DNA from: an uncultured Acidobacteriota bacterium
GTDB lineage: Bacteria > Acidobacteriota > UBA6911
Length of the DNA stretch: 64,000 nt
NCBI GenBank assembly: GCA_963827655.1
Contig: CAWHCF010000026.1
Coordinates: forward strand, 32,001 to 96,000
Direction of reading: 5' to 3'
The position numbers were made by a program, and so were the translations under genes. Of the stretch, positions 1 through 64,000 are shown in pieces. The notes under the pieces were generated by a model. That model was given only the letters and a program-made list of their open reading frames with translations, was not told the DNA's origin and ran no database searches. The first letter of the stretch is position 1. Each line of letters begins with the position of its first letter.

Positions 1-1497
1 TGCTGCTGGGATGGTCCAGCCAAACTACAGTCGGGAATCAACTCAGCGAAGACGCCATCGCGCCCTATTGGGGCCTTTACTTTCTCGACGACTGGAAGAT
101 CAATTCGAGATTGACCATGAATGCCGGCGTGCGCTGGGAGCTGTTTCAGACGCCATACTTTCCGGACGGTGTCCCTGTGGGGCCGCTCGGAGTCAGCCGG
201 TTCATCACCGAGTTCAACGGCGTGGGACCGGGCAATCCGCGCTATGAGACGTTCGAGCGCCCCAAGGATGGCCGCGACTGCGGCTGCAAGGAGGACTTGA
301 ACAACTTCGCGCCGCGTTTGGGCCTCGCCTACAAGCTCACCAATTCGACGGTCATCCGGACCGGCTTCGGCATCTTCTACGGCGAGGCCGACTACCTCAC
401 CAGTGAAACCGCGCGCTGGATCAATCAGACCCCGGACTTCACCGAGGTTATCGTCACCGGCACCAACGTCGCGCAGGCCGCCTTCGTCACAGGATGGCTT
501 CGCGCCGGTAGTGCTTCCTGCGACGGCGCCGGTGCCGGGCACCAACATCGAAGCCTCCTCCGACGAATTGCCCAACCAGTACTCCTCGCAATGGTTCCTG
601 GACGTGCAGCAGGAACTGCCGGGAGATATTCTGCTTGTGGTCGGCTACCAGGGTTCCAAGTCCACGCACCTTTTCCACTCGCGAAACATCAACAATGGCG
701 GGCCTCACCCCACGATCCCGGCATCTCAGCGCCGCGTGCGTCCGACCTGGAACGCCGTGAACCTCAGGGAAGCCGGCTCAAACGCCAATTACAACGCGAT
801 GGTGGCCAAGGTCGAAAAACGATTCTCGAAGGGGCTGACGTTCATCACGTCCTATACCTGGTCGCACAGCATCGACCAGGGAAACGAATCCCTCGACGAA
901 AACCTTTCGGGAAGGGCTAACCAGTACAACCTGTCGGCCGAGCGGGGCAATTCCAGTCTCGACCGCCGTCACAACTTCATCAGTAGTCTTACCTACGAAC
1001 TGCCGTTCGGGCGTGGCAAGCCATTCGGGAGCGCCTGGAACGGAGCGCTCGACGCCGTCCTGGGTGGCTGGCAGATGGGCGGCATCATCAGCCTTCGCAC
1101 CGGCTTCCCCTTTGACGTGACTTACCCCGGCGATCCTCAGAACAGCGGGACTACAAATCGCGGCAACCGGATCGCCAGCGGCAAGCTTGACAACCCGACC
1201 ATCGATCAGTGGTTTGACCAGTTCGCCTTTGTCCAGAGCGCGCCGGGAGTCTACGGCAACACCGGCCGCAATGTCCTTTACGGACCCGGATTCAACAACC
1301 TCGACTTCATCCTGGCCAAACGGTTCATCATGCCCTGGAAAGAACACCAGCTGCAGTTCCGGTTCGAGGCGTTCAACTTCACGAACACGCCGCACTTCAA
1401 TCAGCCGGTACGCTGGCCTCCGGGCCCCAACACCGCAACCATCAATGCGGCCGACGAGCCGCGGCGCATCCAGTTCGCGCTGAAATACAACTTCTAG
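1..1497 (+). CDS. TonB-dependent transporter, Oar-like (C-terminal part; 5' end outside window; frameshifts near 80-110 and 490)
   Basis: ORFs 111..920 and 403..1497 carry NNFAPRLGLAY, ERGNSSLDRRH, QFRFEAFNFTNTPHF and the terminal RRIQFALKYNF beta-signal. Confidence 0.9.
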
Positions 1498-1552
1498 CCG
1501 GCGCCGGAGCGCTTCGCGGCGAAGACGCGAACGGCACGGGAGGGAGGCAACC

Positions 1553-2530
1553 ATGACTTACGTCTGTAGCCGGCGGCAATGGCTTGTTTCACTGATCCCC
1601 GCGGTTGCGTGTTCGCGCTGGGCTCTCGCGGCAGCGGGTCAGAAACCGATGCGCGGCGTCTTCATCATCATGGCGACGCCTTACACGGCCGCGAAAGAAG
1701 TCGACTACGAAGATCTCGCGCGCGAGGTCGACTTCCTCGACCGGTGCCAGGTCCACGGGATGGTCTGGCCGCAACTGGCGAGCGAGTATTCGCGGCTGAC
1801 CAAGGAAGAACGGCTCCAGGGCATGAAAGTCCTGGGGCGTGCGGCAGCGGGAAAAAAGCCGGCGCTGGTGCTTGGAGTGCAGGGTCGCAACACGGCCGAG
1901 GCGCTCGAGTATCTCCAGTGCGCGGAGGAGGCGGCGCCCGACGCCGTCATTGCCATTCCGCCTACCGAGGCCAAGTCGCTGGATGATTTTCGTGAGTACT
2001 ACACGACCCTGGCACGCAAGACGAAACGGCCCTTCTTTGTCCAGACCACCGGAGGGGCCCCGAAGATCGAGCCCACGGTGGAGTTTCTGGTCGAGCTGGC
2101 CCGCGAATTTCCGCATTGCGGCTACGTGAAGGAGGAATTCAGTCCGGTGATCGATCGAATGAAGGCGCTGGCTACCCATCGCCCGACGATAAAAGGAGTC
2201 TTCAGCGGGCAGGCCGGGCGGGGCATGATGTATGAAATGCGCCTCGGATTTGACGGCACCATGCCGGGCGCTCCTTACGCGGACATGTACTCTCAGATCT
2301 GGAACTCTTACCAGGCAGGCAAGGAGGAAAAAGCGCGCGAGTTGTTCAGCCGGCTGCTCCTGATGATAAACCTGGAGCAGCAAATCCCGGGCACGCGCCA
2401 GTACGTGATGCACAAGCGCGGCGTCTTCAAGACGACAATGTCGCGCCAGCAAGAGTTCCACTGGACACCCGAAGCCAAAAAGGAAATCGACTCCACGTGG
2501 GCGGCGCTCAAGCCGCATCTGATCGATTGA
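1553..2530 (+). CDS. Dihydrodipicolinate-synthase-family lyase/aldolase with Tat-like signal
   Basis: MRGVFIIMATPYT, VDYEDL and the YVKEE Schiff-base Lys region; N-terminus SRRQWL plus hydrophobic stretch; RBS GGAGG upstream. Confidence 0.85.
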   Translation: MTYVCSRRQWLVSLIPAVACSRWALAAAGQKPMRGVFIIMATPYTAAKEVDYEDLAREVDFLDRCQVHGMVWPQLASEYSRLTKEERLQGMKVLGRAAAGKKPALVLGVQGRNTAEALEYLQCAEEAAPDAVIAIPPTEAKSLDDFREYYTTLARKTKRPFFVQTTGGAPKIEPTVEFLVELAREFPHCGYVKEEFSPVIDRMKALATHRPTIKGVFSGQAGRGMMYEMRLGFDGTMPGAPYADMYSQIWNSYQAGKEEKARELFSRLLLMINLEQQIPGTRQYVMHKRGVFKTTMSRQQEFHWTPEAKKEIDSTWAALKPHLID

Positions 2531-2558
2531 CGATTGACGATTGACGATTGACGATTGA
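2524..2558. repeat. Five perfect tandem copies of CGATTGA, the first overlapping the stop codon
   Basis: Read directly: cgattga x5. Confidence 0.95.
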
Positions 2559-2582
2559 AAAATACGAGGTCCGCAGTACAGA

Positions 2583-2627
2583 ATTCTTCGTGTTTCTTCG
2601 TGTCTTCGCGTCTTGGTGGTATTTGTT
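2583..2627 (+). repeat. Family A intergenic repeat (consensus about ATTCTTGGTGTTTCTTCGTGTCTTTGAGTCTTGGTGGTATTTGTT)
   Basis: Closely matches the copies at 4981 and 31578 and the reverse copy at 47028. Confidence 0.9.
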
Positions 2628-2741
2628 CCGCGACGCTAACCCCAAACAAAGACGCGGAGCAGCTGGAACCCGAGGCGATGGAAAAGGCTAAAAGTGAGGA
2701 TGCCCAGGTCGAGTAGGGAGATTCGAGATTCAAAGGAGAAT

Positions 2742-4924
2742 ATGAAACGAGGTCTTATCATGAAATTCATTCGAAACGCTGCGGTCGCGGCTGCGGTGGC
2801 TTGTTTCGCGGCGCAGGCGCAGGGTCAGAAGCTCTCTTATCCTGAGGCTAGAAAGGGCGACGTGGTAGACGACTATCACGGCACGAAGATAGCCGATCCG
2901 TATCGGTGGATGGAGGACATCGACGCCAAGGAAGTTACCGAGTGGGTGGAGATTCAGAACAAGCTGACGTCAGGCTACGTCGAGCGCCTGCCCCTCCGCG
3001 AGCACTTCCGGAAGCGTATCACCGAGTTGTGGAACTATCCGAAGACCGGCCTTCCGTTGCGCGAGGCCGGCCGCCTCTTCTACTCGAAGAACAGCGGCCT
3101 GCAGCGGCAGTCGCCCGTTTACATGCGCGAGAATCTTGACGCCGAACCGAGGCTGGTGATCGATCCCAATGCGCTCTCGCCCGACGGATCCGTGTCGCTC
3201 GGGCAGTACGCGCCGTCACCGGACGGGAGCCTGATCGCCTACACGCTCTCCCAGGGTGGAGCGGACTGGCGCAGCGTGCATGTCCGCGAGATCGCCAGCG
3301 GCCGCGACCTGACCGACAAGGTCGAGTGGATGAGGTTCTCCGGCCTGTCGTGGACCAAGGACGGTAAGGGCTTCTTTTACTCGCGCTACCCGCGAGCCGC
3401 CCAAAGGACAGGTGCTCGAAGCTGCTCTGAAGGACCATGCGCTGTACTACCACCGCGTCGGGACCCCGCAGTCCGAGGATCGCCTGATTTACCAACGCAA
3501 GGATCTGCCGGCCTGGGTGGTCGGAGGCGGCGTGACCGAGGATGGACGTTACCTGCTCGTGTTCATCTCGAAGGGTTCTGACAATAACAACCGGCTTTTC
3601 TATGCGGACCTCGGCGATCCGAAGCAGCCGAATGTGGCGGCCGCGATCAAGCCGGTGGTCGAGACCGATGACGCGGAGTATTCGCCCATCGGTAACCGGG
3701 GCTCAGTGATCTACCTCAGGACCGACCGCGGACGCCCCGAACCGGAAGGTTGTCGCGATCGATCTTCAGAAGCCGGCGCCATCGGACTGGAAGACGATCG
3801 TGCCCGAGCGCAAGGAGGCGATCGAAGGCGCGGCACTCATCGGCGGGCGCGTCGTGGTGCAATACCTGGTGGACGTGCAGAGCCGGCTGGCGCTGTTCGG
3901 CCTGGACGGTCAGTTCGCAGGGTGAAATCGCGCTCCCCGCTGCCGGCACGGTGGCCCGCTTTCGTGGGGCGCGAGGACGCGCCCGAGATCTTCTACACAT
4001 TCAGCTCGCCGATCTATCCCACCACCGTGTTCCGGTACGACCCGGAAACGAAGCAGAGTACGGCCTTCGAGGCGGCGAAGCCTCCGGTCGATATCAGCCG
4101 GTACGAGACCAAGGCGCTGTTCGCCAAATCGAAGGACGGCACGCGCGTGCCGTTTTTCCTCACGGCACGAAAGGGCCTTCCGCGACGACGGCGCGAACCC
4201 GACGATGCTCTACGGATACGGTGGGTTTTCCGTCAGCACGCTGCCGGGTTATCGGACCGATATCCCCGCGTGGCTCGAGATGGGCGGCATCTGGGTGACG
4301 GCGAACATGCGCGGCGGGGCCGAATACGGCGAAGCGTGGCATAAGGCCGGCATGCTCGAGAAGAAGCAGAACGTGTTTGATGATTTTATCGCCGTCGCCG
4401 AACATCTCGTGAAAGAGAAGTACACGTCGCCGGCGCAACTCGGGATAACGGGCGCCTCGAACGGTGGGCTTCTGGTTGGCGCGGTCATGGAGCAGCGGCC
4501 CTGAACTCTTCGCGGTCGCGCTGCCGGCGGTGGGTGTGATGGACATGCTGCGATACGACAAGTTCACCGGAGGACATTTTTGGGCGACCGAGTACGGCTC
4601 ATCCAGCGATCCCGAGCAGTTCAAGCACCTGATCAAGTACTCGCCGCTGCACAACATCAAGCCGGGCGTCTGCTACCCGGCGACTCTGGTGACGACTGCG
4701 GATCACGACGATCGCGTGGTACCCGAGCCATTCGTACAAGTTCACGGCCGCCCTGCAGGTCGCGCAAGGGCTGCGACAAACCGGCACTGATCCGAGTCGA
4801 AACCAAAGGCTCTCACGGCTATCGTCCGACCGACAAACGGATCGCCGAGCTGGCCGATCAGTGGGCATTCGCCGCCGCGCAGATGGGGATGGCCAGACTC
4901 GAGACGTCGACGGCTGAAAAGTGA
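2742..4924 (+). CDS. Prolyl oligopeptidase (S9A), secreted; several frameshifts
   Basis: Signal peptide, DPYRWME and NMRGGAEYG; catalytic motifs GASNGG (Ser), DHDDRV (Asp) and GSHG (His) spread over overlapping ORFs. Confidence 0.9.
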
Positions 4925-4980
4925 GCGCTTGACTTGCGCCTCGTATTACCACGTCGTAATTTTTTGCTTTTTTTGGCAGC

Positions 4981-5060
4981 ATTCTTGGTGTTTCTTTGTA
5001 TCTTTGAGTCTTGGTGGTATTAGTTATACAGTACTAACCCACGAAGACACGAAGAAGCCG
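4981..5060. repeat. Family A repeat with inverted partner arm
   Basis: attcttggtgtttctttgtatctttgagtcttggtggtattagtt followed by actaacccacgaagacacgaag. Confidence 0.9.
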
Positions 5061-5098
5061 CTGCTCATTGCTCGAGGTTAAGCTAGAGAGGTATTCCG

Positions 5099-6520
5099 AT
5101 GAGAAGAGCCATGATCTCGATAGTCGCGGTTCTGCAACTGGCGCTGCTGGCGGCAGCCGATTGGCCGCAGTTTCGCGGGCCGAATGCCACCGGTGTTTCC
5201 GAGGAAATAAACCTTCCGGTAGAATTCGGGTCTGACCGGAACGTCGTCTGGAAAACGCCGGTTCCACTGGGCAACTCGTCTCCCGCGATCGCCGGAAACA
5301 GGATTTTTCTCACCGCATTCGAGAAGGAGGCGCTGTTGACCATCGCCCTGGATCGAGCTACCGGGCGAATCCTTTGGCGGCGCGAAGCGCCCAGGCCGCG
5401 CAAGCAGGAAATCGAGCGCCCGGCGAACGGCCCGGTATCGGCCTCACCTGTTACCGACGGCCAGAATGCCTGGGTATTTTTCCAGGATTTCGGTCTTCTC
5501 GCCTACGGACCCGACGGCAAGGAACTCTGGCGCATGCCTCTGGGACCGTTCAACAACCCCTTCGGCCATGGCGCTTCCCCGATCCTGTCCGGCGACACCC
5601 TTTTCATGGTTTGCGATCAGGATGTCGGCTCGTTCCTGCTCGCCATCGACAAGATGAGCGGCCGTGTTTTGTGGCGCGCGGAACGGCCTCACGCCCAGCG
5701 TGGCTACGCGACGCCAGTTCTCTACCAGCCTTCCAACGGAAAACTGCAGGTGATCGTGGCAGGATCTTACCGTCTTTCCGGCTACGATGCTGCGACCGGC
5801 AAGGAACTCTGGTGGATCCGGCGCCTTCCCTGGCAAGTAAAACCGACCCCCGTGGTGGCCGGTGATGTGGTCTATTTCACGACCTATTCCGGTGAATCGG
5901 ATCCCGGCGAGCAGGAGAACGTGCCCCCGTTCGAAGAGGCGGTCGCCAGGCTCGACGCTAACAAGGACGGCAAGCTTTCCAAGGACGAGATCGTCGATCC
6001 CAAAGTCAAAGCCCGGTTTGAGGAATACCTCGACCTCGACGACACCGGTTTTCTGGAAGAACGCGACTGGAAGCAATTCCAAGAGCGTCGTCTGGGAGAG
6101 AACTCGCTTCGCGCTTACAAGCTCGGAGGTGACGGTGACTTGACCGAGCGCAATTTTCTCTGGAAGAACTCCAAGTCGTTACCCAATGTTCCCTCTCCGC
6201 TCTTCTACCGTGGCGTGTTGTACACGTTGAAGGAGGGCGGCATTCTCACTTCCTATGACCCGAAGACCGGGGAAATCGGCAAACAGGCGCGCCTCCAGGG
6301 CGCGCTGGGCACTTACTTCTCCTCGCCAGTCGCCGCCGACGGGAAGATCTATGCGGTCAGCGAAGAAGGGAAGGCCGCCGTGATTCGAGCCGGATCACAG
6401 TGGGAGGTGATTCGGGTGAACGAGCTGGGCGACGGGTGCAAAGCCACGCCTGCGATCACCGACGGGAAAATCTACCTGCGCACCGATGACACGCTGTACT
6501 GCTTCGCGATGACTGATTAA
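5099..6520 (+). CDS. Secreted PQQ/BamB-like beta-propeller protein with EF-hand insertion
   Basis: DWPQFRGP, repeated G-x-x-L-W motifs and SSPV; EF-hand-like loops DANKDGKLSKDE and DLDDTGFLEERD. Confidence 0.85.
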   Translation: MRRAMISIVAVLQLALLAAADWPQFRGPNATGVSEEINLPVEFGSDRNVVWKTPVPLGNSSPAIAGNRIFLTAFEKEALLTIALDRATGRILWRREAPRPRKQEIERPANGPVSASPVTDGQNAWVFFQDFGLLAYGPDGKELWRMPLGPFNNPFGHGASPILSGDTLFMVCDQDVGSFLLAIDKMSGRVLWRAERPHAQRGYATPVLYQPSNGKLQVIVAGSYRLSGYDAATGKELWWIRRLPWQVKPTPVVAGDVVYFTTYSGESDPGEQENVPPFEEAVARLDANKDGKLSKDEIVDPKVKARFEEYLDLDDTGFLEERDWKQFQERRLGENSLRAYKLGGDGDLTERNFLWKNSKSLPNVPSPLFYRGVLYTLKEGGILTSYDPKTGEIGKQARLQGALGTYFSSPVAADGKIYAVSEEGKAAVIRAGSQWEVIRVNELGDGCKATPAITDGKIYLRTDDTLYCFAMTD

Positions 6521-6521
6521 G

Positions 6522-6540
6522 GACGGGCTTCGGCCCGGTT
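6522..6540 (+). terminator. Probable terminator hairpin
   Basis: cgggc-ttcg-gcccg stem directly after the stop codon; short U tail. Confidence 0.45.
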
Positions 6541-6636
6541 AATGGCAACCGCCCCTGCAGCGCGCACAGTAAGAGTTCTCGGCACCCCCCTTGTAGTAGC
6601 CTGTCATTGATTTTGGATGTGGGCTACGCGTGCGAA

Positions 6637-6795
6637 CTATTTCGCCCGAATCGACATGGCTCGTTCTTCGAGTTTTTCTGCTTCCGATGAGCGTTGTGTC
6701 TTTCGAAGCAGGACGGCATAGTTCTCCAGGACAACGGCCACATCCGAATGATACGGACCTCGTGCCTCCTCGATGATGCTGGTCGAGAATTTTCG
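6637..6795 (-). pseudogene. C-terminal fragment of a kinesin-light-chain-type TPR protein
   Basis: My manual translation SIIEEARGPYHSDVAVVLENYAVLLRKTQRSSEAEKLEERAMSIRAK* fits the LGPDHPDVA..LENYA repeat; no start codon; cut by the MITE. Confidence 0.7.
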
Positions 6796-6799
6796 CTAA

Positions 6800-7008
6800 G
6801 GGGTCGCGCAGAAATAAGTTCGCATTCTGCCGCAGGCCCCCGGGCCCGCTGGCGAGGCGCGACGATGCGTACCCGGTGCGGTACGTGAGGAGCGAGCAAC
6901 AAAGGCCAACGGACCTGCGGGCCGCAGCCCGAAGCGGCGCGATCATCAGTGTGCTTGATTGACCACCGAATCTCGCGCCGGAATGTGAAGTTATTTCTGC
7001 CCGAGCCC
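6800..7008. mobile_element. MITE with 28-bp imperfect TIRs and TAA on both flanks
   Basis: Left TIR GGGGTCGCGCAGAAATAAGTTCGCATTC vs right TIR (reverse complement) GGGCTCGGGCAGAAATAACTTCACATTC, 24/28 identical; related copy at 50327. Confidence 0.85.
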
Positions 7009-7073
7009 TAAGTTCAGCCAACCATTCATCGTTCAAAGTTGAAATTGGGAAAAGAGTAGCCTGTCACCGATTT

Positions 7074-7746
7074 TTAGAATCGAATGACGATTCCGGCAGA
7101 GAGCTCCGCCTGTTGCGAGTAATCGGCGTCGCCCACGACCCAGCAGCCCCAGGGATAATAAGGGCTGCACCAGATTCCCTCTGGATCCGATTTGATGTAC
7201 GTAGGAGTCCAGCGGACCCCTGCCTTGACGCCGAAGTTGGGAGTAAAGAAGAACTTCACGCCGCCGCCCCATGTTGTTGAAAACCGAGTCGCACCGTCGA
7301 CTTCGAAGCCGCCAATATCCCCGAAGCCGTAGACAGTGCTACCCAGGCCGCCGAAGAAATAGGGCCGGACCTTGGAATCCCCGCTCCCAAAGTGGTATGT
7401 GAAAGTTCCGTGATAATTGTCAAGATTCAGGTCGCCGAACTCCTGACTCCCTCCTCCCACAAGCTGGCCTAACAATTTGCTGCTCTGGCGGGTCCACTGG
7501 AAACCAACCGCCCAATTCTCCGAGGCCAGATAATTGACGTCAAATCCCCAGGAGGAACCACTCTTGGGATCCAACTGGTCAACGACCTGGCCCCCGCCGA
7601 TGGCAGTGGGCTGGACTCCAATGCCTTCACTGCCGGTTCTTCCTCCGAACACACCGAGTTCGAATTTTTTTGGGTCCTGAGCCATCGCCGCGTTCGCACA
7701 GATCAACAGGCTTAAGCAAAAAACGATTGTCGTGTTTGTGGTTCAT
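7074..7746 (-). CDS. Outer-membrane beta-barrel protein (OmpW/OMP_b-brl-like); frameshift in signal peptide
   Basis: Alternating beta strands, VRPYFFGGLG and terminal AGIVIRF; likely ATG at 7746. Confidence 0.8.
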
Positions 7747-8806
7747 TTTTGTCCTCTTTTGATATGGGTTTTTCTTACAGGCGGTCGAGAAACCTCGACG
7801 CCACGCAGCATAGATACGTGGCTCCTCCGCTGGCATCAGGTAGAGTGTGTATTTCCCGGGGGGATTCCCTCCAGGCGGAGTCACAGGGGATTCTCTCCGG
7901 TTACGGACGTACTGCAGACCGAATTTCTTGCGTGTGGTTTGGGCGATCCCGCCGAGCGGCCCTGCGGCGGCGTCGCGCCTGTCCTGATACAGGTGAAATG
8001 CAAGGAGTCTAAAATCTCTTGAATGGAAGCGAAAACAGACGGCCATGCCGTCCAACCTGTCGGCGAACCGCTTCGGATCAAGCCCCGGCTCACCGTGATT
8101 CGTCCAGATCGGGCACGCGCCTGAAACTGGAACTTTCGGGGAGGGGCACAATATAAAGAGGCAACGGTCATGGAATGTCTTCGGGTTGACTTCGTTTTCG
8201 CCCTTCGGTCTCATCGACACGTCGCTTCTGAGTGCCCGGCGCCGCTACCTGATCCTGGTGGCCGCAGCGGCGCCCATGCGACGTCAAACCTGGTAAGCTT
8301 CCGCTATCGGGTTGGCGGCTATAAGCGGACAATGGCGTGAATCCGTGGCCGAGCAGCCCCTTCGGCAGCGCCGCTGCCCGGCCAGGGATTCATCCTTCAT
8401 GGGGGAACGCTACCCGATGTTCCTCGGTCCAGGATGGGTCCCGACTATGCGGATTACACGGCCTAAGCTTGTGCCCCCTCGGCCGCGAGATGAAAATAGA
8501 CAAACGCCGCCTGGGATAAAATCCATTAGATTTGGTATTTGACCCGAAAAGATTTCGGCCCGAGCGTGGGTCAAACCGGTATCAAGGTTGTGTATCTCCC
8601 CGAAATTGATTAAGTATTTTGCGTGAGCAGCCCGGTGGGTTTTCTGGGGGGTGTTGGTAACTGCCGCGCCAAAAACAACGCCTTTGGCATTCTGTCATAG
8701 CGAGCTTTGCGCCCTTCCTCGATCCGCAAAGTGTCTGCAAGAAGAAGCTACACCTGTTGCGTCAGACCGGCGTCGCGCGTACACTCCTCGCTGCGACGAG
8801 GAAAGC

Positions 8807-9649
8807 ATGGTTCAACTCGGACTTCTTTTGGCCGTGATCTGGACGATATGCGCGCAGGCGCAGCCGGCCCAGACCGCCAAGGACCGGAAGATCCTCGATG
8901 AAATCCGCGCTCATCGCTCGGGAATCGCGGTCTGGTGGCTGGGGCACAATGGATGGTTGATCAAGGCCGGCGATACCCTGATCGGGACCGACCTGGTTCT
9001 GGAGGAGCCGAACCGCCGCGCGCCTCCGCCGATTTCGGCAGCGGAACTGGCGGGCGAGCTGGACGTCTCTTTCGTCACTCACGGACATGGAGATCATTTT
9101 CACCGGAAGACATCTCAAGTCCTTTCCGGGCAAGGCCGCTGTGTGTTCGTGATCCCCAATAGCTGTGTCAAAATCGCCCGCGATCTGGGCATCGATGAAG
9201 CCCGCCTGCGGATAGCGACCCCCAGAGAGCCGTTCGAAATGAAGGGCGTCCGGGTACAGCCGCTGCGGGCCATCCACGGAAACCCGAAGTTCGCGGTGCA
9301 CGCACAGGCCAACCTGGAGGATTGCGGCTATCTGATCACGATCGGCGGCAAGACCTTTCTGCAGCCCGGGGACTCGGTGCTACTGGAAGACCACCTCTTT
9401 CTGAAGCACGTTGACGTACTCTTCTTTTCACCCACCGAGCACAACATGCACATCGACCGCTCGGTGATCCTCATCAACGAGCTGCAACCGGACTACATTC
9501 TGCCCCAGCATCGCGATACGTACGTCGAGACTCCGCAGAACCGCTACTGGACTCACGGCTACGCCCGAGAGGTGCAACTGCTCCTTGCGAAGCCGCTCCA
9601 GGAGAAGTACCGGGTTCTCGAACCGGGCGAGCGTCTGCTGATCCAGTGA
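8807..9649 (+). CDS. Secreted MBL-fold metallo-hydrolase (UlaG-like)
   Basis: WWLGHNG, THGHGDH metal motif, PGDS and ILPQH; signal peptide. Confidence 0.85.
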   Translation: MVQLGLLLAVIWTICAQAQPAQTAKDRKILDEIRAHRSGIAVWWLGHNGWLIKAGDTLIGTDLVLEEPNRRAPPPISAAELAGELDVSFVTHGHGDHFHRKTSQVLSGQGRCVFVIPNSCVKIARDLGIDEARLRIATPREPFEMKGVRVQPLRAIHGNPKFAVHAQANLEDCGYLITIGGKTFLQPGDSVLLEDHLFLKHVDVLFFSPTEHNMHIDRSVILINELQPDYILPQHRDTYVETPQNRYWTHGYAREVQLLLAKPLQEKYRVLEPGERLLIQ

Positions 9650-9685
9650 CCGGGATCCAGCCTTGGTGTCGAGCGGGTTACCGGG

Positions 9686-9743
9686 TCTTCGTGTCTTAGT
9701 GGTTAGCGCGTAAAAAACAAAAGCCACCACCAAGACACGAAGA
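9686..9743. repeat. Family A inverted doublet between convergent genes
   Basis: tcttcgtgtcttagtggt ... accaccaagacacgaaga. Confidence 0.85.
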
Positions 9744-9767
9744 TGCTAAGCCCCTATTTTGTTCAGC

Positions 9768-12700
9768 TCATCGGGGAGATTCGGTGGTTTTTTTCCCTTC
9801 CCCTGCCGCTGTGTTGGGGGCGTGATAGTTCGGATACGGCGGACGCTTGGGTCGGGCAACCGGGTTTTTCTCCAGTTCTCGCAGAACCAGCTCGACCGCC
9901 GCTTCCAGCTGAGGATCGCGACCTTGCCGCACCAGTTCCGGATCCTGCTCGACTTCAATGTCCGGCGCCACGCCGTGATTCTCCACTTCCCACCGCCCGT
10001 TCGGGTTCCATACTCCTGAACTGGGCGCCGAAACGAACCCGTCATCCATCAGAGACGGCGCGGCTGCCCTTCCGACCAGGCCGCCCCAGGTTCGCTTGCC
10101 GATCAGCTTGCCCACGCCGGCGCGCTTGAAATACCAGGGCATGGCGTCACCGCCCGAACCGGCGAATTCGTTGATGATCATAACCTTCGGTCCGAAGATC
10201 GCGCCCTGGGGTTGAACTTCGTCCTCGCCATCTCGAGTCGCCACCAGGCTGAGCAGCGGCCGCCTCAGGTACTCGATGATGTCCGTCGCCAGCGCGCCGC
10301 CGCCGTTGAAACGCTCGTCGACAATGGCCGCCTCTTTGCCCACCTGAGCGAAGAAGTAGCGGTTGAAATTGGTGAAACCTCCGAATGCCGTGTCGGGCAT
10401 GTATACATAGGCCACGCGCCCCTTGGTCATCTGATCGACCTTGCGGCGGTTGGACTCAATCCACGCCAGGTTCCGCAGCGCCGTCTCGCTGGGCACCGGT
10501 ACTACCGTCACCTCGCGCGCGCCGGTGCCCGAGGGATCGGAGCCAACCTTCAGCAGCACCGACTTGCCGGCGGTGCCCTCGAAGAAGCTGAAGACATTAT
10601 CGGTGTCGCGCAGTTCGCGCCCGTTTACCGCAAGCAGGTATTCGCCCGCCGTGACATTCACCCCGGGTTGGGTCAGGGGCGCCTTCAGCTGGGGGTTCCA
10701 GTTTTCGCCGTTGTAGACCCGCGCAAGACGGTAGCGGCCGTTTTCCAGCTTGTAGTCCGCACCCAGCAACCCGGTCTGCACTCGCTTGACCTCTGGCGAA
10801 TCGCCGCCCCCTGCGAAAAGGTGCCCGACGGTCAGCTCGCCCAGCATTTCCTGGAATAAGTAATTCAAATCGCGCCGCGCGCCCAGCGACTCGATGTAGG
10901 GCGCGTAGCGCTTCTCTGCCGCCGCGAGGTCCAGCCCGTGGTAGCCGGGATCATAGAAGAAGTCGCGCTGGATGCGCCAGGCCTCGCGGTACATCTGTTT
11001 CCATTCGGCGCGCGGATCCACCTTCACTTCGAGCCCGTCCGTCCGGAGCGCGCCCGTCGTTGGTCCGCCGGGCGGCGTGGGTGGCGTCTGTGGCGGAGCG
11101 GCCCCCTGAGCCGCCGCCATGGGCCTGGGCGCGGCAATGATCCAGCGCTCGCCCTGGCGGTACAGCATTTTTTCGCCGTTATGCGAGATCTCGAAGCCGC
11201 GCACGCCTCCGATGGCTACGTCTGATTTGCGCGACTTCAGATCGTGCCGATGCACCGTGAGACTGAATTCCACGCCGGGCGCAAATGCAGGCGCCTCGAC
11301 CGCATACAGCACTCCCGCCTTTCCAACCTGCAGCGATATATATCGCCGCGGCGGCAGGGGCAGCGCCAGAATCCGCTGATCGATGTTGTCGAAATCGATT
11401 TTTACATTGATAGTCTGCGGCTTTGGAGGGGCGGCCGGTTTTGATTCTTCCTTCTTGTCATCGGGCTTCTGGCTGCTGTCTTCGCCCTTGGGGCTGCTTG
11501 TCTCCGGTTGCCTGGCTTCGGGTTTCTTTTCTTCTCCCTTCTCCTCGTCACTCTCCGGCGCCAGTGGCGACGGATCGTCCTTCGAAAGCACGAGCAGATA
11601 GATGCTCCGCGACATGGGCCGGCTGAAGCTGTGGATATCGGGCTGAAGCGAGGGCCCGGCATCCGTGCTGGCCGTGAAATACAGGTATTTGCCGTCTTTG
11701 TCGAAGACCGGGTAGCGCGCATCGCTCATGCCGTCGGTCACCTGAGTGCTCTTGGCGTCCGCGAGCGAGTACAGGTAGATCGCGTTCATGTAGTTCTTCA
11801 ACCTGCGCGCATACGCCAGCCACTTACCGTCCGGCGACCACGCCGGCGTGAGCTCGCCTGATCCACCCCATGTCCAGTATATGTCTTTGTCGACACGCAC
11901 CGGCTTTGGTTGTTCGATATCGACATACCAGATGGCCTGGTGGTTATCCACGTACGCGATTTTCTTGCTGTCGGGCGACCAGCGCGGGGTGAAGTAGAAC
12001 CCTGGCGTCTCGCCCAGCTTGATCTTCTTCGCGTCCCCCATGCCGGTCTGAGCGCGCACGTGCAACTCGTACTCACCCGACTCGTCGGAGAAGTAAGCGA
12101 TCGTCTTGCCGTCGGGGGACCAGACCGGGTCGCGTTCCATCACGGCCATGGTATTGGTCAGGTTTCGGGCATCTCCCTTCTCCGCAGGCACCGTGAGGAT
12201 CTCGCCGCGCCCTTCGAACAGGGCGCGCGCTCCGGTGGGTGAAATGTGCGCGCTGCGCAGCCGGTTGTTGACGTTCACCATGCGCGGTCTCATCTCCAGC
12301 AGGTCCGCAGCGATCCGGACATTCACCGGCTTGGCCTTGCCTGTCTTCAAGTCGTAGAGATGCAGCGCGCCGAACTGCTCGTAGACAATCGCATCAGGAC
12401 CGGCGCCGGCCGACTTGAAGTCGAGCCCCCGGTTTTCAATGACTTGTTTCACTTGCTTCGCCGCGGTGTCGTAGGCGAACAGCGTGGCTGGACCGTTGCG
12501 ATCCGAGAGGAAATAGACCTTATCTCCCAGCCACATCGGGTTAAAGTCGTTCGAATTCTCGCGCGGGACTTTGACGACCTTGCCGGTCGCCAGTGCCGCA
12601 ATCCAGATCGGAGTGGTGCGGCCGCCGCGATACCGTTTCCACGCAGTAAAGGCGCGTTCGAGCGGAACATAGGCCATCTGCGATCCATCGGGCGAATATG

Positions 12701-13177
12701 CCGCCTCGGACCCCATCGGCAGGTCGATCCTCTGCGGGAAGCGCCCCTCCAGATCCACGGTGAACAGCTCTCTGAAGAACGAATGCGAGCTACGGGGGGA
12801 TGTGAAAAGTATGCGCTTTCCGTCGGGCGTCCACCCGAGAACGTTGTCTGGCGCCGGGTGCCACGTCAGCCGCTTGGGAACCCCTCCGACTGAGGGCATG
12901 ACAAACACATCCACATTGCCGTCGTACTCACCATTGAAGGCGATCAGCGATCCATCGGGCGAGAAAACCGGGTTGTTTTCCGCCCCCGCGCCGACGGTGA
13001 GCCGCCTGGCCTCGCCCCCTTCGCGCGCCACACTCCACAAATCACCGGCATACACAAAGACAATGTGCGTCCGGCTCAACGTCGGCTTCTGGGACAGGAT
13101 CAACGAGCCGGCATTGTCGTCCGCCAGGCAAAGCCCGCAGCTCAGAAAGAAAACAGGTACGGAAGGGTGCGAGTCAT
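9768..13177 (-). CDS. Tricorn protease-like S41 peptidase (PD40 propellers, PDZ); frameshift in A-run near 13150
   Basis: WKRYRGGR, DERFNGGG, AGSGGD and GKRTWGG; signal peptide begins at ATG 13177 with an AGGAG RBS. Confidence 0.93.
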
Positions 13178-13562
13178 GATGGTCTCCTTTTCCAAGGATT
13201 CAATGAGAGAAGAAGCGGACACAGTAGCATGCCGCCTGCACGGGCAGCCAAAAACTGACGAGGTGGTATAGGTTCCCCCGGGAGTAGCGCTTTGTTAGAC
13301 GTCGCCTGCTGCGCTGAAAAGTTGCGTTAAGAAGCGCTTGGTGTTGCTTCGGGGCTATGAAGTCCTGGTGTGTATTTGTATTCGCAGCGCTGACCACCGC
13401 CAAGATTGTTCTTGCGTCCAGTCCGAACGTGTGAAATCCTCTGCGCGATGAAAATCTAGCCGCGTCACCGCCTCGTAGCAAGACGTCATTCATATCCTTA
13501 GTCCCGGCCTGAAGCTCGGGCCTGCCCGGCGGGAAAGTCGCCCGCTGCTTCCAGAGAGTTTC

Positions 13563-14519
13563 ATGAGAGAAATCGCAATCGAAGTCGAAAATCTGGTTAA
13601 AGTCTATCAACCACGCAGGCGCTCACCGGTGCGCGCGGTCGACGGAATGAGCTTCACGGTCGAGCGCGGCCAGATTTTCGGTCTGCTCGGTCCCAACGGA
13701 GCCGGCAAGACTACTATCATCAAAGTGCTGGCGACCCTTCTGCAGCCCACGAGTGGCAGGGCCCGGGTTCTCGGCTGCGACGTTCTGGAGCGCCCGCTCG
13801 AAGTGCGCCGGCGCATCTCGGTGGTCCTGCAGGAGAGCGCGGTCGAGATGTTTCTGACCGTGCGCGACAACCTGCTCACCTTCGCCCGATTCCACGGGAT
13901 TCCAGGCCATGAGGCGCGGCGGCGCGCTCTTGACGTGATGGAGCGTTTCGCAATCGCGGCCGAAGCGGATCGCAAGGTCCAGGACCTGAGCGGGGGATAT
14001 CGGCGTCGGGTCCAGGTGGCTAAGACTTTCATGGTGGAAACGCCCGTGCTGTTCCTCGATGAGTTCTCCACCGGAATGGATCCAATCTTGAAGCGCGCGA
14101 TCATGGGATACTTGCGCGAGTCGGCATCGAGCGGCCGCACGATCATCCTGACGACCCAGATCCTCAGTGAAGCCGAAGAACTCTGCGACGACATTCTCAT
14201 CATGAATCACGGACGGCAGGTGGCGCGCGGCGACCTGCGCGCGCTCAAACTGCTGTCCCAGGGTGTGTACGAAGTGGCGATTACGTTCGACCAGCTGCCG
14301 GCTTCCATCGAGGCCGATCTCGAGCGCTTCAGGCCTCTGCGCGTCGGCCTGAGTCAAAACACGGTAGAGCTGGCGCTGAAGGCTGACGAGGGACAAGTCC
14401 TGGAACTCGTCGGCGAACTGGCCAGGAAAAGCCGGGTCCTGCATGTCGAGATCGGCGGCGCGAGCCTGGAGGACATCTTCATTGAGCTCACCGGGGAACG
14501 CCAGGAGGTAAGCCCATGA
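13563..14519 (+). CDS. ABC-2/DrrA-type ATP-binding protein
   Basis: Walker A GPNGAGKTT, signature LSGG, Walker B LFLDE. Confidence 0.93.
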   Translation: MREIAIEVENLVKVYQPRRRSPVRAVDGMSFTVERGQIFGLLGPNGAGKTTIIKVLATLLQPTSGRARVLGCDVLERPLEVRRRISVVLQESAVEMFLTVRDNLLTFARFHGIPGHEARRRALDVMERFAIAAEADRKVQDLSGGYRRRVQVAKTFMVETPVLFLDEFSTGMDPILKRAIMGYLRESASSGRTIILTTQILSEAEELCDDILIMNHGRQVARGDLRALKLLSQGVYEVAITFDQLPASIEADLERFRPLRVGLSQNTVELALKADEGQVLELVGELARKSRVLHVEIGGASLEDIFIELTGERQEVSP

Positions 14520-15268
14520 AGGCGATTGCTGCCGTGCTCTATCGAGAGGGCAAGATCCGGTTTACCAACTCCCTCTGGATCTTCTGGGACCTGCTCTATC
14601 CGCTGGGGTACCTGCTGGTCTTCGGCGTCGGAATGAATTACGCGATGGGATCGCCGTTTGCCGGCGCAGCTCTCGATTACAACGCGTTTTTTCTTGCCAG
14701 CGTCCTGGCGATGGCGTGCTTCGGAATCGCGTCCAACTCGGCCTGGGGATTCTTCGTCGACCGCGACAATGGCATCTTTTACGAGATGCTTACCTATCCG
14801 CTCAGCCGGGCCGAGTTCCTGATCGGAAAGGTAGCGTTCAACCTGCTGCTGGGAATCATGCAGGCGGTCATTACGGTTGCGGCGTCGTGGGCGATCCTCG
14901 ATGTCCCGGTGCGCGCCGACCTCGCGCCGCTCCTCATCCTGGGCGTCGTGGGCGGGACGGCGGGCTGGTTCTTCTTCTATGCCATCTTCGCCCTGAGGAT
15001 TCGTCGCAACGACCTGTTCAACACGGTCAATTCAATCTTTTACTTTGTGTTCCTCTTTCTCAGCTCGATGTTCTACCCGCTGGAGCCTCTTCCGACCTGG
15101 TTTCGCGTGGTCGCCCTGGCCAATCCCGTCACCTGGCAGGTCGATCTCTTGCGCTACAGCACGATCGGCATGGGCGACCCCTGGCTCGTGGCAGTCGAAA
15201 CGGCTTGCTTTGGGCTTTTCTCCCTGGCCGCCTTGGGCTACGCCATACGCTGCCTGCGCCAGCAGTGA
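14516..15268 (+). CDS. ABC-2 type permease
   Basis: About six TM helices, FYPLEPLP and NPVTW motifs; ATGA overlap with the ATPase gene. Confidence 0.9.
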   Translation: MKAIAAVLYREGKIRFTNSLWIFWDLLYPLGYLLVFGVGMNYAMGSPFAGAALDYNAFFLASVLAMACFGIASNSAWGFFVDRDNGIFYEMLTYPLSRAEFLIGKVAFNLLLGIMQAVITVAASWAILDVPVRADLAPLLILGVVGGTAGWFFFYAIFALRIRRNDLFNTVNSIFYFVFLFLSSMFYPLEPLPTWFRVVALANPVTWQVDLLRYSTIGMGDPWLVAVETACFGLFSLAALGYAIRCLRQQ

Positions 15269-15493
15269 AACCAATTAGGGACGTCCCCGATTTTGGGGCG
15301 TTGCAATTGTAATGAGCTTTAGGGTATCGAGTCGCATAGTCTTATAATCCTTTCGATCCTTGGAGAGGTTTCCGTTCGCGCACTCGCGACAGAGACACAA
15401 GAACGTTCTTCTCCAGACCGGTTGTCAAGACTCAATGCGCTGGCTGTTTGAGGATCGGGGCAGCCAGAAACCCATGAAGGAAGGTAGCTGAAC

Positions 15494-15817
15494 ATGGCAT
15501 ATACGTTTCAGGAACTCAAAGGGAAGACCGTGGCACAGATGCGCGAGATCGCGGCGGGCATCGATCACGAAGCCTTGCAGGGCCATACCCAGATGAATAA
15601 AGAACACCTGCTGGCGGCCCTGTGCAAGGCACTCGGGATCGATATGCATGCGCACCACGAGGTAAAGGGCATCAACAAGGCTGAAATGAAGGCTAAGATC
15701 CGGGATTTGAAAAAGAAGCGCGACCAGGCGCTCGCGGATCACAACCACCCTCAATTGAAAGCGGTCCGGCGCGACATTCACCATCTCAAGAGGGCAATGC
15801 GGAGAGCCATGGTTTAA
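15494..15817 (+). CDS. Small basic protein with Rho-N-like N-terminus and helical C-terminus
   Basis: 107 aa; ELKGKTVAQMREIA...MNKEHLLAAL pattern; AAGGT RBS upstream. Confidence 0.7.
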   Translation: MAYTFQELKGKTVAQMREIAAGIDHEALQGHTQMNKEHLLAALCKALGIDMHAHHEVKGINKAEMKAKIRDLKKKRDQALADHNHPQLKAVRRDIHHLKRAMRRAMV

Positions 15818-15818
15818 A

Positions 15819-15896
15819 TTTGTCATTTTTCACTGGTCATTAGTCATTTGTCATTGACAGCATCCGAAAATGAGAAATGATGACCAATGACCAATG
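15819..15896. repeat. Inverted heptamer array (TTGGTCA/TGACCAA family)
   Basis: gtcatt units on the left and tgaccaa units on the right; same family as 40805..40893. Confidence 0.8.
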
Positions 15897-15950
15897 GAGG
15901 TGTTATTCTCGCCCTCGGCCAAACCAACATACTCGGGCATGGAGGTGCTG

Positions 15951-18900
15951 ATGTTTATCCGCCGGACCGTTTGTGCGACTTGCTTTCTCTTCATTGCGTT
16001 TCATGTTTCTGCCCAGACTCCTTCGGGTGAAATAACGGGTCACGTCCTGGATCCCAGCGGGTCGGTGGTGCCCGGAGTTACGGTCACCCTTACCAACCCC
16101 GCCACCAATGCTGTCAGGGCAGTACACACTAACGAGTCGGGCTGGTACTTTCTCCCGGCGCTGCAACCGGGTGTCTACAACCTGAAAGTCGAGTTGAGTG
16201 GATTTCGAACCCTGGAGCGAAAGGATGTCCAGGTCCAGGTGGGAAGCTCAAACCGCATCGATTTCACGTTGCAGCTGGGCAACCTGGAAAACGTGCTCGA
16301 AGTCCTGGGTGGCGCCCCCGTTCTTGAAACGGAGACGACCTCGGTCGGAACGGTGATCGAGAACCGGCGCATCGTCGAACTTCCTCTGAATGGGAGGAAC
16401 TACCTCCAGCTCACTTCTCTGATTCCCGGAGCCACCACCAATGGCCCGTCGTCGTCCCAGGGAAAGCAACGGATGGGGGGCCAGCGCAACAGCTTCGCCT
16501 TGAATGTCAGCGGCCAGCGGATTCATTTCAATCACTATTCGCTCGACGGCATCGAGAACACGGATCTCAATTTCAACAGCTATATGCTGCTCCCATCCAT
16601 CGATGCGCTGCAGGAATTCAAAGTGGAGAGCGGTCTCTTCGAAGCCGAGTATGGACGCGCCATCGCCCAGGTCAACGTGTCTACCAAGTCGGGCACGAAC
16701 GACCTGCATGGCGCTCTTTTCGAGTTTGTGCGCAACTCCGCCCTGGACGCCAAGAACTACTTCGACCGTAAGGACCAGTCGATCCCGCCATTCAAGCGCA
16801 ACCAGTATGGTTTTACGGCCGGAGGTCCCATCGTCATCCCGAAGATCGTGAACGGAAAAGACAAGCTTTTCTTTCTGACCAACTGGGAAGGGCTGCGCGA
16901 ACGCAAAGCCCTCACCAGCACGATCTCGGTTCCGGTCGCACCCGAGCGCAACGGCGACTTTTCGGCCAATCCCAGCATCATCTACGATCCGGCGACCCGC
17001 ACCTTCGATGCGGCGGGCAACGTGATCGCGCCCCCCACTCCTTTCCCTGGCAATATCATTCCCCAGAACCGAATAGACCCTGTCTCGCGCAAGCTCATGG
17101 ATTTCTTCCCGCTGCCTCAGACTTCCGCGCGCGCGCTGAACTTCGTCAACAACGAAGGACGGAGGATCGACGCCGACCAGTTCACCTACCGGATTGATTT
17201 TACCCAGAGCCCGAACATCAGCTGGTTCTTCCGCCAGAGCCTCTCGTCCGAGCTGGGCTACGACCCGTTCCCGGTCCCCGACATGGGGATCAATACCGAC
17301 ACGGACGTCAACCAGGGCGTTTTGAGCAACACGTGGGTGTTCGGGTCCAACAAGGTCAACGAGATCAAGTTCGGGTTGATGCGGCTGGCCAACGCCCACA
17401 TCTCGCCGCGCGCGAACAATCAGAATGTGGTCAAGGAACTCGGGATCAATATCCCCTCCGACAACCCGCTTTACTGGGGCGTTCCGAACATCGGTATCTC
17501 CGGCATCGCGGGACTCGGTGAAGAGAGCGACGCGCCCTTCATCAATTACGATACGACGATCCAGCTGATGGAAAACTTCTCCTGGACGCGCGGAAAGCAT
17601 TCGTTCAAGTTCGGCGGCGAGATCCGGCGCGTCCGCTACAACCAGATCGGCGGCGTCGTGACTCGGGGCCGATTCAACTTCGATAACCGCTACACACGAA
17701 ACCCCCTGGCGCCGGCGGCGCAGAGCGGCGGCGCCCCCATGGCCGACTTCCTGCTCGGACACTTTAACAACGCGGAGGGACAGATCGGAGCTCCCATCGC
17801 CAACTTCCGCTCCAGCTACTTCGCGCTTTATTTCCAGGACAACTGGAAAGTGACGCCGAAGCTGACCGTCAACTGGGGGCTGCGCTGGGAGAACGATCAG
17901 CCCTTCCTCGACAGATACGACGCCATCGTCAATATCGACTTTCGCTGGGATCACTCGATCGAACCCACATACGTGCGTGCGGGCACCGGCGATCCCTTTG
18001 AAGGGAACCCGGCCTTTCCGCTGTCTCCGGACATCAAGTATGTGAGGGACGGCCGCTTCGGCCGCCGCGCCTATATGAATGACCTGAATGATTTCGGACC
18101 GCGGCTGGGGATTGCATATCAGATCACGCCTCGGACCGTCCTGCGCACCGGTTTCGGCGTTTACTACGTGCGTGACATAGGCAATGCCGTCTTCGACATC
18201 GTCCGGAACGCGCCGTTCACGATCCGCCGCAACGAGCCGGCCCAGACCTTTCGTCCCAACCTGAGCTTCCAGAAACCATTCGATCAAACCGGCGCGCCGA
18301 CGTTCATCTTGATAAACCAGTTTCACGAGCCGACCTCATACGTGAACCAGTGGTCTTTCGGATTGCAGCAGGAGCTGACCCGCGACATGTCGTTTGAAGC
18401 CAACTACGTGGGCTCGTCAGGGGTCAAGCTTCGGCGTTTGACGACCTACAACAACCCCGAGCCCAGCGATGCTCCCAACATCAATTCGGTTCGGCCGTTT
18501 CCCAAGTTCGGCGGGTTCCAGAATATGAATGCTCCCAGCCACTCTACCTACCATGCCTTGCAGTTGCGCCTCCAGCAGCGCTTCGCTCACGGTTTCACTA
18601 TTCTGAGTTCCTTCGCCTACGGAAAATCGATCGACAACGGGAGTGGAATCCGGACGACGGACGGCGACACGCTTACGCCTTCGAATAACTACGATCTGGA
18701 ACTGGACCGAGGTCTCTCGGCGTTTGATTTCCGCCGCAGGTGGACCAACTCCTGGCTCTATGAGCTGCCGTTCGGTAAGGGAAGACGGTTCATGAATCTC
18801 GGTGGTCTGTCTAACGTGCTGCTGGGCGGCTGGCAGTTCGGTGGAATTCTGACCTTGCAGGACGGCTTTCCACTCACCGCGCTATGCAGTTCGGGCACTC

Positions 18901-19286
18901 CTCAGAATGGCGGCGGCGCCTGCTACCCGGATGCCACCGGCATCAGTCCCAATTTCGAGTCAGGGGAGGACCGGAAGCGCGAGCGATTCTTCAACACAGA
19001 TGCTTTCATTGATCGAGGACCGATTGGGCCGCGGTACCGTTACGGCAACTCCGCCCGCAATACCATCATCGGACCTGGCATCATCAATCTGGACGCCTCC
19101 TTGCACAAGAAGTTCGATATTACCGAGACGACGTACGTGGAATTTCGCACGGAGTTCTTCAACATGCCCAACCATCCGATCTGGAATCCTCCGGGCCGGA
19201 CGCTGGGCCAGCCTGACTACGGAGTGATTACCGGCACGAGAATCGACTCGAGGCAGATCCAGTTTGCGCTGCGGTTGGTCTTTTGA
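15951..19286 (+). CDS. TonB-dependent transporter, Oar-like, with carboxypeptidase-regulatory-like N-domain (intact)
   Basis: ELPLNGRN, TKSGTNDLHG, NDFGPRLG and terminal RQIQFALRLVF; GGAGGT RBS before ATG 15951. Confidence 0.95.
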   Translation: MFIRRTVCATCFLFIAFHVSAQTPSGEITGHVLDPSGSVVPGVTVTLTNPATNAVRAVHTNESGWYFLPALQPGVYNLKVELSGFRTLERKDVQVQVGSSNRIDFTLQLGNLENVLEVLGGAPVLETETTSVGTVIENRRIVELPLNGRNYLQLTSLIPGATTNGPSSSQGKQRMGGQRNSFALNVSGQRIHFNHYSLDGIENTDLNFNSYMLLPSIDALQEFKVESGLFEAEYGRAIAQVNVSTKSGTNDLHGALFEFVRNSALDAKNYFDRKDQSIPPFKRNQYGFTAGGPIVIPKIVNGKDKLFFLTNWEGLRERKALTSTISVPVAPERNGDFSANPSIIYDPATRTFDAAGNVIAPPTPFPGNIIPQNRIDPVSRKLMDFFPLPQTSARALNFVNNEGRRIDADQFTYRIDFTQSPNISWFFRQSLSSELGYDPFPVPDMGINTDTDVNQGVLSNTWVFGSNKVNEIKFGLMRLANAHISPRANNQNVVKELGINIPSDNPLYWGVPNIGISGIAGLGEESDAPFINYDTTIQLMENFSWTRGKHSFKFGGEIRRVRYNQIGGVVTRGRFNFDNRYTRNPLAPAAQSGGAPMADFLLGHFNNAEGQIGAPIANFRSSYFALYFQDNWKVTPKLTVNWGLRWENDQPFLDRYDAIVNIDFRWDHSIEPTYVRAGTGDPFEGNPAFPLSPDIKYVRDGRFGRRAYMNDLNDFGPRLGIAYQITPRTVLRTGFGVYYVRDIGNAVFDIVRNAPFTIRRNEPAQTFRPNLSFQKPFDQTGAPTFILINQFHEPTSYVNQWSFGLQQELTRDMSFEANYVGSSGVKLRRLTTYNNPEPSDAPNINSVRPFPKFGGFQNMNAPSHSTYHALQLRLQQRFAHGFTILSSFAYGKSIDNGSGIRTTDGDTLTPSNNYDLELDRGLSAFDFRRRWTNSWLYELPFGKGRRFMNLGGLSNVLLGGWQFGGILTLQDGFPLTALCSSGTPQNGGGACYPDATGISPNFESGEDRKRERFFNTDAFIDRGPIGPRYRYGNSARNTIIGPGIINLDASLHKKFDITETTYVEFRTEFFNMPNHPIWNPPGRTLGQPDYGVITGTRIDSRQIQFALRLVF

Positions 19287-19510
19287 TCTTTGCTAAGAAA
19301 CACATCGCGGCCTACCGCTCGTCATCCATCAAAGCCCTTCCAGGCTCTACCCAAGGTCTCCTTTCGGATATAGGCTATCCAAACAGATAGAAGCTCGCTC
19401 TCACCCGCTGCGCGTTCCTTCTTACAGGCTGCGTCGCAGATTTTTGTCAAGTGCAAGAAGTTCAATTCCTTCCAGGAAGTGGGTTTTGTCTGGCGATCCC
19501 ACTGTCACGT

Positions 19511-19526
19511 TGGCCCAGCGTTTGCA
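19511..19526 (+). promoter_or_regulatory. Putative sigma-54 (-24/-12) promoter
   Basis: TGGCCCAGCGTTTGCA has the exact TGGCACG-N4-TTGCW spacing, about 85 nt upstream of 19612. Confidence 0.5.
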
Positions 19527-19611
19527 ATGGCTCGCTCACGCGTTCCGAAGTCATATTGGCTTCGGAGTTGGGCAGTGAGATTGAACGTCACGTTGAGGAA
19601 AGGAGCATTCT

Positions 19612-20115
19612 ATGAAGTTAGCAGTAGTTGCGTTAACAGTAGTTGCATTATTGGGCGCCCTGCTCCCGAGTCCTGTACTTGCGGACGCACGGTATGCTGT
19701 CGTCCACATTACCAACAACACTTACTCGGACATGTCATTCTACCGCAGGTGGGTGTGGAACTACGGAAAGCCGAATGAAAGAGTTCAGATCGACTGGCGG
19801 ATGACCAAGATACCACCTGGGGCGACATACACAGTCCACTTCGCTTACGATGGCGCGCATAGGCGCAGCCCTGATCTGATTGTGGTGTTCGACTCGGATC
19901 GAAACAACGGGACACATTGGGAGATGGTGAAGCTCCTCCGAGGGGCTTCTGAAGACTACCGGGACAGGAACTCTGGATTCACTTATAACCTGGAGTTCGA
20001 CAATGATCGCAGGGAGTACGCAAGCCTGCGCGCGAGGAATGGAGGGAGCGTGACCATCCTGGACCGTCGGGCGTCTCGTCCAATGAACGCCGAAGAATTC
20101 TCATTCCGTCGCTAA
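19612..20115 (+). CDS. Secreted hypothetical protein, beta-rich
   Basis: Clear Sec signal peptide (..PVLA/DA) and AAGGAG RBS; no family recognised. Confidence 0.75.
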   Translation: MKLAVVALTVVALLGALLPSPVLADARYAVVHITNNTYSDMSFYRRWVWNYGKPNERVQIDWRMTKIPPGATYTVHFAYDGAHRRSPDLIVVFDSDRNNGTHWEMVKLLRGASEDYRDRNSGFTYNLEFDNDRREYASLRARNGGSVTILDRRASRPMNAEEFSFRR

Positions 20116-20140
20116 GGGCAGCATCAACGCAGGCATTCGA

Positions 20141-20340
20141 CTCTGTATGGAGTGGGCGGCGCGGCGGGTGCACGGTACCGAGTGCACACCGAAGCCTCAA
20201 GATCTCTGGATGCTCCAGGTCGCGCGCAATCTCCGCGCCGCTGCCGGATTTCTGCGGGCAAGAATTACCTGCTGACGGATTGCGAGAGAGGTTTTACGAC
20301 TCGTTCCGGTTGATCCTTAAGCAGGCCGGGGGGCATGGGC
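20141..20340 (+). pseudogene. Degenerate rve-type integrase/transposase fragment
   Basis: My manual translation across frameshifts: MEWAARRVHGTECTPKPQDLWMLQVARNL..GFLR/GKNYLLTD../DSFRLILKQAG. Confidence 0.7.
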
Positions 20341-20395
20341 GAAAGCCTCGACTGGCGCCAGAATAGCTCCGTGAAGCCAAAGTGCAGTCATCAGC

Positions 20396-21823
20396 TCAGA
20401 CGATCGGCTCGATGACCGTTCCGTGCAGCTCGGTAAGGCGTTCCTTTCGCCCCTGGTGCAGGTAGCTGAGGGCGTCCTGGTCGAGTCCCAGCTGGTGCAG
20501 AATTGTGGTGTGAATATCGCGAAAGTGGTACGGATTTTCAACGGCGCGCAACCCGATCTCATCGGTAGCGCCCACCACCTGGCCTCCCTTGATGCCGCCG
20601 CCGGCCATCCACATCGTGAACCCGAGGTTATGGTGGTCGCGTCCTTTGCTTCCCTGTGACTCGGGGGAGCGCCCGAACTCGCCGCCCCAAAGTACCAGCG
20701 TGGTGTCGAGCAGCCCGCGCCGCTTCAGGTCTTTCAACAGCGCCGCTACCGGTTGATCCGTATGGGCCGCCATCCTCAGGTGGTTCTCTTCGATGTCGTC
20801 GTGCGCGTCCCATTGCAAGTTGCCCGGCCCCCCACCCGAAACGGGGCAGACAAACCGCACTCCTTTTTCAACCAGCCTGCGCGCAAGGAGGCAGCGGCGC
20901 CCGTAATCGTCGGTCGCCGTCTTTCCGATTCCATAAAGATCGAGCGTCTCTTGCGGTTCGTTCGACAGGTCGAAGACCGCGGGCGCTTCAGTCTGCATCT
21001 TGAAGGCAAGATCGTAGGAGTTGATGCGCGCCGCAAACTCCGTGTCGTCTTCGGTCAGATTTGCCTCATTCAGACGCCGGATCAGATCGAGCGTTTTCCG
21101 CCGTTCCTCGAGCGAAACGCCCTCCGGCAGGTCGAGATTGAGAACCGGGCGTTTCCCGCTGCGCAGCATGGTCGGTTGATACACAGCCGGGAGAAACCCG
21201 TTCAGATACATGGGCTGTCCGGCTTCGAGCGCTCCCTTTGGATCCGGCATCAAAACATAGGCCGGGAGCGATTCGCTTTCCGAGCCGAGACCGTAGATGA
21301 CCCAGGAGCCCATGCTGGGAAAACCTGGAATGACACGACCCGTGAAGAGCTGATACTGCGCCGCCGAATGCACCACCATGTCGCCGTGGCAGGACCGGAT
21401 TACCGCGATATCGTCGATACACTCGGCGGTGTGCGGAAACAGATCCGAAACCTCGATTCCGCTCTTGCCATATTTTTTGAATGTGCGCTTGGTTCCCAGG
21501 AGCTTTGCGTCCGGACTGATGAACTGATACTTGGCTTCGCCGAAGCTCTCCGGGCGCTTCTGGCCGCTGAGCTGGTTCAGCAGCGGCTTCGGATCGAACG
21601 TCTCCATGTGACTGGGTCCGCCGCCCATGAAGAGAAAGATGACCGACTTGGCCTTCGCCTTGTCGGGCATGTGCGGCCGCTTGGGCGCAAGCGGATTGAT
21701 GCTTGCCGCTCGCGCGTCTTCTTGATGCAGCATCGCGGCGTACGCGAGCGCTCCAAAACCGCAGAACGCATCGCAGATGAAATCGCGTCGATTGCGTGTT
21801 AGACGAGTATGTTCGGGCATCAT
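20396..21823 (-). CDS. DUF1501 family protein (sulfatase-like fold), Tat signal
   Basis: RRDF, FMGGGPSHMETFDPKP, WDAH, GGEFGRSP and GRDHH. Confidence 0.92.
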   Translation of the reverse strand: MMPEHTRLTRNRRDFICDAFCGFGALAYAAMLHQEDARAASINPLAPKRPHMPDKAKAKSVIFLFMGGGPSHMETFDPKPLLNQLSGQKRPESFGEAKYQFISPDAKLLGTKRTFKKYGKSGIEVSDLFPHTAECIDDIAVIRSCHGDMVVHSAAQYQLFTGRVIPGFPSMGSWVIYGLGSESESLPAYVLMPDPKGALEAGQPMYLNGFLPAVYQPTMLRSGKRPVLNLDLPEGVSLEERRKTLDLIRRLNEANLTEDDTEFAARINSYDLAFKMQTEAPAVFDLSNEPQETLDLYGIGKTATDDYGRRCLLARRLVEKGVRFVCPVSGGGPGNLQWDAHDDIEENHLRMAAHTDQPVAALLKDLKRRGLLDTTLVLWGGEFGRSPESQGSKGRDHHNLGFTMWMAGGGIKGGQVVGATDEIGLRAVENPYHFRDIHTTILHQLGLDQDALSYLHQGRKERLTELHGTVIEPIV

Positions 21824-21849
21824 TTTCTTTGTGTCTTGGGTGGCAGCTC

Positions 21850-23872
21850 TCAGTTTACATACAAGAAGGCGTTCAGATTAAGCACCGCCAGGGCAAACTC
21901 TCGCAGAGACTGGCTCTTGAGAAAATCAAGCGCTGCCTGCGTTTCCTTGGAGTTCGGCGGGCGTCCCGAAACCAGGCGATAAGCAAGATCGACCTGCCGG
22001 CGGTGGTCAGGTCCGGCATCAGTTTCGAGCCTCTTCGCCAGAGATTCCGCTTGCTGATTGGCAAAGGCGCCGTTCAGCAGCTCGAGCGCCTGGGTGGCAT
22101 GGGTGCTCGATTCCCGCCGTGGACAACTGGCCAGCGCATCCGGCGCGTCGAATACTTCCATGAATGGCACGCGCAGGTTTCGTTTGGCGATCAGATAGAT
22201 GCTGCGTCGCGCATGTTCTGTGGGATCGGGAGTGACGGCCCACTGCGACGGCTTGTAAAGCGCGTTCACCAGTTCTTTGTCGATCGGCACGATGACGCTG
22301 GGTCCGCCCATCTTTGGATTAAAAGCTCCAGAAACGGTCAGCATTGCGTCACGAATCTCCTCGGCTTCGAGGCGCCGCCGGTTGAACTTCCAAAGCAGGG
22401 TGTTTTCCGGGTCTTTCTTGTTGGCCTCGTCGTTCAAGGCACTGGAAGATTGCTGGTAGGTGCTGCTGAGCAGAATCAGCCGGTGTACCGGCTTTAATTT
22501 GAACCCGCCGGCGACGAATTCATTGGCCAGGTAATCGAGCAGCTCCGGGTGCGTCGGGCGGGCGCCCCTGCGCCCGAAGTCGTTCGCAGTGGCCACGATT
22601 CCACGACCGAAGTGATAGTGCCAGGTTCGATTCACCATGACCCGGGCGGTAAGCGGATTTTCGGGATCGACGATCCATTTCGCCAGGCTGGTGCGCGGGT
22701 TGTTCGCGCTCGCCGGCTGCTCCGGGCTCCCGTCAGGCAATAGCACGCCGAGGGGTCGCATGCCGACGCGATCCCCTTTCTTCTGGTACTCGCCTCGAGC
22801 CAGGATGTGAATGGGGCTTTGCTTCTCCGCCTCATTCGCAGACGCTGAATAGTGCCGGGAGGGGCTCAGGCATGCGTTCCTGCGCCTCTTCAATCTTCTT
22901 CTGCATGGCCTGGCGCTGTTCGCCTTTCAAAGGCCTCATGGCTTCGCGCAACCGTTTGATTTCCTGCTCTACCGGCTGCGCCTTTTCCTTCCAGGATGCC
23001 TGCTCTTCGGCGGTGGCATTCGGCACATCCTTGTCGTGCGTGGCAGAAAAATAGGCCTGGATCCGGTAGTAGTCGCTCTGCTTGATGGGATCAAACATGT
23101 GATCGTGGCAGCGCGCGCAGCCGAGCGTAACGCCGAGAAGCGAGGAGCCCACGACGTTGGTCATCTCGGTAAGAACCTCATTGCGGCTGCTTGCCACTTC
23201 CTGGTTACCGGCGTTCTTGCGCAGGGGCCCCAGGCGATTGAAGCCCGCAGCAATCAGCGTTTCCTCCTGACTGGGGCCGATTTCATCGCCGGCGAGTTGC
23301 TCGACTATGAATCGGTCGTACGGCTTGTCGTCGTTGAATGCTTTGATGACGTAATCACGGTAACGCCAGGCGTCTTTGCGGTGGGTGTCGTATTCGAAGC
23401 CGTCGGTTTCGGCGAAGCGCACGACGTCGAGCCAATGCTGCCCCCAGCGCTCGCCGTAATGAGGGCTGGCCAGGAGGCGTTCAACCAGCTTTGGGTACGA
23501 ATCGGGAGACTTATCGGCGATGAACTCGGCTACTTCTTGCGGCGCCGGCGGAAGGCCGATCAAGTCGAAGTAAAGCCGCCGGATCAGAGTGCCCCGGTCC
23601 GCCAGTGGAGCGGGGCGGAGGCCCTCTTTCGTCAGCCGGGCGAGAATGAAGGCGTCAACCGGGTTCTTGACCCAGTTCCGGTCGGCGGGGAGTGTGAAGC
23701 GAGGAATGTCCGGCTGGCTTCGTTTGACAAAAGCCCAGTGCTGGCGCTGCGCGGCCGTGAACTCCCCGAGCGGCGCCGTTTTTTCTTCTGCGAACAAGTA
23801 CGGAAGAAGAACAGCTCCAATGAACCACAGATAAGGGCGCACTGAGGGTCTCTCCACAAAGATGCTGGACAT
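21850..23872 (-). CDS. PSCyt2/PSD1 (DUF1549/DUF1553) protein; frameshift near 22850
   Basis: YGERWGQHWLDVVRFAE, CARCHDH, NPLTARVMVNR and PTHPELLD. Confidence 0.92.
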
Positions 23873-23934
23873 TATACAACGGATGCCAGTTCATGCATAA
23901 GGATCTCTCGCGCCTCGACAATTTTCATATCTGA

Positions 23935-23992
23935 CTTTGGAGTGCGCAAGCTTGCGTGCGCCTTGTGCTGCGGCAGCTTGCTGCACTCTCGT
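23935..23992. repeat. GCGCAAGCTTGC-type palindromic repeat
   Basis: ctttggagtgcgcaagcttgcgtgcgcc; relatives at 35050 and 35305. Confidence 0.65.
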
Positions 23993-24081
23993 TCCGATGG
24001 AATCTCGGCTCCGCCCCGATCTGCGCCTGAAGTATAATCGCAATCAAACGCCCGATAAGCATTCATACGGAGGAAGCTATC

Positions 24082-24861
24082 GTGATCACGCTAGCCCGGT
24101 ATCAGGCTGGAGAAGTTATTGTTCAAGAAAACGACTTTGGCGAAAATGCCTACGTCATCGAACAAGGGCAGGTTGAAGTAACCAAGGAACTGGACGGGCA
24201 AAGCGTCCACCTGGCTTATCTTGGGGCCGGAGAAACCTTTGGCGAAATGAGCATGATTGACGAGAAGCCACGCAGCGCAACCGTGACTGCCGTTACCGAG
24301 ACTGTAGTAAGTGAGATCCGGAGGGAAGACTTTTTCAACAGCTTTCAGACCGACCCAAAAGTGGCGCTCGCGCTTTTAAAAGTGCTCTTCGAGCGTTTGC
24401 GTGAGGCGGATGCCAAGATCTTGCAGCTCCAAAAAGCTGACCCTCAGCACGCGGGGATCCCGAAGGAAGCCTTGGCCGTAGTCCCCCCTCGGGGACAGCT
24501 CACTATCACGCTGGAAGGGGTAACGCCGCGAGCTGCCGCCGCTCTACCGGTAACTCCTTTTCAGATCACACAATTTCCCTTTCGTATTGGCAGACTGAGT
24601 CCAGATCCGCTTATCTATAATGATTTGATGATTCCCGACTCCGTGCCGCTGCAAATCTCTCGGCATCATCTTGCCTTTATCGCATACGAAGATCGTGTAG
24701 GGGTTGTGGACCGAGGTAGCCGCCTGGGTTCATGGGTAGATGGTCAACAGCTCGGTGGGCCGTCCGGTCCCTCTGGCCCCCTGTTTTTTACAGGGTCGGA
24801 AGGGCTTCTTGTGTTAGGGAATCCGGACTCCCCATTCAGATATCGGGTTAGCCTCCGCTAG
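24082..24861 (+). CDS. Cyclic-nucleotide-binding domain fused to a C-terminal FHA domain
   Basis: FGEMSMIDEKPRSAT (cNMP cassette); FRIGR...ISRHH...DRGSRLGSWV (FHA motifs). Confidence 0.85.
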   Translation: MITLARYQAGEVIVQENDFGENAYVIEQGQVEVTKELDGQSVHLAYLGAGETFGEMSMIDEKPRSATVTAVTETVVSEIRREDFFNSFQTDPKVALALLKVLFERLREADAKILQLQKADPQHAGIPKEALAVVPPRGQLTITLEGVTPRAAAALPVTPFQITQFPFRIGRLSPDPLIYNDLMIPDSVPLQISRHHLAFIAYEDRVGVVDRGSRLGSWVDGQQLGGPSGPSGPLFFTGSEGLLVLGNPDSPFRYRVSLR

Positions 24862-25287
24862 CGACCAGCTCGGATCAGGCGTCGGGAAGTTTTAACAAGC
24901 CGCTGGGCCGCGGAAGGTGAGGATCTGGCACCGGACGCCGTGAAGCAGGGTAGCGAGAAAGCGAACGAGGGCGAGGACGCCGCCAACGCCGGACCCGGAG
25001 TCCCAGCCCGCGAATATGTTTCACACAGACCCACCAGCTGGAGAAATTCGCTGGCTACTGCGACGCCTCCGCGATGCAAATCCCTACCTATACTCAAAGT
25101 GTGCCAAGATTCTTGCCTCACAGCGCGCGGTTGACTTAGGATGCCACTCGGCGGCGTGGTGAGGGACATAAAGATTCTTTTCCGAAGCCCGACTGACCGC
25201 TTGCTGACCTGAAATGACGCTTATTTTTCCTCGCCATTGCAATGTGCAACCGTACGCCTCTAAAGGCAGTGACATTATCGACCAGCG

Positions 25288-27909
25288 ATGATCGGTCAAA
25301 CTCTCGGCCAATACCGAATCGAGGAGAAGCTCGGCGAAGGCGGCATGGGCAAGGTCTACCGGGCCCGGGATAGCAGACTCGGACGCCATGTCGCGATCAA
25401 GGTCCTGCCTGAGAACTTCGGGCGCGATCCCGAACGCCTGGCCCGTTTGACTCGTGAGGCGAGGGTGCTGGCTGCCCTCAACCACCCCAATATTGCTGCC
25501 ATTTACCAACTGGAACAGACCGAGGGTAGGACATTCCTGGTGCTGGAACTGGTCGAGGGCGAAAACCTGCGGGTGCCGCTGCCGCTCAACGAAGCCTTAA
25601 GCGTGGCGCGGCAGATCACAGAGGCACTGGAGGCCGCCCATGAGAAGGGGATCGTCCACCGCGACCTGAAGCCAGCGAACATCAAAGTCACTCCGGAACG
25701 CAAGGTCAAGGTCCTGGACTTCGGCTTGGCAAAAGCGCTCCAAGAGCCCGCGGAGACGGACCAGTCGACGACCATCAGCATGGCCACGACGCGGGCGGAC
25801 GCAATTGTGGGGACGCCTGCTTACATGAGCCCGGAGCAGGCGGCGGGCCAGCCTGTGGACAAGCGGACCGACATTTGGTCCTTCGGCTGTGTGCTCTATG
25901 AGATGCTCGCCGGCCGCCGGGCTTTTGGCGGCCAGACGATCATCGAGACGCTCTCGGCGGTGGCGAAGGCCGAGCCTGAGTGGACTCGATTGCCGCCAGC
26001 CACACCCAACACGGTTCGCCAGGTGCTGAATCTCTGCCTCAAGAAGGAGCCTTCCCAACGTCTCCACCACATCGTCGACGCGCGCATCCTCATCGAGCAC
26101 GCGGAGATTCCCTCAGGAATATCCACAACCAGACGCGCGCCGCGTGGGCTGATCCTCGCGGGTGCGGTCGTGCTCGCGGCGTCGATCATGTCGTTCTACC
26201 TGGGCCGCCGCAGCGGTGCGGAACAGCCGCAGGTCGCCCGCCCTCTCACCCACACTGCGATCGACTTGACAGCGAATGCGCAGCTTGCCTTAGGTATTCA
26301 GGTTCCACTGACGGGCTTCGACAGCCCCGTCATTGCGCTCTCTCGCGATGGACGCTACCTCGCTTATGTCGGCCAGTCGCCCTCCGGCACGATGCTGTAT
26401 CTGCGCGAGATCGGAGCCTTGACCGTACGGCCGGTGACCGGCACGGAAGGCGCCATTTACGCCTTCTTTTCACCGGACACCCGCTGGCTCGGCTTTCTCA
26501 CAAACGACAAAGTCAAAAAGGTACCGCTACACAGCGGCGCGCCATCCATCTTGTGCGATGCGCGCCAGCCGATACGCGCAAGCTGGACACTTGACGACAC
26601 GATTTATTTTATCGACGTTTACGGCGGCCGCATTTCTCGTGTCGCGGCCGCAGGCGGCGGCCCAACAGTGGTGGCGGCGGTGCACACCGCAACACCGGAC
26701 GCGGCGAGCGGCAGTTTCAGCCAGGTCTTGCCGAACGGTGAGTGGGCGCTGATGACGAATTGGACGCGAAGCATCAGCGCAGACTACGCGGAGGTCGTGC
26801 TCCGGTCCCTGACGACCGGCGAATCCCGGGTGTTGATCCGGGCTGGATACGACGCACGTTACATCCCGCCTAATCATGTGATGTTCGGGCGCGGCGGAGA
26901 CCTGTTCGCCGTCCGGTTCAATCCTACGCGTGGCGAGATCGAAGGCGACCCCTTCCCCCTGGTGAGCGGCGTGAGCATGGTATCGTTGTGGGGGCAGGTG
27001 CACGCCGCGATCTCGGAGAACGGTCTCATCGCATACGTTCCGGGCGGGGATCTCGCCATCGGACGCCTGGCGTGGGTGGATCGCCAGGGGCGCACCGAGT
27101 TTCTGGCCGCGCCCGCGCGGCTGTACAGTGTGTTCGATCTGGCGCCGGATGGCGAGCGGTTGGCCGTGCACGTGGCCGACGTCACCGATTACATCTGGAT
27201 CTACGACCTCAAGAGGGGCGAGGGGCGGAGGCTGACCGCAGGCAAACACAGCGGCTGGCCGGTCTGGAATCCCGACAGTAGAACAGTCGCATTCTCCGGA
27301 TGGGAGACGCTCGGACGGCACAGCATCTCGACGCAGCCGGCCGACGGGGGAGGCGAAGCCAGGGAGATCCTCGCGCCCTCGCAGGAGAGCCGCCGCAGGA
27401 GCCCCTCGTCCTGGTCGGCTGATCATCGCGTGCTGGCACTCGATCGCTGGGGGGGTGTGAGTTTCCTCAGCCTGAGCGACGCAGAAGTGCGCCCGCCAGA
27501 TCCAAGCCCTAACGAGTGGGGCGCAGACTTTTCGCCCGACGGCCGCTGGGTTGCCTACGTTTCAGAAGAACTTGGGCGCTCAGAGATATTCGTGCGCTCG
27601 TTTCCCGAAGCCAGCACAGTTCGTCAGATATCGACCGAGGGCGGGGTAGAGCCGGTCTGGTGTCCGTGCGGCGAGTTGTTCTGGCGTCATGGCAACCGCT
27701 GGATGTCGGTCGTCGTGCGAACCCAGCCCGCACTGAGTTGGGATCCACCGCAGTTTGTCTTTCAGACCGATTTTATCGACACGGAGGGCCGATCCTACGA
27801 CGTGTCGTCCGACGGCAAGCGGCTGCTCGTGGTAAAGCGTGCCGAACCCTACGAGAGATCGCGCATCTACCTCGTTACTAATTGGATGGAAAAGGTGCTC
27901 CGGCGCTAA
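25288..27909 (+). CDS. Hanks-type Ser/Thr kinase with TM helix and TolB-like (PD40) propeller
   Basis: GEGGMG, HRDLKPAN, DFG and GTPAYMSPE; TM segment, then repeated FSPDG motifs. Confidence 0.95.
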   Translation: MIGQTLGQYRIEEKLGEGGMGKVYRARDSRLGRHVAIKVLPENFGRDPERLARLTREARVLAALNHPNIAAIYQLEQTEGRTFLVLELVEGENLRVPLPLNEALSVARQITEALEAAHEKGIVHRDLKPANIKVTPERKVKVLDFGLAKALQEPAETDQSTTISMATTRADAIVGTPAYMSPEQAAGQPVDKRTDIWSFGCVLYEMLAGRRAFGGQTIIETLSAVAKAEPEWTRLPPATPNTVRQVLNLCLKKEPSQRLHHIVDARILIEHAEIPSGISTTRRAPRGLILAGAVVLAASIMSFYLGRRSGAEQPQVARPLTHTAIDLTANAQLALGIQVPLTGFDSPVIALSRDGRYLAYVGQSPSGTMLYLREIGALTVRPVTGTEGAIYAFFSPDTRWLGFLTNDKVKKVPLHSGAPSILCDARQPIRASWTLDDTIYFIDVYGGRISRVAAAGGGPTVVAAVHTATPDAASGSFSQVLPNGEWALMTNWTRSISADYAEVVLRSLTTGESRVLIRAGYDARYIPPNHVMFGRGGDLFAVRFNPTRGEIEGDPFPLVSGVSMVSLWGQVHAAISENGLIAYVPGGDLAIGRLAWVDRQGRTEFLAAPARLYSVFDLAPDGERLAVHVADVTDYIWIYDLKRGEGRRLTAGKHSGWPVWNPDSRTVAFSGWETLGRHSISTQPADGGGEAREILAPSQESRRRSPSSWSADHRVLALDRWGGVSFLSLSDAEVRPPDPSPNEWGADFSPDGRWVAYVSEELGRSEIFVRSFPEASTVRQISTEGGVEPVWCPCGELFWRHGNRWMSVVVRTQPALSWDPPQFVFQTDFIDTEGRSYDVSSDGKRLLVVKRAEPYERSRIYLVTNWMEKVLRR

Positions 27910-28143
27910 ACGAGTGAACGTCATGAGCATCTCCGCCGAAGCGCACGTTGCGTCGACGTCGACCTCGCAGCCGTCCTCGGTCCCCCGGACCGGCGTCTGG
28001 TACGCTCGGAAGCAAGGCCCTCCGGCGCGCACCCAGGAGGTGTCCATGTTCGCTCGTACGCGCTAGAATGGCCGAGGTTGCTCTGGGTAATACAAGCCGG
28101 GGGATGCCCGACCAGCGGCGACTAAGCCTGAGACAGGAGGCAT

Positions 28144-31100
28144 ATGAGACCGTTTATTCTGTGCTGCGTGATTTCGATTCGGTTGATGGCCGGCGTGGCT
28201 TTCGGCCAGACTGCCAGTATCACGGGATTAATAAAAGACCAGACTGGAGCGGTTCTGCCGGGAGCGACAGTGCTGCTGGTAAATGTTGAGACCGGGATCC
28301 AGCGTACAACTCTGACTAACGATGAGGGATATTACACGCTCCAGCTATTACAGCCTGGAGACTATCGGATTTCGGTCCAGGCGACCGGCTTCAAGCCGAT
28401 CGTTCGCTCGGGAATAAAGCTCGAGGTGCAACAGATAGCGCGCATCGATTTCGCCATGGAGCTTGGAGAGCTTACCCAAGAGATAAATGTTACCGGCGCG
28501 GCGCCTTTGCTCGAGCAGGAGAGTTCCTCGTTGGGAGAAGTAATACAGGGCCGCAAAGTGGAGGACCTGCCCTTGAACGGGCGCAACCCCCTCGCCCTGG
28601 TCGCGCTGGTGCCAGGCGTCGTGCCGCAGGGCCTGTCACAAGTCGCTCCGGCGGTGCCGAATTTTTATGCCTTCGGGAATTTCCAGATCAGCGGCGCCCT
28701 GGGCAATCAGAGCGAGATGACGTGGGACGGTGCGATTCTGAATGGTCCTTTAATGAACGGTATCAGGTTCGTCCCCACAGCAGATTCGATCGAAGAGTTC
28801 AGGGTGCAGACCAATAACCTTTCCGCCGAATTCGGCCGCAGCGCCGGCGGTATCGTAAGTGTGGTTACCAAGTCAGGAACCAACGAGTTCCACGGCAGCG
28901 CGTATGAGTTTCTGCGCAATAAGGTGCTGAACGCGAATACATTCTTCAACAATGCCAGGGGCGTCGAGAGACCTGATTTTACTCAAAACCAGTTCGGGGC
29001 GACATTCGGCGGACGCATAATCCGCGACAAAACATTCTTCTTTACCAGCTTCGAAGGTTTCCGGCTGCGGCAGGGCCGCTCGGAGATATTCACCGTGCCT
29101 ACGATGAAAATGCTGGCGGGCGATTTCTCAGAGATCGGGCGAAACGTTTATGATCCGCTGACGACGCGGCCGGATCCCGCTAACCCGGGCCAGTTCATTC
29201 GCGATCCCTTTCCTGGAAACATCATTCCGCGGGAACGCATTGATACAGTCGCCGCACAATACGTGGCGCAGCGAATGTGGGCATTGCCCAATAGTCCGGG
29301 AGCCGCATTCAACTGGGCCGGCAATACCAAGGTGCGCGCGAACTCCGAGCAATTCACTGCTCGCTTGGACCATATGCTTGGTGAAAAACAGAAAATCCTG
29401 GGACGCTACTCGATCTGGAAAGCGGGCACCCCAGGACCGTTTGCCTTTAATAACGGACTGATAGTGCAGGATCAGAGCATATTCCCGGACTTCCGGCAGA
29501 CCCAACAGGCTGTTTTTGAAGATGTCGTATCCTTCTCTCCCAACACGATTGCTGATTTCCGTTTTTCATACATGCGCTTCGGTTACGATCGCCGCCCGGG
29601 AACCCAAGGCCAGGACTTGACCGCGCTGGGCCTCCCCGCCAATCTGAACGGTCAGATACCATCGGAGTTCCGGCATGTTCCCAATGCTTTCCCTACAGGT
29701 TTCGCCTTTCTTTGGGGTGGTAGCGTGATCTTCCAGGCTGAGGATGTTTACCAGGTTGTGGCCAACTTGAGCAGCATCAGAGGCCGGCACAGGATCAAGT
29801 TCGGAATTGATTTTCGACCGATACGTTTGAACTACACGCAGAGTAACGATACCACTGGCGCTTTCACGGCCAACGGGCTGTTCACCGCCATCGATCCTCT
29901 CAGACCTGCGGGAACCGGGCATTCCTTTGCCGACTTCATGCTGGGGTACCCAAACTCAGGTCAGATCAACACTCCCGCTCGCCTGGCGCAGCAACGCTTC
30001 TACCGCGCTTTCTATTTTCATGATGACATCCATGTGACCAGCACCCTGACGCTCAATCTCGGCGTGCGTTATGATCAGGATGGGGGTTGGAGTGAACGGT
30101 TCGACAGGCAGAGCTTCTTCATGCCGGATGCCGAACATCCACTGGCGGCAGAAACAGGTTTGCCGCTAGTCGGCAGGTTGGGATTAGTCAATTCGCCTGA
30201 TCGCGAGAGCCGCCTCCTGGCGGACACCTTCCTGGGGCAGATTGCCCCGCGATTCGGATTCGCTTACCAGCTTTCCAGCAAGCTGGTAGTCCGAGGAGGG
30301 TATGGCATTTTCTGGCTGCCCAAGACGATTGCGCGCCGAGAGGTGGTTGCCGAGGCGACCGGCTTCAGAACTACGCTTTTTGTCAGCTCCCTTGACGGCC
30401 AGCTGACACCGCTCGATCGTTTAAGTAATCCATTCCCAGGCGGTGTATTACAGCCGGTCGGACGCGATCCAATTTTTCAAGCCCTGCTCACCGGTCAATC
30501 CTGTCCGCAGCACGTTTCCCGACGAATATGCCTATTCGCAGCAGTGGAACTTCAACGTCCAGCATGAACTTCCCGGCGACTTGTTGATTGATGCGGCCTA
30601 TGCCGGCCTGAAGGGCACCAGACTACCCCTTCCTACAGTCCAGCTCAACCAGTTGCCGGTCGAGTTCTTGTCGCTGGGCAGCGGCCTGAACGCTCAAGTG
30701 CCCAATCCTTTCTTGGGCTCGATCAGTTCGGGACCATTGTCGAGGCCCACTGTTGCGCGTGGTCAACTGCTGCGGCCTTTTCCACACTACAGCGATGTCT
30801 TGATAAGAACCCGTTCGCCGGCAGCTCGACGTATCATTCAATGCAGCTGAAAGTGGAGAAGCGCTTCAGGGGCGGTTCCGGTCTTCTGGCCAGCTATACG
30901 ATATCCAAGCTGATCACTGATTCCGAAACTCTTACTACCTGGCTCGAAGCCGGAGTAGCCGGGTTTCAAAACTTCCATAACCGGAGGGCCGAGCGATCGA
31001 TTTCCAGTCAGGATGTTCCTCAGCGATTGGTTCTCAGTTACGCGCTGGACTTGCCCTTTGGGCGTGGACGAAGATTCCTCGGCGGCGCCAGTGGTGGGGC

Positions 31101-31575
31101 GGATAAGTTGATTTCAGGATGGGCGGTCAATGGCATTTACACCTTGCAAGACGGAAATCCCATATTCTTGACCACCGCGACCAACTTGACCAACTCTTTT
31201 GGTGGCGGGTCACGGCCTAACAATAATGGCCAGAGCGCGGAACTGACAGGCTCCGCGAAAGAGCGGCTGAATCGATGGTTCGATACTTCGGTGTTCACCC
31301 AGCCGCCGGCTTTCACCTTTGGTAACGTGTCGCGAACCCTGCCGGACGTGCGCACTCACGGGATCAACAACTTTGATTTTTCTATTTTCAAGAATACATA
31401 CTTCGGACCTGAGGCCAGATTGAATCTGCAATTCCGTGCCGAGTTCTTTAATCTGTTTAATCGAACTAACTTCGGCACTCCGGGTCAAATCCTTGGAACA
31501 CCGCAATTCGGGATTGTCAGTTCGCAGCGAAACGAGCCGCGGCTGGTCCAGTTTGCCTTGAAATTTGTGTTCTAA
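28144..31575 (+). CDS. TonB-dependent transporter, Oar-like; frameshifts near 30500 and 30815
   Basis: DLPLNGRN, TKSGTNEFHG, IAPRFGFAY and terminal RLVQFALKFVF across three ORFs. Confidence 0.92.
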
Positions 31576-31577
31576 AG

Positions 31578-31622
31578 ATTCTTGGTGTTTCTTCGTGTCT
31601 TTGAGTCTTGGTGGTATTTGTT
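31578..31622 (+). repeat. Family A repeat filling almost the whole spacer between two convergent stop codons
   Basis: attcttggtgtttcttcgtgtctttgagtcttggtggtatttgtt. Confidence 0.92.
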
Positions 31623-31625
31623 AAG

Positions 31626-32933
31626 TCAGGGTCGGGCCAGACTGCCGCGTTCGGGGGGCACAGAAGGCTTGTCCTGAACCGCGGCGACGACCAGCTCCAG
31701 AGTCCGAAGGGCGGCGGCGTCTTCCTCCACCGTCCTCTTCCAACCCTCCCGCGAGCCGTCATACTTGAAAACGGACTCTGGCGGCGGGGGAACCCCGGTG
31801 TTCCTGGCATCGTACTGCTCATCGCGCCCGCCCAGCTTCCAGATCACGAGGTCGAGCGAGGGTACGACATAGAAGCTGTGGCCGCCGGACCCGGTTTTCC
31901 AGAACGCGTCGCGCGGAGCACCCGTCACGTGGCCGTCGTCATTGATGTTGAACTGCAGGCTGTACGGATAGTGCGGGTTGTACGGCGAGCGCCGGCTGCA
32001 TTGGCGCAGGTACTCCGCCGGGACGAGCTGTTGGTCCCGCCAGCGGCCCTCGCGCAAAAGCAGATACGCAAAGCGCAGCATGTCGGTGGGACGCGGAGCG
32101 ATTCCGCCGCCGCCGCACGTGTGGGTCAACTCGGGCCGGCGGTAACCCCAACCCCAGCGGCCCCAGCCCATGGGTGCGGCGAGACGCTCACCAACGAAGC
32201 GCTCGAGCTCCATCCCCGTCAAATGGCGCAGAATGACGGAAACCAGATGAATGGAAGAGGACGCGTAGGAGTATCCTTCGCCCGGCCTGGTCCAGAGCGT
32301 GATCGCGTTGCGCTCGCCGCTCTCTCTGCCAAAGGCCATCGCATCGCGGCACGAGGGCCATCCGTCGGGACCGGCCGGATCGAGCTGCACCGGGCGTCCG
32401 TACACGTAGCCAGGATTGTTGCCGCGAATTCCGGCCGTCATCGCGAGCAACTGTCCCAACTTGATTTCCGCTTTGGCAGGATCGGTCAGCGGGAATGCCT
32501 CCGGCGGCAGATACCGCTCGTTATAGATTTTCTGGTCCAGACCGTCAGGAAACAGGTTGGGACGCTCGCTCAGGAGAATGCCCATGGCGATGCTGGTGAA
32601 CGACTTGCCGCAAGACGCGGTGTTCGGCGTCGCCTCCCGGTTTCCCCGGCCGAAGTACTTTTCGTACACCAGCCATCCATTGCGCGCGACCAGCAGTCCG
32701 CCATGCTTCGTACTGCCCTGTATGTACTTGAACGCCTCGTCAAGTTTGGCGATGTCCATGCCGGACAGGCGGCGCGCTTCGGCTGCGCCGGAAGGCTTGC
32801 GCCAACCGCCTTGCGTGTCAGGAGGAGGGAAGTAATCGGCGGCGGGCAGGACGGAGGAGAAGAGGATCGCACAAGCAAGGACTCGCGCGCTTGTCCGCGC
32901 CAGGCGATCGTGGATTGCGCTTGACTGGTTCAT
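31626..32933 (-). CDS. Serine hydrolase, beta-lactamase class C-like, secreted
   Basis: SxxK motif (SCGK), LLAMTAG, YSYAS and WKTGSGG. Confidence 0.85.
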   Translation of the reverse strand: MNQSSAIHDRLARTSARVLACAILFSSVLPAADYFPPPDTQGGWRKPSGAAEARRLSGMDIAKLDEAFKYIQGSTKHGGLLVARNGWLVYEKYFGRGNREATPNTASCGKSFTSIAMGILLSERPNLFPDGLDQKIYNERYLPPEAFPLTDPAKAEIKLGQLLAMTAGIRGNNPGYVYGRPVQLDPAGPDGWPSCRDAMAFGRESGERNAITLWTRPGEGYSYASSSIHLVSVILRHLTGMELERFVGERLAAPMGWGRWGWGYRRPELTHTCGGGGIAPRPTDMLRFAYLLLREGRWRDQQLVPAEYLRQCSRRSPYNPHYPYSLQFNINDDGHVTGAPRDAFWKTGSGGHSFYVVPSLDLVIWKLGGRDEQYDARNTGVPPPPESVFKYDGSREGWKRTVEEDAAALRTLELVVAAVQDKPSVPPERGSLARP

Positions 32934-32951
32934 GCTGGCATTGCTCCTCAA

Positions 32952-34672
32952 TCATTCGGGCTTGGCAACGATAATCTTCACTTCAGCCGAACGAGACTCA
33001 CCGGCGCCGTCATGCACTTTCCATTGAAGCCGGTCCGTTCCGGAGAAACCCGGACGAGGCGTGTAGGTGAGGTCGTTGCCTGCTCCAGAAACCTCGCCGT
33101 TACGGGGGCGAGCAACAATCGAGACAGTATAGGGACCGGGCCCGCCGTCCGGATCCGTATAGCTCAGTTGAACTCCGACGGGTCGGTTCATCGCTGTGGT
33201 GACGGTCGAGTTCTCAACCTCCGGCGGCCTGTTGACACGTGGCGGTGGGCCGGCGATCGGAGGGGAGCGAAGGTCGGGCGCGGCGACACAACCGGCCCAC
33301 GCAGCTTCGCATACAGGGCCACCTCCGGACCGAGTCCTTCGGGCTTTCGCCAATCCTGGTCGCCTCCATCGGTCTTCAGTCCCGGCTGATCGACGATTCG
33401 TCCGGTGACGCAGTCGAGCCACTTCAAATCGTAAACGCCCGCCCTGGTCTGCCCGGCGCCCAGTGACGACCTGGCGTCGCTGGAGTAGAGAATGTAACCG
33501 GCTTCCGGCGCCGACAAGACATATTCCGTCTCCGCGCGTTTGAGTTCGTCCGCGGGAACCATGCCGCGGAAATCGGCGGCCTCGAAGAACCGCTGAAGCC
33601 GCCGGCAGTCGGCCAGCCATTCCTCCGGAGTGTTCGCTCCATCCATGCCGAGCACCATCACGTAGGCTCCCGCCATCGCCGCCGCCCAGTTTCGCTGGCG
33701 CACCGCGGTCCGGTCGCCCTTCTTGCACAGCGCCCCGTGCACTTGGTCCTCGGACATGTTCAGGCTATACCGGCCGCCGGCCGATCGCCAGGCCTCGACG
33801 AGCCAGGTGTGGAAGGCCGCCGTGGTCTGGACGCTGGGTGCGTGGGTCTGGATGGCGAACTGCGAGATGTTCGGGTCATCGGCATGGAAGAACGTGTTAC
33901 CGGCCAGCTGGTGGCTGGCAATGACATGATCGTGATCGTCGGCCTCGCGAATCGCCTCGGCCAAGGCCGAGACATGCCGTCTCCAATCGGCGCCGATCTC
34001 CTGGGCCTCCTCCATGACGCACCAGATGAGGTTACGGTGGTGCTGAAACCGCTTTACCAGCGCCTGGATGAACTTCTTCTCTTCCGGGTGCAGGCGGCCC
34101 TGTGGGTCGAGTTTCCAGCCGAACTGTTTGGCGACATTGATCGCGTCATCGTAGAAGAAAAAGTAGATGACAATGCCGCTACGATCCATTTCAGAGAACC
34201 ACGTTTCCCACTGGTTAAGAATCGCCTCGTTCAGACCGCTGCGCGGATCCTGACCGTTCCAGGGATTGTGAAGGTCGTCGGGCCAGATCGATGGCGATTC
34301 TTTAGCATCTATGCGGGCGTCGCCCCCGTGCGTTCGCACGGAGATCATGTAGATGCCGTTGCCGCCATGCCGCGCGAGCTTGCGGATGATTGCCGTCTGG
34401 TCGCCGTCCCGCGTGCCGTCAGGATTGCGCTTGCCCCGATAAAGAAACCCTTCCGGATCACCAATGGCTGCGAGAAAGAAGGGCCCGCCTCCGTGGCGTC
34501 TCAACCACGACCGGTTCCCGGTATCAACGACAATCTGCCCATCCAGGGGCTGCTTCTCGCGTGGGGTCGGCGCCTGGGTGGCGAGCAAACTCAACGATGC
34601 GCCGGGAGAGTCATTGCCGGCGGCGTATAGCGCCAATATTGACAGCGCCAGGCAAACAAGACGTTTCAGCAT
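32952..34672 (-). CDS. Putative secreted glycoside hydrolase (TIM-barrel, DUF4038-like) with C-terminal Ig (Big_9-like) domain; frameshift near 33280
   Basis: Signal peptide, NLIWCVMEE, NMSED and WAAAMAG; tail LTYTPRPGFSGTDRLQWKVHDG. Confidence 0.65.
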
Positions 34673-34980
34673 ATCAAGAGCTCGGACGAAGGCCCATCTG
34701 CCTCACGGTCGCCGCGGCTTTGATCGGCCTGAAAGTTCGCGTCAAGGCCCGGTTTTGTTGCTCCATCGGGTAGCTTCCTCGCAGGCAACGGCAGCTTCTC
34801 GTGCCACACGTAGCCGGGCTGGAGGCGTGCCTTATCCAGGAAAGGGAACACGTCGAATCTAACGAAGCGGTTGACATCCTCGACGAGGTCGTCATGGAAT
34901 TGACGCACCCAGCCCAGATCGCGAGTGCTATAGCTCACGAAAAGGTCATACTCGTACCCGTGTGGATGTCCAGAGGCCAT
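34666..34980 (-). pseudogene. Truncated TIR-domain gene
   Basis: YEYDLFVSYSTRDLGWV...FLDKARLQPGYVW matches the TIR_2 N-terminus; similarity is lost after about 60 aa. Confidence 0.7.
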
Positions 34981-35049
34981 GATGGAGACGCCGAGGTGCC
35001 GCATTATACTTTGGACTTACCGAAGCGGCAACCGGCGTGGCCCTTTGGA

Positions 35050-35323
35050 GCGCAAGCTTGCTTGCGCCAGGCCCGTAGGGCCGACAGTGCGTAGCCCCGG
35101 CCGTAAGGCCGGGGGACAGCAAGACCCGTAGTCCGAGGGCCGAAGGCCCGGCACTGCGACACAGGTTTTGTGCCGGTCCTTCGGACCTCCATGCCATCTG
35201 GACCACAAGCCACGCCCTGACGGGCGTGGCTACTCACTGCCGGGCCTTCGGCCCTGGCTACCAGCACGCGAGCTTCTGTGCCTGTGAAATGTCCAAACTC
35301 CAATGCGCAAGCTTGCTTGCGCC
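35050..35323. repeat. REPIN-like inverted doublet of GTAG-foot hairpins (35067..35257), bracketed by 19-bp direct repeats
   Basis: GTAG-CCCCGGCC-GTAA-GGCCGGGG and the reverse-strand GTAG-CCACGCCC-GTCA-GGGCGTGG; gcgcaagcttgcttgcgcc at 35050 and 35305. Confidence 0.8.
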
Positions 35324-35370
35324 GTGTGCGCGGAACGACCAAATCTCGAGGCGCGCGTGTGACCCGCGAG

Positions 35371-38095
35371 CTAGTCACTTCTCAGGGTCTGCGCGGGATC
35401 GATCCGCGCCGCTCGGATGGCCGGAGGCAGGGCCGCCATCAGAGCCACGCCGGCCAACGTGAAAATCGGCATCACGAACATGGCAAAGTCGGTGGCCTTC
35501 ACCTCAAACAACAGGGCCTCGATCAAACGGCCGCTTGCCAGACCTCCTGCCAGTCCGATGGCGGAGCCGAGGCAAATCATCACGGCGATCTCGGTCGTCA
35601 CCCGGCGCAAGATGTGAGCCGATCGCGCGCCTAGCGCCATCCGGATGCTGATGTCGCGCCGCTGGCGGGTTACCGAATAGTTGAGGACGCCATACAATCC
35701 AACGGCCGCCAGCACGAGAGCCACGAGGGCGAAGAACAGTGACAGCGCAGCGAGCATCCGTTCGCGCACCAGCTTCGAGCGAATGAAGTTATCCTGGGGC
35801 TGGATGGCGTGGACGCGGACATCGGAGCGGGCCCGGGAAGCTTCGCGGCGCAGAATGGGGGCCAACGCCTGGGGATCACCAGCGATGCGCGCCAGGAATG
35901 TGATGTGCTGCCGCTGCGCCATGGGCACGTATACCGTGGGAGGGACGGCTTCGCGCAGGTCGCGATACGCGGCATCTCCGACGTAGCCGACGATTTCCAT
36001 CGGCGCGGATAGATCCTTACTCTGGCGGACATCCACGGATCTGCCCACGGGATTTGCGCCGTTGAAGTACGTGCGGGCGAAGGCTTCATTCACGATTCCG
36101 ACTCCGGGCAGAGGCTGACCCGAAGCGTGCAGGCGCGGTGGAAGGTCGCCAGGTCGAACGTCCCGTCCATCGATCAGCCGGATGCGCATGGTTTCGAAGA
36201 ATCCCGGGGATACCTCGAGGAAATAGGGTTGGCGAGGCTCGACGGGGCGGCCGGGAAGCCGCACTGCGAAGGTCAAGCTGTTCCCAGACAACAGTGGCCA
36301 TCCTGCCAGCGAGACGGACTGCACGCCGGGCGTCCGGCGAAGGTGATCTGCGACGCGCATCCAAGCCTCGGCTGGCTGTTCCCGCGCGTGGGCCGAAGCG
36401 TCTATGATCAGAACCCGTTCGGCCGTGAATCCCAGGGGCCGGTTCGACAGACGGTGGAAGGTGTTGAGAAAAAGCCCGGCGACGAACAGCACCAGGACGC
36501 AGAAGGCAACCTGAGCGGCCAGCAACGCCCTCATGAGCCGGCCGCGCGCACGAGGATCATCGGCGCCTTTGAGCGCAGTGATCGGTTGGACAGCCGAGGC
36601 TCGGAATGCGGGAGCGAGTCCAAAGAGCAGCGTGACCAGGAACGCGAGTGCAACGCTGAACGCCACTTCGCGCCAGCTGGTAGCGAGAATCAGCCGAACG
36701 GGATCGCCGGGTAGGCGAAGCATGGACACGACCAGCGGCGCGGCCCATGATGCAAACAGCGCGCCGAGCGCCGAGGCGCTGATCGCGAGCAATGCGCTTT
36801 CCACCAGGACCAGTTGGATCAGCCGCCACCGCCCTGCCCCGATAGAGACGCGCAATGCCATCTCCCGTGTGCGAGCCGCAGCTTGGGCTGTCAGCAGATT
36901 CGCCACATTGGCGCAGGCAATCAGGAGAACCAGGACGACCAGCAAGCTCAGGATCACCAGAGGGCGGCGATATTGCTTTTGGAGGCGGCCTGCGCCTGCG
37001 GCCGCCGGCAATAAAAGAACCTCCTCTTTGAGGAAGGCATCGATCACCCGGCTCGGTGTGTCGGAGTGAAATTCCTTCAGGCGCTCGCGGTGTTCATGGG
37101 TGAAAGCCGCCTGCAGAGATTGACGAACCTGCTCGGGCGACACTCCCGGGTGCGGACGTACCCAGATGCGAAAATCTAACCAGCCGGGATTATTGATCGC
37201 CCCGGCGTTCATCATGGCCGGAAGAAAGACGTCGGTCACCTCGCCGGGCTCCGTTCCGGTGAAGCCTTGGGGCGCCACGCCGACGATCTCCAACCGGTCA
37301 TTTCCCATATTGCCTGCGCCAATCTGGCGAATACGGAACGTCTTCCCGAGCACGCCCGGGTCGCGACCGAAGCGGCGCGTCCAGTAGTTGTAGCTGAGCA
37401 CGGCCACCGGATGCGCGCCGGGTGTGAGATCGTCGTCAGGCATGAGCAGGCGGCCGAGAGCCGGCTGGAGTCCGAAGATCCCGAAAACGTTGCCGGAGAC
37501 CCATTGACGGTAAAGTTTTTCGGTCTCATCGCCGGCCCCGAACGCAACGTCCCGCGGGAGGCTCATGCCGACTACCATCACATCTGCGCGATTTCCTACC
37601 GTTTCGTGATAGCGCCGAAAAGTCGGATAGTCGAACGCGTCACGATAGTCGGGGCGGCCTTCGCGATCGACGAAAGTGGTAGCAATAAAGAACAGGCGCT
37701 CCGGTTCCGCTACCGGTAAGGTGCGCAACAGCACGGCGTCAACCAGGCGGAACGCCGCGGTGGTGGCGCCGATGGCGAGTGCAAGCGAGAGGATCGCGGC
37801 GGCGCTAGCCGTGCGATGCTTGTTCAACTGCCGCCATCCGAAGACAACATCCGACACCAACGCGTCGAGCGCATGGAAGGCCTCGCTGATCCCGATACGC
37901 TTCCTTCGTTGCCTCCAGTGAGCCAAACTTCAGCAGCGCCTGGCGGCGAGCCTCGGACGGGGACAGGCCGGATTTCAGGTAGTCCTCGGTCAACAGCGCA
38001 ATGTGTTCCTCGAGCTCCTCTCGCAGGCGCTGCTCCTGTTGCCGCCAGGTGAGCAGCGCGCTCAGCCGCGCCAGCAACCGTTTCAGCGCTCTCAT
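35371..38095 (-). CDS. ADOP-type (duplicated MacB/FtsX) ABC permease; frameshift near 37870
   Basis: N-terminal EELEEHI..EARRQALLKFG, LLIACANVANLL, SIRMALGA and RAARIDP. Confidence 0.9.
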
Positions 38096-38439
38096 GGCAG
38101 GTCCTCCGCTTTCACGGTGAAGAAGCGGCCGATGATGGCTGTCGTCTGTTCCCAATGGCGGGTCTCGGCCCGGAGCTGGCTACGTCCAGCGCGTGTCAGC
38201 CGGTAGAAGCGCGCCTTGCGGTTCTTCTCGGAGGCGCCCCACTCGGACGCGATCGCGCCCTCCTGCTCGAGCTTCAGCAGTACCGGATACAGAGTCCCCT
38301 GGTTAACGGAGAGAAGGTCCCCGCTGATCTGCTCGATGCGCCGGGCGATACCGTAGCCATGGAGCGGTCCCAGCACATCCAGCGTCTTGAGGACCATCAG
38401 CGCCAGGGTGCCTTGCCGAACGTCGGTCTTTTCTTTCAT
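38092..38439 (-). CDS. PadR-family regulator (acidobacterial subtype)
   Basis: QGTLALMVLK, HGYGIARRI, QGTLYP and NRKARFY; stop overlaps the ADOP start. Confidence 0.92.
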   Translation of the reverse strand: MKEKTDVRQGTLALMVLKTLDVLGPLHGYGIARRIEQISGDLLSVNQGTLYPVLLKLEQEGAIASEWGASEKNRKARFYRLTRAGRSQLRAETRHWEQTTAIIGRFFTVKAEDLP

Positions 38440-38450
38440 TGCCGCCATCC

Positions 38451-38501
38451 TTTGGGTTTCCAACAGGAATCATAGCGCACTTCTTTTGGGAAACCAACAG
38501 G
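38451..38501. promoter_or_regulatory. Two TTGG-N4-CCAA palindromes, putative PadR operator
   Basis: tttgggtttccaacagg at 38451 and tttgggaaaccaacagg at 38485, directly upstream of the PadR gene. Confidence 0.55.
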
Positions 38502-38761
38502 TAAGTCAGAATGGCCCAGTTCGGCCGGGAATCGGAATCGCGCCTGTGAGAAGATGTTTGGGCGTGGCGCTCATCGTCGTCCGTCGCGGAATCCGGGCTG
38601 CTGGTGGAAGATCCTCAAGACCTGTCGACAAACGGCCAGGCAGGCTGCCTTTACTCGCGAAGCAACCGTCAGTGGAAACATCCGATTTCGACGGGTGGAA
38701 GCTCAGAGGGTCGCACGCAGAAGGGCAGGTTTCCCTCAAGAAGCTGTTCGGCTGATAGCCT

Positions 38762-40360
38762 TCAGCGAGCTGGCGCGGCGCTTGTCGGGCTGGCAAACCG
38801 TCGAAAGAAGCTCGCGTCGTTCCAGCGAGGGCGCGACTCGCGATTGGCGATCTCCTCGACGGCTCGAGCGTAGAGCCGGTTAAAGTCGGCGGCCGCCTTC
38901 AAATCTACCGGCTGATTCACGTCGTCCGAGGGCGCGTGGTAGCGCTCCTTGCGCCAGCGCTGGACGTACTCGTGCTCGGGCGAGCCCTTGATGAAGCCGA
39001 CCTTCAGCGAGAGAGCGGGAACCCCCTTCCTGATGAAGCTGTACTGGTCGCTGCGGGTGAAGGCATTGCGTTCCGGCTCCGGGTCGGAGAGGACCTGAAC
39101 ACCGAGCGCACTCGCCACCTTTCTCAGGTCGCCGGCGAGGTCCGACTCTTCCAGGCCCTGCACGATGAGACTGGTAAGCGGGAAGAAGGGAGAAAACATG
39201 TCCGTGTTCAGGTTCGCGACGATGCCCTCACGCGGCACCGTCGGATGGGCGGCGTAGTAGCGGGAACCCAGAAGGCCTTTCTCTTCGGCGGTCACGGCCA
39301 GAAAGACCACGGACCGGCGCAGGCGCGTCTTGCTTTCCTTGAGCAGGCGAGCCGTCTCGATAAGGGTGGCGATTCCCGAAGCGTTATCCATGGCGCCGTT
39401 GTAAATCTCATCCCCGTTGATGGGCTTGCCCACGCCCACATGATCCAGGTGCGCCGACAAGACCACGTACTCTCCCTTGAGCCTGGGATCGGACCCGGGG
39501 AGGACCCCGACCACGTTCGGGGATTCCCGTTCCTCGCGGACAAAGCTCACGGTCGCGAGCACCGACCCGGCTATCGGAAAACGAGGGAGCGGCTTTCTCT
39601 CCTTGGCTGCCGCCAGCAGGTTCATGAATTCGTGGCCGGTCCCGCCGAAGAGCCTGGCCGCGTGCTCCGGGTTGAATGTCACCGAGAGCTGCAGTCCAGG
39701 GGTTTCATGGAGGTCCGGGTCACTCAACTCCATGGCCGGAAGGAATCGCGCCAGCTTCGAGCGCTCCCAGGGCACGTCCTGGCCCTGCGGATTCTGAATC
39801 GCGATGATGCCGGTAGCTCCAGCGCGCTTGAGGGAACTCCAGCGTTCCCCGGCGGCTTGATAGTGAGCCAGTAATGGGCCGGGGATATGCGTGGGCCCGC
39901 CGGTAAAGTACACCGCTACCTTGCCGCGCAGGTCGAGCCCGGCCAGGTCGTCGTAACCCACCTCCGGTACTCTAAGGCCGTAGCCGGCGAAGACCAGGGG
40001 CGCCTCGACCTGTGGCGGGGGCTCGACCCGCATGCTGAAGACGGCTTGCTCGCCGAGCAGGACCGGCTCCCGTTTGCCGTCGCGGACGATCGTGAGGCTC
40101 GACTTTTCTTCCACGATGCGACGCGCGCGAAAGGAGATCGGCTGCATGTATCCTGCGGTCCCGGCAGGCGCGAGCCCGGCCGCGGCGAACTGCTGAGCGA
40201 CGTACTCAGCGGCACGTCGATGCTCCGGCGTGCCGGTCTCCCGCCCGCGCAGCTCATCGGAGGCAAGGAACTTGACGTGCGACCACCAGCGCTCGCCGTC
40301 CCGGTTTTCCAACGCGGCGAGGCTGGCAAGCCAGAGCATAAAGAAGGATAGTGTCTTCAT
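38762..40360 (-). CDS. M28-family metallopeptidase with PA domain, secreted
   Basis: SAHLDH, GAMDNASG, AEEKGLLGS, RSDQYSF and YHAPSDD. Confidence 0.92.
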   Translation of the reverse strand: MKTLSFFMLWLASLAALENRDGERWWSHVKFLASDELRGRETGTPEHRRAAEYVAQQFAAAGLAPAGTAGYMQPISFRARRIVEEKSSLTIVRDGKREPVLLGEQAVFSMRVEPPPQVEAPLVFAGYGLRVPEVGYDDLAGLDLRGKVAVYFTGGPTHIPGPLLAHYQAAGERWSSLKRAGATGIIAIQNPQGQDVPWERSKLARFLPAMELSDPDLHETPGLQLSVTFNPEHAARLFGGTGHEFMNLLAAAKERKPLPRFPIAGSVLATVSFVREERESPNVVGVLPGSDPRLKGEYVVLSAHLDHVGVGKPINGDEIYNGAMDNASGIATLIETARLLKESKTRLRRSVVFLAVTAEEKGLLGSRYYAAHPTVPREGIVANLNTDMFSPFFPLTSLIVQGLEESDLAGDLRKVASALGVQVLSDPEPERNAFTRSDQYSFIRKGVPALSLKVGFIKGSPEHEYVQRWRKERYHAPSDDVNQPVDLKAAADFNRLYARAVEEIANRESRPRWNDASFFRRFASPTSAAPAR

Positions 40361-40466
40361 CGGCGTGCTCCTCAGGACACCTGACCTTAGCATGACTTTG
40401 AATGGCAGGGAAAGACAACGAGGCTCTCTTCGCCTCCTGGCGGTAATGATCAGAGATTCCCGTAAA

Positions 40467-40691
40467 TCATCCGGCCGCGGCAATTTTGCCGTCACGAATC
40501 AGGACGACACCTTTCTCTATGGGATTTGATTCCGGCGAGGGGTAAATTTTCGCGTCTACGAGCGCGATGGAGTCAGCGGAGGTTCTGCCGGCCTGCTCGG
40601 GACGCGAGCGGGGCGGAAAAAGGCTGCACACCGCCAGCAGAAACAATCCGGCCGTGACCGGGAGCGTGCTGCGCGAAGTCTGTTCGTTCAT
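40467..40691 (-). pseudogene. N-terminal fragment of a secreted amidohydrolase
   Basis: Signal peptide plus IALVDAKIYPSP..PIEKGVVLIRDGKIAAAG*, stopping before the HxH motif. Confidence 0.7.
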
Positions 40692-40804
40692 AGTTGCTCC
40701 GAAAGGCGCCGGCTGTGTTTACGGTCAGAGCCCACCGGAGGTTCCGTGAAAGAAAGCGCAATCCGATCCGCCCGGCTAGGACAGAACCTACACTGCCCAA
40801 CGGT

Positions 40805-40893
40805 TGACCAATGACCAATGACCAATGACCAATGACATGACGGCGCCAAACCTCCCATTGGTCATTTTTCATTGGTCATTTTCATTTTTCATT
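40805..40893. repeat. TGACCAA x4.5 with inverted TTGGTCA arm
   Basis: Read directly from the sequence. Confidence 0.9.
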
Positions 40894-40934
40894 CAATCGA
40901 CCCGTAAATTCTTTGCTTTTTGTGGTGATCGGCG

Positions 40935-40962
40935 GGAACCGGAGGTGAACTTTCTTTCGTTC
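40935..40962 (+). promoter_or_regulatory. Putative ECF-type promoter GGAAC-N18-CGTT
   Basis: Ends about 10 nt before ATG 40972; no obvious RBS. Confidence 0.4.
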
Positions 40963-40971
40963 TAGGCAGAC

Positions 40972-43393
40972 ATGAACTGGACACAGGACCTTCGCTTTGC
41001 GTTTCGGATGATCCGCAAGAATCCGTGGTTTTCGGCGGCCATCGTGATGACCCTCGCCGTGGGGATGGGCGTCAACACCACGGTGTTCAGCCTGGTCAAC
41101 GGCGTGCTGTACAAGCCGCTCCCCTTTCCGGGCGGCGAGCGGCTTGTGATGGTGTCGGCCGACAACGTCTCACGCGCTCGGGACTTCGTGAACATGTCCT
41201 ACCCGGACTTTCGCGACTTCCGAGAGGCGGCGAACGCGTTCGAGCACCTGGAAGCCTTTACCGGCGAACCGATGAGCCTGGGCGAACGCGGAAATCCGCC
41301 GCAGCGCTATCGAGGGATGCGGCTCAGCGCGGGCATGTTCGAGATGCTGCGTGTGACGCCGGTCCTCGGCCGCGGTTTTGTCGCTTCCGACGAGAAGGCG
41401 GGAGCCGGAGCGGTTGTGCTGCTCGGGCACGGAGTCTGGAAGGAGCGTTACGGGAAGGATGCCGGTGTCATCGGGCGAGCCGTGCGCATCAACGAAAAGC
41501 CGGCGGTCATTGCCGGCGTCATGCCGGAGGGTTTCAAATTCCCGAACAATGAAGATTTATGGATGCCGGCCGTTCCCGATGCGCAGCTCGAGCGCCGGGA
41601 CAACCGCAGATTCAGGCTGGTTGGGATTCTGAAAGAAGGCCGTTCGATCGCCGAAGCCCAGGCCGACCTGGGCGTGGTGGCGCACCGCCTGCAACAGCAG
41701 TTTCCCGACAGCCACAAGGACCACGGGATACGCGTCCAGACCTTCCATGAGGTGATGAACGGCGGGACCATCCGGCTGGTCTTTTTACTCATGCTGGGGG
41801 CGGTCGGCTTCGTCCTCCTGATCGCCTGCGCGAACGTGGCGAACATGCTGCTGAGCCGCGCGGTCAATCGCGCCCGGGAAGTTTCAATCCGGGCGGCGCT
41901 CGGCGCCGGCCGCTGGCGGATCATCCGGCAGCTCCTGATCGAGAGCGTCGTCCTTGCGCTGCTGGGCGGGTTGCTGGGCCTGTTTCTGGCGCGCTGGGGA
42001 ATCCATGGTTTCTCGCTGGCCGTGGAGAATGTGGGCAAGCCGTACTGGGTCGAATTCTCCATGGACTACGTGGTGTTTGGATATTTCGCCGCGATCATCG
42101 TGCTGTCGGGGATCGTCTTCGGCCTTGCCCCGGCACTGCAGACGTCGAGGGTGGATCTCAGCCAGGCGCTGAAGGAGGGCGCGCGCAGCGCAGGCGGAAG
42201 TCACGGCGGCTTTGTAACGGGCGCGCTGGTGGTGGTCCAGTTCACGCTGGCCGTTGTGCTGCTGAGCGGCGCCGGACTGATGATGCGCAGCTTCCTGCTG
42301 GCGCAGGACGAGTTTTCCTTTCTGCATGGCGAGCGGGTCCTGGCGGCGCGAGTCGGGCTCCCGGAGAGCCGGTATCCGAAACCCGAAGACAGGCAGCAGT
42401 TCTACGAGAAACTCGTGGGGCGGCTGGGATCTCTGCCGGGAGCGCAGGTGGTCTCGTTCGTATCGAATGTTCCGAATGGCGGCTCGGCCGGATGGAGGTT
42501 TGAGCTGGAGGGGCAGGCCATTCCCGAAGCCGAGCGCCGGCCCGCCGCGGCGGGTGTGGTGGCATCGAAAGATTATTTCCGGCTGCTCGGCCTCGCCGTG
42601 GTGCGGGGGCGTGAATTCGAAGACTATGACGGACTGCCGGGCAAGGAAGCGGCGATCGTGAGCCAGCAATTTGTGGCCCGCCACTACCCAAACCAGGATC
42701 CTATCGGTAAACGGCTGCGCCTGTTCGGTCCAAAAAACGAGCCCAAGGCCTGGATGACCATCATCGGGGTGGTGCCGGGCTTCAGGCAGAACGATCCCAG
42801 CAATCCCACGAACGACTCGCAGGTATTTGTCCCGCACCGCTTCGACAGTTACGCGGGAATGACGATTTTGATTCGAACCCAGGGCGCGCCCGCCTCGCTG
42901 GCGCAGGCAGTCCGGAGCGAGGTTCAGTTGCTGGACGAAGACCTGCCGCTTTTTAATGTGGAATCGCTCGAGGATTACTTCCGCCGCGCCAGGTGGCAGT
43001 GGCGGGTGTTCGGAACTTTGTTCCTGATCTTCGCGGTCGTTGCCCTGGGGATGGCTGCGGTCGGGATCTACGCGGTGATGGCGCACGGCACGAGTCGCCG
43101 GACGCAGGAGATCGGAATCCGGCTGGCTCTGGGAGCCGGATTTGGCGATATCATGCGGCTGGTCCTGCGCCGGGGATTGCTGCAACTCACTTCTGGGTAT
43201 GGTCCTCGGGGTGAGCGCGGCTCTGGCCGTCTGTCAATTGATGGCGCGGCTCTTGTTCAAGGTCTCACCGCGGGACCCGATAACGTTCGCGCTTGTTGCG
43301 ATAGCGCTGGCGACGGCGGGGCTGCTGGCCTGCTGGATACCGGCGCGCAGGGCAGCAAGACTCAACCCGGTGCGCGCGTTGAGATACGAGTGA
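40972..43393 (+). CDS. ADOP-type ABC permease; frameshift near 43190
   Basis: QDLRFAFR, LLIACANVANMLL and EIGIRLALGA; the true C-terminus RRAARLNPVRALRYE is in ORF 43142..43393. Confidence 0.92.
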
Positions 43394-43413
43394 GAGGCGT
43401 GGAAAAAAGAGTC

Positions 43414-43651
43414 TGTGGCGCGGGTCATCAAAGACCGTTTCAAAACCTCCCGATACCTGTGCGGACGGGCTATCAAGCCCGTCCGGCCCCCTAGTGGCAC
43501 AAAAGAACTTTTTGAGGCTAAATCCTCCCGATCACGTTACTTGCGACAGGTCTCTGATGACCCAGTCGCCACAGAAGGCTTCGGAAAGTGTCTGAGCCAC
43601 ATTCCAGGGTAGAGTTGACTTTGGCGAACGCCTCTAATGACCCGCGCCACA
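43414..43651. mobile_element. Composite palindromic element (REP/MITE-like), copy 1
   Basis: Terminal IR tgtggcgcgggtcat/atgacccgcgccaca and internal hairpin cggacgggct-atca-agcccgtccg; collinear inverted copy at 55566. Confidence 0.75.
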
Positions 43652-43729
43652 AAAGCCAAAAGGCTGCCGGTCAATCGAGAGCCGTTCGCTGAATTTCTTC
43701 ACAGCTTCTGAGGCCGGGACAACAACTTA

Positions 43730-44695
43730 TTACTCCCCTCGAACCGCTGCTGCGGGCATCGATCGAGTATTCCGCTCAACCAGGGCGCGAGCGACAGGCG
43801 CCAGCTTTTCGAGCTGCGCGGATGCCAGTGGAGACAAGTAGGGAAGTACAGGGCCGGTCCGAGCCACACCGGCCAGTTCGGTCGCAGCGTGGAGCACCCG
43901 GGCGGGCCCCCAGGAGTCGCGCAGGTCTTCCAGAGGCAGAAACTCCTGACGCAACGTCTCGGCGCTGTCATAGTCCTCTCGACGGCAGGCGTCGAAGAGC
44001 TGGTTGCTCAATGCGGGCGCGATGCACCCGGACCCTGTGGTGAATCCGGGAAGCTTCCACTGGCGCATGTGGGCGATGGCAGGACGCTCTCCGATCCCGC
44101 TTACCACCCTCGATCGGTCCACGCGCCGCAACAGGCCTTCCAGATAAGGATCAATGCGCGGATCCGCTCGAACGATCGCATACTTGATCCCGACACATAT
44201 CCCGGCGTCTACCAGCCGGGCGACCGCATCGAGCCCGGCGTCGCGGTCCGTGCCAAAGCTGTTTTCATCCTTGAAATACAGGATCAAGGGCATCTCCGCA
44301 GCTTCGGCGACTTCGCGCAGTCCCTGTTCAATGCCCCCTGGGTCTCGAGGATCCGCGCACGGGAGCATCATGACACAGGGGAAATTGTATTTCCGAAGCA
44401 CACGCGCCTGGTCCAGCGCGCGCCCGTAAGACGGTCCGGCGCTGGGGAGCATCCAGAGATCGCCCGGAAACGCGGACAACCACTCCAATAACACTTCGTA
44501 CTCCGCCAACGTAATATGATAGAGAAAAGCATTGCCGCCATAGACGAGGCGGGTTATGCCGCCGGACGAAATGTGATGGGCGATCCGGTCATTCTCGAGC
44601 CGGTCGAACTTTCGCCCCTCGTCGGCCTTGCGTGCCAGGGGCGGGACGGCAAATACACCGCGTAAGTCTTCCAGCGATACAGGCGTCTTCTTCAT
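43730..44695 (-). CDS. DHDPS-family aldolase/dehydratase (cytoplasmic)
   Basis: GVFAVPP, YGGNA, LILYFK, GIKYA and FTTGSG. Confidence 0.8.
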   Translation of the reverse strand: MKKTPVSLEDLRGVFAVPPLARKADEGRKFDRLENDRIAHHISSGGITRLVYGGNAFLYHITLAEYEVLLEWLSAFPGDLWMLPSAGPSYGRALDQARVLRKYNFPCVMMLPCADPRDPGGIEQGLREVAEAAEMPLILYFKDENSFGTDRDAGLDAVARLVDAGICVGIKYAIVRADPRIDPYLEGLLRRVDRSRVVSGIGERPAIAHMRQWKLPGFTTGSGCIAPALSNQLFDACRREDYDSAETLRQEFLPLEDLRDSWGPARVLHAATELAGVARTGPVLPYLSPLASAQLEKLAPVARALVERNTRSMPAAAVRGE

Positions 44696-44709
44696 CAGGC
44701 AATCCTCCT

Positions 44710-44757
44710 CGTTTCGTGGTGTCTTCGTGGTCGATGCTGCCGAACAAATCAACCACG
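44710..44757. repeat. Degenerate family A doublet at an operon junction
   Basis: ttcgtggtgtcttcgtggtc ... aacaaatcaaccacg, abutting the stop codon of the ACT gene. Confidence 0.65.
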
Positions 44758-45195
44758 CTATCTTTTCTTTTGCAGCGTCGCCTTCTTGATCAGGGCGGTG
44801 GCTTTGCGGGCGTCATCCTCGGTTTCGAAGCCGAATACGGCGGAGTATCTTCTCCCGATGACTTGCGCGACCATAAACCCGAAGTTTATACCTGCGTCCG
44901 CGACCGAACGGGCGATGGCGTATCCCAAGCCAGGCCTGTTGTCCCCCTCGACCAGCAGAGTGGGAATTGACGACGGGCTCAGCCCTGACCCCCTGGCAGC
45001 CGCCGCATTCTTTTTGCCTGTGACGGGATACAACTCGATGGCCGCCTTGCTTTCGTTCCCCGGGAAGCGATAGCCCATCACTACCTGCAAGTCGGTTCCC
45101 GCTCCGGCAAAGGGCTCCAGCGCACGGGCGAGAATTCCCGGCGTGTTCGCGACTTCCGCCCGCCAGAGCGTTATCTTTTTCACCGTCACCGCCAT
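44758..45195 (-). CDS. Stand-alone tandem ACT-domain protein
   Basis: Two ACT-like motifs, NTPGILARAL and DNRPGLGYAIA. Confidence 0.75.
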   Translation of the reverse strand: MAVTVKKITLWRAEVANTPGILARALEPFAGAGTDLQVVMGYRFPGNESKAAIELYPVTGKKNAAAARGSGLSPSSIPTLLVEGDNRPGLGYAIARSVADAGINFGFMVAQVIGRRYSAVFGFETEDDARKATALIKKATLQKKR

Positions 45196-45216
45196 TATCG
45201 TTCCTCCCTTAAGCGA

Positions 45217-46474
45217 TCAATTCTGGGGCCGCGTTTTATCCCAGTCAGGCCTGGATAATCCGTTCAGATCCCAGACGACTCGACCTTCACGGATGGTCAA
45301 TTCGCACTCGAGCTTCTGGGTTCCCATCATCTTGCCGCCGCCGACATCAATAAATCCGAAGTTTCCCTTTTTGAGACTCAGCACGACGAGGTCAGCCGTA
45401 GAACCGGCTCCCAGGCTCCCCAGCTCTGGTTCTCTTGATCTGCCGGGCCGGATTCCAGGTAGACCGCAGGATGACGTCCTGGATCGACATGCCGAGGTTC
45501 AGGAACTTGGACATGACGTTGAGCATGTCCTTCATCCCGGCGTTCATGCTGCCCGTGTGAAGATCGGTGCTGATTGAATCGGGTATGAACCCCTGCTTCA
45601 TGGCCGGCACCGCCTGGCTGAAAAGAAAGCTGCCTCCGCCGTGGCCCACGTCGAACAACACGCCCCGTTTGCGGGCTTCAAAGAGATACGGCATGACTTT
45701 GCCTTGACTGTCCAGCATCGGCACTCGTCCCAGATAGGTATGAGTATACATATCGCCTGGCCGAAGATGCTTCAGCACGAGCTCCTGGAAGGGACGTTCG
45801 GGCACGAAATCACCGAAGTCTACCATGATCGGGACATTCGTCATCTTGCCGGCCTCTACCGCCCGGTCGACCGGGTCCCACTCGGGCCCCTGATAGTGAG
45901 CCGTCTTGATTCCTACAATGATTCCCGGATATTGTCGGATCCGCATTGCAGTCAATCTGGCATCCATGTCGGCGAGGTTTTGCTCGACGGGACCTCCGCG
46001 CATGCCTGAGCCTACAATGTTGATCAGAGCGAGTACTCGAGTCCTGGCCTGGTCAATCACCTGGTCTTTGAACTGCCGGAAATTCCGCCAACCACTCCCG
46101 CCGGCGTCCACTACCGTGGTCACTCCGCTGCGAAAGGTGAAGCCGTCCGGAGGTACACTGCTGGTGCCGTTGCTCAGGTAAGCATCGGGTTCGGTGCCGT
46201 AGAAAACGTGAACGTGAATGTCTATCAGGCCCGGAGTCACAAACAATCCGGGAACATTGACCACCTGTCGGGCCTGTGCGGCTGGAATGCTGGAGGCCAC
46301 CTGGCTGATTTTGCCGCCCGTAATGCCGACATCCATGACGGAGTCAATCTGATTCCTGGGGTCAATAACATGTCCGCCTTTAATAAGGAGGTCAAATTGT
46401 TGCCCCCGTGCAATAGCGGCGAAAGCCCAGAGATACAAGCCCACGGCAACAAAGACGCTTTTTTGTGCTCGCAA
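45217..46474 (-). CDS. Amidohydrolase/deacetylase (dihydroorotase-like, EF_0837-type) with signal peptide; frameshift near 45430
   Basis: PGLIDIHVH, GVTTVVDAG, FDVGHGGGSF, SISTDLH and TWNPA; C-terminus continues to a TGA at 45217. Confidence 0.88.
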
Positions 46475-46522
46475 TTCTCCTCCTGCTGTTGCAATTTACT
46501 TCACTATAAACCGAGGTGAGTC

Positions 46523-46978
46523 ATGAAACAAAAATCAAAACTTCAATCTCGACGCGAGTTATTTCACGCCGGCGTTCTGGGTCTGGTTGGAACCGGTGCG
46601 ATGCAAGCGACGGACTCCTGGACGCCCAAGAAGAAGCGGGTAGAGGGCCCGATCCGCTCGGGACATCTTCTGTTCTTGAGCGGGATCGGAGGCTGGTATC
46701 CGGAGCGCCGCCCCGAGGGTCCTGGCGACATCCGCCGGCAGACTGGAGATGCGCTGGGGATCATGAAGGCTTCCCTGGAAAAGGCGGGTTCCTCCATGGC
46801 AAATGTCTTGAAGGTCCAGGTCTCGCTCGTCGATCCGGAGCGAAACTGGCAACCCATGGACGAGGTCTACAACACTTTTTTCCCCGAGCCCAGGCCCGCG
46901 CGATCCTACTGGGGCTCTACCGGGTTTCGGCGGCCCGGTCAGCTTCTCCAGATTGACTGCATCGCCTACGTCGACTAG
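46523..46978 (+). CDS. RidA/YjgF-family protein with Tat-like signal
   Basis: SRRELF plus h-region; LFLSG, NVLKV, PRPARS (catalytic Arg) and QIDCIA. Confidence 0.88.
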   Translation: MKQKSKLQSRRELFHAGVLGLVGTGAMQATDSWTPKKKRVEGPIRSGHLLFLSGIGGWYPERRPEGPGDIRRQTGDALGIMKASLEKAGSSMANVLKVQVSLVDPERNWQPMDEVYNTFFPEPRPARSYWGSTGFRRPGQLLQIDCIAYVD

Positions 46979-46982
46979 GTTG

Positions 46983-47072
46983 CTTCGCGTTTCTTAGTGT
47001 CTTCGTGTCTTCGTGGTTAGTGGGGCCAACAAATACCACAAGGATACAACGTCACGAAGAAACACCAGGAAT
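46983..47072. repeat. Family A inverted doublet directly after the RidA stop codon
   Basis: Forward arm 46983..47020; full reverse copy 47028..47072. Confidence 0.9.
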
Positions 47073-47120
47073 CTCCGTTGTCAAAGAACAAGAGCACCAG
47101 CGAGCGACATATAGAAACGT

Positions 47121-47545
47121 CAACTAGGCGCGCTTCGCTTCAGATTTCCGGCTCCTGGCCATAGATCAGAATGGCTTCCTCGGCGATCATTTCGGCAAAG
47201 GCGTTCCCGTCTCGCCGCATCGCGCGGAACTCCCCAGGAGTGTACACCAGGAGATCAACGGCACCCACCTCCGTCGGCAAAAGACGTGCGGCTTCCAGCA
47301 GACGATCGAAAAACGGGACATCTGTTTCTTTGATGACGACTACGTCCACGTCGCTCAATTCGTCCGCTTCTTTTCGAGCCCACGAGCCGAAAAGATAGAT
47401 GCACTTGGGCTCATAAGCAACCAAGGCGTCTCTTATTCGATCAACGTAGCTCCTTGAGTCGCAACTCTATTTCGTCTTGGGTTGCTGTCTCGTCACGCAG
47501 CTAGACCACAAAGACACAAAGAAACACCAACTAGGCGCGCTTCGC
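47121..47545. mobile_element. Insertion bounded by exact 18-bp direct repeats
   Basis: caactaggcgcgcttcgc at 47121..47138 and 47528..47545; the second copy includes the 3' end and stop codon of the SelA-like gene. Confidence 0.8.
47140..47424 (-). CDS. Minimal nucleotidyltransferase (MNT, type VII TA antitoxin-like); 5' end uncertain; partner gene truncated
   Basis: IYLFGSWAR..SDVDVVVI and VDLLVYTP; an overlapping ATG at 47162 gives only MARSRKSEAKRA*. Confidence 0.85.
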   Translation of the reverse strand: MVAYEPKCIYLFGSWARKEADELSDVDVVVIKETDVPFFDRLLEAARLLPTEVGAVDLLVYTPGEFRAMRRDGNAFAEMIAEEAILIYGQEPEI

Positions 47546-49078
47546 GGTCCAGCGGGCTTTGCCGTACTCCCCGAGGTCGAGATCGCCCGATAATCGGTCG
47601 GCGGATACCTGTCCGGTAAACCTGTAACTCAGGTTGATTCCTTCGCAGGGGAGGACGCTGCGCATCTGAATGTTTCCGCCATCGATGGTGCCACTCAAGT
47701 CGCCACGCGCTCTGCGCCCGAGATGGAGGCCGGAGACGCGATTATCTTTAACGTCCAGGATCATGGTGTGGCGCGCCGAACCGGAGGCAAAAGCCACGTC
47801 CACTTCCCAGCGCCCGGCTACATCGACCGACGGAGGCGCGGGAGCAGGTTTCTGCGCTCCCTTTGGAGCCTGGCTGAAAACTTCCCGGAGGCGGCGGGCT
47901 ACAAGCAGGTGATCGCCCTGTTTTATCGATACGGGTCGGATGGTGAAAGAATACCCGGTTCCGGTGGCGTGCGACATGATCCGAGGCTCGCCACTGACCA
48001 GCTTTTCGTACAGCTCGCCGGCCGTAATCGCAACCTTGTCAGGGTCCCACTCCACGTTCATCACGGGAAACGGACTGGCGCCGGCCGGAGGGACCATCTT
48101 GGTACGGACGCCGTCCACCTTGGTTATCGCGTCGCTGATATCGGTCAGCCAGGATTCCCACTGCCGATATTCTTTCTGGATGTCGCGAGTGGTTACCCAA
48201 ACCTCGATCGCCGCCAGCATTCCCATGATTTCTTCTTTGCCGACTTTCATCATGCGACCGAAGGCATGGTGCGGTGCGCTATTGACCCAGGCGGCCTGAA
48301 CCAGATCTTTGCGCCCCAACAATAATCCCGCGCACTGCGGGCCCCGAATGATCTTCCCGCCGCTATAAGCCACCAGGTCGGCGCCCCGTGACAGATAGGG
48401 ATTGGGTTTCAGCGGGAGCTCGGCGGCGGCGTCGACCAGCACAGGCACATTCATTTTGTGTGCCGCTTTCGCCATTTCTTCCAGCCGGATCTTCCCTCTG
48501 GCTTCGCCCGTACCCAGAACCGCCACCATCGCCGTATGGCGTCCCAGGGCCGCGTGGAATTCCTGCTCCGAGTCCACTTCGACTACTTGCACACCCACGG
48601 TCCGGATCGCGTGGTCATATTCGTTGCGCGACTGCTTCGGCATGATGACTTCGTTCTTCAGACCGGTCAGGTTCGGTAACTGCTTCATGTTCTCCGGATC
48701 GGCCCCCGCCACGCAAGCCGCGGTGGCGTGTGTCAGGCCAGCAGCGGCTCCCGAGGTCACAATTCCCGATTCACAACCCAATAACTCGGACAGGCGGACG
48801 CCGACTCGCTCCATCAGCTCGTCGATATTGACCGAGTGGTACGAAGCTTCTTCCATGGCCTTCTTGACTTCGGGCAATGTCAGGGTGCCGCCGTTGATCG
48901 TAAGGGTGGCCGTGAGGTTGATGAAAGGTCGAACGCCGATTCGGGTGTAGATGTTGGGAGTGCCGTGAGAAGGCGGAGTGTCCGCCGCGTCCGTCGTTCG
49001 GGCAACCGCGCCGGTAGCCGCGGCCAGTCCTGCGGCCTGGAAGACTTCCCGCCGGGTGATCTTGGATCGAGGGTTCAT
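47531..49078 (-). CDS. SelA-related/DgaE-like PLP enzyme with Tat signal and C-terminal beta domain
   Basis: TRREVF signal, RPFINLTAT, VTSGAAAG, VDAAAE, YSGGK (PLP Lys), RGPQ and MKVGKEEI. Confidence 0.85.
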   Translation of the reverse strand: MNPRSKITRREVFQAAGLAAATGAVARTTDAADTPPSHGTPNIYTRIGVRPFINLTATLTINGGTLTLPEVKKAMEEASYHSVNIDELMERVGVRLSELLGCESGIVTSGAAAGLTHATAACVAGADPENMKQLPNLTGLKNEVIMPKQSRNEYDHAIRTVGVQVVEVDSEQEFHAALGRHTAMVAVLGTGEARGKIRLEEMAKAAHKMNVPVLVDAAAELPLKPNPYLSRGADLVAYSGGKIIRGPQCAGLLLGRKDLVQAAWVNSAPHHAFGRMMKVGKEEIMGMLAAIEVWVTTRDIQKEYRQWESWLTDISDAITKVDGVRTKMVPPAGASPFPVMNVEWDPDKVAITAGELYEKLVSGEPRIMSHATGTGYSFTIRPVSIKQGDHLLVARRLREVFSQAPKGAQKPAPAPPSVDVAGRWEVDVAFASGSARHTMILDVKDNRVSGLHLGRRARGDLSGTIDGGNIQMRSVLPCEGINLSYRFTGQVSADRLSGDLDLGEYGKARWTAKRA

Positions 49079-49236
49079 ATTACCTCCGTTCAGTGTAGGC
49101 GAAAATTTTGGCAAAGATTCTTGGTGTTTCGGTTCGTGTCTGTTAGTGCGCCGAAGCCAACTCCTGGTACGCGTAGTTCGCATTTGCTGCACCGCTGAGC
49201 ACGCAACCGACGACCAGCCAGGGAGCCGCATCACGT

Positions 49237-50133
49237 CTAAGTCTCGAGAGCCCGCCTGCAGTACTCCAGGCACCGCTTGACTTCCTGGACGGTGTCGCTT
49301 CCCTTGTACTCGTATTCGAGGTTGGCGGGTATGTTCCACTTTTGTTCGCGCAACAGCGCGAGCACCGCTTTGATGGGCGTGTCGCCTTCTCCGAAAGGCA
49401 CGTTATCCCCCTGATCCTTCTTGCGGTCTTTAATGTGCAGGGTCACGATCCGGTCGTGGTGCCGGCGCAGGAAGTCGACCGCGTCGAAATTGGCAGCCGT
49501 GAAATGACCGATGTCGAGGTTGATGGCAATGTATTCCGAATTACCCTCCATCGCTCGCGCGAAGCTTTCGGGAGTGGCGAATTCATTCGGATCGGATACC
49601 TTTGAATGGTTATGCATGCCAACCCGGATTTTATGCTTTCGCGCGAAGCCATCGATGCGCTTGGCCGTGCTGACGTTGGACGATGCGGTAATTATCTTGA
49701 CCCCAAGAGCCTTGGCTATCTCAAAGCCGCGTTCCATCTCCGCATCCGTGAAATCGTCCCTGAAGCTCAAATTATAGGCGTAGAGATCGATTCCAGCGCT
49801 GTCGAGCTTGGCGCGGACGGCTTTGATTTGATCCAGGGGAACGGTCAGGCGCCAATTTCGGAGGGCTTCGCGACCCTGAGGTCCTCGCGTTGCTTCGTCT
49901 CTCGGTTCCACATGTCCCTGCCAGAGCTCGCAACTGCTGAGTCCGACCTCCACCATGGCTTTTATTGCTTCGTCCAGGGAACGATCCCGAAAACTATAAG
50001 TCTGAACTCCGATCTGGACCCCTTTGACCTTGGAATCCGGCTTCTTCGCCTGTCCCGGCAAAAAGTCCGGGAAAACAGGTGAGGTAAGGCAGCCGGCCAG
50101 TAGCTTGTTCAGGTCTCTTCTGCTCAGTTTCAT
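49237..50133 (-). CDS. Sugar phosphate isomerase/epimerase (xylose isomerase-like TIM barrel), Tat signal
   Basis: SRRDL, GVQTYSFRD, GMHNH, NLDIGHF, LHIKD and LEYE. Confidence 0.88.
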   Translation of the reverse strand: MKLSRRDLNKLLAGCLTSPVFPDFLPGQAKKPDSKVKGVQIGVQTYSFRDRSLDEAIKAMVEVGLSSCELWQGHVEPRDEATRGPQGREALRNWRLTVPLDQIKAVRAKLDSAGIDLYAYNLSFRDDFTDAEMERGFEIAKALGVKIITASSNVSTAKRIDGFARKHKIRVGMHNHSKVSDPNEFATPESFARAMEGNSEYIAINLDIGHFTAANFDAVDFLRRHHDRIVTLHIKDRKKDQGDNVPFGEGDTPIKAVLALLREQKWNIPANLEYEYKGSDTVQEVKRCLEYCRRALET

Positions 50134-50326
50134 CTCTATCCTCCAGCCGTTCGGGCATCAATGTCGCGTCTGACTGTTGTTCCTCTGTTGTCCGAATGGG
50201 CCTGGCTCGCGGTTACCGACGGGAAAACAAAATGGAACGTCAGAGCGACTGCATCGTTTGAGTTCTGTGCCGGCCTGAGAGCGGAAGTCTACTCCAGGAT
50301 CCGCCAAAATGCGAGAATCGCCTCTA

Positions 50327-50467
50327 GGGCTCGCGCAGAAATAACTTCACATTCTGGCGCGAGAGTCGGTGGTCAATCATGGACCGGTTTCTGTTCGCTA
50401 AGCACGCTGAGGATCGCGCCCCTTCTCGGGCCTGCAGCAGAACGCGAACTTATTTCTGCGCGAACCC
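50327..50467. mobile_element. MITE, shorter inverted relative of 6800..7008
   Basis: TIRs GGGCTCGCGCAGAAATAACTTCACATTC and GGGTTCGCGCAGAAATAAGTTCGCGTTC; TA on both flanks. Confidence 0.85.
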
Positions 50468-50636
50468 TAAACCCGTCCGGGTCGTCCGCAAACGGATCGC
50501 AAGGTCAGGGTTGTTCCGAGAGGGTATGCTGCCGAGCGTAACAGCCAAGGAACCGGCAATGATTTCGACGACCACGAGGCTTCGGGCAGGAATTGTGTTG
50601 CGGTGGGGTCCGTTCGGCTAAGCCGAGCTCACGGTT

Positions 50637-51206
50637 ATGAAAGCCAGATTCCTTCGCTCCGTTCCGGCAATTCTGATCGTTCCCGTCTTTCTGCTGCTCG
50701 CCCAGTCGCAGCGAGAGAAAGAGCGACTGGCCGAAGTTCTGGAACTCAAGTCCGCGATGAACGTCGCCGAAATCGGTGCCGGTGACGGCGAAATGAGTTT
50801 TTTCGTCGCCGGCAAAGTGAGCCGCATCTACATCAACGAAATCAATTCCGATAAGCTCCGCAAGCTGCGCGATCGGGCGACCAACGTGGCCAACGTCACG
50901 GTTGTCGAAGGTGACGCCACCGAGACGCGCCTGCCGGAAGGCTGCTGCGATGCCGTCTTCATGCGCGACGTCTACCATCACCTGACCGACGCCGCGGCGA
51001 TCAACGCCAGCATCGCCAGGGCGCTGAAGCCAGGCGGCGTGCTCGTGGTGATCGATTTTCTTCCCGGCAATGAGGGCCACGGCATCACCCCCGAAAAACT
51101 CGTGGAGAGCGTTACTCGCGCCGGGTTCGAGCCGATCCGCACGATCGACGACTGGCAGTTCCGGACTTACTGCGTGGTATTTCGAAAGACTAAGGATTGC
51201 GACTGA
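50637..51206 (+). CDS. Class I SAM-dependent methyltransferase with N-terminal hydrophobic/signal segment
   Basis: VAEIGAGDG, DAVFMRDVYHH and LKPGGVLVVID. Confidence 0.85.
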   Translation: MKARFLRSVPAILIVPVFLLLAQSQREKERLAEVLELKSAMNVAEIGAGDGEMSFFVAGKVSRIYINEINSDKLRKLRDRATNVANVTVVEGDATETRLPEGCCDAVFMRDVYHHLTDAAAINASIARALKPGGVLVVIDFLPGNEGHGITPEKLVESVTRAGFEPIRTIDDWQFRTYCVVFRKTKDCD

Positions 51207-51214
51207 AGTGCGGA

Positions 51215-51267
51215 GGTGGTTGGGTTTTGTTCCGCCGCCCCAACCACCAAGGCGCGAAGACTCGAAG
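51215..51267. terminator. Hairpin between convergent genes, merged with a family A arm
   Basis: 10-bp stem ggtggttggg/cccaaccacc followed by aaggcgcgaagactcgaag. Confidence 0.5.
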
Positions 51268-51277
51268 CCTATCCCTT

Positions 51278-51715
51278 TCACTGGGCGATAGAGATGACCT
51301 CAGGCGGCTCAATCTTCTCTGCCGGACCTCCGGCGATCTCAAGCTCGACGTGGTAGTACGCGAGTTCGCGACCGGTGTTATCCCCCTCCCACCAGAATCG
51401 CGCGAGGAAGTACTGGTCGCCAAAGCGGCGAAACTCGAGTCGATCTCCAGCCGGCACGTCTCTTGTCTGAACCGAATGCGTGATGAAGAGCACCTCCCCC
51501 CGGCCGTTTTCGTCGCGTATCAAGAAACCATGTGCGTCGTTGGCGCTGGTACGGTAAATCGTATAAGTACCGGCCGGAAGCGTCGTCTTTTCTACCTTGA
51601 ATTCGAATGGCACGGTAATGGTCAGCTGCTTCGTTGCCCCCGCCGAGGCGGAAACCACGAATAGCGTCAGGAATAGGCTTAATAAGGCTACGATTGTAAG
51701 TAAATGTTTTTTCAT
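51278..51715 (-). CDS. Small secreted acidobacterial-type protein
   Basis: Signal peptide; VPFEFKVEKTTLPAGTY and LEFRRFGDQYFLA motifs. Confidence 0.8.
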   Translation of the reverse strand: MKKHLLTIVALLSLFLTLFVVSASAGATKQLTITVPFEFKVEKTTLPAGTYTIYRTSANDAHGFLIRDENGRGEVLFITHSVQTRDVPAGDRLEFRRFGDQYFLARFWWEGDNTGRELAYYHVELEIAGGPAEKIEPPEVISIAQ

Positions 51716-51961
51716 TGACCCCTCTTGCGGTTAAACACCGGCTTTGCCGGCCTGCGGTTTTGGTTGAGCAGCGGTCTGCGAAACCAGCTGCTTCCTGACT
51801 GAGAGACTGTCCTTGCTCCGGCTCACTCCATAAGACGGGATCCGTCAAAGAAACCCGCCACGCCCGCAAAAAAGATTCTTGCAATCGCATCAACGTCTCG
51901 AAAGAGAGGGTTCGGCCTGCTTGTGGTAAATTGTTGTTTTCTATTGTCTTTCAAGGGGAAG

Positions 51962-52531
51962 ATGGCAACAGCCGGTTCACAGCGAATCACGCATCTGCTT
52001 CTGGCCTGGGGCGACGGCGACCAGACCGCGCTCGAAAAGTTGATGCCGCTGGTCTACGAGGAGCTGCGTAGAGTGGCGGCGCGCCATATGCGGCGGCAGG
52101 GTCCCGGCCACACGTTGCAGACTACCGCGCTGGTCAACGAGGCCTACGTGCGGTTGATTGACTCAAGCCAGGTGCGCTGGCAGAACCGCGCGCACTTCTT
52201 CGCGGTCTCGGCGCAGATGATGCGGCGCATTCTGATCGATTTTGCCCGGGCCCGCCGCTACCTCAAGCGTGGCGGCGGCGCGCAACAGGTTTCACTCGAT
52301 GAGACACTGGCGGTCGCGCCGGAGCGTGGGTCGGATCTGCTGGAGTTAGATGAGGCTCTTACGAGGTTGGCGGCGCTCAATCGACGACAGGCCCAGATCG
52401 TGGAGTTGCGGTACTTCGGGGGGCTGAGCGAGGAAGAGGCGGCGGAGGCGCTCAAGATCTCGCTGCGCACCGTGCAGCGTGATTGGAACCTCGCGCGTCT
52501 CTGGCTCTACCGCGAATTAAGAAAAAAGTAA
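51962..52531 (+). CDS. ECF sigma factor of the kinase-associated (TIGR02999-like) type
   Basis: [47 protein letters not shown] and VQRDW. Confidence 0.92.
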
Positions 52532-52618
52532 AAATGCTGAGTAAAGTGCTGAGTAAAAAGTGCCTGCTTAGCACTTTCTACTTTTTCTACTCAGCACTTT
52601 TAACTTTTTACTTTTTTT
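52522..52618. repeat. AT-rich imperfect palindrome between the ECF and kinase genes
   Basis: aaaaaagtaaaa..tgctgagtaaagtgctgagta ... tactcagcactttt..ttttactttttt. Confidence 0.8.
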
Positions 52619-52620
52619 GG

Positions 52621-55502
52621 ATGATGACGCCTGAACGGTGGGAACAGATCGGCCGGCTTTACGAAGCGGCGAAGGAGCTCGAGCCATCCGAGCGCGCGGC
52701 GTTCCTGGACCAGGCTTGCGCGGGCGACGAAGCCTTGCGACGCGAGGTCGAGTCGCTGCTTGCGGCGGAGGAATCGGTCGGAGGCTTCATCACAGCGCCC
52801 GCGTTGAAAGATGCAGCGCAGCTGCTGACCGGTGAATCGCCCGAGGCGATGGTCGGAAAGCAGCTCGGCCATTACCAGATCCTCTCGTTTATCGGCGCGG
52901 GCGGGATGGGCGAGGTCTACGCAGCCAAAGACACGCGGCTGGGCCGCAGAGTCGCCGTCAAGCTGCTGCATGCTTCCGTCTCGAGCGATGCCGACCGGCT
53001 TCGACGCTTCGGGCAGGAGGCGAAGACCATTGGGATGCTCAATCACCCGAACATCCTCACCATTCACGACGTCGGCACGCACGAAGGCGCGCCGTACATT
53101 GTCTCGGAACTGCTCGAAGGCGAGACGTTGCGCGAGCAGATCAAAGACGGAGCCATAGCGCCCTCCAGGGCCGCGGACTTCGCCTTGCAGATCACACGGG
53201 GACTCGCTGCGGCGCACGAGCGCGGGCTTGCCCATCGAGATTTGAAGCCGGAGAACCTTTTCATCACCAGAGACGAGCGAATCAAGATTCTCGACTTCGG
53301 CCTGGCCAAGCTGGTGCAACCTCAGTTCAGCCGAGCCGGCGCGAGCGGGCCGGCGTTTCCCGTCGTCCGCACCAATCCGGGCATGGTAATGGGGACGGTC
53401 GACTACATGGCGCCGGAACAGTTGCGCGGCGAGGAAGCGGATCATCGCGCGGACATCTTCGCCTTCGGGGTAATCTTCTACGAGATGCTCGCGGGCGAGC
53501 GGCCGTTCCGCGGCGGCTCGTCGGCGAGACCATTAGCGCAATTCTCAAGCAGGACGCGCCGGAGTTGCCGGCGCCGTCCAGCGCGCCATCGCAGGGTTTG
53601 GAGCGCGTGATCCACCGCTGTCTGCAGAAGCGGCCGGAGCAGCGGTTTCAATCAGCCAGCGATCTGGGCTTTGCCCTGGAAGCATTGACATCTTCAGCCC
53701 TGGGGCCTTCAGGCTCGCGGTTGCGCTCAACCGCACCAAGGCCGACTCTGCCGTTCCGCCTCGACCAGGGCCGAATCGGTTGGATCGCGGCCGGCGTTTT
53801 CATGCTCGCGGCAATCCTGCTGGCCGTGGCTTATTTCAGACGTCCGGCGGAGGAGGCGAACGCGATCCGCCTATCCGTCTTACCGCCGGAGAAGGCAGCC
53901 AGAGTGGGCGATCCGGTCATTGCGCCAAACGGCCGCCGGCTCGCCTTCGTTGCCACGACTGAAGGCAAGACACTGGTCTGGGTGCGCCCGCTGGGTTCTC
54001 TTGCCGCGCAGCCGCTGCCCGGAACGGAGGGCGCGTCCGGGCCCTTCTGGTCGCCGAACGGACGGTCCATCGGCTTCTTTGCGCAGGGAAAGCTCAAAAA
54101 GATCGCGCTCTCGGGGGAGCCGCCCGTGACACTCGGCGAAGCGCCGGCTAACAGAGGTGGCACCTGGGGGCCCAACGATATCATTCTGTTTGTGCCGCAT
54201 CCGAATGCGGGGGTGTATCGAGTCTCCGCTGCGGGTGGGTCCGTGACGGCAGTGACGGCGCCGGACGGTTCGCGCCAGGAGGGAAGTCAGCTCTGGCCCT
54301 GTTTCCTGCCTGACGGCAACCATTTTCTGTATTTCATGACCGGCCTGCAGCAAGAGGAGGCCGGGATTTATATCGCTTCGCTCGACGGACGCGAGAAGAA
54401 GCGGCTCCTTACCGCGGGGTCGAATGCGCTCTATGCGCCGCCGGGACACCTGCTCTTCGTGCGGGAAAGGGTCTTGTGGGCCCAGCCATTTGATGCCGAT
54501 GAGAGCCGGCTCGCGGGCGAACCGTTGCGCCTCGCCGATCAGATACCGGTCCAGCCCTTCGGCAAGGGATTCTTCTCCGTCTCGCAGAATGGGGTATTGG
54601 TCCACAGTTCGAGCGGAAGCAGCGCAGATCAGCAAGCCGGCTGGTTCGATCGCGCGGGGAAACCGCTCGGGTTGATTGGTTCACCCGGTGCCTACCTCAA
54701 TTTCGGGCTTTCGCCTGATGAGGGCCGGGTCGCTCTGGCGAGGTTTGATCGTCAGACCGGAACACCGGACATCTGGCTTCTCGACCTGGCGCGGGGCATT
54801 GAGTCGCGCTTCACATTCGATCCTGCGCCGGACCTCTTTCCGTTCTGGTCGCCGGACGAGGGACGCATATTATGGCTTTCCATCCGGGGAGGGCTTTTCA
54901 GCCTCCAGCGGAAGGCGTCCAGCGGCGCGGGTCAGGACGAGCTGTTGCTCACGTCAGATCACCAGAAACATCCCACCGACTGGTCCGGGGACGGACGCTT
55001 TATCGTTTACCAGGATAACGACCCCAAGACGAAATGGGATGTGTGGGTCCTGCCGCTCGACGGGGAGCGTAATCCCTTTCCTTTTGCGCAGACGGGATTC
55101 AACGAGGCCAACGGCCATTTCTCTCCCGATTCAAAATGGATCGCCTGGACTTCAGATGATTCAGGAAGTAACGAGGTTTACGTCCAGGCTTTTCAGAATC
55201 CGGAGGGCAGGCGGCAAATCTCGACCAAAGGCGGCGACCAGCCTCGCTGGCGCCGTGACGGGAAAGAGCTGTTCTACATCGCCGCCGACGGGAAGTTGAT
55301 GGCCGTTGAGGTGAAGAGTGGCGCAGGTTTCGAGTCCGGCGCGCCCAAAGCGCTCTTTGATCTGCGGGGCATCAGGGCGATTGGCGGCAACTACGCCGTG
55401 GCGGCCGACGCCAGGAAGTTCCTGGTCATGACGAGCATTGAAGAAGCGAGCGCAGCGCCGTTCATCGTGGTGCTCAACTGGACGGCGGACTTGAATCGAT
55501 GA
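52621..55502 (+). CDS. Ser/Thr kinase with ECF-associated N-terminal extension, TM helix and TolB-like propeller; frameshift near 53525
   Basis: [32 protein letters not shown] and GTVDYMAPE; WSPD repeats. Confidence 0.93.
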
Positions 55503-55565
55503 TAATCGCCAGTGCTTTCGGTGAATCAGACGGTAACCCGTCAGAACGTGTGAAGAAACTGATTC

Positions 55566-55775
55566 TGTGACGCGGGTCATCAGAGACTGTCGCAAAACTC
55601 AGATTCCCCTGGTAGTTTGGCTCAGACATTCTTTAGAGCACCCTGTGGCGACGGGTCATTGGCCCGTCGCAAGTTACCTAATCGCTATGCCTTAACCTTA
55701 AAAGTTCAGTAGTGCCCCTCGGGAGCCGGACGGGCTTGATAGCCCGTCCGCACATGAACCGGGCGGGTTTTGCAG
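55566..55775. mobile_element. Composite palindromic element, copy 2 (inverted relative to 43414..43651)
   Basis: Shares tgtg.cgcgggtcat, tggctcagaca, tgtggcgac.gggtcat and gccggacgggcttgatagcccgtccgcaca in the same order. Confidence 0.75.
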
Positions 55776-55797
55776 CACGGAACTTCGCTATGGATGC

Positions 55798-56691
55798 TTA
55801 TCTGACAAAGATTCTGCTTTGGCGGGAGTCGTTATCGACCTCTCTCTGATGCGCGGCGATGAAGTAGCGCATCACGATTGCCGCGCGCGCCGGGTCGAGA
55901 GACTTACTGACCAGCACCCATTGGTAGCTACCTTCGCGGAAGGCGTACGTCTGCTGCTTGGGACAATCGACCTTGACGCACTGGATTCCTTGGACCACGG
56001 TGTCGAATGCATCCTGACTTCCAAAGCGGAAACGCACGGAAGCAGGCGCGACAAAAACCGAGAAGGCCTCGATGCCGTTGCCATAGATGAGCTGCACGAC
56101 CCGGTGGGCGCCCACACTACCGATGTGCTGCGCCTGCAGGTGATAGCCTGCCAGCGGCGAAGCGTCCGGAACCGATCTCAGTCCGCTTGCCAGGAGGGGG
56201 TCGTCGCGCTCGCGTGAGTCAAAACCCGGAGCCGCCCGCGCTAACGCTCTGTAGCTGGCCGCAGGCAAGGCCGCCTGCACCGGGTGCAGGTAGGCGCCGA
56301 GGTCCAGCTCGTCGAAGATGCCGGCTCCTCCGGGGGATTCCTTGGTGACACGGAGTGTCTCCAACGCTGCCATGGCCACGAGCAGCGCGGCAACGGCGGC
56401 GATTGGTCCGCGCCTCCGCTGCAGCCACGCGGAGGTGCTTGTCTCCGGCACCGGCAAGGGCGCCGGACGCCTTCGACGCATCTCAATATCATCCCAGAGC
56501 AAGAACGGCGCTCGGATTCGCTCGAGGTAGCCGAGAAGCTCAACTATGGAGGCGGTCTTGGCATGCCGGCGGCGGCAGCGCTGACACTGCTCGAGATGCG
56601 CCGAGACGCGCGCGGCCTCTTCCGGTGGTAGCGCATCGTGGCAATAAGACGAGATCTTGCGGCTGACGTGATTCAGGAACATCCTTGCCAC
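55798..56691 (-). CDS. Anti-sigma factor (zf-HC2, TM helix, periplasmic domain)
   Basis: HLEQCQRC HxxxCxxC motif and a TM helix; directly downstream of the ECF sigma. Confidence 0.8.
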   Translation of the reverse strand: MARMFLNHVSRKISSYCHDALPPEEAARVSAHLEQCQRCRRRHAKTASIVELLGYLERIRAPFLLWDDIEMRRRRPAPLPVPETSTSAWLQRRRGPIAAVAALLVAMAALETLRVTKESPGGAGIFDELDLGAYLHPVQAALPAASYRALARAAPGFDSRERDDPLLASGLRSVPDASPLAGYHLQAQHIGSVGAHRVVQLIYGNGIEAFSVFVAPASVRFRFGSQDAFDTVVQGIQCVKVDCPKQQTYAFREGSYQWVLVSKSLDPARAAIVMRYFIAAHQREVDNDSRQSRIFVR

Positions 56692-56696
56692 CTGTT

Positions 56697-57269
56697 TTAG
56701 TCCGTATTGCGCCGAAGAGTGGCCAGTTGCCGGGCCAGGATCCTGTGGCTCCGGTTTAGCCGCGCTGCGACCGCGCTGGGCGAGCAGCCCAGCGCAGCGG
56801 CAATTTCTTCGTAAGAAAGCCCGTCGACGTAGCGGAGGATCACAGCGAACCGCAGCTTGGGTTTTAGACGCACGACTGCGGCTTGCACGGCCTGCCGTAC
56901 CTGGCGCCGCACGAGCGCCTCTTCCTGCGGGCGTCCCAAACTCGTGAAGTACCGGTTTGAGGCTTGGGCGAGAGGAACGAACCGCCGCCGACGTCGGAAT
57001 TCGTCCATACAGACATTGACCGCGATTCGATACAGCCAGGTTGTAAACTGGGACTGGCCACGGAATTCCCCGATCCCCGACAGGACCTTCAGGAAGACCT
57101 CCTGCGTAATGTCCAGCGCCAGAGGCGTGTCGCCCGTAAAATGGAATGCCAGTGAAAACACGCGGTCCTTGTACGCTTCGAACAGCGTCCGAAAGTCTTC
57201 CTCGCGTCCGCCCTTGCAGCCTTCGACCTGCCGGCTTTCAAACGTTGGTCCCGTCTCCGCTCTGAACAT
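56697..57269 (-). CDS. ECF sigma-70 factor
   Basis: DITQEVFLK, FTTWLYRIAVN and GLSYEEIAAAL. Confidence 0.92.
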   Translation of the reverse strand: MFRAETGPTFESRQVEGCKGGREEDFRTLFEAYKDRVFSLAFHFTGDTPLALDITQEVFLKVLSGIGEFRGQSQFTTWLYRIAVNVCMDEFRRRRRFVPLAQASNRYFTSLGRPQEEALVRRQVRQAVQAAVVRLKPKLRFAVILRYVDGLSYEEIAAALGCSPSAVAARLNRSHRILARQLATLRRNTD

Positions 57270-57278
57270 CTAGAAGCC

Positions 57279-57308
57279 TTAGACGCGGAACGGGGGGAGA
57301 TTCTTACC
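57279..57308 (-). promoter_or_regulatory. Putative autoregulatory ECF promoter GTAAG-N17-CGTCTAA
   Basis: Minus strand ggtaagaatctccccccgttccgcgtctaa, about 10 nt before the sigma ATG. Confidence 0.45.
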
Positions 57309-57451
57309 TTTTTTCTGCTCGTCCGGAGGTGCTTTTCTAAAGACTTCTCGGGCAGGCCACTTCTAGAAAAGATGAAGATGACTGTCTCTTACCGTTGTTA
57401 ACACAGGGAAAAGATCAATGGGGGAAGCACTGCGAAGGATTATCTGAAAGA

Positions 57452-57635
57452 CCCGACCGGCGAGCTCGCAGTCCTTTCACACAGTCCGACGGGACAAATC
57501 CTGATGAGCTGTAAATAGTTTGGGGTGAAGACATTTTCTTCGAGTCCGGAGCGGCAAACGATCCACTTTCGAAGCTGATGCACCAGATCACGGGAGCAAT
57601 GGCCGAGTTCGAGCGCGCCAAGATCACCAAAATGT
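57452..57635 (+). pseudogene. Serine recombinase fragment
   Basis: My manual translation: PDRRARS (degenerate DRLAR) and FESGAANDPLSKLMHQITGAMAEFERAKIT. Confidence 0.7.
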
Positions 57636-57643
57636 TTGCCACT

Positions 57644-60600
57644 CTAAGGCGGCAAGACCTGCGGCGGCACTGCCGAGAGCACTGACTGGTTGCGGGTGCC
57701 AAAGAGTGAAAAGCTGGCAACATCCGTATCGGCCGGTGACTTTTATGTAGCCGGAGCGCTGATTCTCAATGAGGAGATTATTCGGAAAGTATTCGGTTAA
57801 CACCTTCGAGATTCGCTGCGCTGGTGGAATGCTTCATGTCTGTCGTCGCGACCAGGGTGCCTCTCGCGTCGAACACTTCGATCTTCGTGTTAGCAACGCT
57901 GTTGGTTGGATTGAGAATAGCCACACCGGTGAAGTAGGTATCGTCAGATGCGACCTGGCTGAAGACGACTTCACTATGAGGTGTCGAAACCAGGGGAAGA
58001 GTCTGAAGAGAACTGGCTACGACCAGGATCACCGAAGACAACAGAACCGGCCAGCTTGGGACCGGTGCTAGTGATCTTGACATAACCTTCGGTATGGGTA
58101 GTGGGATCGAGAAAGAAATTCTGATCTGTGATGTAGATCTTGCCTCGGGGCGCGATTGGAACAACCCTGGTGACGCCAATTGGCATTCCGTCACCCCCGA
58201 TAAACTCGAACATTACCTGCCCCGCAATCGAATCCAGGTTGACGATCGAAAGAGTCGATCGATAATCTCTACCACCGACGACATACTGGGGAGAGTAGAG
58301 AATTTTGCCGCCACCGGTTGCATCCTGCCCGTTTAGACCGTAGACGTACTGAGCTGTCTTTCCCAGATATTCAAAGGGAACGACGCCTCGATTGGAAGTC
58401 GCTCGAATGTAGTCGGAGCCTTCGCGAGTCACGCCGCGGAAGAGATCGGTAAAAAACTCGGCCATCGATCCATTGGCCTTGACCTCGCGCTCAACGGCTG
58501 GAGTTCGCAGCGTTCCGTCGAACTTGTACAGTTCGAAGGTAAGGGTAGCCGGAGCCGGGTCGGGATTGGCAACGTGGATCTGAGTGAACCCTTGATCCTC
58601 AATCTCCGGCAGGATGAATGATTTCAGGTTTGCGGAAGAGACGTCGGCGCCGTCGAGAAACGAGAGGCGGTCGTTGAAGTTGAGGAAAAAGCCGACGACC
58701 TCCTGTACGGTGCTTTCGACCTTGATCCAACCCACAGCGGATGCCGACCGCAAGCCTGAACCAAGAAGATCGGTATCGACCAGCGGGACCTGCTCGATAC
58801 TTGCGACCGAAACAGAGGCAGGGTTTGTAATACCCGGACCGGTTATCTTCTCTCCATTTTTGTCGAAGGCCGTGACGGTTAGGGTTGCCTCGGCACCACT
58901 CAGATTGGCGACAGCGATTCCGGTGACTTCATCGGGGCTGCTTTCATTCCCAGCGGTGCTGACCAGGCGAGGATAAAAGAGCGTGGTAAGTGCGGCTCTG
59001 TTATTTGTGACCGTGAAAGTGATGGAATTCGAATTCCCGCCGCCGGGCCCTGGGTTCGACACCGCCACGCTGGCGGTTCCCTCTGATGGAATATCAGCGG
59101 GTGACACAGGCGAGGTCAGTTGAACGTTGCTGATATAGTTCGTGTTCCGGTCTGCTCCGTTCCAGCGAATCCTAGAACCGGGAAGTCCGGACGGAGATGG
59201 GGAGACGAAATTCAAGCCGTTGGCGGTTGCGGCAAATCCCGTTCCTCGGGCGGGCGCCGAGGTTGGGTTGAGTCCTAAGAGCAGAGGCACGGGGTTCAGG
59301 GTGGTGACGACCCCGGGATTCGAAATGAGCGTGCCAGTCTGCTCGGGATTTGTGAAAGACTCGAAGGATGCAGGGTTCGTGACAGTGACGGCAAAGGTGA
59401 ATCCCGTCGCGATATCGGAGCCAGGGATGATTGCCCGGAGTTGCGTAGCATTGTCAAAGAAGGTCCTTATTATCTTGACCGTTGAACTGAACCATCGATG
59501 CGGGAACGAAACCGGTGCCGTTGACCGTAAGGGTGAAATCACCACCTCCGGCGTCTACCCGGGTGGGGTTGATGCGAGTGATAGTAGGGGCTCCGGGGAC
59601 GAGGGCCCTAATTTCAAGAGTCCGAGCATCTGAAGGGCCGCCACCAGGCGAGGGGTTGAATACCCTGACGCTGGCCGTGCCTACAGTGGCGATATCGGGC
59701 GCAGTAATAGCGGCTGTAAGCGTGCGATGGTCAATAAAGGTTGTGTCTCGATTTGAGCCATTCCACTGAACCACCGAAGTGGGGACAAAACTCGAACCAT
59801 ACACGATCAGAGTAAAGGGACCACTGCCGGCAATTGCTGAAATTGGATCGAGGCAGCAGATCGACGGCGGTGGGGTTGTAATAGCGAAAGTTTGACTATT
59901 CGAGGTGGCTCCACCGGACGTGTTCACTACCGTTATGTTGACCGTGCCTCCGCTGGCGACATCTCTTTCGGAGATCCTGACTCTAAGCTGCGCGCTACTG
60001 AGAAACGTAGTGGGACGCTCCTGATTGTTGAATCGAACCCTGGATTCAGCAACGGAGTCTTTGACGAAATTTGAGCCATTGACGGTCAGTTCGAACCCTG
60101 AACTGCCGGTTTCTATCGAACTTGGGCTGAGGCCGGAGATTGAAGGCCGCTCGATAGGGCTGCGTGCTGGCCCGATGATCCCACTGTACGCTCGCGACGC
60201 CATCTGGGGCGTCGGTGTGGTGTTGTCAGTGACCTTCACCGTAAAGCTGAAGGCACCAGCGGTCGTCGGAGTACCGCGCAATCGCTCCCGTCGTGGCATT
60301 CTGCGTCACTCCAGCAAGAAGTGCCCCTGCAGTGATCGACCAGGTGTACGGCGCAGTTCCACCCGCGGCTGCGAATGCCGCCGAATACGCTACCCCAACC
60401 GCTCCGTTTGGAACGGATTCCGTCGTGATCGTCAATGCTGAAGGACTGATCATGCCACTATAGGATCGGCTCGCCATCTGAGGCGCCGGTGTCGTACTGT
60501 CGGTAACTCTCACCGTGAAGTTGAAGGAACCAGCCGCAGTCGGCGTGCCCGTGATTGCCCCCGTGGCGGAGTTCTGCGTCAGTCCAGCAGGAAGTGAGCC

Positions 60601-63349
60601 TGCACTGATCGACCAGGTGTACGGTGCAGTTCTGCCCGTGGCTGCGAATGCCGCCGAATACGCTACCCCAACCGTTCCGTTTGGAACGGATTCCGTCGTG
60701 ATCGTCAATGCTGAAGGACTGATCATGCCACTATAGGATCGGCTCGCCATCTGAGGCGAGGGTGTCGTACTGTCGGTAACTCTCACCGTGAAGTTGAAGG
60801 GACCAGCCGCGGACGGCGTGCCTGTGATTGCCCCCGTCGTGACGTTCTGCGTCAGTCCAGCAGGAAGTGAGCCTGCACTAATCGCCCAGGTGTACGGTGC
60901 AGTTCCGCCCGTGGCTGCGAATGCCGCCGAATAGACCACTCCAACCGTTCCGTTTGGAACGGATTCTGTCGTGATCGTTGGAGGAACTAATCACGTCACT
61001 AATCGTGCCACTATAGGATCGGCTCGCCATCTGAGGCGAGGGTGTCGTACTGTCGGTAACTCTCACCGTGAAGTTAAAAGGACCAGCCGCGGATGGCGTG
61101 CCTGTGATTGCCCCCGTCGCTGACGTTCTGCGATCAGTCCAGCAGGAAGTGAGCCTGCACTAATCGCCCAGGTGTACGGTGCAGTTCCGCCCGTGGCTGC
61201 GAATGCCGCCGAATAGACCACACCAACCGTTCCGTTTGGAACGGACTCTGTCGTGATCGTTGGAGGAACAATCACGTCACTAATCATGCCACTATAGGAT
61301 CGGCTCGCCATCTGAGGCGAGGGTGTCGTACTGTCGGTAACTCTCACGGTGAAGTTAAAAGGACCAGCTGCGGATGGCGTGCCCGTGATTGCCCCCGTCG
61401 TGACGTTCTGGGTCAGTCCAGCAGGAAGCGCCCCGGCGCTGATCGACCAGCTGTACGGCGCTTTTCCCTCCTGTGGCTGCGAATGGTGGTGCCGAATACG
61501 CTACCCCAACGGTTCCGTTTGGAACGGATTCTGTCGTGATCGTCAATGACAATCACGGACTAGATCATGCCACTATAGGATCGGGTCGCCATCTGAGGCG
61601 AGGGTGTCGTACTGTCGGTAACTCTCACGGTGAAGTTGAAGGGACCAGCCGCGGATGGCGTGCCCGTGACTGCCCCCGTCGTGGGGTTCTGCGTCAATCC
61701 AGCAGGAGGTGCCCCTGCACTAATGGACCAGGTGTACGGCGCAGTTCCGCCGGTGGCCGCGAATGGTGCCGAATACGCTACCCCAACCGTTCCGTTTGGA
61801 ACAGATTCGGTCGTGATCGTTGGAGGAGGAGGCTGACTAGGTGGAGGAGGACCAGGAGGACGACTAGGAGGACTAATAATCATGCCGCTATAGGCTCGGG
61901 TCGCCATCTGAGCGTGGTGTCGTACTGTCGGTAACTCTCACCGTGAAGTTGAAGGGACCAGCCGCGGATGGCGTGCCTGTGATTGCCCCCGTCGTGGAGC
62001 TCTGCGTCAGTCCAGCAGGAAGCGCCCCGGCGCTGATCGACCAGGTGTACGGCGTCTTCCCACCTGTGGCTTCGAATGGTGGGGTCGAATATGCTACCTC
62101 AACCGTTCCGTTCGGCACCGACTGAGTTGTGATCATTAGTGAGGAGCACGCGTCAATTATTGCGTACGGACGAGGAGGATCATCCTTTGGGTTGTTCGTG
62201 GCAATTTCATCGGACTCGAGCATCAGTTGAAACCGAGGACGTGAGGAGCTCTCGGAAGGAGCTGCGCAGCCGGATGCGGGAGAGACGCCGGGCGCGAGCG
62301 CAACGGCTGCCAGGATGGTTCCAGTCGTTGTTACACCGCTCCTGAGCACGATTAGCGGAGCGAGAGTAAACGTCTCGACGGCTAAATCGCTGAGGCCCAC
62401 CTGATTCAATGATTCGAAACTATAAATCCCGAAAGCGGTGCCGGCGGTTGGGCTGAAACCGCTATCCAAGAGTATGAGCTGCGCATTCGTCCGCGGATCC
62501 CTACTGCTAGAGGCTGGCCAAATGATTCCCGATACGCTGGCGGGGATGCCTTCGAGCCATACGAGGAATTGCGTGGAGTTAGTCGGGGCGGCTAAAGCCG
62601 GTCCTTCCTCCTCCCTGCGGTCATTTGAGGCATTGTTGTCATTGTTGGAATCACGGTCTACAAATGCACGAGCAAATCCTTCTGCGATTCGGATGTTGTA
62701 AGACGGGATGGCCGTACCTGCCGGAGCCTTGCCCGTCGTGGGATAGCACAACAGAATCGCGTCCGACGTAATGTTGACGTTCATAGCGTCAAAAGATTTC
62801 GCCACGAGGGCCCGTTCTGGAGAAAAAGAATGGGCGGCAGGGTCGTCGATGGATTGAAGGTCCACAAAAAGATCGGTGGAGGGAGTGATGGCCAGGCTGG
62901 TATCAATCCGGGCCCGCATACTATGGATGCGGATGAACTCTTTCTCGGCGAGTTTTACCCCGGGGAGCAGATTGATGATTATGAATCCGATGCACCGGCC
63001 ATTGATAATGCGATTCTCAATACTCGCAATGGTAGGATTCGCTGCCGCAAAACCCGGGCTGCGACCGAGCCTGATCGTGGGCAAAGTATTGTCGATCTGC
63101 AGCGCGGGGCTGCTATAGATCAGCGCAATTCGCGCGGGACCTCCACTCGAGGTCCCGGTCACGTTCCCCGTGCCGCGGACGCTAAGAACGACGGCGCCTG
63201 TAACCTCCGAACGGGCCGGTGTTTATCACCTCGGTCGGGCTGGTAACTACATCCCAGCGTACGGCGCCATAGCCTGTGCCAGCGAAGCCGAACAGCAGAA
63301 ACCACAACCACGCGAGCTGGGCCGTTCGATTGCTTTTTGGAAGAATCAT
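57644..63349 (-). CDS. Giant secreted surface protein: N-terminal domain, seven putative-Ig (He_PIG) repeats, about four IPT/TIG-like domains, C-terminal beta domains; many frameshifts
   Basis: Signal peptide at 63349; repeated ITTESVPNGTVGVAYSAAFAATGGTAPYTWSI..GAITGTP; TIG-like LTVNGSNFV..WNG; ends ..SVLSAVPPQVLPP* at 57644 (my manual translation). Confidence 0.8.
60175..62135 (-). repeat. Seven tandem coding repeats of about 270-300 bp
   Basis: Recurring ggtgtcgtactgtcggtaactctcac and ccgttccgtttggaacgga blocks. Confidence 0.9.
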
Positions 63350-63538
63350 AAAATCTTGCTCCAGTGATTCTGACTCAACACCACCGCACCTAGATTGTTG
63401 CGCGGGCTTTCTTTGCCTGCGCGACGATTCAAAATGGCCGTCCCTCTGTGTAAGCGAGAAATCCTGGCGGAAGCTATCATTCGAGAGTGAGAATTCTATC
63501 GCACGCGAATTCAAAGGACAGCGAAGTCACAAAGGAAT

Positions 63539-63554
63539 AGCAATTGCCGGACCA
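63539..63554 (-). promoter_or_regulatory. Putative sigma-54 promoter of the giant surface protein gene
   Basis: Minus strand TGGTCCGGCAATTGCT has exact -24 GG/-12 GC spacing, about 190 nt upstream of the ATG. Confidence 0.45.
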
Positions 63555-64000
63555 CAGTCCGAGATAAGCCGCATTCAAGCCGATTCCGCATTCGAAATCG
63601 TTTATCAACTCGCAATTGCGTTCTTTGGTCTACGGGATTGCGGATTGCGTTTTACCAGCCAATTACTATCTGATCGGATACTGACGCTATACAAATAGGA
63701 TAGGCTTTGCGGCAGTCAGGCGAAGAAGGGGAAGACGTTGTAACGATCCACCGGCACGCAAGTTTGTAGGCCCTGGTTGTTCCGCCAGGATAGATTAGCC
63801 GTGCGCTTGAGCCCCTCCATGTACGGCCCAGATGGCTGCAAGCCGACGCATGAGATCGAAGAACGCCGCTTCCACACAGTGTGCGAGCACGACACCGGTA
63901 ATGTCGGGGCACTCCCCCGTTCTTTCTCTAGCGTATCGATCATGCTGCAATGGATAAGAGCTTTAGAGTATCGAGATGCTCCAGGAACGCCTGCATGAGG

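Follow-up and report, generated by a model that had tools for sequence, protein, structure and literature searches.

The window, a stretch of 64,000 nucleotides from an uncultured Acidobacteriota bacterium, carries between positions 43730 and 50133 the six genes singled out in an earlier note, and both their positions and their families are confirmed by profile searches. Five lie on the minus strand: a xylose-isomerase-like TIM-barrel protein (298 aa; 49237..50133; PF01261, 67.7 bits), a DgaE/SelA-related fold-type-I PLP enzyme (515 aa; 47531..49078), a metal amidohydrolase/deacylase of the cog3964/PRK09237 type (45217..46474), an ACT-domain protein (145 aa; 44758..45195; a weak PF01842 match of 23.2 bits, under the cut-off of 27) and a DHDPS/NAL-family protein (321 aa from the ATG at 44695; 43730..44695; PF00701, 28.7 bits). 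The sixth, a Rid-family (RidA-like) protein of 151 aa (46523..46978; PF01042, 56.5 bits), is encoded on the plus strand, divergently from the amidohydrolase gene across a gap of 48 bp. A gap of 158 bp separates the PLP gene from the isomerase gene upstream, which has the same orientation, and a gene for a 94-aa orphan MntA/HalB-like nucleotidyltransferase (47140..47424, minus strand; PF01909, 35.3 bits) stands between the PLP gene and RidA. Owing to this intervening gene and to the opposite strand of RidA, the region is not one operon. The N-terminal signals are as previously read from the letters, with twin-arginine motifs on the PLP enzyme, RidA and the TIM barrel, a Sec-type leader on the amidohydrolase, and no export signal on the ACT and DHDPS-like proteins. 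In the window, the PLP enzyme, RidA and amidohydrolase genes (the trio) have no neighbouring gene for a dehydrogenase, lactonase, receptor or transporter.

Residues 1-40 of the PLP enzyme form a Tat-type leader, which is followed by the catalytic part (about 41-404), a linker and a C-terminal, eight-stranded avidin-like β-barrel (about 422-514). It matches TIGR01437 (selA_rel) with 178 bits, in line with the SelA-related assignment of the earlier note, and the DgaE model NF047797, whose cut-off is 600 bits, with 173 bits; its PDB matches are 7lc0 (E 2.5e-37) and 8t7j. An AlphaFold model (pLDDT 82.6), in which the leader is of low confidence, finds DgaE and Cap15 as its best Foldseek matches, and a separate model of the barrel (pLDDT 92.8) resembles avidins and designed barrels (Z 11-13.5). 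In agreement with the earlier note, the enzyme is not a true selenocysteine synthase: SelA is a distant fold relative (Foldseek E ~4e-20, 18% identity), its model TIGR00474 (cut-off 267.9 bits) is matched at positions 232-351 only and with a score of 32.6 bits, and the real selA of this genome lies on another contig (398.5 bits).

DgaE shares the fold-type-I SelA-like fold (Foldseek E 4.9e-28, TM 0.83 on target) at 28% identity, and the alignment spans the whole catalytic part. The PLP lysine is retained as K242 within an SGGK motif, and the carboxylate-binding Arg-226 of DgaE aligns with the invariant R256. In DgaE, His-162/163 are strictly conserved and Arg-301/332/346 form a modelled phosphate site (PMC9529869). 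In our pairwise alignment, in which posterior support is middling at the His-His loop and the C-terminal arginines, the two histidines align with Gly-Glu, the family-invariant glutamate E192 occupies the position of the loop, and the three arginines align with V339, H370 and V383, none being kept. We thus reject the identification as DgaE, given also the extra C-terminal barrel, and the absence of all three arginines supports the earlier proposal of an unphosphorylated substrate. The reaction is probably the β-elimination of a β-hydroxy-α-amino acid, as in DgaE, which is an ammonia-lyase and the nearest solved relative. The authors of the DgaE study proposed that His-163 prevents release of a toxic enamine (PMC9529869); a dedicated RidA would fit the loss of this residue.

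The Rid domain of RidA covers residues 44-150, and its TIGR00004 score of 41.6 bits is under the cut-off of 106. The amidohydrolase exceeds the PRK09237 cut-off (380 versus 371 bits) despite truncation, matches the EF_0837 model named in the earlier note with 190 bits and the PDB entries 8je0, 2ogj and 2ics (E 2e-43 to 1e-34), and has a readable HxH motif. It departs from the cog3964/PRK09237/EF_0837 family in its Sec leader and in a frameshift in the assembly. Codons 1-360 run to 45392, and the last ~60 lie in another frame with the stop at 45217-45219; the frame breaks at ~45428-45432 because of one extra base, and related soil contigs omit one letter at 45428 or 45432 (every covering contig, in all four of four soil runs). 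This frameshift, like the strand of RidA and the intervening nucleotidyltransferase gene, had escaped the earlier note. The substrates of this family are hardly known: no member other than Atu3266 (PDB 2ogj) is known to us as characterised, and Atu3266 reportedly hydrolyses esters.

To see which genes travel with the PLP enzyme, we compared, within a 10-kb reach, 80 loci (Acidobacteriota, Bacteroidota and Latescibacterota), some of them on short contigs. An amidohydrolase is encoded no more than 10 kb from the PLP gene in 39 loci (36 of these with at least 46% identity) and a RidA in 24, leaving 41 and 56 without the respective gene in reach; in four loci a triple-RidA fusion stands beside the PLP gene. 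Within the PLP tree, this linkage recurs on numerous branches, in both Acidobacteriota and Bacteroidota. Conservation of the neighbourhood therefore holds for the trio, whereas the isomerase and the ACT gene are found in 0/80 loci and the DHDPS-like gene in one (L007), where a 55% identical homologue, whose ORF starts with a signal-like N-terminus, adjoins the PLP gene. Conversely, none of 25 metagenome loci with a DHDPS-like homologue, 12 of them at least 9 kb long, contains any gene of the trio. The isomerase, ACT and DHDPS-like genes are neighbours in this genome only, and the single six-gene pathway put forward earlier is not supported by this comparison. The genome holds ten long PLP paralogues, of which only that at 47531-49078 has RidA and amidohydrolase genes nearby. 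Genes that recur in the wider surroundings of the PLP family encode TonB-dependent or SusC receptors (24 of the 80 loci), PQQ/GSDH dehydrogenases (15), lactonases (12), GFO oxidoreductases (9), cytochrome c (7), PIG-L deacetylase (4) and RraA-like aldolase (4), together with SusC/SusD, sulfatases and one PQQ/GSDH dehydrogenase with a CBM6. Sugar-oxidation markers occur in only 28 of the 80 loci and, in absolute counts, about as often without the amidohydrolase (14/51) as with it (14/29). Among the neighbour clusters, peptidase and racemase families were not conspicuous.

The isomerase is predicted to be exported, yet its association with the trio is not conserved. The nucleotidyltransferase (MntA-like model 32.9 bits, under the cut-off of 60) is flanked by 33-nt direct repeats (47106-47138 and 47513-47545, 88% identical), has no HEPN-sized ORF adjoining it and is absent near the PLP gene in all 80 loci; the gene is probably an insertion and is outside the pathway. 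The ACT gene adjoins the DHDPS-like gene in two of the 25 metagenome loci, both 97-98% identical, a linkage limited to near-identical strains. The DHDPS-like protein scores 30-35 bits with KdgD models, far under their cut-offs, and in an alignment to 3e96 its lysine motif falls in the conserved lysine region of the family; it is a candidate cytoplasmic sugar-acid enzyme.

Export of the trio, as predicted from its leaders, is supported by their conservation across phyla. Among the matches listed, 115 of 120 PLP homologues have an RR motif within the first 60 residues, and the other five begin at or inside the mature domain. By eye, the motif is present in 13/15 RidA rows from related loci, and in most of 37 amidohydrolase rows a hydrophobic leader stops right before the conserved mature start; the count for isomerase homologues is 111/120. 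Nine of the ten PLP paralogues carry RR motifs and the tenth a Sec-like leader. By these counts, the putative signals exceed chance.

Based on the above data, we give about an even chance to a model in which the trio would be a conserved exported module for the breakdown of unphosphorylated N-acyl amino(sugar) acids outside the cytoplasm. From the protein families, the conserved export signals, the gene linkage and the lost phosphate and His-His residues of DgaE, we infer the reaction type, step order, substrate and compartment as follows. The Sec-exported amidohydrolase would deacylate an N-acylated α-amino-β-hydroxy acid, most likely a 2-acetamido-2-deoxy-aldonic acid such as N-acetyl-glucosaminate, which could be a product of sugar oxidation in the periplasm or derive from oxidised chitin or glycans. 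The Tat-exported PLP enzyme would then dehydrate the free, unphosphorylated amino acid across C2-C3 to give an enamine/imine, which the Tat-exported RidA would hydrolyse to a 2-keto-3-deoxy acid and ammonium; the cell would then import the product for cytoplasmic use. An amino-sugar acid is a plausible substrate, since sugar-oxidation, lactonase, GFO, PIG-L and TonB/SusCD genes recur around the family. Several results speak against the model: the linkage is partial, sugar-oxidation markers are confined to 28 loci and do not adjoin the trio in the window, RidA falls short of the TIGR00004 cut-off, the alignment at the lost DgaE residues has middling support, Cap15 and Atu3266 show other activities within the two enzyme families, and the amidohydrolase is frameshifted in the assembly.

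Such a division of labour has a precedent in Pseudoalteromonas, where N-acetyl-glucosaminate (GlcNAc1A) is turned into KDG in the cytoplasm by the deacetylase OngB, the PLP deaminase OngC and the RidA protein OngD, the last being needed for growth on this compound (PMC9537276). The logic of metal deacetylase, PLP deaminase and RidA is common to both. The Ong enzymes, however, are reported as cytoplasmic, are described as D-aminoacylase and D-amino-acid-deaminase types, and belong to a cluster containing TonB-dependent receptors (PMC9537276), whereas neither a kinase nor a transporter accompanies the trio in the window. The trio is best read as a non-homologous, exported analogue of OngB/OngC/OngD, the families being set apart by that description. 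With respect to DgaE, no PTS or KDGP aldolase lies near the PLP enzyme, and RidA and a deacylase are linked to it instead.

Other readings of the same genes deserve consideration. The trio could act on ordinary D-amino acids instead of sugar acids, with N-acyl-D-serine/threonine or wall-derived D-amino acids being deacylated in the periplasm before PLP-dependent dehydration and RidA hydrolysis: the DgaE substrate is formally a D-α-amino acid, the α-carboxylate arginine is retained, the Ong enzymes resemble D-amino-acid enzymes (PMC9537276) and serine/threonine dehydratases are the classical partners of RidA (PMC7688666). The recurrent neighbours are nevertheless of carbohydrate type, peptidase and racemase families are not prominent among them, and we regard this as a possible but unlikely alternative. 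Unlikely, too, and somewhat more doubtful, is that the PLP enzyme is no lyase and performs other chemistry such as Cap15-like, O2-dependent oxidative decarboxylation, transamination, retro-aldol cleavage or epimerisation on an exported substrate, with RidA clearing the resulting imine or being unrelated. Here the model is Cap15 (PDB 8t7j), which has the same fold at a distance equal to that of DgaE (28% identity, Foldseek E 4.6e-27). Cap15 acts in capuramycin biosynthesis, depends on both O2 and PLP and has a chemistry different from that of a lyase, and the PLP family is therefore not confined to lyases. Cap15 is a cytoplasmic biosynthetic enzyme for which no leader, barrel or RidA link is known to us. 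The scores far under the DgaE cut-offs and the replacement of the His-His loop by E192 would suit such a chemistry, but the recurrence of RidA, triple fusions included, fits enamine/imine release, and its pairing with a deacylase parallels the Ong lyase route.

That all six genes form one pathway, in which the DHDPS-fold enzyme would cleave the 2-keto-3-deoxy product instead of a KDPG aldolase, appears improbable. The genes are adjacent, five of six on one strand, and L007 has its DHDPS-like homologue beside the PLP gene. Other DHDPS-like homologues lie beside a second DHDPS-family gene, GFO oxidoreductase, IlvD/Edd, MFS, GH97, alginate lyase and fucosidase genes, and this sugar-acid and polysaccharide setting makes a keto-deoxy-acid role reasonable. 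Against this stand the locus counts in both directions, the strand of RidA, the nucleotidyltransferase gene that splits the parts, and the absence of the DHDPS-like gene from all 50 other genomes of the same order (E <= 1e-20). Since the DHDPS-like, isomerase and ACT genes are not linked to the trio, the DHDPS-like enzyme as replacement aldolase stays a guess. Least probable by far is that the leaders are non-functional and the enzymes cytoplasmic like DgaE. The isomerase leader in the window does have a short, proline-rich hydrophobic stretch; the motifs, however, persist in hundreds of sequences from several phyla although the leaders themselves vary in sequence, the 40-residue PLP leader is an extension relative to cytoplasmic DgaE (residue 40 is the counterpart of DgaE residue 2), such neighbours as cytochrome c, PQQ dehydrogenases and TonB receptors are typical of the periplasm, and the genome encodes TatC (230.9 bits).

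The trio with its export signals thus represents a candidate for an uncharacterised periplasmic route that would degrade amino acids with sugar-like side chains in a soil Acidobacteriota genome.

The real unit within 43730-50133 is a three-gene, very probably exported module made up of a PLP enzyme, a RidA protein and an amidohydrolase, rather than the single six-gene periplasmic pathway proposed in the earlier note, whose observations hold but whose interpretation is only partly supported. Profile searches concur with the families that had been named for the cluster (PLP enzyme, amidohydrolase, RidA, TIM barrel and DHDPS-like protein). The minus strand carries a xylose-isomerase-like TIM-barrel gene (49237-50133; PF01261, 67.7 bits), the PLP-enzyme gene (47531-49078, its start being chosen as the ATG with GGAGG ahead of it), an orphan MntA/HalB-like nucleotidyltransferase gene of 94 aa (47140-47424), the amidohydrolase gene (running from 46474 to 45392 and, after a change of frame, to its stop at 45217-45219) and genes for an ACT-domain protein (44758-45195) and a DHDPS-family protein (43730-44695). 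RidA is encoded on the plus strand (46523-46978), with 48 bp between its gene and the start of the amidohydrolase gene. The first 360 residues of the amidohydrolase score 380 bits with PRK09237/cog3964, above the cut-off of 371. RidA exceeds the cut-off of the Rid domain PF01042 (56.5 vs 27.3 bits) and stays under that of TIGR00004 (41.6 vs 106.25 bits); a P-A-R-S stretch readable near its C-terminus may hold the counterpart of the RidA catalytic arginine. The DHDPS-like protein passes PF00701 (28.7 vs 22.1 bits), reaches 29.6-35 bits with KdgD models whose cut-offs are 278-374, and carries a lysine-containing motif that aligns with 3e96.

A promoter and terminator scan of 43400-50500 found no more sites than shuffled sequence and does not inform operon limits. 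Immediately upstream of the region of the isomerase gene, 50325-50469 holds an inverted repeat whose 32-nt arms are 88% complementary and 81 nt apart. Short repeats built on GTGTCTTCGTG occur between genes, at 44705-44729 and 46983-47015; on contig C36 of the same genome a paralogue is preceded by a run that looks similar in its translation. Unrelated genes flank the cluster at 35371-43494 (two MacB/FtsX-type permeases, a PadR regulator at 38092-38463 and an M28 peptidase at 38762-40495), and ORFs read by eye as ECF sigma and Ser/Thr-kinase-like lie downstream at 51923-55502.

The Tat consensus is an S/T-R-R-x-F/L-type N-terminal motif followed by a hydrophobic stretch. The twin-arginine-like signals reported for the PLP enzyme, RidA and the isomerase are kept by their homologues: an RR motif occurs within the first 60 residues of 115 of the 120 best PLP homologues (from at least 7475 matched database proteins), the other five being sequences that start at or inside the mature domain, in 111/120 isomerase homologues, and in 13 of the 15 RidA rows from related loci, the remaining two having a Sec-like leader and a late start. 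The genome also encodes TatC (230.9 bits in a profile search). Compared with cytoplasmic DgaE, the leader of the PLP enzyme is extra sequence, since DgaE residue 2 aligns with its residue 40, and residues 1-40 are of low confidence in the AlphaFold model. The Sec-like signal described for the amidohydrolase was likewise borne out, its orthologues having, on a reading by eye, a hydrophobic leader up to the conserved mature start, with an RR motif instead in one of them. The ACT and DHDPS-like proteins are leaderless, as had been noted, and so are most DHDPS-like homologues. Judged by this conservation in sequence, the twin-arginine motifs are genuine family features, and the PLP enzyme, RidA and amidohydrolase are very probably exported. 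A lipoprotein signal (L-A-G-C) as the isomerase leader is rejected, its cysteine not being retained among homologues.

The limits of the module follow from the company its genes keep. A scan for PLP relatives, with one genome per species, yielded a set of 80 loci, each with flanks of up to 10 kb, from Acidobacteriota, Bacteroidota and Latescibacterota together with one Rhodospirillales locus, and the neighbours were counted by tblastn with the proteins of the window. The amidohydrolase lies near the PLP gene in 39/80 loci, with at least 46% identity in 36 of these, and RidA in 24/80; the DHDPS-like gene does so in a single locus, and the ACT, nucleotidyltransferase and isomerase genes in none of the 80 within 10 kb. 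Stricter ORF clustering retains the amidohydrolase in 29 and RidA in 18 of the 80. Conservation of the cluster thus holds for the amidohydrolase and RidA but not for the isomerase, the ACT protein or the DHDPS-like enzyme. Seen from the DHDPS-like side, none of 25 metagenome loci with a homologue (12 of them at least 9 kb long) holds the PLP, RidA or amidohydrolase gene; the ACT gene occurs in just two of these loci, on near-identical contigs, and the isomerase gene in one, and the neighbours include a second DHDPS-family gene, a GFO oxidoreductase, IlvD/Edd, MFS, GH97, alginate lyase and fucosidase. Searches of 50 further genomes from the same order found neither the DHDPS-like gene nor the RidA subtype of the window. 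The sole DHDPS-like homologue adjoining a PLP gene in the 80 loci (L007:11437-12660, 55% identity) lies in an ORF that opens with a signal-like N-terminus (T-R-K-D-F-L, then alanine-rich) that the copy in the window does not have. When 83 PLP rows are placed on a tree, the linked loci are spread across many branches, and the linkage is therefore old or recurrent; a single clade of linked PLP enzymes is rejected, the labels being scattered such that 11 changes are needed. Within the clade of the window's own PLP enzyme, four of the nine rows have both partners.

The nearest solved structures to the PLP enzyme are DgaE (7lc0) and Cap15 (8t7j), at 28% identity each, the latter an O2-dependent enzyme; SelA comes next at 18%. 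Identity as a true selenocysteine synthase, which the earlier note had set as a possible refutation, is rejected: TIGR00474 gives 32.6 bits against a cut-off of 267.9, with only model positions 232-351 matched, and the true selA of the genome is on another contig. The SelA-related model TIGR01437 is matched over positions 1-362 of 363 at 178.2 bits (cut-off 385.3), and by this profile match the PLP enzyme is a divergent relative of that family. A true DgaE, the other candidate identity, is also rejected, by score, the equivalog NF047797 giving 173.1 bits where the cut-off is 600, a value exceeded by none of its 12 matches in the whole genome, and by the active-site residues. In the DgaE paper (PMC9529869), a His-162/His-163 loop is strictly conserved among DgaE sequences, His-163 is suggested to prevent release of a toxic enamine, Arg-301, Arg-332 and Arg-346 are placed at the substrate phosphate by docking, and Arg-226 is the alpha-carboxylate arginine. 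The PLP lysine K242 (SGGK) and R256, aligned with Arg-226, are both invariant in 21 family sequences. The loop and the arginine cluster are not retained in the alignment: the two histidines fall opposite Gly-Glu, in a loop that is shorter by two residues and where alignment support is middling, and V339, H370 and V383 take the arginine positions in a pairwise alignment of moderate support, with invariant R366 and R381 close by. Across the 21 members no histidine between residues 160 and 200 is invariant or nearly so; E192 is invariant in all of them. Loss of His-163 would be in keeping with a dedicated RidA.

In the predicted structure, residues 422-514 fold into a barrel of eight strands (pLDDT 92.8) that most resembles avidins and designed barrels (Z 11-13.5, rmsd 1.6-2.8); with outer-membrane barrels included, the matches span Z 10-13.5, and no function follows from them. 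The avidin-like barrel domain by itself, 31% identical to residues 407-514, also occurs at C1:11145-11471 of the same genome, within an ORF of 270 aa. The genome has ten long PLP paralogues, nine with an RR motif and one with a Sec-like leader; the nine other than the window's copy, on C2, C4, C6, C12, C36, C44, C46 and C50, comprise eight with RR leaders and the Sec-like one, and two of them share the C-terminal barrel. Only the copy in the window has the amidohydrolase and RidA nearby; the other nine have neither.

The amidohydrolase frame is broken within a short run at 45424-45436, which could reflect either a pseudogene or an assembly error. In four soil metagenome runs, every covering contig is one base shorter at 45428 or 45432, although these contigs, 90-99% alike to the window, may represent other strains. 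Other genes of the assembly appear split as well: selA is in three pieces, and breaks also affect an amidohydrolase paralogue, a PLP paralogue and, probably, a MacB-like gene whose near-identical relative in locus L107 is 806 aa long. The split sites are 45424-45436 and 40972-43494 (the MacB-like gene) in the window and C23:243631-244996, C34:30749-31697 and C44:13681-14862 elsewhere in the genome. The assembly thus seems prone to single-base indels and, because further genes appear split, an assembly error is favoured over a pseudogene. Direct repeats of 33 nt, 88% identical, bracket the nucleotidyltransferase gene at 47106-47138 and 47513-47545, the second overlapping the final codons of the PLP gene; the nucleotidyltransferase gene looks like an insertion that duplicated the 3' end of the PLP gene, and no ORF at the locus suits as a HEPN partner. 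Since RidA directly follows the PLP gene in related loci such as L006, both an insertion and an inversion are suggested in the window.

Pfam-annotated neighbour clusters in the 80 loci, given as raw counts, include TonB-dependent or SusC receptors (24/80), PQQ or GSDH dehydrogenases (15/80, including several cytochrome c fusions and one CBM6 fusion), lactonases (12/80), GFO oxidoreductases (9/80), DUF362 proteins (9/80), an unannotated protein of about 313 aa (9/80), sulfatases (8/80) and cytochrome c (7/80), with PIG-L deacetylases bearing RR leaders, RraA-like aldolases and triple-RidA fusions in 4/80 each. Among cultured carriers, Adhaeribacter aquaticus DSM 16391 has the module (locus L063, with RidA, the amidohydrolase, a PQQ dehydrogenase and the PLP enzyme), and Acidobacteriaceae bacterium KBS 96 has the PLP gene (L035). 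A Pedobacter locus (L071) that reads like a polysaccharide-utilisation locus encodes SusC, SusD, an FG-GAP/ASPIC protein, GSDH, the PLP enzyme and a lactonase, with RidA, cytochrome c, the amidohydrolase, an RraA-like protein and an SBF transporter. Such neighbours fit periplasmic oxidation of an amino sugar to an aldonic acid, each marker being present in a minority of loci; none of the TonB/SusC, PQQ/GSDH, lactonase and like markers adjoins the three genes in the window. At L010:14707-16757, L043:5892-7900 and L034:2949-5020, the amidohydrolase has as neighbours a DUF362 protein, which bears an RR leader, and the unannotated protein of about 313 aa. These two proteins may be further module members.

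Based on the above, we propose that an unphosphorylated N-acyl amino(sugar) acid would be handled in the periplasm, where the amidohydrolase would deacylate it, the PLP enzyme would carry out a beta-elimination and RidA would hydrolyse the product, the resulting keto-deoxy acid being imported afterwards. The lyase and RidA probably act as a couple; an amino-sugar acid as the substrate is a more tentative assignment. A cytoplasmic route for N-acetyl-glucosaminate in Pseudoalteromonas uses the deacetylase OngB, the PLP deaminase OngC and the essential RidA OngD (PMC9537276). The likeness lies in function only; the enzymes of the window appear to be of other families. By this analogy, the module is a variant of a known deacylase/PLP-lyase/RidA logic in a new compartment.

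A broader reading, which we regard as speculative and rather unlikely, is that in soil Acidobacteriota and Bacteroidota an entire branch of amino-sugar catabolism operates outside the cytoplasm. Uptake by TonB or SusCD would be followed by C1 oxidation by PQQ/GSDH-cytochrome c or GFO enzymes and by a lactonase, then by deacylation by the cog3964 amidohydrolase and deamination by the Tat-exported DgaE-like PLP lyase, its avidin-like barrel capturing ligand; periplasmic RidA and, in some loci, an exported RraA-type aldolase would complete the sequence.

To our knowledge, PLP lyases and RidA proteins have so far been described as cytoplasmic or organellar, and our literature search returned no report of export for either DgaE-like enzymes or RidA. 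The PLP family of the module is large, uncharacterised and commonly misannotated, automatic annotation labelling its members selenocysteine synthase or DgaE. An exported, co-inherited PLP lyase/RidA pair, if true, would place both the formation and the control of reactive enamines in the periplasm, and the extracytoplasmic branch, if true, would make periplasmic PLP elimination with enamine control a widespread strategy, in families of thousands of members. Identification of the substrate would also correct the common misannotation, and could open a new soil route for the turnover of amino sugars or oxidised chitin and glycans.

What the first reader, a model, noticed from the sequence alone, without database searches (positions are those of the whole stretch)
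47121..47545. Repeat-led MNT-HEPN fragment inserted at a stop codon with an 18-bp target duplication
Seen: caactaggcgcgcttcgc occurs exactly at 47121 and 47528, and the latter is the last codons plus TAG of the SelA-like gene. Between them, on the minus strand, lie a family A repeat arm (ttggtgtttctttgtgtctttgtggt), an MNT gene and an overlapping ORF start MARSRKSEAKR that breaks off exactly at the duplicated sequence. Known: MNT genes usually overlap a downstream HEPN toxin gene. Inference: a roughly 390-bp piece starting at a family A repeat was pasted behind the stop codon and truncated at a GCGAAGCGC microhomology. No transposase or TIRs are present, so this may be a repeat-guided DNA capture mechanism that here leaves an orphan antitoxin.
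Basis: partly seen in the sequence, partly recalled or inferred. Interest (0 to 1): 0.8.

Follow-up and report, generated by a model that had tools for sequence, protein, structure and literature searches.

The report
Toxin-antitoxin remnant with recombination scar
A small toxin-antitoxin gene pair lodged between two metabolic genes has lost its toxin gene here, and the 18-base duplication is the scar of that loss, an ordinary case of genome decay and not a new way of capturing DNA.

Summary
The 18-mer is real. It is exact at 47121 and 47528 and occurs nowhere else in the 8.18-Mb assembly. Between the copies lie a lone family-A repeat arm, an MNT nucleotidyltransferase gene, and the first 11 codons of its HEPN partner.

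HEPN-family alignments show that the HEPN sequence runs 9 nt into copy 1 (GCGAAGCGC, Ala-Lys-Arg; Trp is expected next). The 18-mer is therefore 9 nt of HEPN/SelA-end microhomology plus 9 nt (GCCTAGTTG) identical to the SelA-like stop region.

Contigs of related strains, about 98% identical, from four soil/rhizosphere studies stop matching exactly at 47130. In two runs they continue for 488 other letters to the RidA-like gene. This is a long allele, presumably with whole HEPN, but I did not see the letters.

One contig is an empty-site allele with a single 18-mer. Relatives also share SelA-end, arm and MNT in that order (P0245).

The module is therefore resident, and this genome lost the toxin gene. 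No other case of a repeat plus a duplication exists in the genome. The scan had already noted this repeat family elsewhere in the genome. Our junction rests on this assembly alone. Interest is low.

The parts
46523..46978 (+). RidA-like (Endoribonuclease L-PSP) gene, convergent with the SelA-like gene
   Evidence: Pfam PF01042 3.6e-15. Contigs of related strains match up to 46982.
46979..47080 (.). Full family-A palindromic repeat (hairpin of GTGTCTTC-type octamers)
   Evidence: nhmmer with a model built from 51 genomic copies gives 84 bits, E 2e-27. Inverted arms 46989-47017 / 47035-47063. It is not part of the matching contig pieces of related strains.
47081..47105 (.). Unique spacer. In the empty-site allele it lies directly next to arm + single 18-mer + SelA-like gene
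   Evidence: Unique in the genome. The 19-nt core of the 27 letters in the X2 joint 46995->47513 matches only here, with 1 mismatch and 0 expected.
47106..47123 (-). Degenerate end of a family-A arm (arm') next to copy 1
   Evidence: 11 of 15 nt equal to the arm beside copy 2 (family D2). Too decayed for the nhmmer model to find.
47121..47138 (.). 18-mer copy 1. 47130-47138 is HEPN codons 9-11. 47121-47129 is the copy of the SelA-like stop region (GCC TAG TTG on the minus strand)
   Evidence: HEPN family N-termini. Related contigs stop matching at 47130.
47130..47162 (-). HEPN toxin gene remnant, codons 1-11 (MARSRKSEAKR), overlapping the MNT 3' end by 23 nt
   Evidence: The same overlap and N-terminal pattern occur in 5 of the 5 closest MNT loci. 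'EAKRW' is present in 47 of 120 listed HEPN proteins.
47140..47445 (-). MNT (minimal nucleotidyltransferase) antitoxin gene. The GS-X10-DXD motif is intact. There is no in-frame start codon upstream of the TTG at 47424
   Evidence: Pfam NTP_transf_2 / Polbeta. 97% identical to P0121, which starts MDSR-VDRI. The block 47130-47445 is shared with contigs of 4 of 4 runs.
47446..47504 (-). Variable spacer upstream of MNT. It differs among related strains
   Evidence: Related contigs run on unlike beyond 47445 and 47506. The N-terminal extensions of P0121, P0245, P0247 and P0250 all differ.
47505..47530 (-). Lone family-A arm directly behind the SelA-like stop codon
   Evidence: nhmmer 10.4 bits. 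34 other genomic blastn hits fall on this part only. SelA-side contigs of X1 and X4 reach into it.
47528..47545 (.). 18-mer copy 2: the native end of the SelA-like gene (AKRA, TAG) plus the first 3 nt of the arm
   Evidence: The G034 homologue ends ...WMARKTAPD against ...WTAKRA here (G034 is unpublished). P0245 reads through the same letters in a related strain.
47531..49339 (-). SelA-like PLP-dependent enzyme ORF (start codon uncertain)

Best explanation
An MNT-HEPN toxin-antitoxin module is resident between the convergent SelA-like and RidA-like genes in this lineage. In this genome the HEPN toxin gene has been removed from codon 12 onward, leaving an orphan MNT gene that is probably decaying.

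The break used a 9-nt identity (GCGAAGCGC). HEPN codons 9-11 (Ala-Lys-Arg) happen to share it with the last codons of the SelA-like gene 407 nt upstream. The next 9 nt at the junction (GCC TAG TTG) are the letters that follow that same 9-mer at the SelA-like stop. After them comes an old family-A repeat arm. The '18-bp target duplication' is therefore a recombination scar, not a transposition footprint.

Two routes give this result:
(b) My slight preference, about 0.4. This is a single short-homology event, either template switching at a fork or synthesis-dependent end joining. The strand ending in HEPN ...GCGAAGCGC paired with the SelA-like end, copied GCCTAG(TTG), and re-paired through the similarity of the two repeat arms downstream of HEPN.
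(a) About 0.3. The 18-mer was already duplicated when the whole module arrived. HEPN was later lost by plain slippage between the two 9-nt repeats.

Shown: the duplication, the HEPN-native extent, the long and empty alleles, and the shared gene order. Inferred: that the 488 letters of the long allele are the rest of HEPN, the order of events, and the enzymology.
For: 1. The 18-mer is exact and unique.

2. In the 5 closest MNT loci of other genomes (54-69% identity), an overlapping HEPN ORF starts inside the last MNT codons: M..(R/K)(K/E).E(A/T).RWFQQ. Among the 120 best HEPN proteins, 47 have EAKRW and 49 have EARRW there. Our MARSRKSEAKR is therefore HEPN through CGC, and TGG should follow.

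3. Codon 11 ends at 47130. Contigs of 4 of 4 laid runs start matching exactly at 47130 at 96.5-98.2% identity. In X1 and X3 the same contig goes on for 488 other letters to the RidA-like gene end at 46982, where this genome has 147. 488 equals 417 (the rest of a 149-aa HEPN plus its stop) plus 71.

4. P0245 (122 aa) reads VPSW.FFVSL from the SelA-end 18-mer and arm, then 11 codons, then VDRIRDAL of MNT. X1 and X3 contigs have exactly 33 letters beyond 47445, and the SelA-side contigs of X1 and X4 begin in the arm. The gene order is therefore shared.

5. An X2 contig joins 46995 to 47513 through 27 letters that match our unique 47081-47105 (23 of 25 plus a 2-nt indel). This is an empty-site allele.

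6. Signs of decay: our MNT has no start codon, and related strains carry frameshifted variants P0183 and P0253.

7. No HEPN of this family occurs anywhere in the assembly; the best tblastn E is 0.031.
Against: - I never saw the letters of the long allele, so 'rest of HEPN' rests on the length and on the codon-exact boundary.
- A full HEPN starting MARSRKSEAKRW was not among the 165 HEPN proteins listed.
- No contig of X1-X4 covers our junction 47073-47129, so this allele is seen only in this assembly.
- The RidA-side match of the long allele ends at 46982, but that of the empty allele ends at 46995. The three alleles therefore differ by more than one event.
- Arm' differs from the other arm at 4 of 15 positions while the 18-mers are identical. 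This is uneven if both were duplicated together.
Confidence: 0.7

Rival explanations
1. A ~390-bp piece (repeat arm + MNT + HEPN start), already truncated, was copied from a donor elsewhere and pasted behind the stop codon of an empty site by a repeat-guided capture process, duplicating 18 bp.
For: An empty-site allele with a single 18-mer exists. The insert starts at a repeat arm and ends at a microhomology.
Against: Related strains have the same SelA-end, arm, MNT and HEPN-start order with a longer continuation to the RidA-like gene. The truncated form therefore derives from a resident module. No donor exists in the genome at the DNA level (only the arm part has other hits) or the protein level. 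Genome-wide, 0 of the 449 other two-copy local repeats touches a family-A repeat. For flank 12-mers, 5 of 2879 have a nearby second copy, against 4-7 of about 3200 in shifted controls.
Confidence: 0.07
2. A mobile cassette. The whole unit (arm + MNT + HEPN) is a small non-autonomous element that inserts right behind stop codons with an 18-33-bp target or att duplication, moved in trans by the enzyme that moves family-A repeats or by an integrase. HEPN was lost later. This is a special case of route (a).
For: The empty-site allele is flanked by exactly the left flank of copy 1 and the right flank of copy 2. The duplication includes a repeat-arm end.
Against: - Nine of the 18 duplicated letters are HEPN-native, which is a coincidence of about 1-2% if the 18-mer were pure target duplication (hand estimate).
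- No integrase or transposase lies in or beside the unit.
- The two arms are direct, not inverted.
- There is no second such case in the genome.
- Of the 6 related modules in other genomes, 4 have no shared flanking word of at least 10 nt, and 2 share only their own dispersed repeats.
Confidence: 0.1
3. Assembly artefact. The junction is a chimera of co-occurring alleles (empty and long forms) in a metagenome-assembled genome.
For: - The genome is a 53-contig, 90%-complete assembly.
- Several alleles co-occur in single samples; X2 holds both the MNT block and the empty site.
- No contig from the four laid runs shows our junction.
Against: The shared sequence at the join is only 18 nt (9 nt under route b). 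This is below the overlap that de Bruijn (k of at least 21) or long-read assemblers need (general knowledge, not tested). Eight members of the 90% MNT cluster from other assemblies are also called at 94 aa, as here, though that says nothing about the HEPN side.
Confidence: 0.07

Closest known systems
HEPN/MNT toxin-antitoxin modules (type VII HepT/MntA; Yao et al. 2020, PMC7641770, passages read; Makarova et al. 2009, PMC2701414, and PMC11586414, abstract starts in the search listing only)
   Same: The MNT gene lies upstream and overlaps a HEPN gene. MNT has GS-X10-DXD (GSWARKEADELSDVD). Homologous HEPN partners are PF05168 proteins with an invariant Arg and His 7 apart (R57, H64).
   Different: Only 11 codons of the toxin gene are left here. 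The partner family is PF05168, not the PF01934/PF08780 HepT families of the paper. The RX4HXY signature is not present in the homologues: H64 is followed by S-L, with no Tyr. Neutralisation by AMPylation is therefore not implied.
Deletions and templated patches at short direct repeats (replication slippage, short-range template switching, microhomology-mediated end joining; PMC7954356 and PMC12426944, abstract starts only; classical bacterial work recalled, not looked up)
   Same: There is a 9-nt microhomology at the break, and a short patch identical to the sequence next to the other copy of the microhomology 407 nt away. The second junction lies in similar repeat arms.
   Different: The ancestral allele was seen only as contig lengths, not letters, so a one-step event and a two-step event cannot be told apart. 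No enzyme is implicated.
REP/REPIN palindromic repeats of bacteria (with RAYT transposases)
   Same: Family A is a high-copy intergenic hairpin repeat: 1662 masked intervals covering 50,960 bases. A 120-position consensus was built from 51 full copies. It often sits right behind stop codons.
   Different: No RAYT link was tested here. The repeats at this locus act only as passive homology and as fast-changing spacer. REP elements are not known to duplicate their target.
Target-site duplications of transposons, and att duplications of integrative islands at gene 3' ends
   Same: Direct repeats flank an inserted gene, one of them restoring the end of a host gene. An empty site with one copy exists.
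   Different: There is no transposase, integrase or terminal inverted repeat. Half of the repeat is native to the inserted gene itself.

Membership tests
HEPN/MNT toxin-antitoxin module (broad sense) | MNT-type nucleotidyltransferase with the GS-X10-DXD motif | tested here: met
   Pfam NTP_transf_2 35.3 bits (cut-off 21) and Polbeta 33.4 bits (cut-off 26.9). The translation contains GS-WARKEADELS-DVD. The motif definition is from PMC7641770.
HEPN/MNT toxin-antitoxin module (broad sense) | Adjacent, usually overlapping HEPN gene with the R-X4-6-H RNase motif | tested here: not met
   Only codons 1-11 remain. No HEPN of this family is found in the whole assembly. In the 5 closest loci of other genomes the partner is present, though shortened to 98 aa in L038.
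Type VII HepT/MntA (sensu Yao et al. 2020) | HepT of PF01934 or PF08780 with RX4HXY, whose Tyr receives AMP | tested here: not met
   Partner homologues are PF05168. Alignment A1 has R57 and H64-S-L, with no Tyr two residues after His.
Type VII HepT/MntA (sensu Yao et al. 2020) | Antitoxin neutralises the toxin by oligo-AMPylation | not testable with these tools
   Biochemical assay needed.
Transposable element with target-site duplication | Transposase gene or terminal inverted repeats, with a duplication made wholly of target sequence | tested here: not met
   The 407-nt unit holds only MNT. No terminal inverted repeat is among the 13 pairs. Nine of the 18 nt are HEPN-native.
Integrative island with att duplication | Integrase gene inside the flanked segment | tested here: not met
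   ORF list of 44000-51000. The unit is 407 nt.
REP/REPIN family | High-copy intergenic imperfect palindrome | tested here: met
   For family A itself. The inserted unit as a whole is not a member.
REP/REPIN family | Cognate RAYT (TnpA-REP) gene | not tested
Not searched.
Microhomology-mediated deletion / template-switch scar | Microhomology at the break, any filler copied from nearby sequence, and a longer ancestral allele | tested here: inconclusive
   The microhomology (9 nt) and the identical 9-nt patch are shown. The longer allele is shown only as 488 versus 147 letters, and its sequence was not seen.

The most novel reading that the evidence does not exclude
The unit 'family-A repeat arm + MNT + HEPN' is a small non-autonomous mobile cassette. 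It lands directly behind a stop codon and duplicates 18-33 bp of the target (gene end plus repeat arm), moved in trans by whatever enzyme spreads the octamer-hairpin repeats. The empty-site allele in the soil population would be its pre-insertion state. This would give a concrete mechanism for how toxin-antitoxin modules hop without their own transposase.
Probability: 0.1. Interest if true: 0.7.

Novelty: new member of a known kind. Interest (0 to 1): 0.25.

Why it matters
The matter is modest. The locus offers a natural three-allele series (empty, whole module, toxin-less remnant) in soil populations of one acidobacterial lineage. This shows how a toxin-antitoxin module is disarmed: the toxin goes first and the antitoxin then decays.

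It is also a caution. A perfect 18-bp direct repeat that restores a gene end looks like a target-site duplication, yet half of it is native to the inserted gene.

It does not reveal a new DNA-capture system. If the long allele turned out to carry a second 18-mer, the older insertion step would deserve a closer look.

Tried and rejected
- Exact 18-mer scans of metagenome contigs (15 loci) and genome contigs (8 loci) gave only chance hits. None shares more than 21-31 nt with window 46400-48400.

- I looked for the intact partner HEPN (N-terminus MARSRKSEAKRW) among the 120 listed hits of a 4-sequence profile search and the 120 listed hits of a P0022 search, 165 distinct HEPN proteins in all. None was found; the closest differ at 2 of 11 residues.

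- No contig of X1-X4 covers 47073-47129 in our form. Lack of cover is no evidence either way.

- Joints 47019->47511 (X3) and 47020->47509 (X1) have sides of only 20-22 letters and loop-like fillers. I take them to be family-A hairpins of other loci.

- I sought a second synteny witness for 'SelA-like and RidA-like adjacent without a module'. Only 3 of 137 class genomes have this RidA at E<=1e-30, and the G093 contig ends before the relevant gene. That point therefore rests on unpublished G034 and on the X2 contig.

- I searched for flanking direct repeats around 6 homologous modules in other genomes. Four have none of at least 10 nt, and 2 share only their own dispersed repeats.

- The search of earlier findings 'near' returned nothing.

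- Considered and dropped:
  - Diversity-generating retroelement: the differences lie outside the coding part, and there is no reverse transcriptase.
  - Integron cassette: family A is dispersed, not arrayed, and there is no GTTRRRY core at the junctions (read by eye).
  - Chance: 0 expected.
  - The 18-mer being part of the repeat consensus: upstream flanks of 291 arms are not conserved.

Full report
**Observation**

The 18-mer CAACTAGGCGCGCTTCGC lies at 47121-47138 and 47528-47545. There is no third match even with 2 mismatches, and none is expected by chance. It occurs nowhere else in the 8.18-Mb, 53-contig assembly that holds the window.

Copy 2 is the end of the SelA-like ORF 47531-49339(-)...ACC GCG AAG CGC GCC TAG, followed by TTG. 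On the minus strand, between the copies, are three things:
- a lone repeat arm at 47505-47530;
- an MNT gene (ORF 47140-47424; Pfam NTP_transf_2 1.6e-8);
- the overlapping start ATG GCC AGG AGC CGG AAA TCT GAA GCG AAG CGC GCC TAG (ATG at 47162-47160).

The repeat extends leftward to 33 nt at 88%. The extra 15 nt are the end of a family-A arm in both copies.

**The repeat family**

Family A is a high-copy hairpin of GTGTCTTC-like octamers.
- blastn-short with one copy gave 527 hits.
- 291 arms placed in register show a conserved arm and loop but no conserved upstream flank.
- A mask built with 60 genomic arms covers 1662 intervals and 50,960 bases.
- A model built from 51 full copies finds a complete hairpin at 46979-47080 (84 bits) and only a half-arm at 47504-47538.

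The TTG that ends the 18-mer (minus strand) is the first 3 nt of the arm consensus. I confirmed its abundance and hairpin form. I did not check its proposed link to a nuclease gene.

**What the short ORF is**

I searched 137 genomes of the class with the MNT protein; 14, this genome included, had a match at E<=1e-10. In the 5 closest loci (54-69% identity), an HEPN ORF starts inside the last MNT codons, exactly as here:
- MGGQREAETTRWFQQ
- MAGHRKVEARRWFQQ
- MPSRKKDEAARWFQQ
- MSGQRKGETRRWFQQ
- MHKRKAEARRWFQQ
.

A profile of four of these found 1592 PF05168 proteins at E<=1e-20 among 8000 scored candidates. Of the 120 listed, 47 carry EAKRW and 49 carry EARRW at this place, for example MAGKRKSEAKRWFQQ.

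Our MARSRKSEAKR is therefore a true HEPN N-terminus through codon 11 (CGC, ending at 47130), and Trp (TGG) should follow. Instead GCC TAG TTG follows. The 18-mer is thus made of two parts:
- 9 nt (GCGAAGCGC) that belong both to HEPN and to the SelA-like end;
- 9 nt that are identical to what follows this 9-mer at the SelA-like stop.

The SelA-like C-terminus is native. The homologue in G034 ends ...GEYGHAGWMARKTAPD, against ...GEYGKARWTAKRA here. G034 is unpublished, so this comparison and the next point that uses it may not be published without the depositors' permission.

**Relatives**

No genome of the same genus is held. In G034, of the same class, the SelA-like and RidA-like genes converge and overlap by 4 bp with nothing between them.

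Twenty public soil and rhizosphere runs hold part of the stretch. I laid Logan contigs of four runs from four studies. All four have a piece that starts matching exactly at 47130:
- X1 record 1: 7 differences in 316.
- X2 record 11: 11 differences in 316.
- X3 record 18: 6 differences in 316.
- X4 record 26: 5 differences in 276.

Three of these pieces end at 47445. In X1 and X3 the same contig continues beyond 47130 for 488 other letters and then matches the RidA-like gene up to 46982, where this genome has 147 letters. The boundary at 47130 is the last base of HEPN codon 11. The number 488 equals 417 (codons 12-149 plus the stop of a typical 149-aa member) plus 71. I did not see these letters. 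That they are the rest of HEPN is an inference.

**Shared order on the other side**

The MNT protein has a 97% identical relative, P0121 (105 aa, MDSR-VDRIRDAL...), and a 90% cluster of 14 variants. The variants show the following:
- P0245 begins VPSWRFFVSLGPSGRRRVHSI-VDRIRDAL. This is the SelA-end 18-mer and arm read in another frame (ours reads APSWCFFVSLWSS there), then 11 codons, then MNT.
- X1 record 1 and X3 record 18 have exactly 33 unmatched letters beyond 47445. The SelA-side contigs of X1 and X4 begin at 47516 and 47506, inside the arm.
- The order SelA end, 18-mer, arm, spacer, MNT, HEPN start is therefore common to the related strains. The truncated piece was not pasted in separately in this genome.
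- The spacer 47446-47504 is variable. Four different N-terminal extensions are seen (P0121, P0245, P0247, P0250).
- Our copy has no in-frame start codon before the TTG at 47424.
- Two relatives carry frameshifted MNT genes (P0183, P0253). The module is decaying in the population.

The start-codon defect in our copy should be treated with that in mind.

**The empty site**

One X2 contig (depth 6, at least 43 letters on each side) joins 46995 to 47513 through 27 letters. Their 19-nt core matches the window only at 47087-47105, with 1 mismatch and 0 expected. Segment 47073-47120 is unique in the genome.

In that strain the unique spacer that lies left of our copy 1 is followed by arm, a single 18-mer and the SelA-like gene. 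It may be the state before the module arrived. Alternatively it may be a later loss of the module by recombination between the two directly repeated arms. The data cannot tell which.

**Genome-wide test of the capture idea**

- The body of the insert has no other copy in the genome. All 34 other blastn hits fall on the arm.
- tblastn finds only two distant MNT genes, at 29% and 32% identity.
- tblastn finds no HEPN of this family; the best E is 0.031.
- There are 1546 direct repeats of at least 16 nt spaced 30-3000 nt apart. After dropping those half or more inside the family-A mask, of low complexity, or overlapping, 1284 remain. Of these, 450 are strictly two-copy in the genome, and only ours touches a family-A repeat.
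- For the 12-mers directly flanking repeat intervals, 5 of 2879 have a second copy within 1.5 kb. One is ours and four come from one repeat cluster on C34. Controls shifted by 60-150 nt give 4-7 of about 3200. Sizes 10-14 behave alike.

There is no sign of a recurrent repeat-plus-duplication process.

**Mechanism**

The toxin gene was lost from a resident module at a 9-nt microhomology. Two routes fit.

Route (b) is a single event. A strand ending in HEPN ...GCGAAGCGC pairs with the same 9-mer at the SelA-like end 407 nt away and copies GCCTAG(TTG). It then re-pairs downstream of HEPN through the likeness of the two repeat arms. Those arms share TTG plus 11 of the next 15 nt; by a hand binomial, about 1e-4 by chance.

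Route (a) takes two steps. The 18-mer was duplicated when the module arrived, and HEPN later fell out by slippage between the two 9-mers.

Route (a) needs HEPN to share 9 nt with the duplicated target by luck, which I estimate by hand at about 1-2%. Route (b) needs a rarer two-switch event but explains the 18-mer without luck. I put (b) at about 0.4 and (a) at about 0.3. Both routes are known kinds of events (PMC7954356 and PMC12426944, abstract starts only; the older bacterial literature is recalled and was not looked up).

**Comparison with known systems**

The module is an HEPN/MNT pair in the broad sense (PMC2701414, abstract start only). MNT keeps the GS-X10-DXD motif, as defined in PMC7641770 (passages read).

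The partner family is PF05168, not the PF01934/PF08780 HepT families of that paper. Its homologues lack the RX4HXY tyrosine: in alignment A1, H64 is followed by S-L. I therefore do not file it as type VII HepT/MntA in the strict sense. With the toxin gone, it is in any case no longer a working pair.

**Verdict**

Its main claim, a pasted truncated piece made by a new capture mechanism, is not supported.

Open points are the letters of the long allele and read support for our junction. This is an ordinary but neatly documented case of toxin-antitoxin decay.

Noticed in passing
whole genome G000 (e.g. C17:56947-56996 and +156; C21:67849-67889 and +576; C34:79239-79279 and +1188): 78 isolated exact direct repeats of 16-50 nt are strictly two-copy, lie 30-3000 nt apart, and have unlike 40-nt flanks. 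Chance would give under one for 18 nt or more (hand estimate). Short local duplications or templated patches seem to be a general feature of this genome, independent of family-A repeats.
   Followed up: partly
window 46523-46978(+), 47531-49339(-), 49237-50133(-): The RidA-like protein (SRRELF), the SelA-like enzyme (internal start MNPRSKITRREVF) and the next gene (MKLSRRDLNKLL) all carry twin-arginine-like leaders. This suggests an exported PLP enzyme and RidA pair. In G034 and G093 a second SelA-like paralogue overlaps the RidA gene start by 4 nt. The motif reading is by eye.
   Followed up: no
proteins P0183, P0253, P0245, P0247, P0250 (relatives of window 47140-47445): The MNT gene of related strains shows two frameshifted forms and four different upstream extensions. 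Eight of the 14 cluster members are called from the internal TTG/ATG at 94 aa. The true start of this antitoxin is unclear across the whole population.
   Followed up: partly
L037 (G035:C389) 1059-1843 and L040 (G067:C336) 916-1669: Homologous MNT-HEPN modules in other genomes sit between arrays of those genomes' own short dispersed repeats (AATCCGC-type heptamers; TTCCGTG-type). These modules tend to lie in repeat-rich gaps.
   Followed up: partly
L038 (G033:C167) about 1760-2056: The HEPN partner of this close MNT homologue is only 98 aa, with an internal piece missing relative to the 147-150 aa members. This is an independent case of toxin-gene damage beside an intact MNT.
   Followed up: no
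window 46966-47039: Summed contig depth on the family-A hairpin is 29-853, against 2-16 on neighbouring genes, in four soil/rhizosphere metagenomes. The repeat family is abundant in those communities.
   Followed up: no
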